This document shows positions 1-64,000 of a DNA stretch of 64,000 bases, one piece after another. The DNA comes from Sedimentisphaerales bacterium (lineage in GTDB: Bacteria; Planctomycetota; Phycisphaerae; Sedimentisphaerales; Anaerobacaceae). Made by a program: the position numbers and the translations under genes. The notes under the pieces are model-generated. The model did no database searches. It was given only the letters and a program-made list of their open reading frames with translations, and had not been told where the DNA came from. The stretch covers positions 4,256,001-4,320,000 of the forward strand of contig OY970194.1 in assembly GCA_963708075.1 (NCBI GenBank), written 5' to 3'. Every line of letters starts with the position of its first letter. Position 1 is the stretch's first letter.

Positions 1-10
1 ACGATTGGCA

Positions 11-2089
11 ATGGATAAGACTATGAACCAAGCCGACAATACACTCAGTCAGCTCGTCGAACAGGCGGCCTCGTGCGTCAATATGCTGACGCCTGCCGAC
101 CTGTCGGACGTGCAGACCCTTGCGACCATTCTTGACCAGATCGGCAATGCCGCCAGAGGGATGTGCCCCGGCCCCGGCGAGCTGCAACACAAGCTCGAGG
201 GAACGACCACAGAGGCGGCCTCGGTGTTGCGGCAGATCCTGCAACAGGACGTGCAGGACACGGCAAAGGCGCTGGATACCGTTTCCAAGGCGATCTGTGT
301 TCTTCAGGGTCTGGCTGTCCAGATGACCGCTGCGGCGCCGCACGAGCAGGCGGCCCCGGAGACCAAGGCGTTGACGATCTCTGCGGAAGATGCGCCGCTG
401 GTGCAGGATTTCGTTGCGGAGGCGAGCGAACACGTGGAAACGGCGGAATCGGCAATGCTGGAGCTGGAGAACCGCCCCGGGGACAACGAGCTGATCAACA
501 AAATCTTTCGGGCCTTTCATACCATCAAAGGCATGGCCGGTTTCCTGAATCTGACGGAGATCCAGTCCCTGGCTCATTCGGCGGAGAATCTGCTCGATCT
601 GGCTCGAAAGAACCAGTTGGTGCTCACCGGCGGCAACAGCGACGTCGTATTCAAATCCATCGATGCGCTCAAGAAGATGCTCGGCGGACTAAAGGAGGCA
701 TTGGAATCGAGCAAGGCGGTCGCTCCCTATGACGGCCTGCCGCAGTTGCTGGAAGAGCTCAAGGCCGCGGCGGAAGGCAGAGCGCCCTCCAGTCCGCAGG
801 CGGCGGCCAAAGCGAAGGAAACGGATCGCAAGCTCGATGCCATCCTGGAAGAGCCGTCGGATACCAGGAAAGCCGCTGCCGGGTCGGCGACGCATGCGGT
901 GGAGGACAAGATCAAGGTCGGCATCGCACGCCTGGACAAGCTGATCAATCTCGCGGGGGAACTGGTCATCGCACAACTGATGGTGGCCGAGGAGGTCCAC
1001 ACCGGCCAATCCTTTGAACATGAGCTGGCTCACAAGGTCACCCACCAGGGCAAGATCGTGCGGGAGCTTCAGGAACTGTCCATGTCCATGCGGATGGTGC
1101 CGATCCAGGGTGTGTTTCAGAAGATGACGCGACTGGCCCGCGACCTGTCGCACAAGGCGACAAAGCCCGTGGACTTCGTCACCAGCGGCGAGGAAACGGA
1201 GCTGGATCGCACCGTCGTGGACAGGATCTCCGATCCCCTGGTTCACATGGTGCGCAACGCCATCGATCACGGCATCGAGTTGCCCGAAGACCGCGTCAAG
1301 GCGGGCAAGAGTCCCACCGGACGCGTGGAGCTGCGTGCCTTCCATCAGGCGGGCAACATCATCATCGAGATGCAGGATGATGGAAAAGGGTTGGACAGGG
1401 AGCGAATTCGCAGGAAGGCTGTCGAACAGGGCCTGGTGGAGCCGGACCAGGAGCTGTCCGAGGAAGAGATCTTCAAGTTGATCTTCCATCCGGGCCTCTC
1501 GACGGCCCAGACCGTGACAGCGGTTTCCGGCCGGGGCGTCGGGATGGACGTCGTCAAGAAGAACATCGAGTCCCTGCGGGGCCGGATTGACATCCGATCG
1601 AAGGCCGGCCAGGGGACGACTTTTACAATCCGCCTGCCACTGACGTTGGCGGTCATCGACGGCCAGGTGGTGCGGGTCGGCGATGCCTGCTACATCATCC
1701 CGATCAATGCGATTGTGCGAAGCCTGCGTCCGGCGAGGGAGCAGGTCTCCACGGTGCAGGGTCGCGGCGAGATGGTGATGGAGCGAGGTCAGCTCATGCC
1801 GCTGATTCGCCTGTACAAGCTGTTTGGCGTCCGTCCATCGACGGAGGACCCCACGCAGGCTCTGATCGTCATTGTCGAGGGCGACGGCAGGAACTGCTGC
1901 TTGCTGGTGGACGATCTGCTGGCCCAGCAGCAGGTGGTCATCAAGAACCTCGGCGAGGCGATGGGCAGGACCCGAGGCGTCTCCGGCGGGGCCATTATGG
2001 GCGACGGTCTGGTGACTCTGATTCTGGATGTTCCGGGCCTCGTGCAGTTGGCCCAGGAACGGTACGCCTTGAAGGAATCCCAGGCATGA
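11..2089 (+). CDS. cheA: Chemotaxis histidine kinase CheA
   Basis: HPt motif IFRAFHTIKG, dimerization segment LDKLINLAGELVI, HATPase HMVRNAIDHGIE...GRGVGMDVV, C-terminal CheW-like domain. Start could be ATG 11 or 23. Confidence 0.96.
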   Translation: MDKTMNQADNTLSQLVEQAASCVNMLTPADLSDVQTLATILDQIGNAARGMCPGPGELQHKLEGTTTEAASVLRQILQQDVQDTAKALDTVSKAICVLQGLAVQMTAAAPHEQAAPETKALTISAEDAPLVQDFVAEASEHVETAESAMLELENRPGDNELINKIFRAFHTIKGMAGFLNLTEIQSLAHSAENLLDLARKNQLVLTGGNSDVVFKSIDALKKMLGGLKEALESSKAVAPYDGLPQLLEELKAAAEGRAPSSPQAAAKAKETDRKLDAILEEPSDTRKAAAGSATHAVEDKIKVGIARLDKLINLAGELVIAQLMVAEEVHTGQSFEHELAHKVTHQGKIVRELQELSMSMRMVPIQGVFQKMTRLARDLSHKATKPVDFVTSGEETELDRTVVDRISDPLVHMVRNAIDHGIELPEDRVKAGKSPTGRVELRAFHQAGNIIIEMQDDGKGLDRERIRRKAVEQGLVEPDQELSEEEIFKLIFHPGLSTAQTVTAVSGRGVGMDVVKKNIESLRGRIDIRSKAGQGTTFTIRLPLTLAVIDGQVVRVGDACYIIPINAIVRSLRPAREQVSTVQGRGEMVMERGQLMPLIRLYKLFGVRPSTEDPTQALIVIVEGDGRNCCLLVDDLLAQQQVVIKNLGEAMGRTRGVSGGAIMGDGLVTLILDVPGLVQLAQERYALKESQA

Positions 2090-2934
2090 CCTCGCTGGCG
2101 ATACGAGAGGCGGTCCTCGACGAGAAGGAATTCTGCCTGATCAGTGATCTGGTCTATGAGCACTGCGGGATCAACCTTCACGACGGCAAGAAAGAGCTTG
2201 TCCGCGCCCGGCTGGCCAAGCGGCTTCGCGAGGGTAATTTCCCTACATTTCACGAGTACCTGCGGCACGTGCTGGAAGACTCGACGGGCAGGGAACTGTC
2301 CGTCCTCACCGACTCATTGAGCACGAACCTGACGAAGTTCTTCCGCGAGGAGCAGCATTTCGAGTTTCTCAGGTCTCAACTGTTGCCCGGCCTCCTGAAC
2401 GCCAGGCAACGCCGCCGTGAATTCCGCATTCGCGCCTGGAGCGCCGGATGCTCCTCCGGGGAAGAACCCTACTCGATTGCGATTACGCTGCTGGAAGCCA
2501 TCGCGGGCAAAGGACACTGGGACGTCAAGATCCTGGCCACCGACGTCTCCACGCGCATGCTGGAGCGGGCCCGAAGGGGCGTCTACGACACGGAGCGCAT
2601 GGCGCCGATTCCGCCGCCGCTTCGGCACAAGTACCTCGTGCAGAGCCACGGGGATGAGAGCCGCGCGTATGAGGCGGCGGACTGCCTGCGCAATGTCGTG
2701 ATCTTTCAGTACCTCAATCTCATGAAGGACTGGCCGATCAAGACGACCCTGGATTTCATCTTCTGTCGCAACGTGATGATCTACTTCGACAAGCCCACGC
2801 AGGGCCGGCTGATCCAGCGGTTCTATGACCTGCTGGCCCCGGGAGGAGTCCTGTTCACAGGCCATTCCGAGTCCCTGACCGGCATCGAGCATAAGTTCCG
2901 TTATGTGCAGCCGACGATCTATACAAAGCCGTAG
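2086..2934 (+). CDS. cheR: Chemotaxis methyltransferase CheR
   Basis: STNLTKFFRE, RAWSAGCSSGEEPYS, DFIFCRNVMIYFD, GHSESL motifs; overlaps the cheA stop. Confidence 0.96.
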   Translation: MTSLAIREAVLDEKEFCLISDLVYEHCGINLHDGKKELVRARLAKRLREGNFPTFHEYLRHVLEDSTGRELSVLTDSLSTNLTKFFREEQHFEFLRSQLLPGLLNARQRRREFRIRAWSAGCSSGEEPYSIAITLLEAIAGKGHWDVKILATDVSTRMLERARRGVYDTERMAPIPPPLRHKYLVQSHGDESRAYEAADCLRNVVIFQYLNLMKDWPIKTTLDFIFCRNVMIYFDKPTQGRLIQRFYDLLAPGGVLFTGHSESLTGIEHKFRYVQPTIYTKP

Positions 2935-2937
2935 AGG

Positions 2938-4571
<1,634 letters not shown>

Positions 4572-4642
4572 AGTGCTCGGTCAAGCCGCCCATGTCCGCC
4601 ACGGCTTCGTATGCCTGCTGAAGGCCCCGTCACGCCTCGGCC

Positions 4643-4721
4643 GGGTGCCGTGTCTACGCTTGCGCAGACATGTCCTACTCGATAGACAAGGCATGCTTAC
4701 GCTCGCGTAAGCATGGCACCC
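4643..4721. repeat. Palindromic REP/MITE-like element (GGTGCC...GGCACC family), copy 1
   Basis: Contains the palindrome atgcttacgctcgcgtaagcat; reverse complement of the copies near 36645 and 59573. Confidence 0.85.
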
Positions 4722-5174
4722 GAACCGTCCCATTTCTTCCCGACACCAGCCGCGAAGCGACGCAATGACTCGGCACAGAAAGGACGATCGCTCCTTCTCC
4801 GAATGTCGTAACCGCTCGGCCGGACAATTTCCTTGGCTACAATAGCGAATGGCTAATTCACTGCATTGGGCCGCCGGCCGACAGAAAGCGTATGGTTGCA
4901 TCGCTGGTGTGAATCCACTGCCATGTGGTTTTCAGGTGATGCTAACGATGCTTTTGGCCCTGGGAATGGTGCTGTAAGTGGACCATGTGGATAGACAGTG
5001 ATGCCTGTTCACGGCCCGTTGACCTGATTCCACAGCACCATTCCCTCCTTTGAACGTGCGGCAGACAACATGAGGCACGGCCTGAGAATCCAATGGCCTG
5101 ATATCTCCAGCCGACTGACGTTGAGAGAGGTGCCTTTCAAGGAACTCATAAGGCGGTAGATGCGAGAGAACATC

Positions 5175-5672
5175 ATGGTAAGTGATAACAGCAAGCTGAC
5201 GGAAAGTAATATCCCTTCGACGCAGGAGGCCTGGCGCCGGCAACAGGAGTTTGCAGGGAGTCTGATTGACGCTGTGCACGCCGTTGTGCTGCTGGACACA
5301 CAGGGCCGGGTTATCCAATTCAACCGCTGCATGGAGGAGACATCCGGCTACAGGCTCGACGAGATGCGAGGAAGGGACTGGTTCGCCGCCTTCGTACCCC
5401 AATGCGATCACACGCGCGCTCGCGCCATATTCGCCAGGGCCATCGAGGGTGCTCACATCCACAGTAACATCAGCACGATCGTCACCAGGGACGGACGGGA
5501 TCGCTACATCCGGTGGTTCGATAGCGCGCTTCGCGACGGCAATCACAAAGTGACCCACCTGCTCAAAATAGGGTATGACGTCACCGGTCTGCGGCAGGCA
5601 GAAGACTGGAAGAACGTGCAGGAGCAACTGGTGGCGTTGGAGCAAAAATGCTGCGAGGATCTCGCCAAGTAA
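5175..5672 (+). CDS. Single PAS/PAC domain protein
   Basis: VVLLDTQGRVIQFNRCMEETSGY...GRDWF...IVTRDG...IGYDVT; no output domain. Start 5160 or 5175. Confidence 0.75.
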   Translation: MVSDNSKLTESNIPSTQEAWRRQQEFAGSLIDAVHAVVLLDTQGRVIQFNRCMEETSGYRLDEMRGRDWFAAFVPQCDHTRARAIFARAIEGAHIHSNISTIVTRDGRDRYIRWFDSALRDGNHKVTHLLKIGYDVTGLRQAEDWKNVQEQLVALEQKCCEDLAK

Positions 5673-5727
5673 GCCGGGGTTCCGGCGAAAACCACACCGG
5701 TAAGCCGGATCGCTGAAAGAAAGCAAA

Positions 5728-5759
5728 CGGGGCCTGCACCATGGTGGGCACAGGCCCCG
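5728..5759 (-). terminator. Probable intrinsic terminator of array gene 1
   Basis: Stem cggggcctg/caggccccg followed by a T-rich tract on the minus strand. Confidence 0.6.
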
Positions 5760-5793
5760 AATTCTACGTGACAGCCGGCAACGGTCGGTCGTC

Positions 5794-8700
5794 TTACTTG
5801 GTGGCCAAGACTTTCACCTCAGCGGCGGTCAACGCCTGATTATACAACCAGACGTCATCGATGGCGCCGTTGAATGGGTTGCCACCGTTGGAATCACAGC
5901 AGCCGATGTGCATCGAGGCGTCCTTGTTGGAGCCGAACGAGAAGGCGCCTGAGCCGGTCTGAGCGCCGTTGACATAGAACCATGCGGTCGCCCCATCAAA
6001 GGTGACGGCCACATGAGCCCACTCATTCACCGGCAGGATGGGGTTGCCACCGACTGAAGAGCCGCCGTTTCGCGCGAACGTCAAGGCACCCGCCGCGTTG
6101 TTCGCCTCGATCTGCCACATCATCTGGGCCGGATCCCACCAGTTCCTCTTGGCCATCAGGCCCTGATACAGACCGGTCGGACCTTTCCAGTTGGCCCACA
6201 GCGAGACCGACAGCTTGCCCGTCAAGGCCGACGGGTTGAAGGTCCCCAGATCGACAAAGGGGCCCACAGCTCCGCTGAACTGGACGGCCTGGCCCTTTGC
6301 CCCGGCTACGAAGGTCGGACCACCAACCAGCGTCCCGTCAAAGCCGTTGCCCGAGCCATCCTTCGCATCGTTCTCGAAGGCATAGTGAGCGACCAGTGGC
6401 GGAATGGGGACGCCGTACTGAATGTCGTCGATGTAGATCCTTCCGGCCGCACCCGCCTTCGGACTGCTGCGGCTGCCGATGCCAATCGTCATCTTCTTGA
6501 TGGCCGCGGCATTCACGCCAAGGTCGCTGAGCGGGATACGCCACTGCGTCCAATCAGCCGAACACGTGGCCTTGGGATCGGGATGAACGATCGTCTTCGA
6601 CTTGTTCGTGCTGTCCACGAGCGTCAGGTACAAGGTATCGGGACCATTGGCGGGTTGAGCGACGCTGATATCGGCCGTCTGCCACTGACCCGTGACGGTG
6701 CCGGTGGTCTTGATCTGGGAGAAGTCAGCTATCGCCAGATTGCCTGCCGAGTTGCTGCAGACCACCATGCCGAGGTAGACGCTGGCGGGCATGACGAGTG
6801 TAATTGAGGACGCCGTGCCATCCGTCGCCGTGATCTTCGTCCAGGCCGTTCCATTCGCCGAGTACTCCCCGGTGAACACGTTGCCCACACGCGTGATTCG
6901 CAGCCACACGGGCAGCGGATTGGAATTCGCCGCCGTGGCGAGCGCCGTGGTGGTCGTGCTGGCCATGATGCTGCGGTACATCCACTCCACGAGGCTCTGC
7001 CGCGCGGCGCTGATCATGTGGACCTGCATGGCCAGCGGCTCCAGGCTGTCCCGGATCATCACGCCGGACTTCGTCCAGTCGGTGAGTGTCTGGACGCTGT
7101 CGACCCGCACCGTGATCGAGCCGTCGCCGCTGAGCTTCTTATAGGCGAAGCGGAATTCGTCGGTGCCCTGGTAGATATCCGCGCCGGAGCCGCTGAGGGT
7201 GATGCCCGAAGCCGTCTCAAGGAAGGCCGCCGGGCTGCCCCGGAACCACAGGCTGAAATCAGTGGCGCCGTGGGTCGTCCAGTTCTGAGGCGTTGACCAG
7301 GTCCGATCGACCTCCGAGTAGTACGGAGTATTGACGTTGTTGTACTCGACAGGCATGGCCTTGCCGCCGCCGTGGACAATGGAGGTTTCCATGATGTCGC
7401 CCAGGGCGGGGTCATAGCCGACCATCGAGCTAGTGGCGTTGCCCGGATCGCCATTCGGGAAGAAGTCATCCGTCGAGAAGCCCCAGCCGTCGATCCAGGT
7501 CTGGAAGACGCGGTTCGGAGAATCGTTGGTGTAGCTCTCGAAGTTGTCGATATCACCGTATTCGGTAGTGACGAAGCTCCACAGGTTGCCCGCCCAATCG
7601 CTGGCGGGAGCCGTGTTCACTTCGTCCACTCTCCAGTAGTACAACTTGCCAAAGTCCAGCGACGGCGGCTGATAGGAGTTGTCAGTGGTCGTGTCCACCA
7701 GGGCCGTGCCATCGACGACCTTGGCCTTATCCGTGCTAAAATAGACTTTGTGCGATGCGACTTGCCGGCCGTTTCGCCAGTCGAATCCGGCATTCACGGA
7801 TACGCCTGTGCTATCCACAGCGGGACTGGGCTGTCGGGCCTGGACGGGAATGTACTGGAAGCGGACCTCGCTCAAGCCGGCCTGCTTGAAGAAGCTGCCC
7901 CAGGCGCTGTTGATCGTGAGCCGGATGAACTTCGCGTACACGCTGTGCATATCGACAGTGAACCCGGCGTATGTATCTGAGCCGTCGGCCCGCGGAAACT
8001 CCACGCTGTCCAAAGCGGTCCAGGCCGTGCCGTCCAGCGAGTACTCGATCAGGACATCCTTGGCGCCCCAGCCGACGAGCGTTTCCATCTTCTGGTTCTG
8101 GTTCCACACCTTCATCTGCTGGATCACGTACGGCTGATCGAACGCATACTGGATCCAGGCCGGGAACTGGTTGATCGCGCAGAGCCACATATCCGTATCC
8201 ACGTTCGAGTGTGTGCTACCGTCGGCGGCGAGGCCCGAGCCATTGACGGTCTTGGCCGCCGTGTAGCCCTGGGTCGTGCTCTCCGAACTGGCGGTGGCAG
8301 TCACTCCGGTGAGCGTATAAGCATAAGGCTCGACAGTAAAGCTCCACACGTCGCCCTTGAAGACCGTATTGGTCGGTGGAGCATTGACTTCATCGACTCG
8401 CCAGTAGTAGGTTTTGCCATAATCCAGCAGGCTGGCCGGCGTGAAGGTCGTTCCTGTCTGGCCCTTGCTGACCGCCGTGGCGATATCGGCCTTATTGACA
8501 TCCTCAAAGCCGGCGCCCAGATATACGTTGTGCGTGTTGGCGAACGGACCCGCCTTCCAGCTCAGGATCGGATCGCGCGGGATATCCGTGGCGTTGTTCT
8601 CCGGCGCCGGCTTCACGGCACTGAGCTTGTCCTTTGTCACCGTGGGGACATAGTCGCCTTCATACCACTTGGCGTCATCCATCCAGAACTCCTGCGCGGT

Positions 8701-9228
8701 ATAAGCGACGTGGATGGTGATGTGCGCCGGAGTCACGTCCGCCGCGATCACGGGGGTCGTGAGGTGATATTCCACCCATTTATCGGTCATGGTGAACGCC
8801 GTACCGCCGTATCCGGTATAAGGATCCTGGGACAGTTCCGGCGAGACGAAGACCTGCGCGGTGCCGCTCTTGCTCTTGAGGAAGATCGAAAACGTGTATT
8901 TCTTGCCTTTCTGGAAAATGGTTCCCGGAGGCGTTGCCATGGGCGCCTGCACAGCGGCATCCCAGCGGTTGGCGCCTGCTCCGGAGACCTTTATGTTGAG
9001 GCAATACGTCCCCTCGATCGGTCCTTGGGGAACCGCAGCGCCGGCACAGTCCTTCACCACGGTGTACGTCGCGAGCCCGCCGTAGTTGCCCCACGGCGTG
9101 AGGGCCCCGGTTCCAAAGCCGCTGTTGTTGGTCAGAAGGTTCGTGGGCACCTGGGCCTGGCTCGGCGGACTGAATCCCAGGAGTACGATCGTCAATGCCG
9201 CAGTCAACCACACTGTTCGAACTCTCAT
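5794..9228 (-). CDS. Secreted multidomain protein, array gene 1 (signal peptide, CBM4/9-like, Fn3-like YYWRVDEV modules, F5/8-type discoidin, DUF1349-like insert, C-terminal LamG)
   Basis: RBS AAGGAGAGG before ATG 9228; signal MRVRTVWLTAALTIVLLG; NLLTNxGF...FWMDD; YYWRVDEV twice; GLSEVRF; WAHVAVTFDG...FNGAIDDVWLYN. Confidence 0.85.
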   Translation of the reverse strand: MRVRTVWLTAALTIVLLGFSPPSQAQVPTNLLTNNSGFGTGALTPWGNYGGLATYTVVKDCAGAAVPQGPIEGTYCLNIKVSGAGANRWDAAVQAPMATPPGTIFQKGKKYTFSIFLKSKSGTAQVFVSPELSQDPYTGYGGTAFTMTDKWVEYHLTTPVIAADVTPAHITIHVAYTAQEFWMDDAKWYEGDYVPTVTKDKLSAVKPAPENNATDIPRDPILSWKAGPFANTHNVYLGAGFEDVNKADIATAVSKGQTGTTFTPASLLDYGKTYYWRVDEVNAPPTNTVFKGDVWSFTVEPYAYTLTGVTATASSESTTQGYTAAKTVNGSGLAADGSTHSNVDTDMWLCAINQFPAWIQYAFDQPYVIQQMKVWNQNQKMETLVGWGAKDVLIEYSLDGTAWTALDSVEFPRADGSDTYAGFTVDMHSVYAKFIRLTINSAWGSFFKQAGLSEVRFQYIPVQARQPSPAVDSTGVSVNAGFDWRNGRQVASHKVYFSTDKAKVVDGTALVDTTTDNSYQPPSLDFGKLYYWRVDEVNTAPASDWAGNLWSFVTTEYGDIDNFESYTNDSPNRVFQTWIDGWGFSTDDFFPNGDPGNATSSMVGYDPALGDIMETSIVHGGGKAMPVEYNNVNTPYYSEVDRTWSTPQNWTTHGATDFSLWFRGSPAAFLETASGITLSGSGADIYQGTDEFRFAYKKLSGDGSITVRVDSVQTLTDWTKSGVMIRDSLEPLAMQVHMISAARQSLVEWMYRSIMASTTTTALATAANSNPLPVWLRITRVGNVFTGEYSANGTAWTKITATDGTASSITLVMPASVYLGMVVCSNSAGNLAIADFSQIKTTGTVTGQWQTADISVAQPANGPDTLYLTLVDSTNKSKTIVHPDPKATCSADWTQWRIPLSDLGVNAAAIKKMTIGIGSRSSPKAGAAGRIYIDDIQYGVPIPPLVAHYAFENDAKDGSGNGFDGTLVGGPTFVAGAKGQAVQFSGAVGPFVDLGTFNPSALTGKLSVSLWANWKGPTGLYQGLMAKRNWWDPAQMMWQIEANNAAGALTFARNGGSSVGGNPILPVNEWAHVAVTFDGATAWFYVNGAQTGSGAFSFGSNKDASMHIGCCDSNGGNPFNGAIDDVWLYNQALTAAEVKVLATK

Positions 9229-9250
9229 AGTACACCTCTCCTTACATTCA

Positions 9251-9330
9251 GTCGCTCTGCGACCTAACCCGGTTGGTTTTCGCTCGTCTCCTACGCTCTT
9301 CCAGGAACCGCCCGGAGTCGGCACTCTCAC
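9251..9330 (-). promoter_or_regulatory. Conserved leader motif, copy 1
   Basis: Homologous to 12874-12945, 16672-16740 and 20388-20467; hairpin TCCGGG-CGGTT-CCTGGA and palindrome GTCGC-AGA-GCGAC. Confidence 0.6.
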
Positions 9331-9342
9331 GGTAGAAAAACA

Positions 9343-9375
9343 TCGGGGCCCGTATCAAAGAGGTACGGGCCCCGA
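9343..9375 (-). terminator. Probable intrinsic terminator of array gene 2
   Basis: Stem tcggggcccgta/tacgggccccga followed by TGTTTTTCT on the minus strand. Confidence 0.7.
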
Positions 9376-9450
9376 ACTGTACATGCCAGCCGATTCGTAC
9401 GGCTGTCCGGTCGCCTGAACTGAGGGGTAACTCAGCCGGCAACGGTCCTC

Positions 9451-12400
9451 TTACTTGGCAGCCAAGGTCTTAACCTCAGCAGCGGTCAGAGCCCTGTTGT
9501 ATAGCCAGACCTCGTCGATGGCGCCGTTGAACGGGTTGCCACCGCTGGAATCACAGCAGCCGATGTGCATCGTGGCCTCCTTGTTGGAGCCGAACGAGAA
9601 GGCGCCGGAGCCCGTCTGGGTACCGTTGACGTAGAACCGTGCAGTCGCCCCATCGAAGCTGACGGCCACATGGGCCCACTCGTTCACCGGCAGGATCGTG
9701 CCGTTGGCCGAACCACTGCCATTTCGGGCGAACGTCAAGGCGCCTGCCGCGTTGTTCGCTTCGATCTGCCACATCATCTGGGCCGGATCCCACCAGTTTC
9801 TCTTGGCCATCAGGCCCTGATACAGACCGGTCGGACCCTTCCAGTTCGCCCACAGCGAGAACCGACAGCTTGCCCGTCAAGGCCGACGGGTTGAAGGTCC
9901 CCAGATCGACAAACGGACCTACCGCTCCGGTGAACTGGACGGCCTGGCCCTTTGCCCCGGCCACGAAGGTCGGACCACCGACCAGAGTACCGTCAAAGCC
10001 GTTGCCCGAGCTGTCCTTCGCATCGTTCTCGAAGGCATAGTGGGCGACCAGATCAGCAATGGGGGTGCCGTACTGGATGTCATCGATGAAGATCTTTCCA
10101 GCCGCACCCGCCTTCGGGCTGCTGCGGCTGCCGATCCCGATCGTCATCTTCTTGATGGCCGCGGCATTCACGCCAAGGTCCTTGAGCGGAATACGCCACT
10201 GGGTCCAATCACCCACGCAAGTGGCCTTCGGGTCGGGATGAACGATCGTCTTCGACTTGTTCGCGCTGTCCACGAGCGTCAGGTACAATGTGTCAGGCGT
10301 GTTGGCGGGTTGAGGGACCCCGACATCGGCTGCCTGCCACGCACCCGTGATGGTGCCGGTGGTCTTGATCTGGGAGAAGTCTGCCACGGCAAGGTTCCCT
10401 GCCGACTGGCTGCAGACCACCATACCCACATAGACGCTGGCGGGCATGGTGATCGTCGTCGAGGACGCCGTGCCGTCGGTTGCCGTAAGCTTCGTCCATG
10501 TCGTTCCATTCGCCGAGCACTCGCCTGTGAACACATTGCCCACACGCGTGATCCGCAGCCACAATGGCAGTGGATTGGAATTCGCCGTGGTGTTGAACGC
10601 CGTAGTGGTTGCGCTGCCCGAGGCGCTGCGGTACATCCACTCCGCCAGGCTCTGCTGTGCGGCGCTGATCATGTGGACCTGCATGGCCAGCGGGTCCAGG
10701 CTCTCACGGATCATCACACCGGCCTTCGTCCAACTGGCGGCGGTTTGAACGCTGTCAACTCGGACGGTGATCGAGCCATCGCCGCTGAGCTTCTTGTAGG
10801 CATAGCGGAACTCCGCAGTCCCCATGTAGATGTCCGCCCCGGCGCCACTGAGGGTGGCGCCTGATGCGGTTTCCACAAAGGCCGCCGGACTGCCCCGGAA
10901 CCACAGGCTCAGATCGGTGGCGCCGTTAGCCGTCCAGTTCTGAGGTGTTGACCAGGTCCGATCGACCTCGGAGTAATACGGACTATTGATGTTGTTGTAA
11001 TCCACGGGCATGGACTGCGTGCCGCCGTGGGTGATGGAAGTCTCCATGATCAGGCCCACCGCGGGGTCATAGCCGACCATCGAGCTTGTGGCGTTGCCCG
11101 GATCGCCGTTCGGGAAGAACTCATCCTTCGAGAAGCCCCAGCCGTCGATCCAGGTCTGGAAGACGCGGTTCGGCGAATCATTGGTATAGCTCTCGAAATC
11201 ATCGATAGCCGCCCATTCGGTGGTGACGAAGCTCCACAGGTTACCCGCCCAATCGCTGGCGGGAGCCGTGTTCACTTCGTCCACTCTCCAGTAGTACAAC
11301 TTGCCGAAGTCCAGAGACGGCGGCTGATAGGAGGTGTCCGTGGTCGTGTCGACCAGAGCTGTGCCATCGACGACCTTGGCTTTATCCGTGTTAAAATAGA
11401 CCTTGTGAGATGCGGCCGTTCGCCCTTCTCGCCAATCGAACCCGGTGTCCAGCGCCACGCCTACGCTATCCAAGGCCGGACTGGGCTGTCGGGCCTGCAC
11501 GGGGATGTACTGGAAGCGGACCTCGCTCAGGCCGGCCTGCTTGAAGAAGATGCCATAGGCGCTGTTGATCGTCAGCCGGACGAACTTCGCCTGCACGCTG
11601 TGCATGTCGACGTCGAACCCGGCGTAGGTATCCGAACCATCGGCCTGCGGGAATACCACGCTGTCCAAGGCGGTCCAGGCTGTCCCATCCAGCGAGTACT
11701 CGATCAGAACGTCCTTGGCGCCCCAGCCGATGGCCACTTCCATCTTCTGGTTCTGGTTCCACACCTTCATCTGCTGGATCACGTACGGCTGATCAAATGC
11801 ATACTGGATCCAGGCCGGGAACTGGTTGATCGCGCAGAGCCACATATCCACATCCACGCTCGAGTGCACGCCGTTGGTGGAACCCGAGCCATTGGTGGTC
11901 TTCTCCGGACCCATGTTTGCCGTCGAGGAGCTGGCCGTGGCTGTTACGCTCGTGACCGTATAGGTGTAGGGCTCTGCGGTGAAGCTCCAGACTTTGCCCT
12001 TGAAGACGGAAGAATCCGGCGGAGCGTTGACTTCATCGACTCGCCAGTAGTACGTCTTGCCATATTCGAGCAGGCCGGCGGGGTCGAAGCTGGTCTCCTT
12101 CTGGCCCTTGCTGACCGCCTTGGCGACATCGGCGTTGTTGACATCGTCAAAGCTGGTGCCAAAAAAGACATTGTGAGTATCCGCAAACGGGCCCGGGTTC
12201 CAGCTCAGGATGGTGTCACGGGGCACATCCGTGGCGTCCGCCTGTGGACTGGGCTCGTCAGCCGAGAATCGCTTCAGGAAGGCCGGCGGGGCATAGTCGC
12301 CTTCATACCATCGTATGGCATCCACCCAGAATTCCGCCTTGGCAAAACCAATGTGGAGTGCTAAGTCCGCGGGTGACACGTCCTCGGTGAAAACCGGAGT

Positions 12401-12850
12401 TGTGACGCTGTATTCCGCCCATGTGTCGGTCATGGTGACCTGCGTTTCACTGTATCCCGTCCACGGGTCTGCTCCATGTTCCGGCTTGAGGTTCATCGTC
12501 GCGGTCCCGCTCTTGCTCTTGAGCCATACGGAAAGAGTGTACTTCTTGCCTTTTTGGAAGACTGCAACCCCCCGGCCCAGGGAGGTCTCCCACCAATTTG
12601 GCGTTGCGTTGGGAACCGTCACATGCAGGCAGTACTTTCCCTCAATCGGACCTTCGGGGACCGCCGCGCCGACGCATTGGGTCACCACTTCACTGGTGGA
12701 GGGCGTCCCTACCCACCACGGGGCAAGAACACCGTCCTCAAAGCCGCCATTGGTCAGAAGATTTGGGGGCTCTTGTTGCGCGAGACATGGGGCCAACCCC
12801 ATGAGCCCGATCAACAAAGCCGCAGTCAACCACACTGCATAACTTCTCAT
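9451..12850 (-). CDS. Secreted multidomain protein, array gene 2 (same architecture as gene 1); +1 frameshift at ~9860
   Basis: ORFs 9551..12871 and 9451..9810 join if one A is removed from GAGAACC (9857-9863); gene 1 has GAGACC at 6203-6208. Confidence 0.85.
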
Positions 12851-12873
12851 AGTGCTGTTCTCCTTCACCATCA

Positions 12874-12945
12874 GTCGCTTTGCGACTTAACCCAATTGAT
12901 TCTCACTCGTCCACCCACAGTCTCCCAGGAACCACCCGGAATCAT
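12874..12945 (-). promoter_or_regulatory. Conserved leader motif, copy 2
   Basis: TTCCGGG-TGGTT-CCTGGGA hairpin and GTCGC-AAA-GCGAC. Confidence 0.6.
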
Positions 12946-13060
12946 CACACGACACATACATCACTGCGAAAGCCTTGCCGCCGCCACTTGCGTCGGTACT
13001 CCCGCAGGTTCACGTGAGATCAATCACTGTTCTATCACCAGTCCGTCGGCACCGGCCGCA

Positions 13061-16000
13061 TTACTTGCCTGCCAGGGCGGAGATCTCAGCGTCCGTCAGG
13101 ACGGTATCATAGATCCGGATATCATCCAGCGCGCCGTTGTACGAGTTGCCGCCGTCGGAGGTGTCAGCTCCGAACTGCAAGGGCGCCTCGCGGTTGGAGC
13201 CAAAGGAGAACGCGGCTTGCACTGTCCTGGCGCCGTTGATGTAGCCTCTGGCGGTCGTACCGTCGAAGGTCACGGCGATATGAATCCACTGGCCGATCGC
13301 CGGAGCGGCGGCCTGCAATACGATGTCGCCAATGCCTTCTCTCTGGAAGCGAAGCACTCCTGTGGTCTGATTGGCCTCGATCTGCCACATCATGGCGCTG
13401 GCGGCCCAGGTGTTGGTTCTCTTGCCGATCAGGCCTTGCCAGGCCGTGGACAGGCCGTCCCACTTGGCCCACAACGCGACGCTGAGCTTGCCCGTCTTCT
13501 CCGACGGATTGAAGGTCCCCAGGTCCACATACTGATGGCCGGATGTCCCTTCGAACAGCATGGCCTTGCCCTGACCCGCCGGGCCGTCCACGTAGGAGAC
13601 CGGGAAGGCCACGTTACCGGCTAATACGCCGTTATGGCCGTTGCCCGAGCTGTCCAGCGTGTCGCCTTCCAGCTTGAAATGAGCCACCAGGCCCACCGGC
13701 ATGATGGGGGCGCCGTACTGGATATCATCGAAGTAGACCTTTCCGGCCGCACCCGCCTTCGGACTGCTGCGGCTGCCGATGCCGATCGTCATCTTCTTGA
13801 TGGCCGCGGCATTTATGCCTGCGAGGTCCTTGAGCGGAATACGCCACTGGGTCCAATCAGCCACGCACGTGGCCTTCAGGTCGGGATGAACGATCGTCTT
13901 CGACTTGTTCGTGCTGTCCACGAGCGTCAGGTACAACGTGTCGGGGCCATTGGCCGGGTTTGGCCCGCCAATGTCCGCCACCTGCCATGTACCCGTGACC
14001 GAGGTGCTCGTGACGACATCGGAGAAGTCGGCGACACAGGCGCCGGCACTGCTGTTGTTGCTGGCCACGCCCATACCGACGAATATGCTGGCGCCCATGC
14101 TGATCGTCTGCGGGTTGGGCGAGGCATCGGCGCCGGTATTCTCCGTGGCCGGTTGAACGGTCCAGGTTGTGCCGTTCGTCGAGTAGGAAGCGGTGATCTG
14201 ATTGCCTTTTCGCTCCAGCTTGACCCAGAACGGCAACGCGATCTGGCTGATATCACTATGAGCGGAGAATGGGGCGCCGCCCGTTGTCGGCCGGTTCTGG
14301 AAGGCCCGCCGAAGATTCGGCGTCACGACCATGAACCCGTATGCAGAACCTGGATCGAGGCTCTCACGGATCATCACGCCGGCCTTGGACCAATCCGCCG
14401 CATAGCTGATGCTGTTGATCTTGGCCGTGATCGTGCCGTCGCCGCTGAGCTTCTTGTACACGAATCGGAAGTGATCGGCCGCGTTCCAGACATCCCCGCT
14501 GGTCGAGCTGACCACGAGATGACCATTGGCCGTCGTATCGAACTTGCCCGGATTGCCTCGGAACCACAGGCTCAGATCGGTGGCGCCGTTAGCCGTCCAG
14601 TTCTGAGGCGTTGACCAGGTCCGATCGACCTCGGAGTAGTACGGACTATTGACGTTGTTGTACTCCACGGGCATGGACTGTCCACTGCCGTGTACAATGC
14701 TCCTCTCCATGATGGCGCCAACCGCGGGGTCATAGCCGACCATCGAGCTTGTGCCGTTGCCCGGATCGCCGTTCGGGAAGAACTCATCTTTCGAGAAGCC
14801 CCAGCCGTCGATCCAGGTCTGGAAGACGCGGTTCGGCGAATCATTGGTATAGCTCTCGAAATCATCGATAGCCGCCCATTCGGTGGTGACGAAGCTCCAC
14901 ACGTTGCCCGGCCAATCGCTGGCGGGAGCGGTGTTCACTTCGTCCACTCTCCAGTAGTACAACTTTCCGAAGTCCAGAGACGGCGGCTGATAGGAGTTGT
15001 CCGTGGTCGTGTCGACCAGAGCTGTGCCATCGACGACCTTCGCTTTATCCGTGTTAAAATAGACCTTGTGAGATGCGGCCACTCGGCCCTCTCGCCAATC
15101 GAACCCGGTGTCCACCGGCACACCCTCCGCGTACTGAGCCGGACTGGGCTGTCGGGCCTGGACCGGGACCTGCGTAAAGCGGACCTCGCTCAAGCCGGCC
15201 TGCTTGAAGAAGATGCCATAGGCACTGTTGATCGTCAGCCGGACGAACCTCGCCTGCACATTGTGCATGTCGATAGTGAACCCGGGGTAGGTATCCGAAC
15301 CATCGGCCTGCGGGAATACCACGCTGTCCAAGGCGGTCCAGGCCGTGCCATCCAGGGAGTACTCGATCAGGACATCCTTGGCGCCCCAGCCGATGGCCAC
15401 TTCCATCTTCTGGTTCTGGTTCCATACCTTCATCTCGTGGATCACGTACGGCTGATCAAACGCATACCGGATCCAGGCCGGCAATTGGCCGAGAGTGCAC
15501 AGCCACATATCCGTATCCGTGCTCGAGTGCACGTCGCCAGTGAGACCTGAGCCATTGGTAGTCTTTTCCGGACCCATGTTTGCCGTCGAGGAGCTGGCCG
15601 TGGCCGTTACTCCGGTGACCATATAGGTGTAGGGCTCGACGCTAAAGCTCCATACGTCGCCCTTCAAGACCGCATTGCTCGGCGGAGCATTGACTTCATC
15701 GGCCCGCCAGTAGTAGGTCTTGCCGTACTCCAGGAGGCCGGCCGGCTGGAAGGTCGTTCCCGTCTGGCCCTTGCTGGCGGCTTGGGTGACATCGGCCTTG
15801 TTGACATCCTCCAAGCTGGCGCCCAGGTACACATTGTGCGTGTTGGCATACTCACCGGCAGTCCAGCCCAGCGCGACGTTGCGCGGTACATCCGTGGCGC
15901 CCACAGCAGGACTCGGGTCCTTGGCCGCTCCGGCAATCACGATCCCGATCTGCACGTTGTCGAAGTGAATGACTCCCGTAGTGCCGGCAGCAGAATCGGT

Positions 16001-16543
16001 GCAGAGGAACACGCTCTCGATGGCGGTGAAGTTCGCGTTGGTAACACTACCGACCACCTTGCCGTTCAGGCTGACGGTGAACTTTGTCCCGTCTTGCTCC
16101 AACACAATGCTGTTGTACACCCCTGAGGTCATATTTGCACCAGCGAATTCGACCCAGCCGGGCCAGCCGCCGTCCAGGGAGTTGGCATGGGTTATGGGGC
16201 CGCCGACCCAGCAGTAGAGCTCAAGGTAGGCGCTGCTTCCCGCGGAGTCGACACGGCAGTGGAAACTGAAGTTGTTATTCGCCAGGAAGTCGAAGGAGAC
16301 TCTCTTCTCGCCCGAAACAGGTCGGGAGATACCCGATCGCGCCCAGTCCGTGGCCTGCGTACCTGAGATCAGAACCTCGTTGTCCACAATCTCGGCCTTA
16401 ATGGTCCCATCCAGCTGAGCTGTCCAACCATTCCCTACAGGGCCATTGGGCCTGTTGAAGTCGTCCTTGAATGTCGACCCCCAGGCGTTGGCAACCGAGA
16501 GCGCACAGACAAGCACAGCGAGTTTCTGGATCTTACCCATCAT
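13061..16543 (-). CDS. Secreted multidomain protein, array gene 3 (ConA/lectin-like N-terminal domain, shared core, second type of insert and LamG)
   Basis: Intact 1160-aa ORF; signal MMGKIQKLAVLVCALSVANAWG; FKDDFNRPNG...HFDNVQI; core as in genes 1 and 2. Confidence 0.85.
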   Translation of the reverse strand: MMGKIQKLAVLVCALSVANAWGSTFKDDFNRPNGPVGNGWTAQLDGTIKAEIVDNEVLISGTQATDWARSGISRPVSGEKRVSFDFLANNNFSFHCRVDSAGSSAYLELYCWVGGPITHANSLDGGWPGWVEFAGANMTSGVYNSIVLEQDGTKFTVSLNGKVVGSVTNANFTAIESVFLCTDSAAGTTGVIHFDNVQIGIVIAGAAKDPSPAVGATDVPRNVALGWTAGEYANTHNVYLGASLEDVNKADVTQAASKGQTGTTFQPAGLLEYGKTYYWRADEVNAPPSNAVLKGDVWSFSVEPYTYMVTGVTATASSSTANMGPEKTTNGSGLTGDVHSSTDTDMWLCTLGQLPAWIRYAFDQPYVIHEMKVWNQNQKMEVAIGWGAKDVLIEYSLDGTAWTALDSVVFPQADGSDTYPGFTIDMHNVQARFVRLTINSAYGIFFKQAGLSEVRFTQVPVQARQPSPAQYAEGVPVDTGFDWREGRVAASHKVYFNTDKAKVVDGTALVDTTTDNSYQPPSLDFGKLYYWRVDEVNTAPASDWPGNVWSFVTTEWAAIDDFESYTNDSPNRVFQTWIDGWGFSKDEFFPNGDPGNGTSSMVGYDPAVGAIMERSIVHGSGQSMPVEYNNVNSPYYSEVDRTWSTPQNWTANGATDLSLWFRGNPGKFDTTANGHLVVSSTSGDVWNAADHFRFVYKKLSGDGTITAKINSISYAADWSKAGVMIRESLDPGSAYGFMVVTPNLRRAFQNRPTTGGAPFSAHSDISQIALPFWVKLERKGNQITASYSTNGTTWTVQPATENTGADASPNPQTISMGASIFVGMGVASNNSSAGACVADFSDVVTSTSVTGTWQVADIGGPNPANGPDTLYLTLVDSTNKSKTIVHPDLKATCVADWTQWRIPLKDLAGINAAAIKKMTIGIGSRSSPKAGAAGKVYFDDIQYGAPIMPVGLVAHFKLEGDTLDSSGNGHNGVLAGNVAFPVSYVDGPAGQGKAMLFEGTSGHQYVDLGTFNPSEKTGKLSVALWAKWDGLSTAWQGLIGKRTNTWAASAMMWQIEANQTTGVLRFQREGIGDIVLQAAAPAIGQWIHIAVTFDGTTARGYINGARTVQAAFSFGSNREAPLQFGADTSDGGNSYNGALDDIRIYDTVLTDAEISALAGK

Positions 16544-16595
16544 ATTTCTCCTTCCAAATCACGCCCGTTATTTGTTGAATCTGGCCGGGACCGGA

Positions 16596-16649
16596 GGCGA
16601 TGACTCCGATCAGCAAGGCCACGGTCAATCAAACGACTCGATCTACGAT
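16596..16649 (-). pseudogene. Fossil of an ancestral signal-peptide coding start upstream of gene 3
   Basis: ATC GTA GAT CGA GTC GTT TGA TTG ACC GTG GCC TTG CTG ATC GGA aligns with the gene 1/2 starts MRxxxVWLTAALLIG; ATG and TGG are destroyed. Confidence 0.7.
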
Positions 16650-16671
16650 AATCTTTGTTCCTTCTGGCTTT

Positions 16672-16740
16672 GTCGCAGCGCGACCTGAACCAGCAAATCG
16701 TGCTTGTCCATCAACACTATGGCCCGGACCATCCAGAGCC
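16672..16740 (-). promoter_or_regulatory. Conserved leader motif, copy 3 (most diverged)
   Basis: GGCTCTGGA-TGG-TCCGGGCC hairpin and GTCGC-GCT-GCGAC. Confidence 0.55.
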
Positions 16741-16781
16741 ATCCCATGTCACGTCCATCACGGCAAAGGGCCTTGCCGTCA

Positions 16782-19700
16782 CTACTTGGCGGCCAAGGCA
16801 GCGATCTCGGCATCGGTCAGGACAATATCATAGATCCGGATATCATCCAGCGCGCCGTTGTACGAGTTGCCGCCGCCGGCGGTGTCCGCCCCGAACTGGA
16901 CGGGGGTCTCGCGGCCCGTGCCAAAGCTGAACGCGGCTTGCACCGTCCTGGCGCCGTTGATGTAGCCCCGTGCAGTCGTGCCGTCGAAGGCCACGGCAAT
17001 GTGAACCCACTGGCCGACCGCCGGAGCGGTGGACTGCAGGACGACGTCGTTGCCTTCCCTCTGGAAGCGAAGCGATCCGTCGGTCTGGTTGGCTTCGATC
17101 TGCCACATCATGGCCGTGCGGTCCCAGGCACCGGTCCGCTTGCCGATGAGGCCTTGCCAGGCCGTGGACAGGCCGTCCCACTTGGCCCACAAGGCAACCG
17201 ACAGCTTGCCCGTCTTCTCCGACGGATTGAAGGTCCCCAGGTCCACATACTGATGGCCGGATGTCCCTTCGAACAGCATGGCCTTGCCCTGACCCGCCGG
17301 GCCGTCCACATAGGAGAACCGGCAAGGCCGCGTTACCGGCTAATACGCCGTTATGGCCGTTGCCCGAGCTGTCCAGCGTGTCGCCTTCCAGCTTGAAATG
17401 AGCCACCAGGCCCACCGGCATGATGGGGGCGCCGTACTGGATATCATCGAAGTAGACCTTTCCGGCCGCACCCGCCTTCGGACTGCTGCGGCTGCCGATG
17501 CCGATCGTCATCTTCTTGATGGCCGCGGCATTTATGCCTGCGAGGTCCTTGAGCGGAATACGCCACTGGGTCCAATCAGCCACGCACGTGGCCTTCAGGT
17601 CGGGATGAACGATCGTCTTCGACTTGTTCGTGCTGTCCACGAGCGTCAGGTACAACGTGTCGGGGCCATTGGCCGGGTTTGGCCCGCCAATGTCCGCCAC
17701 CTGCCATGTACCCGTGACCGAGGTGCTCGTGACGACATCGGAGAAGTCGGCGACACAGGCGCCGGCACTGCTGTTGTTGCTGGCCACGCCCATACCGACG
17801 AATATGCTGGCGCCCATGCTGATCGTCTGCGGGTTGGGCGAGGCATCGGCGCCGGTATTCTCCGTGGCCGGTTGAACGGTCCAGGTTGTGCCGTTCGTCG
17901 AGTAGGAAGCGGTGATCTGATTGCCTTTTCGCTCCAGCTTCACCCAGAACGGCAACGCGATCTGGCTGATATCACTATGAGCGGAGAATGGGGCGCCGCC
18001 CGTTGTCGGCCGGTTCTGGAAGGCCCGCCGAAGATTCGGCGTCACGACCATGAACCCGTATGCAGAACCTGGATCGAGGCTCTCACGGATCATCACGCCG
18101 GCCTTGGACCAATCCGCCGCATAGCTGATGCTGTTGATCTTGGCCGTGATCGTGCCGTCGCCGCTGAGCTTCTTGTACACGAATCGGAAGTGATCGGCCG
18201 CGTTCCAGACATCCCCACTGGTCGAGCTGACAACGAGATGACCATTGGCCGTCGTATCGAACTTGCCCGGATTGCCCCGGAACCACAGGCTCAGATCGGT
18301 GGCGCCGTTGGCCGTCCAGTTCTGAGGCGTTGGCCAGGTCCGATCGACCTCGGAGTAGTACGGACTATTGACGTTGTTGTACTCCACGGGCATGGCCTGT
18401 GCGCCGCCGTGGATAATGGAGGTTCTCCATGATCTGACCCACCGCGGGGTCATAGCCAACCATCGAGCTTGTGGCGTTGCCCGGATCGCCGTTCGGGAAG
18501 AACTCATCTTTCGAGAAGCCCCAGCCGTCGATCCAGGTCTGGAAGACGCGGTTCGGCGAATCATTGGTATAGCTCTCGAAATCATCGATAGCCGCCCATT
18601 CGGTGGTGACAAAGCTCCACACGTTGCCCGGCCAATCGCTGGCCGGAGCGGTGTTCACTTCGTCCACTTTCCAGTAGTACAGCTTGCCGAAGTCCAGAGA
18701 CGGCGGCTGATAGGAGGTGTCCGTGGTCGTGTCGACCAGAGCTGTGCCATCGACGACCTTGGCTTTATCCGTGTTAAAATAGATTTTGTGAGATGCGGCC
18801 GTTCGGCCCCCTCGCCAACTGAACCCGCTGTCCACGGCCACACCTGTGCTATCCACGGCTGGACTAGGCTGTCGGGCCTGCACGGGGACGTACTGGAAGC
18901 GGACCTCGCTCAAGCCGGCCTGCTTGAAGAAGATGCCCCAGGGGCTGTTGATCGTGAGCCGGACGAACCTCGCCTGTACGTTGTGCATGTCGATAGTGAA
19001 CCCGGCGTAGGTATCCGAACCATCGGCCTGCGGGAATACCACGCTGTCCAAAGCGGTCCAGGCCGTGCCATCCAGCGAGTACTCGATCAGGACATCCTTG
19101 GCGCCCCAGCCGATGGCCAATTCCATCTTCTGGTTCTGGTTCCACACCTTCATCTGCTGGATCACGTACGGCTGATCAAACGCATACTGAATCCAGGCCG
19201 GGAACTGGTTGATCGCGCAGAGCCACATATCCGTATCCGTGCTCGAGTGCACGTCGCCAGTGAGACCTGAGCCATTGGTGGTCTTCTCCGGTCCCATGTT
19301 TGCCGTCGAGGAGCTGGCCGTGGCTGTCACTCCGGTGATCGTATAGGCGTAGGGCTCGACGGTAAAGCTCCATACGTCGCCCTTGAAGACCGTATTGGTC
19401 GGCGGAGCGTTGACTTCATCTACTCGCCAGTAGTAGGTCTTGCCGTACTCCAGCAGGCTGGCCGGCTGGAAGGTTGTCCCCGTCTGGCCCTTGCTGACCG
19501 CCTTCGTGATATCGGCGTCGTTGACATCATCATAGCTGGCGCCCAGGTACACGTTGTGCGTCTGGGCATACACCCCCGGCTCCCAACTCAGCGACGTATC
19601 GGCGGGTACATCGCCATCCCCATCGCCGGGGACAGGCTCGAAGGGGCGTGCAACAAGCGTCTTATCGAGCGCAGGCGGCTTCTCCGTGCCCATCCAGATC

Positions 19701-20218
19701 CGATCGACGTACAGATCCGTGCCGTTGCCGGCGAGGTTGAAATGGAAGTCTATGTCGCTGTCGAAGACCCCCGTTCCTCCAACCGTTGCACCCGTGTGGG
19801 TGTACTCGAAGTTGAATGTCTGTGGCTCGGTGGTCAGTTGGATGTCCTGGCTCCAGTACACCTGCCAGCTGTGCAGCGCGCGGGCCTGGATCAGTAGCGT
19901 GACCGGCCGCGGGGCGTCTGCCTTGGCCATGAAGCTGATGTAGTGTGTCTTGCCCTGCTCAAGCTTCAAGTATGAGCGGAAGACCAGCAGCGGATCGAGT
20001 GATCCGGTCCCGATGTCTATCTTCATCGCGTTTCGGCCGGACAGCTTGGCGCCCTGTACGGTGGATATGCCGGTGAAGTTCTCGCTCTGCCACAGGTTCC
20101 AAAGGCTGGTAAGCGTCACCGACTCATCGAATTCCCAGTTGGGAATCTGGTTTTGGGCGCGGGCTGTGACCACAGACAGCGCAACGACAATGACGAAAGC
20201 TACGAACTTGCTACGCAT
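16782..20218 (-). CDS. Secreted multidomain protein, array gene 4 (different CBM4/9-like N-terminus); +1 frameshifts at ~17317 and ~18424
   Basis: ORFs 18365..20263, 16843..18612 and 16782..17309 join into one paralog of gene 3; signal MRSKFVAFVIVVALSVVTARA. Confidence 0.85.
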
Positions 20219-20311
20219 GGTGTGCCCCTTCCAAAAAAAGGTCGAAAAGGAATAATGTGCCACGCATGAATCGTTTCAGTCGATCGCGTCCCTCCGCCGG
20301 AACCACCCGAA

Positions 20312-20365
20312 GGCGATGACTCCGATCAGCAAGGCCGCGGCCAACTAAACGACTCGATTTCTCCT
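20312..20365 (-). pseudogene. Fossil of an ancestral signal-peptide coding start upstream of gene 4
   Basis: AGG AGA AAT CGA GTC GTT TAG TTG GCC GCG GCC TTG CTG ATC GGA GTC ATC GCC. Confidence 0.7.
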
Positions 20366-20387
20366 AATTCTTGCTCGTTCTTGCTTT

Positions 20388-20467
20388 GTCGCGATGCGAC
20401 CTGACCCGGTAGATTTTGCTCGTCCACCAACATTCTTCCAGGAATCACCTGGAATCAGTACTCTCAC
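20388..20467 (-). promoter_or_regulatory. Conserved leader motif, copy 4
   Basis: Perfect TTCCAGG-TGATT-CCTGGAA hairpin and GTCGC-ATC-GCGAC. Confidence 0.6.
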
Positions 20468-20750
20468 AGATTCGCACAGTCCTGAATCACTGTCCTATCG
20501 GCCGTCCTTTAGATAATCTGTAACGGACCTTCGAAGCTATCTCATCAGGGCGCCACGCATACACAACGACCTCCGGTGGTTGTACCCCTGCCGGCGCACA
20601 ATGTGGCAACAGTCACAGAAACCAGGGAATTATGTCGCGCTCTGTATGTACAGTTCGACGGAATTGCACATTACCTCCATCCGGCATAGATACCACTCAA
20701 CTCCGGCGGCCCTGCCAGCGAAGAAACACCTACAGGCCCTTAGCGGCAGT

Positions 20751-20780
20751 ATATTATCAGACTCCCCGCCAGCGCGTCAA
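20751..20780 (-). promoter_or_regulatory. Possible sigma70 promoter of the array
   Basis: TTGACG followed by TGATAATAT (16-18 nt spacer) on the minus strand. Confidence 0.35.
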
Positions 20781-20816
20781 GCGCAAAAAGAGCGATTCCG
20801 CAAGCGGGAGTGACCG

Positions 20817-23348
20817 TTATTGTGACGGGTGCCCTTCTAAATCGAGATAAGGCCATTTATTCGCGGCCTCCGGATGGTACCAGAAGAGTTTCCAATATTC
20901 CTGGTCCAGGGAAAATCCATCCACAGGATCGACGCCCGGGTCGAATTGCGCGGGCAGGACACCGAACCTCTTCATCTCCCGGATGTATTGCCGATTGGGC
21001 TTGAATCCGGGCATGCCATACCTTGCAGTCGCTGCGAGTTGCTGGTTCCGACCTCGGATATCCGTAAGCAGCGTCCGGTAATCCACGTCTTCTGTGCCTT
21101 CAAACTGATGCGGGCAACTGGCCCACCCCCCTGCCGATTTTGGCAGCGGGCCCAGCAACAGGGGCGAACACTCCGGGCGAGACAGGTTCAGCAGCACGTG
21201 TGCGGAAAAACGAAGGTCCTCCTGGCGGACAATGCGTTCATAGGGGGCCAACCGCAGCGTCTTTACTATTTCTGTTCGTTCCTGCTCCGACATCCCCAGA
21301 GGCAGCGGAGGGGCTTGTTTTCCCTCCACATGACATTGCCGGCATCGCTGGTTCAGGACCGGTGATCCAAACGCGGAGTGTAAGGAGCCCTCGCGGGCCT
21401 GGTCCTCGGCATTGCGCAGGGCGGCATAGGTCCCCGCGTACGGCGCCCCGCTTTCCAGCCATAGCCAGATCGTCCGCCACTGATCGGCCGTGACCTTGAC
21501 ATCGTGGTGGGAGCCGTCGATCTTGTGCACCAGCCCGCTCGCCGATGAGCCGATGGTACGCGGCTTCTGGTTTCCAAGACCGTTGCGGCCGTCCGCCACC
21601 TGGCCGGCGGCCAGCAGCGTGTAGTAGCTGATCGACCAGCACACGCCGAGATCGTCGGTCAGTACCACGTGCCCCTGCGGATCGTCGTAGCTGTGGCATT
21701 TGACGCAGTGGGCGTTGAGGATTGGCTGGATGTCCCGGCGGAAGTCCAGTACGTCCGGTAAAGTCTGAAATGGCGTGATCCGGCTTGGGGCCCGCCGGGC
21801 AGCCAGCAGTGCGGCGCTCGCCGTGGAGGCGGGCGTCTGCATCCGCGGCTCGTGGCACCCGACGCAGCCGAGCACTTCGCCCGGCATGATGCTCGTGAAG
21901 CTCTGCATCCGTTTGACGGACAGGTCATTCGCATCCAGTGCGACGAAGAACACCGGCCGGCCCGCGGGAACCTCGAAGTACGCGGAGCCGTCGGACTCCA
22001 CAGGCACCGTGCCCAGGACCCGTTCCAGCGTGAACGTCCCCAGCCAGGAGGTCAGGTCCATGCCGCCGCTGAAGTTCACCGGCTTGGGCAGGATTTCGAG
22101 GACCAGCAGCTTTTTGATGTCGCCGGGCCGGATACCCTCCATGTTTCGCCCGCTGTACACGTTCGCCAGAAGCATCCTGCCGCTGGCGCTGGCGGCGTTC
22201 GTGCGGTCGGTCAGGATGCGCTCGCGGGGCCGCTGTGTCACCGGGATCGGCTCATGGACGTTCGCCCCGCCCTTGCAGGTCAGGACGGGCGTGAGACTGC
22301 CGTCGTACGTCCCGAGGAGAACCCGTTTCTGCGAGGCCACCAGGAAAGCGTCTTTGCCGATAGGCGCCGGATCGTTGCATCCCCACTTGTTCGCGATTCG
22401 GCGGCTGCCCCGCACGTCGTCTGGGCCGTACTGGACCGAGATCGTGCAGACGAATCCCCGATGGTCCGTGCTGCCGTGGCCCGGGGAGTCGATCAGCAGC
22501 AGCGCGTCGCTGCCGGGGATTGGTTTGGCGTCGATGTACAGCGGATAGTGTTCCTGGTTGCCGAAATGTGCCGTCACGTCGGTCCCGTCCGGGTTCATCG
22601 CCCAGAGCTGATGGTATCCCACCTGGGAGCGGTCCACATACTCCCACCGCGTGTAGAGGATTCGCCCATCGGGCAGGACGGCGGGCGTGTTGTCGTGCTC
22701 GATATTGAAAGACAGCGGGCGAATGTTCCCGCCCTGACGGTCGCAGCGAAACAGCGTGCCGACCTGGGTCATCCAGCAGCCGACCCATCGTTCGCTCCGC
22801 GTCGAGACGAAGACGATGTCGCCGTCGGGCAGGTAGATTGCCTCATAGTCATCGAATGGTCCCTGCGTGACCTGCCGCAGCCCGGTGCCATCGATCTGCA
22901 TCTCACAGAGATTGTAATAGTCGCTCCCAGCCCGGCGGTAAGAGAACAGGATGGTCCGACCGTCATAGTGGACATGCGGGTCCCGGATACTCCCGCCGCC
23001 GGCGTCGAGCAGGACGTCGATTTGGCCCGTGGCGGTATTGAGCAGGTACAACGCGCTCTCATCCGGCTTGCCATTGCCGGCGTAGGCCTTGTGATTCTCA
23101 TCGTCGCAGTAGTACCCGATGTTGGCGTACCAATGCGGGTCATCGTAGCCGAGCCGGGTCGCAAAGACCACTTGTCCGATGCCCAACCGGGCCAGCGCCT
23201 CTACGCCCTTCTCGATCTGAAAACGCTGCCCCTCCGCAGGAGATGTCTGCCCATTCACCGTCACCCAGCATGACAGGAGCACAACCGCCAGAGCACATAT
23301 CAGCCGCACCATGTGGTTCATCTTGCGGTTTGCCCGACTCATTGCCAT
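20817..23348 (-). CDS. Exported beta-propeller/cytochrome c protein related to hydrazine synthase alpha middle domain (HzsA-related)
   Basis: LPDGDIVFVSTR, DGRILYTRWEYVDR, LGTVPVESDGSAYFEVPA, MQSFT..MPGE..GCVGCHE, further CVKCH and CRQCH; hydrophobic N-terminus. Confidence 0.8.
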   Translation of the reverse strand: MAMSRANRKMNHMVRLICALAVVLLSCWVTVNGQTSPAEGQRFQIEKGVEALARLGIGQVVFATRLGYDDPHWYANIGYYCDDENHKAYAGNGKPDESALYLLNTATGQIDVLLDAGGGSIRDPHVHYDGRTILFSYRRAGSDYYNLCEMQIDGTGLRQVTQGPFDDYEAIYLPDGDIVFVSTRSERWVGCWMTQVGTLFRCDRQGGNIRPLSFNIEHDNTPAVLPDGRILYTRWEYVDRSQVGYHQLWAMNPDGTDVTAHFGNQEHYPLYIDAKPIPGSDALLLIDSPGHGSTDHRGFVCTISVQYGPDDVRGSRRIANKWGCNDPAPIGKDAFLVASQKRVLLGTYDGSLTPVLTCKGGANVHEPIPVTQRPRERILTDRTNAASASGRMLLANVYSGRNMEGIRPGDIKKLLVLEILPKPVNFSGGMDLTSWLGTFTLERVLGTVPVESDGSAYFEVPAGRPVFFVALDANDLSVKRMQSFTSIMPGEVLGCVGCHEPRMQTPASTASAALLAARRAPSRITPFQTLPDVLDFRRDIQPILNAHCVKCHSYDDPQGHVVLTDDLGVCWSISYYTLLAAGQVADGRNGLGNQKPRTIGSSASGLVHKIDGSHHDVKVTADQWRTIWLWLESGAPYAGTYAALRNAEDQAREGSLHSAFGSPVLNQRCRQCHVEGKQAPPLPLGMSEQERTEIVKTLRLAPYERIVRQEDLRFSAHVLLNLSRPECSPLLLGPLPKSAGGWASCPHQFEGTEDVDYRTLLTDIRGRNQQLAATARYGMPGFKPNRQYIREMKRFGVLPAQFDPGVDPVDGFSLDQEYWKLFWYHPEAANKWPYLDLEGHPSQ

Positions 23349-23667
23349 CGTGCTCTCCTCACACCGACTCCACATCCTCGACGCCCTGCCCTCTCCAATT
23401 GATAGAGTAAGGTGCCGCCCGACTGTTGTCAACATACGCCCGCGCCAGGCAATCGCATCGGGTGCGGCCGACATACGATAGCGGATTCGAGCCGCACAGT
23501 AGAGCGAGCGGGAACGCTCGCCCTACGAAAGACCACATGGACCGCCACTATATTCCGACCACACCCATCGTATCTCGATTGCCTGCCACTGTTCTCAGGA
23601 CAGGACAACAACTCCAGATATGCCTTACTTGCTCCGGATTGGAGTTGGGTGCAGCGTCCGCAGATGA

Positions 23668-26173
23668 CTACCGGCCGGTCTTGTTCGCAGGCGAGCGCTG
23701 CCAGTAGAGCTGGATTTGCCTGGCGATTTGCTCGGCGAGCTTCTGGTTGCCGGCGGACTTGGCGATCTGGAGCGCTTCTTCCAGGCAACTCAGGGCTTTA
23801 TCGGCCTGGTTTGTCTGTGCGTAACTGGCTGCAAGGCTTACCAGCGCGTTCGCGTTGCCAGGATCGAGCCGCAGGATCTGGCGGAGATGCGGGATTGCCC
23901 GGTCGTGCTGTTTGAGCCGAGCCAGGGTGCTCGCGAGATTGTAGCGGATAGCAGTGTTGCCGGGATCGAGGTCCACGGCTTTGGACAGTTGTGCCAGGCC
24001 CTCCTGGATCGCCCCTTTCGCACAAAGGGCGTTGCCCAAGTGGGTCTGCGCCATGGCGTCGTTTGGCTTGAGTTGTGCGGCTTTGCGATAATGCACAATG
24101 GCCTGGTCCACGTTGCCTTGCTCCTCCAGCGCCACGGCGAGGTTGTGGTGGGCTTCGTAGTTGTCGGGGTTGAGCTCCGCCGTCCGCGACCAGCACTTCA
24201 TGGCCTCCTGCTTGTTCCCCCGGCGCAACTCCGCCACGGCGAGATTGAAGTACGCCTCGGCGCTATCCGGGGCAAGCTCCAGGGCTTTGTGCAAATAACC
24301 GACGGCCTCATCCAGCATGTCCCGGGCGATGAAGACGGCCCCCAGATCCACCTGGATTTCGCCGTCGCTCGGATTCACCTTTGCCGCCTCGCGACAAATA
24401 TCGGATCGGCCTCGTCATACTGCTCGCGTCCCAGCAGGGCCAGCCCAAGGCAATGCAGGGCGTCACAGTTCTTCGGATTCAGCTCCAGCGCCTTTCTGTG
24501 CCTGGCGTTCCGCGCCCTCATAATCGTTCTGACTTGAAGTACTCCCATGCGGCCCGGGCATAGGAGACATCGTCGATGAATTGCTCCCGTATATGCCCGA
24601 TGGCGGAGGGGGCGACATTGACGAATTCCGGGATGTTGGCCGCGCGGTCCGGGGCGGTCAGGTGGTCCAGAACCACCGCCGGCGTGCTCTCGCCATGCTC
24701 GTCGATGTGGGTCAGGTAGAGCCGCGTGTAGGGAGAGTCGGGCTTGCCTGAGAAGACGAGCCATTTGCCGTTCGGCGAAAAGCTGTGCCAGGAGTTCATC
24801 CGCTTGGTGTTGGCGCGCAGTCTGCGGGCTTCGCCTCCCTCGGCGGGAATGATGAATAACTCGCTGTCCGGCTGGAGAAGCATGTAGTTCTCGGCCCGGC
24901 AGAACACGATCCACTTGCCGTCGGGCGAGTACTTCGGGAAGAAGTTGCTCTTGCCGTTGAAGGACGCCCCCGCGATCGGCTCGGCCTTGCCCCCTCGGCC
25001 GCCGTTGAAGGGGATTCGATAGAGGTTGAATTTGAAGGGCTTTCCCTCCTCCAGAAATTCGCGGCAGTCGGCGGGACTCAGAAGCACGGTTCCCGGATCG
25101 CTGCCGCGCTTCGTGAGACTGTACGCCTCGGTCGCCGCAAAGACAATGTACTTGCCGTCCGGGCTCCACGTCGCGTTGCTCTGGACCAGGCTCGGCGTCG
25201 TCCGCCCCCGGCAGCGACTGGAACGTGCCGGTCTGCCGGTCATACACGCACAAGAATGCCCTTCACGGGAAAGAACAACTGCGAGAAATCCAGGCCGGGC
25301 TTGGCGACAAAGACGGACTCATCCTGGACGGTGCTCACCACGAATCTGCCGTCGGGGGAGACCTGGGAGAGCAAGCCGAAGGTCGCCTCTCCTTCGTTCC
25401 TCCGGTAGTCGCTCCACGTGATGATCGCGCTCTTGTCGAGCGTCATGGTCCTGACGGACCGGCGCGATGGCATAGGAGCCCTTGTCGTTGGCATAGTCGA
25501 TGTCCATCCCCAGAACGGCGCCGTCGGCGGAGAACGAGTGGCAGTTCCCGCACACGGGCAGGTTCTCCAGCACGACCGGCGGACGCTGCCGCGGACGACA
25601 CCGCTCCGAAGCGCCAGCGAATGGCGGACGGGTCCTTCACGGCATCCGCAAAGGGGAGGTTCACTTCCCGGTAGAACAGGGCGCGCCCACCTTATCCGAC
25701 GAGGTCCGGATGGTGACACGTCCCGCGGACAGGACTTCTGACGGCGCCTCGCGGCTGACTCCGGCGATCGTCACGACGGCCGGCGTCTCCAGGGATCGGC
25801 TCTTGATCTTCTCCCAAACCGCCGGTTCGGGCCGCCATTCAGGCTGCCGGCTGAAACCGTTGATGCGTCCTCGGCCGTCGGAAAACTCAATCGTGACGAG
25901 CCACAGGTCCGCGTGGAAATCCTCGTCCTTCCAGCGAAAGGCCGGAGCGACGATCTCGGGCGGGAACAGCGTCCCATCCAGCGGGTACTCAACCACGATC
26001 CGATGCGGCGGTGTCGTTGCGGCCAGGGACTCCAGCACATCCCGCGGGCGTATCTGCCATCCACGAACCCAGAGAATCGCCAGAGACACAGCGACAACAA
26101 TCGCCGCTGCACCTGCCCCCACCAGGAGCTTTCGAGTGCACTTTCGCACAGCCTCTTGCCCCAGCGCTGCCAT
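23668..26173 (-). CDS. Membrane-anchored PD40/TolB-like propeller + TPR protein with a CxxCH motif; multiple frameshifts
   Basis: Consecutive fragments: TM anchor with YPLDGTLFPPEI; LENLPVCGNCHSFSADG; SQVSPDGRF; WSPDGKY, KYSPDGKW, MNSWHSFSPNGKWLVFS; C-terminal TPRs. Start uncertain. Confidence 0.75.
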
Positions 26174-26285
26174 CCACAGGTAGACGGGGCGTTGATTGCC
26201 CGTCTCACTCCTATAGTACCACAATTCGTGCGGTGGCGACGACAGGAATTCTGGGGACATACGGGTAGTCACATCGGGTTTTCTC

Positions 26286-26314
26286 TTGACGCCGGCCCGC
26301 CCGTGAGGTAGGCT
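26286..26314 (+). promoter_or_regulatory. Sigma70-like promoter
   Basis: TTGACG-N17-TAGGCT upstream of the gene at 26475. Confidence 0.5.
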
Positions 26315-26474
26315 GGTGGCTACAGTGGCGGATTACCGTCCCCCTGTCGAGTAGCGGATTCTTGCGGATGAAGAGGGATCATCGATGGCGCGGGAGGATG
26401 ACAGTTTCGTAAAAGGCGCCGCCGCGCCGGTTGTCTACACGTTTTGCGAGGTTCTGCGATTAAGGAGGCCGATC

Positions 26475-29205
26475 ATGTCCAGTAAGTCGATCATGCTTGT
26501 CACGGTAGCGTTCGTACTGGGGCTGGCGCAAGCCGGTTTCGCCCAGGTGGACTCGGATCTTATTGGGTGGTGGCGGATGGATGAGGGGCGGGGCACCACT
26601 GCCGCTGATCTAAGTCGGTACGGCAATCACGGCACCTTTGTCGGAGCCCCCAAGTGGTTCGCCGGCAAAATCGGCAGTGCCCTGCAATTCGACGGAGCCG
26701 ACGACTACGCGCGCTGTGCCCAACGGGTGGGAGCCAAGCCTGGCACCTATTCGGCGGAACTGATGCCGGCGACGTTCACCGTAGCCTGTTGGACAAAACT
26801 GGACACCTTCGCCTTTTTCAGCAGCTTCGTCGGGAACGGCATGGACAGCGCGGACGATGAGTGCGGCTTCTTCCTGTATAATTACGGCTGGCTCGATGAG
26901 AGCGGAAAAGACTTCGGCCTGGCGATACGCACCGAGACAGGCGCCGAAATGAGCTACGTGGAGACTCCGAACACCTATGAGAACCAACACGTGGTACCAC
27001 GTCGCCGCAACCTATGACGGGACCAACGTCAGCATGTACGTCAACGGCGCCCTTGTCGCCGGCCCTACGGATGTGGGTGGTCCCATGCGATGGATCAGTC
27101 AGGCCAGCGGAAATTACCCGGAGCGGTTCTCCATCGGGGTGTGGCTCGACCCGGGCTACGATCTATGGGTGGACGGCGCCATCGACGACGTGCGCTACTA
27201 CAGCCGAGCTCTCGATGCGAGCGAGGTCAAAGCGCTCATGACGGCTGTGTCGTATTACCCGTTCGCCTACGCTCCGATACCCAAGCACAGCACCACGATC
27301 AAGACAACCTCGCAGGTGCTTCAGTGGAGCCCGGGTGACTCGGCCGTCTCGCACGAAGTCTACTTCGGCCAGAGCCTGGAGCAGGTCGCTGCGGCCACGC
27401 CGGCCGATATCGGCGTCTTCGTCGGCAGGCTCGCTGTCCGCACGCTGGTCGTCGGCACAGGCAGCGGTCCCTACCCCCAGGGACTGACTCCTGGAGCCAC
27501 CTACTACTGGCGCGTGGATGAGGTCAACGATGCAAATCCCAACAGTTTGTGGAAAGGCGAGGTCTGGAGTTTCTCGGTCCAGCCGCTGACCGCGTGGAAG
27601 CCGTACCCGCCCGATGGGATGAGACATGTCGATCCCAATCAGGACCTGAGCTGGGAAGACGGGCTGGGCGCCGTATACAACACAGTCTACGTCGGCCGCA
27701 GCTTCGATGAGGTCAACAACGCCACGGCAGATGGAACGATCGCGATGGGCCCCGTCCATGATCCGGGCCCCCTCGCGCTGGACACGACGTACTACTGGCG
27801 AGTGGACCAGTACGTGACTCCGGCAAACGTCACACGCAAGGGCCCCGTCTGGAGCCTCACCACGCGCGGGCCCGGCGGCGGCGTCAAGGCCCAGTACTTC
27901 GACGGCAGGAACCTCTCGGGAACGCCGGTACTGACCCAGATCGAGGGTTCAATCGACCACGCCTGGGGCGGTGAGATCGCCGGCGGCCTGGCCGACAATG
28001 TCTCGGCCCGCTGGACGGCCGATCTCGAGGCCCCGTTCACCGAGACGTACAATCTCATCACGACCAGCGATGACGGCGTGCGGCTTTGGCTCGACGGCCG
28101 CATGATCGTCGACAACTGGACCGACCACGGCACCACCAGCAACGTGGCCAAGGTGGACCTGATCGCAGGCCAGATCTACTCCGTCCGTATGGAGTTCTAT
28201 GAGGGCGAAGGGTCCGCGGTGGCGAAGCTCTCCTGGGAGAGCCCGACGCTCCCACGACAGATCATTCCGCAAGGCTGGCTGCAGTTGGCGCTCTGGGCGA
28301 CCAGTCCCTCTCCGGCCAATGGCGAAACCCAAGCCCCGCCGACGCCGATGCTTCGCTGGAGCGCCGGCGATGAGGCCACCAATCACGACGTCTACTTCGG
28401 TGCGGATTCCGCGGCGGTGACCGCGGCAACGCCCGCCGACGCGGGCGTCTATGGCGGCAGGCAGGCCGTAGATGCTGTCACCTACAACCCCGGGCCGCTG
28501 GAGTGGAACAAGACCTACTATTGGCGCGTGGACGAGGTCAATCTGGCAAATCCGGAGAGTCCGTGGAAAGGCCGCGTGTGGAGCTTCACCACCGCCAACT
28601 TCGTCGTCATCGATGACTTCGAGGTCTACACCAACGATTCGCCCAACCGCCTCTTCCAGACCTGGGTCGATGGCCTGGGCTACTCGAAGGATCTGTACTT
28701 CCCGAACGGCTATGGCGGCAACAGCACGGGTGCGGCCGTCGGACACGACGTCTGGAACTCGCAAAGCGCATACTTCGGCGGCTCCATCGTCGAGACCAAA
28801 GACGTTCACGGCGGCTATCAGGCGATGCCTCTCTACTACGACAACACGGCCACGCCCTACGATTCCGAGGCCCAGCGAACGTGGTCCACGGCGCAGGACT
28901 GGACAGTCAACGGCGTCACCGACTTGGTGCTGTACGCACGCGGCAAGGCAGATAACGCTCCTGCCCCGCTATACATAGCGGTCGAAGACAGTGCCGGCCA
29001 CGTCGCCATTGTCACCCACGCGGACAGCGCTACTGCAACCGCCAAGGACTGGGCCGAGTGGAAGATCCCGCTCAGCGATCTCGCCAATGCCAAGGTGACG
29101 TTGACCGCCGTCAAGAAAATGTGCATCGGCGTAGGCAGCCGGAACGCCGCAGCGGCAGGCGGAGCCGGCGTGGTCTTTATCGATGACATTCGCCTGACCA
29201 AATAG
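26475..29205 (+). CDS. Secreted LamG + Fn3-like + PA14 protein of the same family; +1 frameshift at ~26982
   Basis: RBS TAAGGAGG; signal peptide; LamG; YYWRVD three times; PA14 (TSDDGVRLWLDG); C-terminal IDDFE.YTNDSPNR...FIDDI module. Confidence 0.85.
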
Positions 29206-29261
29206 CCCGCCGGCCAGGGATCGGGCGCAGTCGGAACACGGCAGCGAATCACGCGGCTCTT

Positions 29262-29365
29262 CGTAGGGCGAGCGTCCCCGCTCGCCCATTTAGAACACTT
29301 GCGATAGCCGGAACGTTGCGCCGGCGTACGTGACAAGAGGGACGAGCGGGGACGCTCGTCCTACG
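29262..29365. repeat. Inverted pair of GTAG-type REP sequences
   Basis: cgtagggcgagcgtccccgctcgccc and gggacgagcggggacgctcgtcctacg; related units near 23503, 43285, 51361 and 51408. Confidence 0.75.
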
Positions 29366-29651
29366 CGGAGGGTCAAATCTGCTGCCGAATACCGGCAGCC
29401 GCCTCGCCCTCTTCATTGCCGCACAGACCTCCGCGCAGGGTGAATCACTTTCGATCGATTTTCGCACGATTCGTGCGCCGGTTTGGAAGTAAAAACAGGC
29501 GCCGCTGCAAATTTTCTTATTCCTTTCCCTGCCGGGACTTGCGGCATTTCCAACCTCCCGCAAGCCCGTTTTCTTCGACCAAATCGCGCACTTTCGTCCC
29601 CTAGTGGAGGGACGCCTTGTCCGTCCGCGACCCTCCGGCACCCGTGCCATT

Positions 29652-30608
29652 ATGGGATGTGAAATGGACAATGCAGACATGGAGTCATCCGTGGAGAAGC
29701 GAACTTGTGCAAACTGCGTGTATGCCACGCCCCTGTGGGGCCGCTGGCTGCGGATCATCATGGCTGGCTGGTCCGGCCTGCGGATCTGCTTCAACAGTGC
29801 CCAGTCCCCCGGCCGCCTGCAGGAGGTCTACCCCACCGGCTCCTGCCGAAACTTCCATCCGAGGTGCGTCCAGCAGCATCACGCCCGACTACTGGACCGT
29901 TCGCCGAACACCTCACGGTCAAGGGAGGAAACGCGTCTAATCCCCCTGACCCACGGCTTGCACGCCATCGTCGACGCCGCCGACTTCGAGTGGCTCAGCC
30001 AGTACCAGTGGTTCCTGTGGGGCCCGGGTTACGCCGCCCGCCGCGTACGTGGCGGCGTCATCCTCATGCACAGGGAGATCATGAACGCTCCGACAGGCAA
30101 GGACATCGATCATTTCAACGGCCACCCATCGGACAATCGCAGACGCAATTTGCGTATCTGCACGCGATCCGAGAACCTGCGCAATACGCGCAAACGCCGC
30201 GGATGCCTGTCTCAGTACAAGGGCGTCTCCGTCAACAATCGTCACAGCAAGTGGATCGCCCAGATCTCGCTTGAACGCGAAAACATCAAGTTGGGCACGT
30301 TCGATGACGAGGCCGAAGCCGCACGCGCCTTCGACCGAGCCGCCCTCCTGCTCTTCGGCGAATACGCCTGGCTCAATTTTCCCGAAGAGTTCGACACCCG
30401 CCGCCAGGAAATCGCCAGTCCCCAATACCAGAAAGAGCTGGCCGCCAGAATAGAGAGAAAGAAGTCAAGAAAGCGTCAACGCCCACACGCCAAAGCGAAG
30501 TCCACCAAACGCAAGCCCCACGCCGCCGCGCGACGACGCAAAGGAGATAACAGAAAGAGAAAACGATCCCCCACGAACAAAACACGAAGGCATTCATCGC
30601 CTAACTGA
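29652..30608 (+). CDS. HNH endonuclease-AP2 domain protein with Cys-rich N-terminus and basic tail
   Basis: IPLT.G..AIVDAADFEWL, MHREIM, IDHFNG..DNRRRNLR...N, SQYKGV, LGTF...EAARAFDRAA..LFGEYAWLNFP. Start uncertain. Confidence 0.85.
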   Translation: MGCEMDNADMESSVEKRTCANCVYATPLWGRWLRIIMAGWSGLRICFNSAQSPGRLQEVYPTGSCRNFHPRCVQQHHARLLDRSPNTSRSREETRLIPLTHGLHAIVDAADFEWLSQYQWFLWGPGYAARRVRGGVILMHREIMNAPTGKDIDHFNGHPSDNRRRNLRICTRSENLRNTRKRRGCLSQYKGVSVNNRHSKWIAQISLERENIKLGTFDDEAEAARAFDRAALLLFGEYAWLNFPEEFDTRRQEIASPQYQKELAARIERKKSRKRQRPHAKAKSTKRKPHAAARRRKGDNRKRKRSPTNKTRRHSSPN

Positions 30609-30619
30609 CAACCGGAGTT

Positions 30620-31250
30620 TTCAACCACGAAGTCCGCGAAGGCCACGAAGAAAACACGAAGTTGTAGGGTGGGTTCTTAACCCACGCGTTGAAGTCTTCT
30701 TTGCCACAGAGGTCACAGAGCCCACAGAGGAAACAAAACCGCTGATGAACGCCAGTTCGGATCCTGTCATTCCTGCAAAACTTGTCCTCGACCTGATCGA
30801 GGACAAGAATCCAGATTTCTTGAACTACGCAGGACACGGAGCCCGCAGAGTAGAATGTCAGCAGGTAGGAACATGGGAGGGAAGAAACCACCTGATTCCT
30901 GTTCCCCAATCCGCATTCCGCAATCCGAAATCCGCAATCACGGCGTCCCGCGGCCCCCTTCTCACTCCACATTCCGCAATCCGCAATCCCCACTCCAAAG
31001 GCCCCCTTTTTCCCTTGCCTGCCCCGCCCGCATCTGGCATAATAGTCCCCAGCGGAACACTCCTGGCGACAAGTGCGACGAATGAAAGTTGCGGCCCTCC
31101 GTGGGCCGGATAGATGTGGTGAGGCCGAGATGGATGCGATGGCCATGAAGGTAAGGCCGAGGGATAAATGAGACGGGAGAAGGTGGAAATAGGTTGACTG
31201 TCCCCGGTTTCCCCCCTCGGAATAAGTACCTGGCACCGTCGCGCGGGCGC
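30620..31250. repeat. Cluster of short repeats (9-mer CCACGAAG/CACAGAG tandems, GTAG REP, GTCATT palindrome, ATCCGCA heptamers)
   Basis: Directly visible at about 30624-30661, 30663-30688, 30704-30730, 30765-30813 and 30905-30990. Confidence 0.75.
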
Positions 31251-31256
31251 GCTCCC

Positions 31257-34200
31257 TCACTTACCAGGCAGTCTTCTCACGTTAGTCCCAAACTTCTTAT
31301 GAGATGGATCCAATGACTTGGCCGGGACTTTGATGCCCATCTTTTGACAGAGCTTTTGTGATTGCTTGTAGTCTGTTTCAAATAAGAGCAACCGCTCCCA
31401 AGTCATGGCCTCTAGGACCACCTTTGCTAAGCAATTGCCCTCCCTCTCCAGTCGACCATGAAGGGTTACCATTTCGTCAGCCGGAATCGACTTGCCTCTG
31501 CGACCTAGTCGCACAACTAAGTGCACGAGCTCGTTGGAGAGAACATCATCCTTCTGCCTTAGTTTGCCGAGCGTCGAATCCAGCAAGGGCAGACCGATAG
31601 CCGAACCTGTTCGCTTGATCATGGAAAAAGTGGCCAGCCAATTGAGGTCGAACCATAGACGATTGGCCAAATGCGCAGCCTCTTGGCGAAGCTCGCGCAG
31701 TTGCGCCCTCCCGAGCTTGAAATCTTTGTCTTCAGATTGGACGACGGTGGCAACGCGAATGCGAAATAGACGCCAACGGATATACCTCGTCAATCCCTTA
31801 ACCTCACCTTGGAAGCTGTAGATACGACCGAGCAAACGACGAGCGAGCCCGACAATCTCTTCCATAATAGCAAGCTTTTCAGTCCCCTCGATTGATGAAG
31901 CACCATTGCGCAGAACCTGGCCAAGAATACCGATCGTCTTGAGAGCCGCGCGCACATGTTGGAGTTCATCGAGTTCATGCGCACCAGACGGCGGCAAAGC
32001 ATCGACTTGTCTCCCGTCGTAAGATCGACGCGTACTCATCGCCATTTGGTCATCTCTGGCATCCTGAATCAACTTTCTGTTGATCTCGGGAGATGTGGGC
32101 GGCAGCGTAAAGAAGCCGCTTGCCTCGCAGAGGGCATTGAGCTGCGTTACATCATCAGAGATTGTCGCCCGAGGGGCGTCACGAAAGAGGGCGCTCGCTG
32201 CTTCGCGCATGCTACCTATCACAAGAGGATCATCGGTAAGATGGGCCAAGAATACAAGAATATTGGCTGACGTCTCGTGGTATAGCCGGCCGGTTAGTTC
32301 TCTTACAACCTGCTTGGCCTCATCATTCCGGAGATTTCTCTGCAGCCACCAAGCCACAAAGAACGAGGAAACCCACCTGCTCCTGAATGCGATTTCATCT
32401 CCATCCAGGCGAATCATGCGGGTAAAAATCAGGTCATTACGGACCTTCTCATAATCAAATGGCAAGTCGTACCGAGCGCAATGCTCAGCATGAAAAGATC
32501 GAGCCTCTACTTCAGATAGCGTGGGTCGGCCGGCTTTGTGCAAACGATAGGCTAATTCAGCCAAATATATGAACTTGCCGCTCAGGTCGAAATGAGTCAT
32601 GGGTGACTGCGACAGCGCAACCGTAATCACAGCGTGGTAGAGGTGGCCGTAATTGCCGTTACGAGCGGCAACTTCAGGTGCATCCGAACCTTCTGTCTGT
32701 TCTAGAATAACGACGAGCAGCCAAGGTGTATGAGGCAAGCCTGCCAATCCGAGGAGTGACTCCACCTGCTGGCACAGTTCGAGAGCGCTGGTCTTGAGCT
32801 TGGAACTATCAGGGTCGCTCCGGCCCAGCGCCATCCATTTGAAGGTCAGCGATTCAAGTCGCTGATGGCCAAAGTCGCAAATCTGGTACTTCTGATAGCC
32901 AAGAAGGAGGTCTGCTTCTTGACCTTGATCGGCGATAAACTCAAGCTGAAGATCGTCGCTGGCAATCAGCACGATGTGATCGAATCGGTCAGATGCCGAA
33001 TTGAGTATATGTCGTCGTGCCATGAAATCTGTTGGACCTTCATGCAGGTCATCTATAATCAAAACACGCATACCGTTGTTCAGCTGCAGGTACTCAGCCG
33101 GCGATAACAATTGGTATTGTTTCGTGACCGCTTTCTCAAGCGTGCGCCGGAATGCCGTGTCGCTCCCGCTCCGACTTAATTCTTCACCACGCACAAACAA
33201 TGGTACATAGCCTTTATTACGCAGATCAAGACAGAGGCGTTTGGCAAGGCTTGTCTTACCCGAGCGATCCCCGCCCGCTATGAACACGCGAGTCTGTTCT
33301 GCAATCTCATTGAGTACAGATTCACTACGGACACGTGCAACAAGGGGTGAGGATCGAGCATCGCCAACCTGCTCTGACGCCTCCAACATCTTGCGCAGAT
33401 CGGGATAGGCAAATATATGAGACAATCGCAACTCGGCGACGCGAGGGTGTGTCAAGGGATCTTCCAGTTCGTCGAGCCATATCTCAAAGCTGGGCTTAAA
33501 TGCGTAGCGCCGATCAGCTCGCTGGGGATTATGAATCGGAGTCGGTTGCCCGCTTCCGTCTTTGGGCTCAAAGTGATCTCCCGACCACACCAAAGTTTTC
33601 GTCTGCTGGGTCTTCTCACCCAAGTCCAGTTGCACCAGATTGAAAGTACATTGGTCTGACGTGCCATGTTCTCCGAGAACCCCGCCCTCCAAGTAGTTGA
33701 CCTGAACACCTCCCTCCACAATTCTTCTCGCACTTTCATCCTCGTGCTCGTGTGCTGTCAACACTAGATCGCTCCGGCTCTCCACGGCGGTCCCAAGCTC
33801 TGACCGAACATCCGGCATTAGAAACCAGTGAAGCGGGTGATGAAGAAGCGTTACGCTGACGGTCGCTTCAGGCTCTTCGGGGGGAAGAAACTGCTTCAGC
33901 GGAAAACGTAAATCGTCTCGCCCCTCTATTATTGATGTCCACGACGAATTGAGCAAGTTGAAACGAATGCAATCCGTTCCCAGAACAAGATCATAGTGTT
34001 GGTAAAACGGGTAATCTGGCGTTAATGCCGAACCCGCTTCTCCTACGTGTAAGGCAAAATCAAAGTAATCCTTCTGTGGCCTAAGGAGGTGGGTTAAGAT
34101 GGATGGGCTTGGGAGTTCCCCCCTCACCTTCTCGCGAAGCGCTAGTCTTGCATCTTGATCTTCCGAAGTCAGATCGCAATCATGGTTGCCAGGCACGCTC

Positions 34201-34457
34201 AATATGTGTACGGATATCTCAGGCTTTACACCATTGAGATGTTTACGCAGGTCATCGAGGAGCATTGCAGCTATCTCAAACTGATCGGCCTTTCCCCCAA
34301 AGGCGGCGTCGCCACAAAACGTGATCACGCACGCTCGCGTATCCCCTGGCAATTCCGCAGCAATTGCCCTGCACAATGCGGGCCACCTCTCAACAAGGGG
34401 GTCGGTGATGGTCTTGATGTGTGCGTCAGAAAGCTGAACAATTAACACTGATGACAT
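31257..34457 (-). CDS. Calcineurin-like metallophosphoesterase fused to a STAND-type NTPase (putative antiphage protein)
   Basis: LSDAH, CGD, PGNHD, LHHP, TAHEH motifs; Walker A GGDRSGKTS; Walker B LIIDDLHE; helical C-terminus; visibly more AT-rich than flanks. Confidence 0.8.
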   Translation of the reverse strand: MSSVLIVQLSDAHIKTITDPLVERWPALCRAIAAELPGDTRACVITFCGDAAFGGKADQFEIAAMLLDDLRKHLNGVKPEISVHILSVPGNHDCDLTSEDQDARLALREKVRGELPSPSILTHLLRPQKDYFDFALHVGEAGSALTPDYPFYQHYDLVLGTDCIRFNLLNSSWTSIIEGRDDLRFPLKQFLPPEEPEATVSVTLLHHPLHWFLMPDVRSELGTAVESRSDLVLTAHEHEDESARRIVEGGVQVNYLEGGVLGEHGTSDQCTFNLVQLDLGEKTQQTKTLVWSGDHFEPKDGSGQPTPIHNPQRADRRYAFKPSFEIWLDELEDPLTHPRVAELRLSHIFAYPDLRKMLEASEQVGDARSSPLVARVRSESVLNEIAEQTRVFIAGGDRSGKTSLAKRLCLDLRNKGYVPLFVRGEELSRSGSDTAFRRTLEKAVTKQYQLLSPAEYLQLNNGMRVLIIDDLHEGPTDFMARRHILNSASDRFDHIVLIASDDLQLEFIADQGQEADLLLGYQKYQICDFGHQRLESLTFKWMALGRSDPDSSKLKTSALELCQQVESLLGLAGLPHTPWLLVVILEQTEGSDAPEVAARNGNYGHLYHAVITVALSQSPMTHFDLSGKFIYLAELAYRLHKAGRPTLSEVEARSFHAEHCARYDLPFDYEKVRNDLIFTRMIRLDGDEIAFRSRWVSSFFVAWWLQRNLRNDEAKQVVRELTGRLYHETSANILVFLAHLTDDPLVIGSMREAASALFRDAPRATISDDVTQLNALCEASGFFTLPPTSPEINRKLIQDARDDQMAMSTRRSYDGRQVDALPPSGAHELDELQHVRAALKTIGILGQVLRNGASSIEGTEKLAIMEEIVGLARRLLGRIYSFQGEVKGLTRYIRWRLFRIRVATVVQSEDKDFKLGRAQLRELRQEAAHLANRLWFDLNWLATFSMIKRTGSAIGLPLLDSTLGKLRQKDDVLSNELVHLVVRLGRRGKSIPADEMVTLHGRLEREGNCLAKVVLEAMTWERLLLFETDYKQSQKLCQKMGIKVPAKSLDPSHKKFGTNVRRLPGK

Positions 34458-34777
34458 AAACAAGTCCTCGACTAGCTCGTTCATCCTGAATGACAAGAGA
34501 TGGACTGCTGTGTGCAGCTTTCTCCGTCAGAAAAGACAATAGCCTCAGAATCCAGAAGGTGATTATAGGAACTACGTGATGAAGATGCAAATGGAAATCC
34601 TATCAATTTTGAGACGAAGCGGTGTGCGGAGCCCACCCCTACCGGCTCCCGCCGAATCCGAAGCAGGAATTCTGGGGACATCTTACTTTTTTCGGATCGG
34701 AATTGAGTATGGCGTCCCCCAGATATCCCGGATTGCGGCGATGTCGATGCCGCGATTAATCGCCTCCTGAACAGCCT

Positions 34778-34873
34778 GCGACGACGGACGCGCAGATCGA
34801 CCAGCTTGTGTACGAGCTCTACGGCCTGACGGGCGACGAGATCAAGATCGTGGAGGAAAGCGCCAAATCGTGA
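34778..34873 (+). pseudogene. C-terminal remnant of a type IIG (Eco57I-like) restriction-modification enzyme
   Basis: Translates ATTDAQIDQLVYELYGLTGDEIKIVEESAKS*, the typical terminal motif; no upstream body or start. Confidence 0.75.
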
Positions 34874-34980
34874 GGCTTCGACATGGTTGAGTCGGCCGAT
34901 AAGATACTGTAAAGGAAAGCCAACGAGGCGCGAATCTCACTGCTGAGTGGCATAGTGGCCTCGTCTGACTTCCTTTCCTG

Positions 34981-35009
34981 TGGCATTTATGCCGGCGAGC
35001 GGGTACAAT
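34981..35009 (+). promoter_or_regulatory. Sigma70-like promoter, probably giving a leaderless TA transcript
   Basis: TGGCAT-N17-TACAAT, with ATG 7 nt downstream. Confidence 0.5.
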
Positions 35010-35015
35010 CGACGC

Positions 35016-35255
35016 ATGGAGTAGCGGTACACTCGCTATTTTGAGAATCAAGTGCTGCGAAAACGGTCGTACCTCAAGAAGGAGTGGTGCGTCCGAGTGA
35101 TCGAGAACCCCATCCGTGTGGAGATGCAGGAGGGCAACCGGTTTCGATTCTGGGGCGTGGTTGAAGAACTGGGTGGTGCGATACTTCGCGTGGTGACCCT
35201 GGAAGACAAGATGACAATTCACAACGCGTTTCCTGATCGGAGATTCAAGAGATGA
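35016..35255 (+). pseudogene. Putative DUF4258/RelE-like toxin with an in-frame TAG at codon 3
   Basis: ATG GAG TAG CGG TAC ACT CGC TAT TTT..., continuing as VLRKRSYLKKEWC...LRVVTLEDKMTIHNAFPDR; overlaps the next gene (ATGA). Confidence 0.6.
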
Positions 35256-35470
35256 GACTGAACTACTATCCTGAGACGGATTCCCTATATATCGATCTCG
35301 TTGACCGGCCGAGCGTGGAGAGTCGGGAAGTGTCCGAGGGCGTGGTCCTCGACTATGATGCCCAAGGCAACCTGGTGGGCATCGACATCGACAACGCGAG
35401 CAGGAAACTCGACTTAACGGAGTTCACGCTAAGTCGCTTGCCAGCCGAAGCCCAAACGCTCTCGCGGTAG
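35252..35470 (+). CDS. DUF2283 family protein (putative antitoxin)
   Basis: YYPETDSLYIDL...SREVSEGVVLDYDAQGNLVGIDIDNAS. Confidence 0.85.
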   Translation: MRLNYYPETDSLYIDLVDRPSVESREVSEGVVLDYDAQGNLVGIDIDNASRKLDLTEFTLSRLPAEAQTLSR

Positions 35471-35813
35471 TAACGCGGTGGGCGAAGCCCTCGTTGTTCT
35501 ACACATCTCGACGTGGTGGAAACGAACCCCGTTCCTTGGCTCAGAAACCGAGTTTGCGAGCCGCCTGCTTGCCCGACTCGTGCACAGCAGCAGGTCGTAA
35601 CAGACTGTGATGAATGGCGTTTGTACGCCAAGAACGCCATTCATTCATGCCAACATCAGCAGGTACTCGCGACCGGCCAAAGATGTGTAGAACAACCAGG
35701 GCGAAGCCCACCCTACCGGCTCTCGCCACATCCAAGCCTTTGAACTGATAATTGACGGTTGAATCCGTGTGAATCCGCGAAATCGGTGTCAATAGGACGG
35801 GCGACTGCCTGGT

Positions 35814-36380
35814 TCATGCCTTCACGGGCGCGCGGCTCCTGAGAATCACGGTGTCGAGCGATCCCTCATGGCGGAGCAATTTCTGTTTGGTGGTTAGGCC
35901 GCCGGGGGCGGAGAAGCCGCCTAAGCTGCCGTCGCTGCGGAGGACGCGGTGGCAAGGGATGATCAGCGGGATCGGATTGTGGGCCAGGGCACTGCCGACG
36001 GCACGGGCGGCGCCGGGGTGGCCGACGCGTACGGCCAAGTCGCCGTAGGTGGTGGTCTCGCCTGGGGGGATCTTGCGGCAGGTTTGGAGGACCATGCGGT
36101 CGAAGGGGCTCAGAGTGTCGAGGTTGACCGCGGGATCAGTACTGAAATCGACGTTTTCGCCTTTGAAGTAGGCGATAATACGCTCCTGGAGGTCCGGGAG
36201 GAACGTCCCGCGTGGGTTGAGAACCCACCCTACATCACCATCGTCCGGGGGGAGGGATTTGAACAGCTCACGCCGGGTGGCTTGGCGGTCTGCGGCGGGC
36301 AGGCAGGTTCGGTGCAGGACACCGTCCGTGCCGGCGATGGCGAAATAGCCCCATTTGGTCTTGAAGATCGCGTATTGCAT
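35814..36380 (-). CDS. ogt: Methylated-DNA-protein-cysteine methyltransferase
   Basis: TTYGDLA...ARAVGSAL..NPIPLIIPCHRV active-site motif. Confidence 0.92.
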   Translation of the reverse strand: MQYAIFKTKWGYFAIAGTDGVLHRTCLPAADRQATRRELFKSLPPDDGDVGWVLNPRGTFLPDLQERIIAYFKGENVDFSTDPAVNLDTLSPFDRMVLQTCRKIPPGETTTYGDLAVRVGHPGAARAVGSALAHNPIPLIIPCHRVLRSDGSLGGFSAPGGLTTKQKLLRHEGSLDTVILRSRAPVKA

Positions 36381-36758
36381 AACGTCATTTCCCAACAGAT
36401 AACGCGTGGGTTGAGAACCCACCCTACATATTAAAATGACTCATGGGCGAGACGCCCTGCTGCTTCTTTCCACGGGCAAACCTGTCTGCCCGTGCCACCC
36501 GGCGATTGTAGCGATTCGAGCCGGGGGCGTACACGCCTACGGTTGGCCATAGCAAACGAAAGGTCGCTTGGCAGATTGCATGTATGTCATTGCGAGTCGG
36601 TCAGCCGCTACGCGGCGGGTGTCAGGAAGAAACCTGATGGTTTGGGTGCCATGCTTACGCTCGCGTAAGCATGCCTTGCCCATCGAGTGGAATATGTTTA
36701 CGCAAGCGTAGACATGGCACCCGGCCAAAGAACGCGTGGGTTGAGAACCCACCCTACA
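36209..36758. repeat. Three identical 26-bp GTAG REP copies (36209-36234 inside ogt, 36403-36428, 36733-36758)
   Basis: cgcgtgggttgagaacccaccctaca; inverted near-identical copy at 30663-30688 and a variant near 46567. Confidence 0.88.
36585..36727. repeat. ~145-bp composite palindromic element, copy 2
   Basis: Highly similar to 59509-59655. Confidence 0.85.
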
Positions 36759-37053
36759 TGCTGCCACCCGGATAGGAACCCTCCCGCCTGGCGAGGCAAA
36801 ATGTTATTCTCTGTACGTCGAAAATCGTTGACTCGGGGGCTGGATTCTGCTAAAGAAAGGAGTTTTCACGAACTCGGGCCGGCTTCTCTGGGCGATGGAT
36901 CGGGCAGAGAGACCATCGAATTCGCGGCCGCGGACCTGGTTGGATGTCCTGAAGGCACCAGGAGCAAAGCATTATAGGTCCTCTCGGTCGAACAGGTCCT
37001 ATAGATTTTGGGTCTGCCGAGGCTGGCTTGGCAAGGTACACGGGATTGACTTT

Positions 37054-38124
37054 ATGTCTCTGGAAGAACTGAGAAAACACATCGACGAGATCGATGAGCA
37101 GTTGGTGAACCTGCTCAACGAGCGGGCGGGCGTGGTTGTGGAGATCGGCAAGCTCAAGGCCCAGGCCGACCGGCCGATCTATGCGCCGGACCGCGAGAAG
37201 CAGGTCCTGGACAAGGTCGTGAAGGCGAACAAGGGCCCCCTGCCCGACCGGACGCTGGTGGCGATTTGGCGGGAGATGATGAGCGGGTCGTTCGTGCTGG
37301 AGAGGCGGCCGCGGATCGCCTACCTCGGGCCGGGCGGCAGCTTCAGCCATACCGCCGCGATGCTCAAGTTCGGTCGCAGCGTCGAGTACGAGCCGCTGGC
37401 CGATATCCGGGGCATTTTCGACGAGATCAGCAAGGGGCATAGCGACCTGGGGATCGTGCCGATCGAGAACTCCACCGGCGGCGGCGTCATCGAGACGCTC
37501 GATGCACTGATCGACACCGACGTGCGGGTCTGTGCCGAGGTGCTGATGGCGATTCATCACAACCTGCTGGCGAATTGCACGCTGGAGGAGGTGGAGAAGA
37601 TATATTCAAAACCGGAGGTGTTCGCCCAGTGCCGCAACTGGCTGGCCTCGACGTTCAAGGAGACGAATACGATTTCTGTGGCCTCGACGGCCAAGGCGGC
37701 CCAGATGGCGGCGGAGGAATCGTATGCGGCCGCGATCGGCTCGAAGGTCGCTGCCGAGTTGTACGGGCTGGAAGTGGTGTGTGAGAACATCGAGGATATC
37801 TCCAACAATATCACGCGGTTCCTCGTGGTCAGCCGCGAGGATGCCAGGCCGACCGGCGAGGACAAAACGTCGGCCATATTCAGCACGGCCCACAAGTCCG
37901 GCGCTCTGGCTGACGTGCTGGAGGTATTTCGAAAGTACTCCATCAATTTGACGAATATTCAATCCCGGCCGAGCAAAAAACGAGAGTGGGAGTACGTATT
38001 TCTGGTCGACTTCCTCGGGCATCGGTTGGACGAGCGGGTTCAAGCGGGGCTGGAAGAGGCTCGCAAGCATTGCCTGCAGCTTTCCGTGCTGGGCAGTTTC
38101 CCCCGCGCGACCGAGTTGCTGTAG
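37054..38124 (+). CDS. pheA: Chorismate mutase/prephenate dehydratase
   Basis: LEELRKHIDEID, IAYLGP.GSFSH, VPIENS, NITRF, ACT domain with NIQSRPS. Confidence 0.95.
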   Translation: MSLEELRKHIDEIDEQLVNLLNERAGVVVEIGKLKAQADRPIYAPDREKQVLDKVVKANKGPLPDRTLVAIWREMMSGSFVLERRPRIAYLGPGGSFSHTAAMLKFGRSVEYEPLADIRGIFDEISKGHSDLGIVPIENSTGGGVIETLDALIDTDVRVCAEVLMAIHHNLLANCTLEEVEKIYSKPEVFAQCRNWLASTFKETNTISVASTAKAAQMAAEESYAAAIGSKVAAELYGLEVVCENIEDISNNITRFLVVSREDARPTGEDKTSAIFSTAHKSGALADVLEVFRKYSINLTNIQSRPSKKREWEYVFLVDFLGHRLDERVQAGLEEARKHCLQLSVLGSFPRATELL

Positions 38125-38171
38125 CGGCCGGGATCTGAGTCAAGAAGTTTTGAGGACATTAGGAGAAAACG

Positions 38172-38933
38172 ATGAGAAAACCGTTCATCGCCGGAAACTG
38201 GAAGCTAAATACCGACAGTCATTCGAGCGTGGCGCTGGCGAAGGCCGTGGCGGCGGGCTCGGCCGATGTTGCGGGGGAACGCGTAACCGTGGCGGTGATC
38301 CCGCCGTTCGTGTACCTGCAGGCGGCGGCCCAGGCGGTGAGTTCTTCCGCTGTTGCGGTCGGCGCGCAGGATGTCTACTTCGAGCAGAAGGGGGCGTTCA
38401 CCGGCGAGATCAGTCCGGCCATGCTCAAGGACGTCGGCTGCACGTACGTTCTGTGCGGGCACTCCGAGCGTCGGCACGTGATCCGCGAGAGCGACGAGTT
38501 CGTGGGCAAGAAGGTGACCGCCGCCATCAACGGGGGCCTGCTGCCCATCCTCTGTGTCGGCGAGCTGCTCGAGGAGCGCGACGGCGGCAAGATGGAGCAG
38601 GTCGTCGAGCGGCACCTTCGGACCGGCCTGGCGGGTCTCGATGCCGAGAAGATGTCGGCCGTGACCATCGCCTACGAGCCCGTCTGGGCAATCGGGACGG
38701 GCAGGACCGCCACGCCGCAGCAGGCGCAGGAGGTCCACAAGTTCATTCGCGGCCTGCTGGCCAAAATGTACGGCAAAGACCTTGCCGGGGAGATCCGGAT
38801 CCTCTATGGTGGTTCCGTCAAGCCCGACAACGCACGCGAGCTCATGGCCCAGGCGGATGTCGATGGCCTGCTCGTCGGCGGCGCCAGCCTCAAGGCCGAC
38901 GATTTCCTGAAGATTATCCGGGCCAGCGTGTAA
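38172..38933 (+). CDS. tpiA: Triosephosphate isomerase
   Basis: AGNWK, GHSERR, IAYEPVWAIGTG, YGGSV. Confidence 0.98.
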   Translation: MRKPFIAGNWKLNTDSHSSVALAKAVAAGSADVAGERVTVAVIPPFVYLQAAAQAVSSSAVAVGAQDVYFEQKGAFTGEISPAMLKDVGCTYVLCGHSERRHVIRESDEFVGKKVTAAINGGLLPILCVGELLEERDGGKMEQVVERHLRTGLAGLDAEKMSAVTIAYEPVWAIGTGRTATPQQAQEVHKFIRGLLAKMYGKDLAGEIRILYGGSVKPDNARELMAQADVDGLLVGGASLKADDFLKIIRASV

Positions 38934-39054
38934 CGTTACGCAGGCCGTTGATTTTGACTGCCGCCCCGCACCAGAAGGCGGAGTCGCATCGTATAGAAAA
39001 GGGGCCGTCCATCTCAGGTCGGCGGAATTGACTGGTTTGTTTTGAGGCGTATCT

Positions 39055-39518
39055 ATGACTGTTCTACCAGTACTGGCGGTTGGGATTCTGATGAATCTGG
39101 TAGCCGTTCTGTTCGTCCTGGTTTCGGTTGTCCTGATCCTTTTGATCCTGATTCAGAAGGGCCGGGGCGGCGGACTGAGTGCGGCGTTCGGCGGCGGCAT
39201 GGCCAGCGGTCTGCTCGGTTCCAAGACGGGCGACTTCCTGACCTGGGCGACGATCACTGTCGTGGGGGTATTCCTGGTCCTGGCCGTGGTGCTGGCCAAG
39301 TTCTACAAGCCCGGCGTCGGCGAGTACACCGGCGCTGCGCCCGGACGTCACAGCCGGCCCCCGAGGGCACACCGGCCCAGCCGTCCGGCGAGACTTCGCA
39401 GCCTGCACCGCAGGAGCCGGCGCCCGCGGAACAGCCCGGCGCGGCAGCCCCCCTGGGCGCACAGCCCGAGGGCGCTGCGACGACCCCGGCCCCGGAAGCC
39501 AATTCGACAGGCGGCTAA
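39055..39518 (+). CDS. secG: Preprotein translocase SecG; -1 frameshift at ~39344 in the Pro-rich tail
   Basis: LILIQKGRGGGLSAAFGGG, two TM segments; the acidic tail continues in the ORF 39042..39518 frame. Confidence 0.88.
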
Positions 39519-39608
39519 AGGCTGGAGAATCGCGTGGCTGTGGCAGACCGGATTCCCACAGGACAGGTTCCTTTACGGCGGCAGTTTCGGATTTGAGAGC
39601 GCACTTCT

Positions 39609-40493
39609 ATGCTCAATAGCATGACCGGGTATGGCGAGGCGGACGGTGTGCTCGATGGCGTTTCCTATGCCGTCGAGATCAAGGCCGTCAACAACCGCTA
39701 TCTCAAGACGATCATCAAGCTTCCGGAGACGTGCACGTTCCTCGAAGACGACATCGACAAGGAGCTGCGGCGCAGTCTCTCCCGCGGCACGATCAACTGT
39801 GTGCTCCGGTTCAAGAGCATCTCGGCCAACGCCTTGTTCGAGATCGACGAACTCGCATTGCGATCCATTGTGGCCCGGCTCAACGAGATCAGCTCTTCCG
39901 TCGGCGTCAAGGGCCAGATCGACCTGGCAGGCCTGCTGGCCCTGCCGGGGATCGTTCGCCCGGTGATGCCCGACGAGGAGACCAGCGCGAAAGTCAGGGA
40001 ACTCGTCGTGCGGCTGACCCGCGAAGCGGTGGACAAGCTCAAACGGATGCGGGAGGCCGAGGGCAAGTTCCTGGACGCGGATCTGATGAGCCAGTGCGAC
40101 GCGATGGCCCGGGAGCTGGAGGTGGTCGTTCAACGCAGCAGCTCGGTCGTTACGGAGTACGCCAAGCGGCTGCGCAGGCGCGTCGATGAGCTGCTGGCCG
40201 AGGCCAAGCTCAAGCTCGACGAGGAGACCCTGGCCCGCGAGGTGGCGATTCTGGCCGACCGGTCGGACATTTCCGAGGAGATCACCCGGCTGGACGCCCA
40301 CTTGCAGCAGTTCCGCCAGATCTGCCGAATGGAGGGGCAGGCCGGCCGAAGGCTCGACTTCCTGAGCCAGGAGATGCTTCGCGAGGCGAACACGATCGCC
40401 AGTAAGGCCGGCGACGCCCAGATTGCCCGATCCATCGTGGACGTCAAGTGTCTCATCGAGCGCCTCAAGGAGCAGATCCAGAACGTGGAATAA
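39609..40493 (+). CDS. yicC: YicC/YloC family endoribonuclease
   Basis: SMTGYG, EIKAVNNRYL, GRRLDFLSQEMLREANTIASK, KEQIQNVE. Confidence 0.93.
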   Translation: MLNSMTGYGEADGVLDGVSYAVEIKAVNNRYLKTIIKLPETCTFLEDDIDKELRRSLSRGTINCVLRFKSISANALFEIDELALRSIVARLNEISSSVGVKGQIDLAGLLALPGIVRPVMPDEETSAKVRELVVRLTREAVDKLKRMREAEGKFLDADLMSQCDAMARELEVVVQRSSSVVTEYAKRLRRRVDELLAEAKLKLDEETLAREVAILADRSDISEEITRLDAHLQQFRQICRMEGQAGRRLDFLSQEMLREANTIASKAGDAQIARSIVDVKCLIERLKEQIQNVE

Positions 40494-40579
40494 ACCGTTG
40501 CGGCGGCGGAACACGTCGCTTGTTTTCGCGTACTGTGCAGGGTGGTGCGGCGTATCCCGTGGTGTATGATATTGAGTGT

Positions 40580-41182
40580 ATGATTCAGGCACGCGATCAA
40601 GAGAAGGCCCAGGGCAAATTGGTGGTCGTCAGCGGCCCTTCGGGGGTGGGTAAGAGCACCATCTGCCGGGAGGTCGTCAGGCGACTGGACAATGCGTTCC
40701 TGAGCGTGTCCATGACAACGCGGCCGAAAGGGCCCGGAGAGGAGAACGGCCGGGAGTACTGGTTCATCTCCCGCGACGAGTTCCACAAGTGCATCGAGAA
40801 CGGCACGCTGCTGGAATATGCCGAGGTCTTCGGGAACCTCTACGGCACGCCGAAGGACAAGACCGACGAGGCCCTGCACGCCGGCAAGATCGTGGTCCTG
40901 GAGATCGACATCCAGGGCGGCAAACAGGTCAAGGCGATCTACCCGCAGGCGGTGATGGTCTTCATCCTGCCTCCGAGCGCCAAGGTCCTGGCACAGCGCC
41001 TGGGCCATCGGGGCCGTGAAACCGCCGAAGCCGCCGCACGACGCCTCGGCGGCGCCAGTGCCGAGATTGCCGCCGCATGGCAATATTATGATAATATGGT
41101 AATTAACGATGATCTTGAACAGGCCATCACGGAAGTGATCCGGATCGTCGAGCACGCACCGGGATTGAGTATTGATGATTGA
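40580..41182 (+). CDS. gmk: Guanylate kinase
   Basis: SGPSGVGKST, TTR...E.NGREYWF, YGTP, LEIDIQG. Confidence 0.96.
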   Translation: MIQARDQEKAQGKLVVVSGPSGVGKSTICREVVRRLDNAFLSVSMTTRPKGPGEENGREYWFISRDEFHKCIENGTLLEYAEVFGNLYGTPKDKTDEALHAGKIVVLEIDIQGGKQVKAIYPQAVMVFILPPSAKVLAQRLGHRGRETAEAAARRLGGASAEIAAAWQYYDNMVINDDLEQAITEVIRIVEHAPGLSIDD

Positions 41183-41260
41183 CAATTGATGATTGACGAC
41201 TGAGGTGGATGGCGGCTTGTCCCCCAATAATCCATAATCAATCATCCATTATCAGTTCAA
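41168..41260. repeat. Heptamer inverted tandem repeat (TGATTGA/TCAATCA)
   Basis: attgatgattgacaattgatgattgacgactga ... tccataatcaatcatccattatcagttcaa; overlaps the gmk stop. Confidence 0.7.
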
Positions 41261-41271
41261 TGGAGAAGAAC

Positions 41272-41550
41272 ATGCTGGAAGAACTCAAGAGTGAGGAGAT
41301 CGTGAAGAAGGTCGGCGGCCGATTCAAACTGGCGGCGCTGGTGCAGCGGCGGATGACCGAACTGCTCCAGGGCTCCCGGCCCCTGATCGAGAATTCCGAG
41401 AACATGACCATGATGGAGATCGTGCTGCAGGAAATCCTGCAGGACAAGATCACCATCGATACGGCCACCTATGAGCGCAAGGTGGAAACCATCATCGAGC
41501 GGCGCGACGAGGATGATGACGATGAGCCGCGTGGAAGGCACCGCCTCTAA
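41272..41550 (+). CDS. rpoZ: RNA polymerase omega subunit
   Basis: KKVGGRFKLAALVQRRM.EL; gmk-rpoZ-coaBC synteny. Confidence 0.88.
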   Translation: MLEELKSEEIVKKVGGRFKLAALVQRRMTELLQGSRPLIENSENMTMMEIVLQEILQDKITIDTATYERKVETIIERRDEDDDDEPRGRHRL

Positions 41551-41617
41551 TGACCCGCGGCGAGAGAATACGGCCAACGTATTCCGCTGCAGGTCTTGAG
41601 GAGCCGTGAGTGCACAG

Positions 41618-42202
41618 ATGCTGAAAGACCTGAACATTCTGCTCGGCGTCACCGGCGGGATCGCCGCTTACAAGGTGGTGGACTTGGCCAGCAAACTGAC
41701 GGCCGCCGCCGCCCACGTGCAGACGGTCATGACGAAAAGCGCCTGCCGATTCGTCGGGCCCAAGAGCTTCGAGACGATCACGTGCGCGCCGGTGTACACC
41801 TCCCTGTGGAGCGATCCGGAGGGCCGCAAGAGCGCCCACATTGCCCTGGCGGAATGGGCGGACGTCGCGGTCGTCGCGCCGGCCAGCGCCGACATCATCG
41901 GCAAGATGGCCAACGGAATCTGCGACGACCTGCTCAGCACGACCCTGTGCACGTGCTGGTCCTGCCGGATGCTGTTCGTCCCCGCGATGAATACGCGGAT
42001 GTGGGAGAACCCCGCCGTGCAGCGAAACGTCACTGCCCTGCGCGAGATGGGCATCCAGATGATCGGCCCCGCCGCCGGACGCCTGGCCTGCGGCGCCGAA
42101 GGCATGGGAAGAATGGCCGAGCCGCAGGAGATCCTGGCGGCGATCGAAGCCATCGGCGCCGAGCTCATCCGCGGCAAGATCGAAGGCAACAACCAGGGTT
42201 GA
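41618..42202 (+). CDS. coaC: Phosphopantothenoylcysteine decarboxylase (stand-alone)
   Basis: GVTGGIAAYK, APASADIIGKMANGICDDLL, PAMNTRMW, GRLACG..G.GRM. Confidence 0.92.
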   Translation: MLKDLNILLGVTGGIAAYKVVDLASKLTAAAAHVQTVMTKSACRFVGPKSFETITCAPVYTSLWSDPEGRKSAHIALAEWADVAVVAPASADIIGKMANGICDDLLSTTLCTCWSCRMLFVPAMNTRMWENPAVQRNVTALREMGIQMIGPAAGRLACGAEGMGRMAEPQEILAAIEAIGAELIRGKIEGNNQG

Positions 42203-42286
42203 TGAACCACGGAGCCAGACTGGACCGCAGGGGATGACACTGAGGGACGCCGTCCCCAAGTGGTAATGTGGTTGGCAGGGTGTGCG

Positions 42287-42925
42287 ATGCGTTTTCTGAT
42301 CACAGCCGGGGGCACACGCGAATATATCGATCCGGTGCGGTTCATCTCCAACGCCAGCAGCGGCAGGATGGGCTACGCGCTGGCTCGTGCTGCACTGAAA
42401 GCACGCCACAAGGTGACCCTGATCACGGCCCCCACCGCCCTGAAGTCTCCCGTCGGCGCGCAAGTCGTCCGCGTGCAGACTGCCGCGGAGATGTTCAAAG
42501 CGGTGAAGGAGCATTTCCCCGCGTGTGATTGCCTGATCATGGCCGCCGCCGTCAGTGATTACACGCCCGCCCGACCCAGCAGAACGAAGCTCAAGAAGCA
42601 AACCACAAAGCTCACTCTCGAACTGAAACCCACCCCCGACATCCTGAAATGGGCCGGCAGGCACGGTAGGGTGGGCTCCGCCCACCATAAACGCAGGATT
42701 ATTGTGGGCTTCGCCCTGGAGGACAAGGACCTGCGGCTCAACGCCGAGCGCAAGCTCCGCGAAAAGCACCTCGATATGATCATCGCCAACGCCCCCGGCG
42801 CCATCGGCGCCGAGGCATCGACTCTGCACATCAAGGCCGCCAATTCGGACTGGATCGAACTCGGCCATGCGCAAAAAGCGCGAAGCGCCCGCCAGATCGT
42901 CCGCCAGATCGAAGCCTTGGCGTAA
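42287..42925 (+). CDS. coaB: Phosphopantothenate-cysteine ligase (stand-alone)
   Basis: ITAGGTREYIDPVRFISNASSGRMG, AAAVSDY, VGFALE. Confidence 0.92.
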   Translation: MRFLITAGGTREYIDPVRFISNASSGRMGYALARAALKARHKVTLITAPTALKSPVGAQVVRVQTAAEMFKAVKEHFPACDCLIMAAAVSDYTPARPSRTKLKKQTTKLTLELKPTPDILKWAGRHGRVGSAHHKRRIIVGFALEDKDLRLNAERKLREKHLDMIIANAPGAIGAEASTLHIKAANSDWIELGHAQKARSARQIVRQIEALA

Positions 42926-42959
42926 GAGGACAACTAGCCCGCGGAGCGTGCCGTACGGC

Positions 42960-43310
42960 TGGGTGGCATCGGCAAGCTGCGTACCTGTTTAGCCTGGAAA
43001 AGCTCGATCTTGGGTGGCACGGGCAAACTCGTTGGGTTCGTCCCAAATCCTTGAGATCGAGCCTGTGCAAGCTGCGCAGTCGGGTGGCAGCGTCAAGGCC
43101 GAAGGCCTTGGCGATGGCGAATGGGCAAGACCATCGCCAAGCTGCGCTTGACGCTGCCACCCAAAACTCAACAACTTGGGACGAACCCAACTCGTTTGAC
43201 GGTGCCACCCGGCGAGCGTCCCCGTTCGCCCATTGTGAGGACTCGCCATGGCTCGGATCGTCGTGCGAAGACGCACGACAAGGAGGCGAGCGAGGACGCT
43301 CGCCCTACAT
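42960..43310. repeat. BIME-like cluster of GGTGGCA-type and GTAG-type palindromes
   Basis: cgggtggcagcgtcaag...cttgacgctgccaccc (43081-43162), tgggttcgtccca/tgggacgaaccca; relatives at 44764-44797 and 54889-54983. Confidence 0.75.
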
Positions 43311-43471
43311 TGCGGCCCGAATTCGCCACTGAATGCCGACCACACCCCTTGTCGAGGGGGATGGATAAACCATTGGCAAGATACCGCTTGCCGATGCCAC
43401 CCTTGCGGCTACAATGCACCGAGAGAGAATCATTGCGTTCGGCAGGACTTGGAGAAATGGGAGGCACGAAG

Positions 43472-44749
43472 ATGAGACAGGCAGCCAAGGTAGTTATGTC
43501 AGTGATTGTGTGCTTGTCCATGACAAGCATTATCGTTGCTGCGGAGCGGCCGGTCTGGCCGGTCAAGGTCAGTGACAACCACAGGTACTTTGTCGATCAG
43601 AAGGGCAGCCCTGTCTTTTGGCTGGGCACGACCCAGTGGCAGCTTTTCCGGGACTATACGGTTGAGGACGCCCGCACGATCATCGAGAAGACGGCGGACA
43701 AGGGATTCGTCTTCGCCCAGGTCATGCTGATGGGCGTGGGCGACGGCACGAAAGCGAACGTCTATGGCCAAAAGCCGTGGCTCGACGACAATCCCCTCAC
43801 GCCGAACGAGGCCTATTTCAAGAACGTGGACGCCGTCCTCAAGATCGCGGAGGAGAACAACGTCAACATCTCGATGACTCTCTACCATCAGCGCTACCGC
43901 AAGCACATCACGGCGGACAACGCCAGGGCGTGGGCGAAATGGCTGGCGCAGCGGTACAAGGACGTGCCGAATATCGTCTGGTCCATGACGCCGGAGGCCA
44001 AGCCGGAATTTGTGCCCGTCCTGCGCGAACTGGCGGCCGGCCTGCACGAAGGCGATGGCGGCGCCCACCTGATCACCTTCAAGCCCGACCCCGCCCCCTA
44101 CTCCTCCAGCTTCATTCACGATGAGAAATGGCTGGATTTCGATTCCATGCAGACGTGGAAGAGCGTCGAGCTGATCTACCCGATGGTGACGCACGACTAC
44201 AACCTCCAGCCGGTCAAGCCCGTACTCATGGCGGAGGGCGCATACGAGCAGGGGTCGGAGTACGGATTCGACGTCACGCCTTTGTGGATTCGCCGGCAGG
44301 CTTATTACTCCTACCTGGCGGGCGCCCATCACACCTACGGCCACAACGACAGTTGGCGCGTCCTGCCCACCTGGAAGAAGGCCCTCGACGCCCCCGGCGC
44401 AGTGCAATTGGGCATCTTGAAGAAGACCTTTCTGGCCGTGCCTGAATGGTGGTATCTCGTCCCCGACCAGTCGATTCTCGCCGAGGGCGGCCGGACCGAT
44501 GGTCAAGTTCTGAACCTTGCCGCCCGCCACAAGGACGGCACATGGGTCATGGTCTATCTTGCCGACAAGGCTTCCTTCTCCATCCACATGAGCAAGCTCG
44601 CCGCGAGCAATGTGACTGCCCACTGGCTCGACCCGAGAACCGGTGGCTCGGTCTCTGTTGGCGGCCTCACAAATGCAGGCACACGGTCCTTCTCCACGCC
44701 CGAGGATTGGGAGGACGCCTTGTTGATCCTCGAACCCTCCACTCGCTGA
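43472..44749 (+). CDS. Secreted DUF4038/apiosidase-like glycoside hydrolase with C-terminal collagen-binding-like domain
   Basis: Signal peptide; [41 protein letters not shown]. Confidence 0.8.
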
Positions 44750-44816
44750 TTGCATTGCGTATCAGCCATCGGCAAGCTCCGCTTGCCGCTGCCACCCGTA
44801 CGTGGGGAGATCTCGG

Positions 44817-45926
44817 TTACAATTGCCTGCTCCCGGGCAGGTCGGGGAAGGCCTCGGCAACGGCGACGTTGGTGAGCTTGTGGCCGGCCATGTTGATGGC
44901 GGCGGCGTGGCCGGGGTCGAGGGCGGCGAAGGCGTCGATGCCGAGCGAGGCGAGTTGGCGGACGTAGGGCAAGCGTGGCGTTGCATAGGGCCACGGTCGA
45001 GGTCCGGCTGACGGCGCCGGGGATGTTGGTAACGCAGTAGTGTACGACGCCATCGACGAGGTAGGTCGGGTGGCTGTGCGTGGTGGGCCGGGAGGTTTCC
45101 GCGCAGCCGCCCTGGTCGATGGACACATCCACGAGGACGCTGCCCGGTTTCATCGTCTTGACCAGCGAGCGGGACATCAGGACGGGGGCCCGGCCGCCGG
45201 GGATCAGGACGGCACCGACAACCAGGTCGGCCTGCATCGCGTAGTCTGCGATCGTGTGCGGGTCGGAGAAGATCGTCGTCACGTTGGCCGGCATCACTTC
45301 ATCGAGGTAGCGCAGGCGGTCCAGATGGATATCCATGATTGTGACATTGGCGGCCAGTCCGGCGGCCATGCGTGCGGCGTTGGTACCGACGACCCCGCCG
45401 CCGAGGACCAACACATTGGCCGGCGCGACGCCGGGAACGCCTCCGAGCAGAATGCCCTGGCCTTGCATCGGTCGCTCCAGGCACTTGGCCCCCTCCTGGA
45501 TCGACATGCGGCCGGCGATCTCGCTCATGGGCGTCAGCAGGGGCAACCGGCCCTGCGGCGTCCTGCAGGGTCTCGTAGGCTACAGCCGTGATGCCCGCCT
45601 CCAGACAGCCGACCGTCAGCTCCCGCGACGCGGCGAAGTGAAAGTAGCAGAAGACGATCTGGCCATCGCGGAGCCTGGCGATCTCCTGCGGGCTGCGGCT
45701 CCTTCACCTTGACGATCAAGTCGGCCCGGGTGTAGATCTCGGCGACGGACTCGACAATCCGGGCACCGGCCTGCACGTAGCGCCGGTCGTCAAATCCGCT
45801 ATCCGAACCAGCGCCTTTCTCGATGAGCACGGTCTGCCCGTCCCGCACCAGCAACTCCGCCCCGACGGGCAGCAGCGCGACGCGGTACTCGTCCTTCTTC
45901 ACTTCCTTCGGCACGCCAATGATCAT
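44817..45926 (-). CDS. ald: Alanine dehydrogenase; three +1 frameshifts (~45690, ~45557, ~44972)
   Basis: [54 protein letters not shown]. Confidence 0.9.
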
Positions 45927-45943
45927 ATCCACCCCCATTCGCA

Positions 45944-46020
45944 AGTTTGAAGTGTGAAGTCAGAGCACTTCAAACTTGAAACTTCACACTTGACACTCTC
46001 TTCTCAATCCGCAATCCCCA
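45944..46020. repeat. Heptamer inverted tandem repeat (TGAAGTG/ACTTCAA) overlapping the pyrE 3' end
   Basis: agtttgaagtgtgaagt ... acttcaaacttgaaacttcacacttgacact. Confidence 0.7.
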
Positions 46021-46528
46021 GGTCGTCTTTGGTCAGGATGGCTTCGAAGCAATAGCCGGCTTCGCTGATGTTCTCGCCGGCGCCCTGCTTGCGGTCGATG
46101 ACACAGACAATCTTTTTGACCATCGCGCCGGCGTCGGTGATGACCTTGGCCGCTTCAAGGACCTGGCCGCCCGTGGTGGCGATATCCTCGACAAGCAGCA
46201 CGACGTCGCCCGGATCGAGCACGCCTTCGACAAGCTTGCTCGTGCCGTAGTCTTTCTTGCTGTTGCGAACGATGATCCAGTTCTTGCCCGTCTCCATGGC
46301 GGTCGCCGCGGCCAGCGCGACGCCGCCCAACTCCGCCCCCGCGATCAGCGTGACATCCTTTGTCATATGTTTGGCGAATTCCTGCCCCAACGCCTTGAGG
46401 ATGTCGGGACAGGTCTCGAAGAGGTACTTGTCGAGGTAATACTTGCTCCGCTTGCCGCTGCGAAGGACGAAATCGCCCTCCAAGTACGCGGTTTCCTTGA
46501 TTCGCTGGATTAGCTCTTTTCTGGTCAC
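46004..46528 (-). CDS. pyrE: Orotate phosphoribosyltransferase
   Basis: GDFVLRSGKRS.YYLDK, K.YGT, LVEDIATTGG. Confidence 0.93.
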   Translation of the reverse strand: MTRKELIQRIKETAYLEGDFVLRSGKRSKYYLDKYLFETCPDILKALGQEFAKHMTKDVTLIAGAELGGVALAAATAMETGKNWIIVRNSKKDYGTSKLVEGVLDPGDVVLLVEDIATTGGQVLEAAKVITDAGAMVKKIVCVIDRKQGAGENISEAGYCFEAILTKDDLGIAD

Positions 46529-46595
46529 CTCAGCATCCTTTCTCTGTGCTCATGGGTGGCGTGGAACGCGTGGGCCAAGGACCCACCCTACGCCT

Positions 46596-48037
46596 TCAGA
46601 CTTTCAGTTCTACTTTTCGGTTCAACTCGTTGCGATACTTTTTTCGGATCGGGTTCACGACGGCTCGGACGAATTCATCGACCTGCTGTGGGGCCCGGCC
46701 GACGTAGGCGGCGGGGTCCAGGACCTTGTCGAAATCGAGATTCGGCGAAGGACGACATCCGCCCGCAGCCGGCCGATCAGGTCGTTGGGCCGGCCGAAGT
46801 TCTTTACCTCGGCGGCGGCCGCCTGGGAGTGCAGGCGGATCTTCTCGTGCAGCTCCTGCCGATTGCCGCCGGCTTTGACCGCCGCCATCAGGATATTCTC
46901 CGTCGCCATAAACGGCAGCTCCGCGGCCACGTGCGTCTCAATCACCTTCGGATATACCACCAGCCCATCGAAGACGTTCAGGAGGATCTGCAGGATGCCA
47001 TCCACGGCCAGAAACGCCTCCGGGATCGCCACCCGCTTGTTGGAGGAATCGTCCAGGGTCCGCTCGAACCACTGCTCGGACGCCGTCATGGCCGGGCTTG
47101 TCGCCAGGCTCAGCACGAGCCGGCTCAGGCCCGTCACCCGCTCGCAGCGCATCGGGTTTCGCTTGTACGCCATGGCGGACGAGCCGATCTGCGATTTCTC
47201 GAACGGCTCCTCCATCTCCTTGAGGTGCGCCAGCAGGCGAAGGTCGTTGCAGATCTTGTGCGCCGACTGGGCGATCAGGGCCAGCGCGTTGACGACGAGC
47301 GCGTCGATCTTTCGCGGGTAGGTCTGGCCGGTGACGGGACAGACCTTTTTGAAGCCGAACGCGGCCGCCACGTCCTTGTCGAGCTGCTGGACCTTGGCGT
47401 GATTGCCTTCGAAGAGCTCCAGGAACGACGCCTGCGTGCCGGTAGTGCCCTTGACGCCGCGGAACGGCAGCGTCTCGATGCGGTGCTCGACCTCCTGCAG
47501 GTCCATGACGAACTCCTGGCACCAGAGCGTCGCGCGCTTGCCGACGGTGGTGAGTTGGGCCGGCTGGAAGTGCGTGAAGCCGAGCGTGGGCAGGTCGCGG
47601 TATTGCTCGGCGAATTTGCCCAGCAGGTCGATCACGGCCGCCAGCTTGCCGGCGATCAGCCGCAGGCCCTCCCGCATGATGATCAGGTCCGCGTTGTCGC
47701 CCACGTAGCAGCTCGTCGCCCCGAGGTGGATGATCGGCGCCGCCTTCGGCGCCACCTCGCCGAACGCATAGATGTGGGCCATCACGTCGTGGCGGAACTG
47801 CTTCTCGTAGGCCGCCGCCTTGTCGAAGTCGATATCGTCGAGGTGGCGGGCCATCTGGTCGATCTGACTCTGCTTGATCTTCAGCCCGAGCTTCTTCTCG
47901 GCCTTGGCCAGCTCCAGCCAGAGCCGCCGCCACGTGCTGAACTTCTTCTGCGCCCCGAACAGCTCCGCCATCTCCCGCGAAGCGTTCCTCTCGACCAGCG
48001 GACTCGTGTATGAATTGTACTCCTGTGGCACCTTCAA
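46596..48037 (-). CDS. purB: Adenylosuccinate lyase; frameshift near 46745, true end ...VELKV*
   Basis: [35 protein letters not shown]. Confidence 0.95.
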
Positions 48038-48076
48038 TTCTCCGTTCTCTGCTCTCCGCTGGCCTGCATCTCTTAT

Positions 48077-49045
48077 CTACCGCGTGAGTTTCTGCTCTCG
48101 TTCGGCCAAAAGCTTCTCGATTTCGTCGATCTCCTCCCGGCTGAGATTCCAGTCGGAGGCGTGGACGGTTTCAAGGATTTGTTCGGGCCGGCGGGCGCCA
48201 ACGATGGCGGCGGTAACCTCGGGCCTGCGCAAGACCCAACTGATGGCCAACTGCGCACGGTCCGGCCATGGCGGTCGCGCGATCTTTCGCAGTTGCTCGA
48301 CCATCACCAGCGTGGCCGAGAACTGCGGGTCCTGGAACTCGGGCATCCGCCGGCGATGGTCGCCGGGCGCCAGTGCGACCAGCCGCTCGTGGCTGAACCT
48401 GCCCGTCAGCAGCCCCCGCTGCATGGGGCTGTAGACGATCACGCCGATCTTATGTTGTCCACAGTAGCTAAGGACTTCCGCCTCGATCTCCCGGTGCAGC
48501 ATGCTGTAGGGCGGCTGCAGCGAGGCGATGGGGTGGATCTTGCGGACTCGCTCCATCTGCCCGACACCGTAGTTGGACACGCCGAGATAGCGCACCTTGC
48601 CCTGCTCGGCGAGCCGGGCCATCTCCTCCCACGCCTCCTCGATATCGGCCTCCGGGTCGGGCCAGTGCATCTGGTAGAGGTCGATGGTCTCGACGCCGAG
48701 ACGCTTAAGACTGTCTTCACATTCCTTTCGGATGCTCTGCCTCTTGAGGTTCGGCACCTTCTCCCGCTTGTCATTCCAGAGCAGGCCGCACTTCGTGGCG
48801 ACATACGGCTTATGCCCGGTCATCTTGAGCGCCTGGCCTACCAGCTCCTCGGAGTGGCCAAGACCATAGACCGGGGCCGTATCGATCCAGTTGATCCCTT
48901 TATCCAGCCCGGCCACAATCGCGGCAATGGCGTCATCGTCATCCTGAGGCCCCCACCCATACTGCCACGGCCCGCCCATGGCCCACGTGCCAAGGCCCAC
49001 CGTCGTCAGGTGCAGATCAGTTTCGCCAAGTCTTCTCGTTTGCAT
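48077..49045 (-). CDS. Aldo/keto reductase
   Basis: GLGTWAMGG, DTAPVYG.GHSE, IDLYQMHWP, GVSN, SLQPPYS. Confidence 0.93.
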   Translation of the reverse strand: MQTRRLGETDLHLTTVGLGTWAMGGPWQYGWGPQDDDDAIAAIVAGLDKGINWIDTAPVYGLGHSEELVGQALKMTGHKPYVATKCGLLWNDKREKVPNLKRQSIRKECEDSLKRLGVETIDLYQMHWPDPEADIEEAWEEMARLAEQGKVRYLGVSNYGVGQMERVRKIHPIASLQPPYSMLHREIEAEVLSYCGQHKIGVIVYSPMQRGLLTGRFSHERLVALAPGDHRRRMPEFQDPQFSATLVMVEQLRKIARPPWPDRAQLAISWVLRRPEVTAAIVGARRPEQILETVHASDWNLSREEIDEIEKLLAEREQKLTR

Positions 49046-49128
49046 ACGTGCATTCCCCGGCAGGTTCTGGATCCAACGGCCATAGGATACAATAGATGCC
49101 GCCATAGATCAACTGCCGGGTTGGGAGA

Positions 49129-49157
49129 TTGCCATAGAACCACGGAGAGGGTACAAT
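49129..49157 (+). promoter_or_regulatory. Sigma70-like promoter
   Basis: TTGCCA-N17-TACAAT. Confidence 0.6.
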
Positions 49158-49213
49158 AGTATCCTTTCCGTTTCTGTTCCATTGATTTCGCTACCTATGT
49201 TGGAGATGTCAGG

Positions 49214-51205
49214 TTGGCACTGTCCGGACGCCGGTTTGGACAAGTACTCAAGGACGTGGTGATCGGCCGGTCGCGGGATCCTCGCGACGCCATGGTCTTT
49301 CACCGGCTGTCCTTAGTAGCGTTCTTTGCCTGGGTAGGACTGGGTGCGGACGGTCTGTCCTCCTCGTGCTACGGACCTTCGGAAGCGTTCCTGGAATTGG
49401 GGAATCATCCATTTTTAGGCGTTTTCGTCGGTCTGGGAAGCGTCATCACGATCCTCGTCATCGCCGCCAGCTATTCGCAGATCGTCGAGCTGTTCCCAAC
49501 GGGCGGCGGCGGTTACTTCGTTGCCACCAAGCTGTTGTCGCCCTGGGTAGGAATGGTCTCCGGCTGCGCACTGCTGATCGACTACGTGCTGACCATTTCA
49601 GTCTCTATCGCCAGCGGCACAGACGCCATCTTCAGTTTCCTGCCTCCGGAGTGGCACGAGTATAAGCTCGACCTTGCCATTGTCGTCATTATCGCGATGG
49701 TGCTACTGAATATGAGGGGAGTGCGAGAATCGGTGATCCCCTTGGTCCCGATTTTTCTGACGTTTCTCGCCACACATGTATTTGTGATTCTCTACGGCCT
49801 GTTTACGCACCTGCCCAATATAAGCACCGTCGTTCGCTCGACCCAAGCCGACGTACACAACACCGTCTCCACCATCGGTTTCTGGGGCCTCGCCATGATC
49901 GTGCTGCGGTCCTACAGCATGGGTGCAGGCACATATACAGGAATCGAGGCCGTCAGTAACGGGCTCCCGGTCCTGAGAGAACCGAGGGTCCAAACCGCCC
50001 GACTGACGATGCGATACATGGCCATCTCGCTCTCATTCATGGTTATGGGATTGGTTCTCGGGTACCTGTTGTACGATGTGCGACTGGAACCGGGAAGGAC
50101 CCTCAATGCGGTCCTGTTTGACAAGGTGACGGCAGGCTGGGGCGAAGGCGGCGCCCGCCTGTTCATCTTCGTCTGCCTTCTATCGGAAGCCATGCTCCTC
50201 ACCATTGCCGCCCAAACGGGATTCCTCGACGGCCCCCGCGTTCTGGCCAACATGTCCCTCGACCGGTGGTTTCCGACGCGGTTCTCCGTCTTGAGCGACC
50301 GGCTGGTCATTCAGAACGGCATCTTGATTATGGGGGGGCTGGCGCTGGTGATCATGCTCTTCACCAGGGGCTCGGTGAGACTGCTGGTGGTGCTCTACAG
50401 CATCAACGTCTTCATCACATTCTGTCTTTCGCAGTTGGGCATGGTTCGCCATTGGTGGCTCGACCGCCACCAGACAAGGTCCTGGCTCCACAAGCTGCTC
50501 ATCAATGGCTTCGGTTTGGTCCTCACCACGTTCATCCTGGTTTCCATGGTGACCGTCAAGTTCTTCGAGGGCGGCTGGATCACATTACTGATCACCGGGA
50601 CTCTGGTCGTCTTTGCAATCCTGGTGAGGCGACATTACAACAAGATTGCGGTGCAGCTTCGCCGGCTCGACGAGCTGGCCGAGCGTGCGGAATCCTACGT
50701 CCGCCAGTCCGCCCCCAAGGGAGGCGAAGGCGGGCCGGTCTTCGATCCCAAGGCCAAGACCGCCGTTCTGCTCGTCAGCGGCTTCAACGGCACCGGCCTG
50801 CACACCCTCCTGGCCATCATGCGACTCTTCGGCGGCGTCTTCCGAAACTTCGTCTTTCTCGAAGTCGGAGTCCTGGACGTCGGCAACTTCAAGGGGCCCC
50901 AGGAGGTCGAGCGCCTGCAGACACAGGTGCAGAACGACCTCAATCGCTACGTGGAGCTGATGAAGAAGGAAGGGTTCTACGCGGAAGCTGTCTGGGACAT
51001 CGGCGTCGATGCCGCCGAGCAGATCACGCGGATCGTCCCCAGCATCATCGAGCGCTACCCCGGCGCCGTGTTCTTCGGCGGCAAGCTGTTGTTCCTCAAC
51101 GAGACCCTGATCAACCGGCTGCTCCACAACCAGCTCGTCTTCACGATCCAGAAGCGCCTGCACCGTCTGGGCATCCCCTTCGTCATCCTGCCCATCTACG
51201 TGTGA
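49214..51205 (+). CDS. APC-superfamily permease, KimA/YdaO-like (probable K+ transporter)
   Basis: GADGLSSSCYGP, PTGGGGY, LLIDYVLT, TGIEAVSNG, ~12 TM segments and a soluble C-terminal domain. Confidence 0.82.
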   Translation: MALSGRRFGQVLKDVVIGRSRDPRDAMVFHRLSLVAFFAWVGLGADGLSSSCYGPSEAFLELGNHPFLGVFVGLGSVITILVIAASYSQIVELFPTGGGGYFVATKLLSPWVGMVSGCALLIDYVLTISVSIASGTDAIFSFLPPEWHEYKLDLAIVVIIAMVLLNMRGVRESVIPLVPIFLTFLATHVFVILYGLFTHLPNISTVVRSTQADVHNTVSTIGFWGLAMIVLRSYSMGAGTYTGIEAVSNGLPVLREPRVQTARLTMRYMAISLSFMVMGLVLGYLLYDVRLEPGRTLNAVLFDKVTAGWGEGGARLFIFVCLLSEAMLLTIAAQTGFLDGPRVLANMSLDRWFPTRFSVLSDRLVIQNGILIMGGLALVIMLFTRGSVRLLVVLYSINVFITFCLSQLGMVRHWWLDRHQTRSWLHKLLINGFGLVLTTFILVSMVTVKFFEGGWITLLITGTLVVFAILVRRHYNKIAVQLRRLDELAERAESYVRQSAPKGGEGGPVFDPKAKTAVLLVSGFNGTGLHTLLAIMRLFGGVFRNFVFLEVGVLDVGNFKGPQEVERLQTQVQNDLNRYVELMKKEGFYAEAVWDIGVDAAEQITRIVPSIIERYPGAVFFGGKLLFLNETLINRLLHNQLVFTIQKRLHRLGIPFVILPIYV

Positions 51206-51321
51206 CGGGCCGGAAGAAGACCACGACCATCTTCACGGCGATTTCCGGCGCTCCCGCTCTTGTCACGCGCAGCGCGTGCGACGAGATTTCGCAGTGGCCT
51301 TTCCATTCGTCATGTTGAGGG

Positions 51322-51519
51322 AGTGTGCGACTAAGTTTCGTGGGCCCCGATGGCTTCGCAGGGCGGGCGAGGACGTCCACCCTACGCCCGGAGCCGTCGG
51401 CGCTCTTCGTAGGTCGTGCGTCCCCGCACGACCCCCTTGGCCCTGGGTGGATACGCGTCGAAACGCACGGTTTCTCACCCGGTCAGCGGAATCTGCCCCA
51501 CAGGATTTAGTCGCGCACT
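51322..51519. repeat. MITE-like element with 13-bp terminal inverted repeats enclosing two GTAG REPs
   Basis: agtgtgcgactaa ... ttagtcgcgcact (1 mismatch). Confidence 0.5.
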
Positions 51520-51621
51520 TGAGGGACGGGTGGCAGCGGCACCGCATCAAATGAGCACCGTCAAACGCCCTACAACCCTTATGGAGCCCTGCACTGCCGG
51601 GCGAAGGTACCGGTTTGGGGG

Positions 51622-51650
51622 TTGACGGGCGGGGGGAAAGAGGGTATGCT
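51622..51650 (+). promoter_or_regulatory. Sigma70-like promoter
   Basis: TTGACG-N17-TATGCT. Confidence 0.6.
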
Positions 51651-51823
51651 GTTGTGTGTTGACCTGTGACGTTGAGCTTCTGCTGTGCGCGGCGTTTTCC
51701 CGTAATAACGTTGTTTGCGCAAAGACAACCATGCGGCGGCAACCTGTGCATCTCCTGAGGAGGACACATTCAGCACAGACCGCCCCAGAAAGTTCATTTT
51801 TCACCCGGGAAAGGAGGACTATC

Positions 51824-54800
51824 ATGTCGAAGAAACTCATATACCTGGTCTCTGTATACATGGTGCTGATGGCGGCAACGGGGGTGCGGGCGGAGACGGT
51901 CACCGTCGTAAGCGATGCGGACACCTGGACGGCGGGAACCGACACGGCAGCGAATGACAAGCTCGAATTCATGGCGATTCAGGGTGGAGGCTCTGACCGC
52001 ACGGGCTACGTGCGCTTCGACCTTTCCACTCTCAATATCCTCAAGGTCGAGAGCGCGACGTTGACGCTGACCGTGCACGGGGCGATTCCGAAGCCGCCGT
52101 ACCGCAACGACACGGTCAATACCGGCCGTTTTGCCCTGTACGGATTGAATGGCGTGGCCGGCAACACGGCTCAGAACTGGGATCCAGCCGCCCTGAATGG
52201 CAGCAACACAGGCGGTGAGGTGGACTGGACGACCGGCACAGTTGTTGTCGCCGGGGGTCGAGCCACCGACCTGGATGAAGATGTTGCGGGAATCACCGAG
52301 ACGGTCACCACCGCTGCCGCCGGAGGTTGGGCCTTGGGAACCACGATCACCATCACGGGACAACCGCTGGTCAGCTTCATTCAAAGCCGGGTGGATGATA
52401 GTGGTTTGGTCACGTTCCTTCTGAAGAACGACGACAGCGCCGACCGAGGATATGGCATCTGCAGCAGAGAATATGTGGACGAAGCCTATCATCCGAAGCT
52501 GGATCTCGCCGTCGTGACGGGTGCGAAATCGGGTGCAACGAAGCCAAATCCACAAGACAAGGCCACGGATATCCTTCGAGACAGCGTTCTCAGTTGGAAG
52601 CCGGCGGCCTCTGCCGCCACACACAATGTGTACCTGGGAACCGATCTCGATGCCGTCACGACTGCCGGCGCGAGCGTTCTGGTCGGCCAGGGGCAGGATG
52701 CCAACACCTACGATCCGCCCGGCCATTTGACGCTTGGCCAGACCTATTACTGGCGGGTCGATGAAGTCAACGGGGCTCCCGACTTCACCGTGCAGAGTGG
52801 CCCGGTCTGGAGTTTCACGGTCGAGCCTGCCTCATACCTGATCGCAAACGTGACGGCCACGGCCTCCAGTTTCGAGACCAACTCCGGGCCGGAGAACACG
52901 GTCAACGGCTCAGGCCTGGATCCGCAAGATCTGCACTCAACGGGCGACAGGACCATGTGGCTCAGTGGCAAGACTGCCCCGCTGCCGGCCTGGATTCAAT
53001 ACCAGTTTGACCGGGTCTACAAACTCCATGAAATGTGGGTCTGGAACCACAACACGGCCATGGAGTCCGTTGTGGGCGTCGGATTCAAGGATGTCACGGT
53101 GGAGTACTCCGTCAATGGCACGGACTGGCTCGTGCTCGGCGAGCTTGAGTTTGCCCAGGCAGCATCGGGCGACGGCTACGCGCACAACACGACCGTCGAT
53201 TTTGCCGGCGCGGCGGCCAGGTTCGTCAAGCTCACCCCCAAGAACAACTGGGCCGGAATTGCCCCCCAATATGGCTTGAGCGAGGTGCGGTTCTTCTACG
53301 TCCCCGTCCATGCCCGGGAGCCGGTTCCGGCGTCGGCTGCGGCAAACGTGGATCCGACCACCGCCGTTCTGAGCTGGCGGGCCGGGCGCGAGGCGGCCTC
53401 ACACGAGGTGTATGTCAGCACAGATAGCCAGGCCGTGATGGACGGCTCCGCACCTGTTGTGACCGTAAACCAGGCCAGCTACCCTCCGCGCCCTTCCCTG
53501 GGGTTGGGCACGACCTACTACTGGAAAGTGGTCGAGGTCAATCAAGCTGAAACGCCCAGCGCGTGGGAAAGCGATGTCTGGAGTCTCTCCACGCTGACAT
53601 ATCTCACCATCGATGATTTTGAGAGCTACACCAACGACTCGCCGAACCGGGTCTTCCAAGCCTGGATCGATGGCGCGGGTTTCTCGGAGGACGAGTTCTT
53701 CCCGACGGGCAATCCCGGCAACGGTTCAGGCTCTCTGATCGGCTATGATCCGACAGCGGGCGATGTCATGGAGACCGGGATCATTCACGGCGGCAGGCAG
53801 TCGATGCCTGTGTACTACGACAACGGCAGCGCGCCGCGGTACTCCGAAGCCGTGCGTACTCTGGCGACGCCCCAGGACTGGAGCAAGCATGGCATCACCA
53901 CGCTTGTGCTGTATTTCCGGGGCGACGTGAATAACGTCGCCGCTCCGTTGTATGTGAAGATCAACAACGCGAAAGTGCTCTACAACAGCGGCGCTCCCAG
54001 CACGGCCTTCCCGCTCTGGAAGCAGTGGAACATCGACCTGGCCGCTTCGGGCGCCAATCTTCAGAGCGTCAAGACGCTGGCTATCGGCGTGGGTGACGGC
54101 ATCGCCGGCGGGACAGGGACGATCTTCATCGATGACATCCTGCTGTATGCGACGCCTCCGCAGGCCGTGGCCGCCGCCGATCCGGGGACCAATGGTCTGG
54201 TGGCGCTGTATGCGATGGAAGGCAACTTACAGGATAGTTCCGGCAAGAGCAACAATGGCACCGCCTCCGGCGATCCGGCGTATGGGCAGGGGTTGCTCGG
54301 CTACGGCAAGGCGCTGGGCTTCGACGGAACAAACGACTACGTAGATCTGCCCATCGGCTCGCTGGTGAGCACGCTCAACAGCACGACCATTGCCGCGTGG
54401 GTGTACTTCACGAACGCAGGCAACGCCTGGCAGCGGGTCTTCGACTTCGGCAATGCCGGCGTCAGCGGCGCGAACCCCAATGTGTACATGTTCCTGACGT
54501 CGAACAACGGATCGCGGATCGTACGATTCGCCATCCGTAACGCGGCCAGTACAGCCGAGCAGGCCGTCAACGCCCCGGCCGCGCTGACGACGGGCTGGCA
54601 TCATGTGGCGATCGTGATTGACAGCACGACTATGCAACTGCGGTTGTATCAGGATGGGACGCCTGCGGCCAGCGGAGCCACGACCGTGCTGCCGAAGGAC
54701 CTGGGCGTGACGACACAGAACTGGCTCGGCCGCTCTCAGTGGACGGCCGACCCCTTCTTCGGCGGCTCCATAGATGATTTCCGCATCTACAATCGCACCT

Positions 54801-54841
54801 TGTCGGAATCCGAGGTCCGCTACCTCGCCGGCGACCGGTGA
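51824..54841 (+). CDS. Secreted family member: DNRLRE/CBM96-like N-terminus, Fn3-like, F5/8, IDDFESY module, LamG
   Basis: RBS AAGGAGG; signal peptide; GYVRFDLS..VESATLTL, YYWRVDEV, GLSEVRF, WQRVFDFG...IDDFRIYNR. Confidence 0.85.
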   Translation: MSKKLIYLVSVYMVLMAATGVRAETVTVVSDADTWTAGTDTAANDKLEFMAIQGGGSDRTGYVRFDLSTLNILKVESATLTLTVHGAIPKPPYRNDTVNTGRFALYGLNGVAGNTAQNWDPAALNGSNTGGEVDWTTGTVVVAGGRATDLDEDVAGITETVTTAAAGGWALGTTITITGQPLVSFIQSRVDDSGLVTFLLKNDDSADRGYGICSREYVDEAYHPKLDLAVVTGAKSGATKPNPQDKATDILRDSVLSWKPAASAATHNVYLGTDLDAVTTAGASVLVGQGQDANTYDPPGHLTLGQTYYWRVDEVNGAPDFTVQSGPVWSFTVEPASYLIANVTATASSFETNSGPENTVNGSGLDPQDLHSTGDRTMWLSGKTAPLPAWIQYQFDRVYKLHEMWVWNHNTAMESVVGVGFKDVTVEYSVNGTDWLVLGELEFAQAASGDGYAHNTTVDFAGAAARFVKLTPKNNWAGIAPQYGLSEVRFFYVPVHAREPVPASAAANVDPTTAVLSWRAGREAASHEVYVSTDSQAVMDGSAPVVTVNQASYPPRPSLGLGTTYYWKVVEVNQAETPSAWESDVWSLSTLTYLTIDDFESYTNDSPNRVFQAWIDGAGFSEDEFFPTGNPGNGSGSLIGYDPTAGDVMETGIIHGGRQSMPVYYDNGSAPRYSEAVRTLATPQDWSKHGITTLVLYFRGDVNNVAAPLYVKINNAKVLYNSGAPSTAFPLWKQWNIDLAASGANLQSVKTLAIGVGDGIAGGTGTIFIDDILLYATPPQAVAAADPGTNGLVALYAMEGNLQDSSGKSNNGTASGDPAYGQGLLGYGKALGFDGTNDYVDLPIGSLVSTLNSTTIAAWVYFTNAGNAWQRVFDFGNAGVSGANPNVYMFLTSNNGSRIVRFAIRNAASTAEQAVNAPAALTTGWHHVAIVIDSTTMQLRLYQDGTPAASGATTVLPKDLGVTTQNWLGRSQWTADPFFGGSIDDFRIYNRTLSESEVRYLAGDR

Positions 54842-54888
54842 GCAGACAACGCCGATCATAACGATTACGATTGAGAGTCTCATGTCTC

Positions 54889-54983
54889 CGGGTGGCAGCG
54901 GCAAGCGAAGTCCGCGGAGCTTGCCGATGGTGTTCTGCCGTATGTGACAGCCATCGGCAAGCTGCGCTTGCCGCTGCCACCCG
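54889..54983. repeat. GGTGGCA-type REP doublet between convergent genes
   Basis: cgggtggcagcggcaagcg ... cgcttgccgctgccacccg. Confidence 0.8.
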
Positions 54984-55025
54984 AATATGGTTCAGGCATT
55001 ACCGAGAATCGATCTACAATCGCTG

Positions 55026-55736
55026 TCAGTGGTACCCCGCGCCGGGGTAGAGGAGGTTCAGGGCGACCGTGTGCACAGGACGCAGGAGAAAGTCCATGAC
55101 GTTCCAGGCGACGATCAGGCCGATGATGCTCGCGTACGGCTGGGCCATGAACTCCCGGTAGCGCTCTGCGGCGCTGTCGCTGAGAAACAGCGAGATCACC
55201 TCACTGCCGTCGAGCGGAGGCACGGGAAGCAGATTGAAGACCAGCAGGATCAGGTTCAAGGAGAACAGGACACTGACCAGAATGGCGGCGCCGGTGGCGA
55301 CGCCTGGAGCTGTCGCCGCGGTGGTTCGCGCCCAACTGATCTGGTCGGGTTGGGCGAACACGCCGAGGAGCATGCCGCCGCGGATGAGCAGGGCCGCGAG
55401 CAGGATGAGGATGAGGTTCGCCGCCGGGCCGGCCAGGGCCATCAGGGCCGCCTGCCGGCGGTTGCGATGGGCCCAGTAGGGATCGTATGGCGTGCTCGCC
55501 CAGCCGATCATCCAGCCGCCGAGGGCAAAGGAAAGGATGGGCACGACGATCATGCCGATGGGCGACCTCTGCATGTGCGGGATCGGGTCGAGCGTGACCA
55601 GGCCGGCGGTATAGGCGGTTGTGTCCCCGAATTTCAGGGCGGCAAAGCCGTGGGACGCCTCGTGGAACGTGACCGAGACGGTGAGCACGACAAACCACAA
55701 AAGCCCCAATCCAATCTCCATCGGTGTCACTGTCAT
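55026..55736 (-). CDS. Site-2 protease (M50) family protein
   Basis: HEASH, ALAGPAAN, FNLLPVPPLDG. Confidence 0.9.
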   Translation of the reverse strand: MTVTPMEIGLGLLWFVVLTVSVTFHEASHGFAALKFGDTTAYTAGLVTLDPIPHMQRSPIGMIVVPILSFALGGWMIGWASTPYDPYWAHRNRRQAALMALAGPAANLILILLAALLIRGGMLLGVFAQPDQISWARTTAATAPGVATGAAILVSVLFSLNLILLVFNLLPVPPLDGSEVISLFLSDSAAERYREFMAQPYASIIGLIVAWNVMDFLLRPVHTVALNLLYPGAGYH

Positions 55737-56115
55737 CTCTCAGCCTTTCACACGGATTACGTTCAATCCTTTTGCACCACCTGCCGTCCTGACCGCGTCC
55801 TCCGCGAACGGCAGGCCCGATAAAGCGGCAGCAAGGGCGCGTCCGAGAATTCTACAGTAACCGATTCATCGGTACGGGGCAACCACGGGGAGAGATTGCC
55901 ACAGCGCCGACGGCCGGCAATCCATGCTCAACGACAGCGTTTTTCCTCACAGGCACCTTTGTCAGCGGCCGATTCATACCGTATGGTTTAATAGTCGGTG
56001 CCGGTGACACGAAGCGCATCGGGCCGGCAGTCCTCTGGTGGGGAATCGGGTTCGTTCGGGCAGGGTATCGGACCCTTGACGATCGGTTAACCTGGACGTG
56101 GGCAAGGGGGTTGTT

Positions 56116-56976
56116 ATGAGTGAAATCGTGATCCTGCAGGGTGAAGAGTCTCGTACGGTGCTTGCGTCGGTGGTCGAGCAGCAGTCGCCGGCAATCATGT
56201 CCTATCTCTCCAAGGACAAGTGGCACGTCGCCAAGGTGGTCCTGAAATCGCTGGAGGACGGCAAACTGCACATCGAAGGCTGCCACGCGACGGGCAAGCC
56301 GCACCCGATCAATATCCAGATCAACCAGCCGGTTGGCCTGAACTTCAAGCATGCCTACGGCAAGTTCATCTTCGACACGGTCGTCATCGGCCTCGAGCCG
56401 TCCCTCGATCCTAATTCCGGAGGCATGATCGTCCTCAAGTCCCCGGAGCGGATCGGCGTCGTGCAACGACGAAGCTATTTCCGCGTCAATGTCCCCGAAT
56501 CGCTCAAGGTCAGTGTCGTGATCTGGCACCGGTCGGGCAGCCAGCAGGTGAAAGAGCCGATGCACAACTACTATGAGGGCCGGCTCATGGACATCTCCGC
56601 CGGCGGCGCACAGATCATCGTGCCGGCCAAGAGCGGCAAAGTGGAAGGCGCGCCGGGCGGCGGCGTGTTCGACTTCCACAAGGGCCAGTTCATCGGCGTA
56701 CGATTCACGCCCCTGCCGTTCGAGACGCCCCTGGTCTTCAACGCCCAGATTCGCAACATCCTCCCGACGGCGGACCACAGCGCCCTGTGCCTGGGCCTGC
56801 AGATCGTGGGCCTCGAGGCCAGCGAGGAGGGCCGGCAAATCCTGTCGCGCATCGCCAATGTCGTGGAACGCTACTACGACATCAACCAGGCCAGCGGCAA
56901 GCACCAGGGTGAGCAGATGACCGTCCCGGCAGGCCAGCAGCCGTTCAACGTGCCCGCCGAGGCGTTCCAGGACTGA
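56116..56976 (+). CDS. PilZ/YcgR-like c-di-GMP-binding flagellar brake protein
   Basis: QRRSYFRV (RxxxR) and DISAGG (DxSxGG). Confidence 0.85.
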   Translation: MSEIVILQGEESRTVLASVVEQQSPAIMSYLSKDKWHVAKVVLKSLEDGKLHIEGCHATGKPHPINIQINQPVGLNFKHAYGKFIFDTVVIGLEPSLDPNSGGMIVLKSPERIGVVQRRSYFRVNVPESLKVSVVIWHRSGSQQVKEPMHNYYEGRLMDISAGGAQIIVPAKSGKVEGAPGGGVFDFHKGQFIGVRFTPLPFETPLVFNAQIRNILPTADHSALCLGLQIVGLEASEEGRQILSRIANVVERYYDINQASGKHQGEQMTVPAGQQPFNVPAEAFQD

Positions 56977-57420
56977 CACACGCTCCGGTGCCCAACGTGA
57001 ATCGGCGTACGTGTTTAGCGAGAAAGCCCCACTATGCCGGGTGGCGCCGCCAGCCTTGTTTGACGGTGCTGATTCGATCAGGTCCGACCATCCGGCACTC
57101 CATGGGCCAACAAGTCTGCCCGTGCCACCACTTGTTCTGGCTCCAGTCGATCAGCACCTTGCGCTCGACCATCACGGTTTCCTCGTTGGCCATGGGTATC
57201 CCTCCGCCAATGCCCGGATGCATTTCGCCACGTTGCCCGCGCGCGGACCGTGGGTTGTCTCGCTGCGTTGCTCTGCGGCATTCACGTCAAGGTTGCTGTG
57301 CCTGTGCCGAGAGAGCGAATGCAGCGAATCCGCCCGCCGCGAGGCCGGTTGCCCTCTCCCTCGAACCATGACCATCGCCTGAGAGCGGCGCAACCGGCCG
57401 GAAGGTCTCCGACGATCATA

Positions 57421-58101
57421 TCACTCAGTGCGTGCTGTCGTCGCTGCCACCGGCGTCCTGCCGGCCTGAGCCGCCGCCACCTGGTCGATCTCCTGCACGA
57501 ACGCACTGATCTGCTGCTTGAGATTCTGGGCGCCCTGGCGTGCCGCGTCGATCGCAGGTCTCACGGAATCGATGCCCGCCGGTGTCAGATCAAGCGACAG
57601 AGTCGCCTGAATGTCCCGCAATTGCGTCAGGAACGGATCGTAAGCCGTGTTCATGGCGCGGGCCGCATCACGCAACCGATCGTAATTCTCACGGACCGCC
57701 TGACGTCGCCCGGTCGCTTGAGCCTGAAGCTCCGGGGTAGAGACTGTGTCCACTTCTGTCTCCCAGGCGGTAATGTAGTCGCGCCAATGCTCTCGCATCC
57801 GGTCGGCTCGGTCCTGAGCCTCCTGCGCCTGCTTGCTCGTCTCCTTCACCTCGGCGGTGTACACTTTGTACGCATCCGGCAGCGCCGCAGGGGATGAGGC
57901 AAGCCGGTCCAGAGCAACCATCGCTTCATCCACCTGCTGATCCGCCTTCACCAGCTCCGTTCGCGTTCGCTCCATCGAAGTCACTGCGCGAGTGGCCTTC
58001 TTCGCCTGGGCATGCTCCCCAGTCGTTTTACATCCGGCCAACAGCATGATCGCGCACAGCATGCTCCCGACCGACCACCAATGAATTCTCATCCGTGTCA
58101 T
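57421..58101 (-). CDS. Coiled-coil lipoprotein (DUF2959-like)
   Basis: Lipobox LLAGC; helical body ...WETE...PFLTQLRDIQ..LSLDLTPAGI. Confidence 0.7.
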   Translation of the reverse strand: MTRMRIHWWSVGSMLCAIMLLAGCKTTGEHAQAKKATRAVTSMERTRTELVKADQQVDEAMVALDRLASSPAALPDAYKVYTAEVKETSKQAQEAQDRADRMREHWRDYITAWETEVDTVSTPELQAQATGRRQAVRENYDRLRDAARAMNTAYDPFLTQLRDIQATLSLDLTPAGIDSVRPAIDAARQGAQNLKQQISAFVQEIDQVAAAQAGRTPVAATTARTE

Positions 58102-58129
58102 AACTGATCTCCTTATCCTTGTTTCACTT

Positions 58130-58720
58130 TCATGATCTGGCCCGGGCACGGGCCAGGCTTTCCTCCAGTGTAGTGACCAGGTCTTGTCCCCCCTCCTGCT
58201 CGACGGCCTGCTCCTCCGCCGCTTCCGGCGCGGCCACCTCGACCGTGCCCTGCTGCTTCGCCTTCTCCTGCAGGTACCCGAGGACCCGCTCGCGATGTTC
58301 ATCGACGTATTTGGCAGGGTCGTAGTCACCCCTGAGCTGTTGAATGGCGGCGGTGGTCGCTCCTACTCTGGCGGCTTGCGGCCTGGCCTCTTTCGGTCGG
58401 ATCTCGTCCGTATCCGCCACCTCCTCGGGAAAGTGCAGCATCATCAGGCTCAGGACATCGTTTTGTGCCCACAGCGCAACCAGGTGCTCCCTGTCGTGCA
58501 GTACGAATTTCGCCAGGCCGGCCTTGTGCGTCTCCTGCATCACCTCGACCAGGAGCTGGTAGGACCGCTCGCCGCCCTCACGGGGCACGACGTAGTAGGG
58601 CCGGTCGTCATCGTGCAGCAGGTGCGAATGAGGACGTACGTCCTTCACGGCCGTGTAGAGCTTCACGGGCACGCTCACCGGCCCGAACTGTATGAATGCT
58701 TTCCAGATCGCACGCGTCAT
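58130..58720 (-). CDS. ku: Ku (NHEJ) homolog with an internal in-frame deletion
   Basis: RAIWK..I.FGPVSVPVKLYTAV, DRPYYV.P, Y.LL.E.M, Y.DE.RE, DL...LEESL; the segment between HLLH and DRPYY is missing. Confidence 0.8.
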   Translation of the reverse strand: MTRAIWKAFIQFGPVSVPVKLYTAVKDVRPHSHLLHDDDRPYYVVPREGGERSYQLLVEVMQETHKAGLAKFVLHDREHLVALWAQNDVLSLMMLHFPEEVADTDEIRPKEARPQAARVGATTAAIQQLRGDYDPAKYVDEHRERVLGYLQEKAKQQGTVEVAAPEAAEEQAVEQEGGQDLVTTLEESLARARARS

Positions 58721-59019
58721 ATCCTCATTATTCACCATCCGCGAGCGGCAGGATCGTAAGGATTCTCCGGCGATTGCCGGGACGAGAGGCTTACGCGCGT
58801 GCAAGGTTATGGATTACAGCCTCCTCGTCCAAACCCCCGTCTGCCATTGACTTTGATCCTGCCGAGCCCAATAGATTTGCTCAGGGCGACAAGAAAGGGC
58901 TGTTCGGCCGCGACCCTGTCGTGCACCCCGGAAAAATGCACGCGCGGCCTGCCGCAAGACGTATAATCCATGTACTTGAACCGAAAAAGGACCGGTGGTT
59001 TGAACTCTGGACGTGGGCA

Positions 59020-59487
59020 ATGGCGGCAAGATGCATCGGCGTCATCTCGGATACGCACGGGCTGCTCAGGGAGCAGGTCAGGGCCCGGCTGCGCGGCTGC
59101 CACCTGATCATCCACGCGGGCGACGTGGATAGCCCCTCGGTCCTGACGGGCCTGAGGGAGATCGCCCCGGTGGTCGCCGTGCGGGGGAACATGGATAAGG
59201 CAGGCTGGGCAAGACAGTTGCAGGAGTTGGAATACTTTGATATTGACGGCACCGGCATCTGCGTAATCCACGACCGCAGCGAGCTCGATGCTCGGGCGCT
59301 GCCGACGGGGACGCGCATCGTCATCTACGGCCACTCCCACAAGCCGCACGTGGAGTACATCGACGGCGTCCTGTACCTCAACCCCGGCAGCGCCGGCCCC
59401 AGGCGATTCCACCTGCCCATCAGCATGGCCCTGCTGCACGTGGAGCCGGATGGAATCCGTCCGGAATTGATCGAGATCCCCATTTAG
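59020..59487 (+). CDS. YfcE/MJ0936-type metallophosphoesterase
   Basis: ISDTHG, HAGD, VRGNMD, GHSHKP, LNPGSAG. Confidence 0.88.
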   Translation: MAARCIGVISDTHGLLREQVRARLRGCHLIIHAGDVDSPSVLTGLREIAPVVAVRGNMDKAGWARQLQELEYFDIDGTGICVIHDRSELDARALPTGTRIVIYGHSHKPHVEYIDGVLYLNPGSAGPRRFHLPISMALLHVEPDGIRPELIEIPI

Positions 59488-59763
59488 AGACTATCTCAAG
59501 ACGGTGAATGTCATTGCGAGTCGCCGGGCCGCTGCGCGGCTGGTGTCGGGAAGAAACCAAGCTACGAGTCTGGGTGCCATGCTTACGCTCGCGTAAGCAT
59601 GCCTTGCCCATCGAGTGGAACATGTCTACGCAAGCGTAGACATGGCACCCGGCCAGTTAGTTTCTTGGGAGCAGCGCAGCGACGAAGCAGTCTCAATCCC
59701 AGAGATGGAAGATTGCTTCGCTGCGCTCGCAATGACAAGCCTGAGCAGGTTCTGAGGTAGTCT
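59488..59763. repeat. Nested inverted-repeat composite including copy 3 of the GGTGCC element
   Basis: Outer agactatctca/tgaggtagtct, middle tgtcattgcgag/ctcgcaatgaca, inner gggtgccatg/catggcaccc. Confidence 0.75.
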
Positions 59764-59789
59764 TTCAGACTCTTCGTTCACCAAGTCCG

Positions 59790-60200
59790 TCAATCGCGGC
59801 TGGGGGTGACGATTTCGGGGCTCAGGTAGGTTCCACCGTGGGAAACCGCGTCGACGGCGTGGACCAGCTCGTCCAGGTCACCGCCCTTGAGCACGTAGGC
59901 GGAGGCGCCGGCCTTGAGCATCCGGGTCGCGAATGCCTTGGAGGTATGGACGGAAAGGCCGATGACCTGCGTGTGGGGGCAGTCGTGCATGATCTGCCGG
60001 GTCGCATCGATGCCGTTGACCAGGGGCATGACGACGTCCATGATTACAATGTCAGGATTCAGGGTCTTCGCCATTTCGACGGCAAGGCCCCCGTCCCCCG
60101 CCTCGCCCACCACCTCCATCCCACCGTCGGCCTGCAGAGCCCGGATGAGGCTTCGCCGCAACGCCACATGGTCATCAGCGATCAATACGCGCACAGCCAT
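59790..60200 (-). CDS. Stand-alone NarL-type receiver domain protein
   Basis: VLIADDH, IMDVVMP..NGIDA, GASAYVLK, YLSPEI; ends before any HTH. Confidence 0.88.
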   Translation of the reverse strand: MAVRVLIADDHVALRRSLIRALQADGGMEVVGEAGDGGLAVEMAKTLNPDIVIMDVVMPLVNGIDATRQIMHDCPHTQVIGLSVHTSKAFATRMLKAGASAYVLKGGDLDELVHAVDAVSHGGTYLSPEIVTPSRD

Positions 60201-60637
60201 AGCTCCAGCACTCCCATGACTGCCTTCCCTGGCGAACGGTATCATGCAGGTGTCCCACACCTGGGCAAAGACGCTTGACATACGCTGCCAGCGTCACTAT
60301 CTATCTACTTATGCATCAATACGGATGATCAGGGTAGATGGTGCATACAGGGATTTCCTTAAAAATGTCCTCCCGAATCCCTCAGTAGCATGGAGCAGCC
60401 CCCCGGAGGGGCACTTGTCACTGTGCAAAGGCGGTCGGTGCACTCGATGCATCCTTGGGAAGTCGCATCATGGCCAGCAACTCGGATCGTAAGACGGCTG
60501 ACGATTCACGCCAGCCACAGCGTAAATCGAAGCCCCGGCGTCCCCAAGTCCCTCCATCGCCACTCGATGGCAGGACCGCGAAGCGGCGAGCCGGTCCCCA
60601 AGACGTACCTGCGGATAGCCGTCTGCATAGCAAAGTC

Positions 60638-63600
60638 GTGAACGCTTCTTCGCAGCCGGACAAGAAGAGGAAAAGCGGCCTGAAGATAGTCGGAGACGTG
60701 ACTTGGGGCTCTCACTTCTGCCAGTTTTATGAGACCAAAGAGGACCTGCTGGATGTCCTGGTGCCTTACTTTCGCGCAGGGCTGGAGGCCAACGAGTTCT
60801 GCATGTGGGTGACCTCCGAGCCGCTGTCCGCGGAGGAGGCCAAAGCCGCGTTGGGGGCGGTCGTGCCGGACCTCAAGAAACGGATTGCGGGGGGACAGAT
60901 GGAAATCCTCGATTACCGGCAATGGTACGTGCTCAACGGCAAGTTCAATGCAGACAGGGTGTTACAAGGCTGGGTGGACAGGCTGGAGGCCGCCCTGAAG
61001 CGGGGGTTCGAGGGCTTGCGCCTGACCGGCAGCACGTTCTGGCTGGAAAAAAGTCTCTGGAAAAACTTCTCGGACTATGAGGCCGCGGTGGACAGTGTCA
61101 TCGGCAAGTACCGCATGCTTGCCCTGTGCACGTACTCGCTCTCGAAATGCGGGGCATTCGAGGTGATGGACGTAGTGCGTAACCATCAATTCGCCCTTAT
61201 CCGGCAGGGCAAGCGGTGGGAAATGCTCCAGAGCATGCAGCGGGCGGCGGCTGAATCCGCCCTACGGGAAGTAAACGAGCGTCTCCGGACCCAGTCCGAG
61301 CAGTTGCAGGCCGCCAACGAGGAACTCGACGCACAAGCCGAGGAACTGGCCGCACAGACAGAGGGACTGCGCACGGCCAACGAGGAACTCGCTGCCCGGG
61401 CCGAGGAGTTGCGGGCCGCCAACGAGGAGCTCCAGGCTCAGCAGGAGGAGTTGCAGAGCCAGGCGGAGGAACTGCTGGAAGCTGAGCAGGCTCTGCGCCA
61501 GATGAACGAGGAATTGGAGCATCGGGTCGCTGCGCGTACGGCGGACGTCTCGAAAGCCCACGAGACGGTTAGGGCCGAGCGGCAACGATTCAATGATGTC
61601 CTGGAGACACTGCCGGCTTATCTCGTGCTTCTGACGCCGGACTACCATGTGCCCTTTGCCAACCGATTCTTCCGAGAGCGGTTCGGCGAGTCCCACGGCC
61701 AACGATGCTTCGAGTACCTGTTCCATCGCACCGAGCCCTGTGAGATCTGCGACACATACAAGGTTCTGAAGACGAATGCGCCGCATCGTTGGGAGTGGAC
61801 GGGCCCGGACGGCCGCACCTACGATGTCTATGACTTCCCCTTCACCGACACCGACGGCTCACCCCTCATCATGGAGATGGGCATCGACATCACCGAGGGA
61901 AAGCGCGCCGAAGCGGAGCGTCGCACGGCCGAACGGCTCAAGCTGCTGTCCGATACGGCGGCGAACCTGCTGGCGGCGGAGGATCCGCAGGCCGTCATCG
62001 ATGATCTGTGCCGCAGGGTGACGGAGTACCTGGATTGCCAGGCGTTCTTCAACTTCCTGGTGGACGAACGGACGGGCCGGCTGCGGCTGAACGCCTGTGC
62101 GGGAATCCCGGAAAAAGAGCGCAAGAAGATCGAGTGGCTGGATTCCGACGCGACGGTCCGCGGCTGTGTCGCCCGCGACGGCAAACGAATCATCGCCGAG
62201 CACATCCCCGACAGTGACGATGAGCGAACCGCCCTCGTGAAATCCTATGGGATCAAGGCCTATGCGTGCCATCCCATCCTGGCGGGCGCCAGGGTGCTCG
62301 GGACGTTGTCATTCGGCACAAAGACGCGGGAGACCTTCGCGGAGGATGAGATCGATTTGATGAAGACAGTGACGGATCTGGTGGCGATCGCCGTTCAGCG
62401 ACAGCAGGTGCAGCAAGCCCTGCGCGAGAGCGAGCAGCGCTATCGGAGTCTGTTCGAGCGGATGAACGAAGGGTTCGGCCTGCACGAAATCGTCTGTGAT
62501 GACGAGGGCCGGCCGTGCGACTTCCGCTTCCTCGATGTCAATCCGGCCTTTGAGCAGCTCACCGGGCTCAAGCGAGAGAACATAGTGGGCCGGCTGATCA
62601 GCGAGATCCTTCCCAATGTCGAGCCGTACTGGGTCCAGACCTTCGGCCAAGTCGTCCTCACCGGCGAGCCGGCCCATCTGGAGCAGTATTCGGCGCCGCT
62701 GCAGCGATACTACGACGCGTACGCTTACCGGCCCGCGCCGGGGCAGTTCGCCGTCGTGTTCATGGATGTCACGCAGCGCCGGCATATGGACACGGAGCTG
62801 CGCCGGTTGAATGAGGCGTTGGAGGAGAAAGTGGCCGAGCGGACCCTGCAATTGACGACGACGGTGGACCGGCTGCAGGATGAGGTGGCCCGCCGTGTCC
62901 TGGCGGAGGGCAAGCTGCGAAAGCACTCGCAGATGCTCGAGGGCTTCTTCCAGCACACTATCACGCCACTGGCCTTCCTCGACCGCCGCTTCAACTTCGT
63001 GCGGGTCAACGAGGCCTATGCGCGGGCCGACGGCAAGGACCCGCAGCACTTCGTCGGCAAGAACCACTTCGAGCTCTACCCGCATGAGGAGAACCAGGCG
63101 ATCTTCGAGCGGGTGGTGCGGACGAAGCAGCCATACCGGACCTTTGCCAGGCCGTTCATCTATCCCTACGCCCCCGAACGAGGCACCACCTACTGGAACT
63201 GGCAGTTGACCCCTCTGCTGAACAGTGCGGGCGAGGTGCAGTCGCTCGTGCTCAACCTCGAGGATGTCACGGAACAGCAGAAAGCGTACCAGGAGCTGGA
63301 GCATCGAACCCGCCAGCTTCAGCACCTGGCGATGGAGCTGTCGCAGGCGGAGGACCGCGAGCGCAAGCGCCTGGCGGAAATCCTGCACGACGACCTGCAG
63401 CAGATCCTGGCGGCGGCAAAATTCCACCTTGGGATCCTGAGCGGCCGGATCAAAGGCGACGAATCCGCGCGAGAGCTGACCGGCCAGCTCAACGAGATGC
63501 TCAAGGATGCGATCGACACGTCCCGCAGCCTGTCGCATGAGCTGAGCCCCGCGGTGCTCTACCAGGGCGACCTGGGCGAGACGTTCGAATGGCTGGCCCA

Positions 63601-64000
63601 GGAGCTTCAGGCGAAGCATGGCCTGATGGTGCACGTGGAGGCGCACGGGCGCGTGGATTCACCATCCGAGGCGTTGAAGCCCTTCCTCTATCGAACTGCC
63701 CAGGAGATGCTCTTCAACGTCGTCAAGCACGCCAGGGTCCACGAGGCGAGGCTGCGAATCAAACGCACGCGCGGGCAGTTGCGGCTGACCATCTCCGATC
63801 AGGGCAAGGGCTTCGATCCCAAGACCCTCGGCAGGACCGCCGGATTTGGATTGCTGAGCATCCGGGAGCGCGTCGAGCTGCTCGGTGGGCGGATGAAAAT
63901 CTGGAGCGCCCCCAACCGAGGCAGCACGTTCCTCATTGCTGTGCCCGACCCGCAGGAAGCGGAACTGGCGGAGGCACAGGTTGTGCAAACCGATTCGCGC
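60638..64000 (+). CDS. Sensor histidine kinase (MEDS, coiled coil, PAS, GAF, PAS, PAS, HisKA_3, HATPase); runs off the window
   Basis: Missing from the ORF track because there is no stop. Own translation gives GDVTWGSHFCQFYETKEDL...ERKRLAEILHDDLQQ...QEMLFNVVKHA...DQGKGFD...GFGL; the start and the H-box are in the same frame. Confidence 0.9.
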   Translation, partial: MNASSQPDKKRKSGLKIVGDVTWGSHFCQFYETKEDLLDVLVPYFRAGLEANEFCMWVTSEPLSAEEAKAALGAVVPDLKKRIAGGQMEILDYRQWYVLNGKFNADRVLQGWVDRLEAALKRGFEGLRLTGSTFWLEKSLWKNFSDYEAAVDSVIGKYRMLALCTYSLSKCGAFEVMDVVRNHQFALIRQGKRWEMLQSMQRAAAESALREVNERLRTQSEQLQAANEELDAQAEELAAQTEGLRTANEELAARAEELRAANEELQAQQEELQSQAEELLEAEQALRQMNEELEHRVAARTADVSKAHETVRAERQRFNDVLETLPAYLVLLTPDYHVPFANRFFRERFGESHGQRCFEYLFHRTEPCEICDTYKVLKTNAPHRWEWTGPDGRTYDVYDFPFTDTDGSPLIMEMGIDITEGKRAEAERRTAERLKLLSDTAANLLAAEDPQAVIDDLCRRVTEYLDCQAFFNFLVDERTGRLRLNACAGIPEKERKKIEWLDSDATVRGCVARDGKRIIAEHIPDSDDERTALVKSYGIKAYACHPILAGARVLGTLSFGTKTRETFAEDEIDLMKTVTDLVAIAVQRQQVQQALRESEQRYRSLFERMNEGFGLHEIVCDDEGRPCDFRFLDVNPAFEQLTGLKRENIVGRLISEILPNVEPYWVQTFGQVVLTGEPAHLEQYSAPLQRYYDAYAYRPAPGQFAVVFMDVTQRRHMDTELRRLNEALEEKVAERTLQLTTTVDRLQDEVARRVLAEGKLRKHSQMLEGFFQHTITPLAFLDRRFNFVRVNEAYARADGKDPQHFVGKNHFELYPHEENQAIFERVVRTKQPYRTFARPFIYPYAPERGTTYWNWQLTPLLNSAGEVQSLVLNLEDVTEQQKAYQELEHRTRQLQHLAMELSQAEDRERKRLAEILHDDLQQILAAAKFHLGILSGRIKGDESARELTGQLNEMLKDAIDTSRSLSHELSPAVLYQGDLGETFEWLAQELQAKHGLMVHVEAHGRVDSPSEALKPFLYRTAQEMLFNVVKHARVHEARLRIKRTRGQLRLTISDQGKGFDPKTLGRTAGFGLLSIRERVELLGGRMKIWSAPNRGSTFLIAVPDPQEAELAEAQVVQTDSR

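Follow-up and report, generated by a model that had tools for sequence, protein, structure and literature searches.

Dead Signal-Peptide Starts Upstream of Two Tandem Lectin-Like Genes in a Sedimentisphaerales Planctomycete: Probable Scars of Gene Shuffling

Introduction

Two genes of a tandem array in a Sedimentisphaerales bacterium carry, a short distance upstream of their working starts, what looks like the dead start of a sister gene. How did these stretches arise, why do they no longer function as starts, and does any part of them serve a purpose? The host genome is a single contig of 7.5 Mb, and the window considered here is the whole stretch of 64,000 nucleotides that was analysed, whose coordinates are used throughout. 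An earlier note on this window had proposed that new heads, each with its own ribosome-binding site and signal, were inserted behind the old starts of genes 3 and 4 and that selection silenced the old start twice. The relics are likely readable scars of gene shuffling and not a proven regulatory device.

Organization of the Array

The array consists of four paralogs on the minus strand, arranged head to tail, with starts at 20218 (gene 4), 16543 (gene 3), 12850 (gene 2), and 9228 (gene 1). As read from the sequence, it appears to lie behind a single putative promoter-like site (20780-20751, minus strand; TTGACG, 18 nt, TAATAT), whose layout is identical in the related loci L064, L066, and L068. 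The site is followed by a conserved operon 5′ leader (20590-20740, minus strand), orthologous in L064, L066, L068, and L069 with 81-82% identity over 91-178 nt and without an Rfam match; indeed, a search of 4000-22000 against Rfam gave no matches at E ≤ 1. This conservation extends across lineages whose cores are 60-70% identical; the leader is possibly a structured RNA. A partial copy of the same leader occurs in L066 near 10192-10266.

Each paralog comprises a signal peptide, a variable head of about 200 amino acids, a core (F5/8 type C and a DUF1349-like part), and a LamG tail. Gene 4 (16782-20218, minus strand) follows this plan with its own signal peptide and a CBM_4_9-like head, and CBM_4_9 is also the head match for genes 1 and 2. 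Gene 3 (13061-16543, minus strand; 1160 aa) has its own signal peptide, the shared core, and the LamG tail; no Pfam family matched its head, for which there are feature-level leads only (Atlas DUF6645/lectin-like folds). The start and head found in genes 1 and 2 are referred to as type A, and relatives of this head come mostly from Sedimentisphaerales, Phycisphaerae, and other planctomycetes. Gene 2 (9451-12955, minus strand) and gene 1 (5794-9335, minus strand) both retain an intact type-A leader. In the assembly, gene 4 is interrupted by two frameshifts, near 18423 and 17317, and gene 2 by one near 9810. These and the broken frames at 23.7-27.0 kb are likely long-read assembly errors, although contigs of paralogs may have been assigned to the wrong copy. 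The extra base at 17317 is missing from contigs of three runs, which may derive from the near-identical gene 3.

The Relics and Their Damage

Both stretches are genuine dead copies of a type-A gene start, and the positions that the earlier note assigned to them are correct. The gene 4 relic (20307-20365, minus strand) corresponds to codons 1-19 of the type-A signal peptide, with AGG in place of the start codon (20365-20363) and TAG in place of Trp7 (20347-20345). The gene 3 relic (16566-16649, minus strand) spans the full signal peptide and the first mature codons, to codon 28 (about 16566); its start reads ATC (16649-16647), Trp7 has become TGA (16631-16629), and it is out of frame with gene 3. 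The two relics align with 79% identity over 126 nt (E 8e-26).

The type-A leader is present in four copies in the genome, one before each array gene. In the leader of the gene 4 relic (20366-20470, minus strand), a short hairpin called element M (20458-20437) is followed by the hairpin GTCGC-3-GCGAC (20400-20388) and by a damaged Shine-Dalgarno (SD) core (20377-20374); in that of the gene 3 relic (16650-16750, minus strand), the same parts lie at about 16746-16717, at 16684-16672, and at 16661-16658. The SD damage, GGAG to CGAG before gene 4 and GGAG to GGAA before gene 3, is a point that the earlier note missed. Thus SD core, start codon, and Trp7 are altered in each relic, every time by different changes. 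Downstream, the gene 4 relic meets the native 5′ UTR of the gene 4-type head (20219-20306, minus strand; aligned against relic-free relatives) at a TCCGG-type microhomology, and this UTR holds an in-frame TGA at 20278-20276. The gene 3 relic joins the native 5′ UTR and SD of the gene 3-type head (16544-16568, minus strand), matched by the UTRs of L016, L020, and L067, at a microhomology of about 3-5 nt.

Intact ATG and TGG codons, for which the earlier note had proposed to look in the sequencing data, are not seen in the contigs of run X1. These contigs (not raw reads, from what may be the source sample) show no differences over 16552-16751 and 19940-20528, and their base-for-base match rules out sequencing error as the source of the relics. 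In a related strain (run X4, from a different study than runs X1, X2, and X5, which belong together), 20193-20371 is present with two differences and one gap, and 20372-20416 is missing. This 45-nt deletion falls between 7-nt direct repeats and takes out the leader hairpin; the altered SD base belongs to the second copy of the repeat. The idea that the relics are remnants of a short single-domain gene was dropped, as the neighbours concerned are full-length paralogs with a C-terminal CBM.

With five substitutions in 57 nt per relic, the loss of the start together with the gain of a stop by codon 12 has a probability of 0.027-0.029 for each relic under random substitution and of about 8e-4 for both, the SD hits being extra; the statistic rests on a reconstructed ancestor, the test was picked after the data had been seen, and n = 2 in the genome. 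Read in this way, the proposal that the old start was silenced twice holds, since the kills are independent and the hits on translation signals exceed chance. The observation that the same two codons were struck differently (ATC and TGA against AGG and TAG) is likewise correct, but the stop at the same codon in both relics is partly expected because Trp7 holds 40-50% of all single-step nonsense routes.

Intact Counterparts and a Third Relic

Intact versions of the dead start, for which the earlier note had asked, are found in relatives. When 61 genomes were searched with the DNA of the gene 4 relic, five of the 60 other genomes matched, all of them congeners, and all eight non-own loci are intact MRNR/MRDR..W starts. 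A pattern search of 151 family genomes, two of them congeners, gave matches outside the host genome with one or two mismatches. Among the intact type-A starts (63, drawn from 141 sequences), ATG or GTG is present in 63/63, TGG at codon 7 in 57/63, and GGAG in the SD position in 59/63, and a charged residue occurs at positions 7-18 in one of the 63.

A third long relic was found among 12 metagenome loci with a gene 4-type head, namely on contig L067, where it lies before such a head. It has kept SD and ATG and carries W7R and L13R, so that none of the three long relics retains Trp7, each having lost it through a different transition. Shorter joints also occur. At L057 (genome G007), a LamG-type head follows eight type-A codons in the same frame; SD and ATG are undamaged there, and the hydrophobic core is absent. 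At L024 (genome G021), the junction lies at the SD, where the type-A leader passes into a gene 3-type start.

The 14 other gene 3-type loci have no recognisable relic. Ten other close gene 4-type loci include the one relic, one possible degenerate remnant (L030), one locus with just 55 nt upstream, and seven without any, so that a recognisable relic is absent in eight of the nine assessable loci. An RNA-model search of 24 genus genomes, with a rescan of the loci, found no further long relic, at most 128 candidates being scored per genome and several genomes being fragmented. A genome-wide scan for relics of other families found none and is uninformative, as it missed both known relics too.

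Short frames with an SD were noticed in L065 (near 9850-9900), L083 (near 9885-9925), L013 (near 2170-2230), and, upstream of the type-A leader, in L079 and L081. Some of them resemble the start of another family (MCKRFVF.., MCRKVV stop, MCKKSGL..), and five, although unequal in length, terminate in frame with DSG-stop within element M. They are either nested relics or a conserved small upstream ORF.

Proposed Origin and Silencing

The relics probably go back to recombination in which members of the tandem family exchange leaders, heads, cores, and tails, and selection against a translated orphan signal peptide then probably silenced them. One end of each event would have relied on true homology, in element M or in the core, and the other end on 5-12 nt of microhomology, so that ordinary homologous and microhomology recombination would suffice and no dedicated recombinase would be involved. 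The junction positions are indeed varied: the SD in L024, codon 8 in L057, codon 19-20 in gene 4 and L067, and codon 28 in gene 3. Microhomologies at these junctions are of the TCCGG type in gene 4 and L067, TGATGG in L057, and about 3-5 nt in gene 3, the overall range being given as 5-12 nt. Site-specific recombination of the cassette or shufflon kind was dropped, because no recombinase occurs among the 26 window ORFs scanned and the junctions fall at four different positions.

A stub with a strong SD and ATG would yield a free hydrophobic peptide, and before gene 3 it would form a 39-codon frame overlapping the working SD and start out of frame. Free signal peptides have been proposed to hinder or block translocation, according to the accessible part of the source (PMC5404308). 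Mutations stopping translation of the stub would then have been favoured step by step. All three relics that have the hydrophobic core are disabled, and the in-frame stub that lacks it, in L057, is not; if a hydrophobic or out-of-frame product is the target of selection, the persistence of SD and ATG in L057 is expected. Selected silencing is thus likely, judging from the pattern of damage, although once one signal is dead the other two hits on the same relic need not involve selection. What this model leaves unexplained is the identity of a short block shared by the three relics.

The relics amount to a legible record of the module-wise rebuilding of a large secreted lectin-like family in uncultured Sedimentisphaerales-type planctomycetes. 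They also form a natural replicate experiment: one and the same orphan signal peptide was put out of action in three lineages, each time through other mutations, and a short stub in frame with its gene stayed untouched. What an orphan signal peptide costs, or an upstream frame that overlaps, can thereby be tested directly.

The Conserved Block

The identical stretch pointed out in the earlier note is a 26-nt block at 20336-20311 (gene 4) and 16620-16595 (gene 3), minus strand, from which the L067 relic differs at a single position. With 26 mismatches spread over 126 nt, the run by itself has P = 0.03. It has been considered whether codons 10-19 of the relic were recruited to serve as a cis-acting RNA element or a portable UTR module, with silencing serving to keep ribosomes from melting it and selection keeping or moving the block; this appears unlikely. 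The identity itself argues for it: all three relic pairs agree at 28/30 positions of a 30-nt block, and the intact pairs have a median of 18/30, with one of 435 reaching 28 (from an alignment of 37 intact starts that have the hairpin leader, gapped pairs being excluded). By comparison with the block, codons 1-9 of the relics match at 16-19/27 and the leaders at 33-34/58 against L067. The core motif of the block is present in 3/3 long relics and 0/63 intact starts, and the gene 4-type heads of the window and of L067 are not sisters. Changes number 16 before and two inside codons 11-19 (binomial 0.001, or 0.018 without the kill changes, with a boundary set after the fact), and the junctions sit at the 3′ edge of the block. 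A recently exchanged or unsampled allele, or some further constraint, may however equally account for such identity.

The predicted structures on balance weigh against co-option. In its favour, the block forms in short folds a hairpin of 5-8 bp in gene 3 and L067, and in gene 3 it may alternatively pair with element M (0.53 vs 0.41). No common fold of the three relics was found in full context, where each folds differently, and the z-scores of the relics alone are -0.86, 1.35, and 0.30. The fold of the gene 4 UTR has z = -2.65, as the best of 10 folds, and nothing comparable is seen in L067. The relic-specific base shifts the opening of the start site by 0.4-1.6 kcal/mol in gene 3, by 0 in gene 4, and in the opposite direction in L067; the proposal that the block masks an anti-SD to free the working start was dropped, the effect being small and limited to gene 3. 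The lack of a recognisable relic at nearly all the other assessable loci, mentioned above, also speaks against an element under selection.

As for the earlier suggestion that the stretch serves as a recombination or RNA element, the third relic shows it to be better conserved than the earlier note could tell, and the junctions lie at its 3′ edge, but folding gives the RNA role no support. In its broadest form, leader and block would be an exapted portable RNA or recombination module, moved before different heads, with translation switched off separately in every copy and the nucleotide sequence of the block itself preserved, a reading that is unlikely; under it, the gene 3 block would be kept for a two-state pairing with element M. 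Were it true, UTRs in the array family would grow by collecting the dead starts of sister genes, and a functional block would be coding sequence turned into a UTR element.

Mosaicism and Direction of Change

The shuffling invoked above is visible across the genus, where heads A, 3, and 4, LamG, and two tail types occur in varied combinations with leaders and cores. A tree of 49 cores groups the four from the window together as a clade irrespective of head (100/99), and the cores of G018, G022, and L066 likewise cluster by genome and not by head type. A type-A gene lies directly upstream of a gene 3-type gene in L067 and, judging by positions, also in G005 and G021. At fourfold sites, genes 3 and 4 differ by 0.1-0.2 near the ends of their shared part and by 0-0.06 in a 1.2-kb stretch between them, suggesting recent conversion.

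Strict N-terminal replacement in both genes, as first proposed, would make them former type-A genes in which a new head, bringing its own RBS and signal, had come to lie behind the old start. This is improbable, even though a single event would account for both the relic and the chimaera of head and core, congener heads match the gene 4 head at 77-80% identity and the cores that go with them match at 51-56%, and genes 3 and 4 are closest to each other in their cores (93% DNA identity) and in their relics alike. For gene 4 the proposal, one route among several, is unlikely in view of its relatives. In L064, L066/L069, and L068, the promoter and 5′ leader of the window run into the gene 4 head without a relic (the upstream regions of L066 and L069 are alike, and the two may come from one organism). 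L064 and L066 have in common a UTR segment in whose place the window has the type-A leader and relic, and in the core tree L064 is the sister of the window cores. Chimaeric cores, moreover, occur also in genomes without relics.

Since the promoter and head of gene 4 occur relic-free in three syntenic relatives, the head of gene 4 is likely the resident and the relic the newcomer. Element M is found in type-A leaders and in the gene 4 UTR alike, and the simplest history suggested by the sequences is an incoming type-A piece anchored there. Under the shuffling model, such a piece would have entered the UTR of the resident gene as a conversion or template-switch tract from a sister; alternatively, a type-A gene would first have come to lie ahead of it and then have been lost by deletion. 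In the case of gene 3, a replaced head and the loss of a type-A gene from upstream fit equally well, as both would give the same sequence.

Neutral decay, by which the relics are harmless scars with coincidental hits on SD, start, and Trp7, is very improbable: Trp7 as the likeliest nonsense target, the leader divergence of 15/59 between the two relics, the 45 nt of leader deleted in the X4 strain, and the SD and ATG kept in L067 fit it, but they are set against a joint probability of about 8e-4 before the SD hits are counted and three different transitions at Trp7 in the three long relics.

Comparison with Known Systems

The nearest parallel is C-terminal displacement in rhs genes, in which, according to the accessible portions of Jackson et al. 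(2009, PMC2935791), a conserved core takes up one variable terminal module in place of another and the displaced piece stays beside the gene, the exchange being slow and confined to related family members. As far as those portions go, the array is similar in that its genes also swap a variable terminal module between loci on a conserved core, the relic adjoins the gene, and exchange is slow and limited to related family members. It differs from that account in several respects. The array relic is a 5′ end (leader, SD, and signal peptide) that lies upstream and measures 60-85 nt rather than a whole domain; the proteins are lectin-like and not toxins, without immunity genes or cassette arrays; and the gene 4 relic is likely the incoming piece and not the displaced end. 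At the array, rhs domains and arrays of dissociated C-terminal tips were not found, single upstream stubs being present instead. By analogy, the relics may be described as recombination scars forming a 5′ mirror of rhs tip displacement, yet the array is not an rhs member, because it has no rhs core and no cassette array and displacement is only putative.

Homology-facilitated illegitimate recombination combines one homologous anchor with one junction at a few matching bases and is known from transformation experiments. The array resembles it in the microhomology at the nonhomologous junctions of gene 4, L067, L057, and gene 3; the difference is that recombination is here deduced from junction sequences, which intragenomic conversion or deletion would fit equally.

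A literature search, with subscription papers mostly outside its range, found no account of the array family or of upstream signal-peptide relics.

The Leader Hairpin and Minor Observations

A covarying 6-bp hairpin lies 8-10 nt before the type-A SD in all four array leaders (9229-9335, 12851-12955, 16650-16750, and 20366-20470) and in about 35 related loci. In the stem, 93.6% of cells pair, five of six pairs have two-sided changes, and G-U pairs are present, slid controls reaching at most 45%; the set consists of 40 sequences selected for having the leader, so that relatedness and selection inflate the result. Both relic leaders of the window keep five stem pairs. The hairpin is a candidate stabilising or processing stem. 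In the cip-cel operon, the accessible text of one source (PMC4423207) describes selective RNA processing and stabilization by intergenic stem-loops, and to that extent the two are alike, each being an operon of secreted carbohydrate-active proteins with conserved intergenic hairpins, of which the type-A leader hairpin covaries. The likeness covers the leader hairpin and not the coding relic. Before gene 4 the hairpin is not indispensable, because the X4 strain has deleted it there.

Start opening at gene 4 is predicted to cost 15 kcal/mol, compared with 7.4-9.5 in relic-free relatives (L064-L066), and gene 4 may therefore be poorly translated or switchable. At 20219-20262, a pyrimidine tract kept in gene 4-type UTRs is predicted to pair with the SD.

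Elsewhere in the window, further LamG/F5-8 type C paralogs lie outside the array at 51656-54841 (plus strand) and 26385-29205 (minus strand), with no type-A leader match. The gene at 31257-34496 (minus strand) encodes a 1079-aa protein with a calcineurin-like phosphoesterase match and a weak nSTAND NTPase match, and from its domains it looks like an anti-phage defence-type gene. At 29604-30608 (plus strand), a protein with HNH and AP2 domains has a homing-endonuclease-like architecture. A dispersed intergenic repeat of about 60 nt occurs in the host genome (G000:C1) near 6717569 and in at least six other places.
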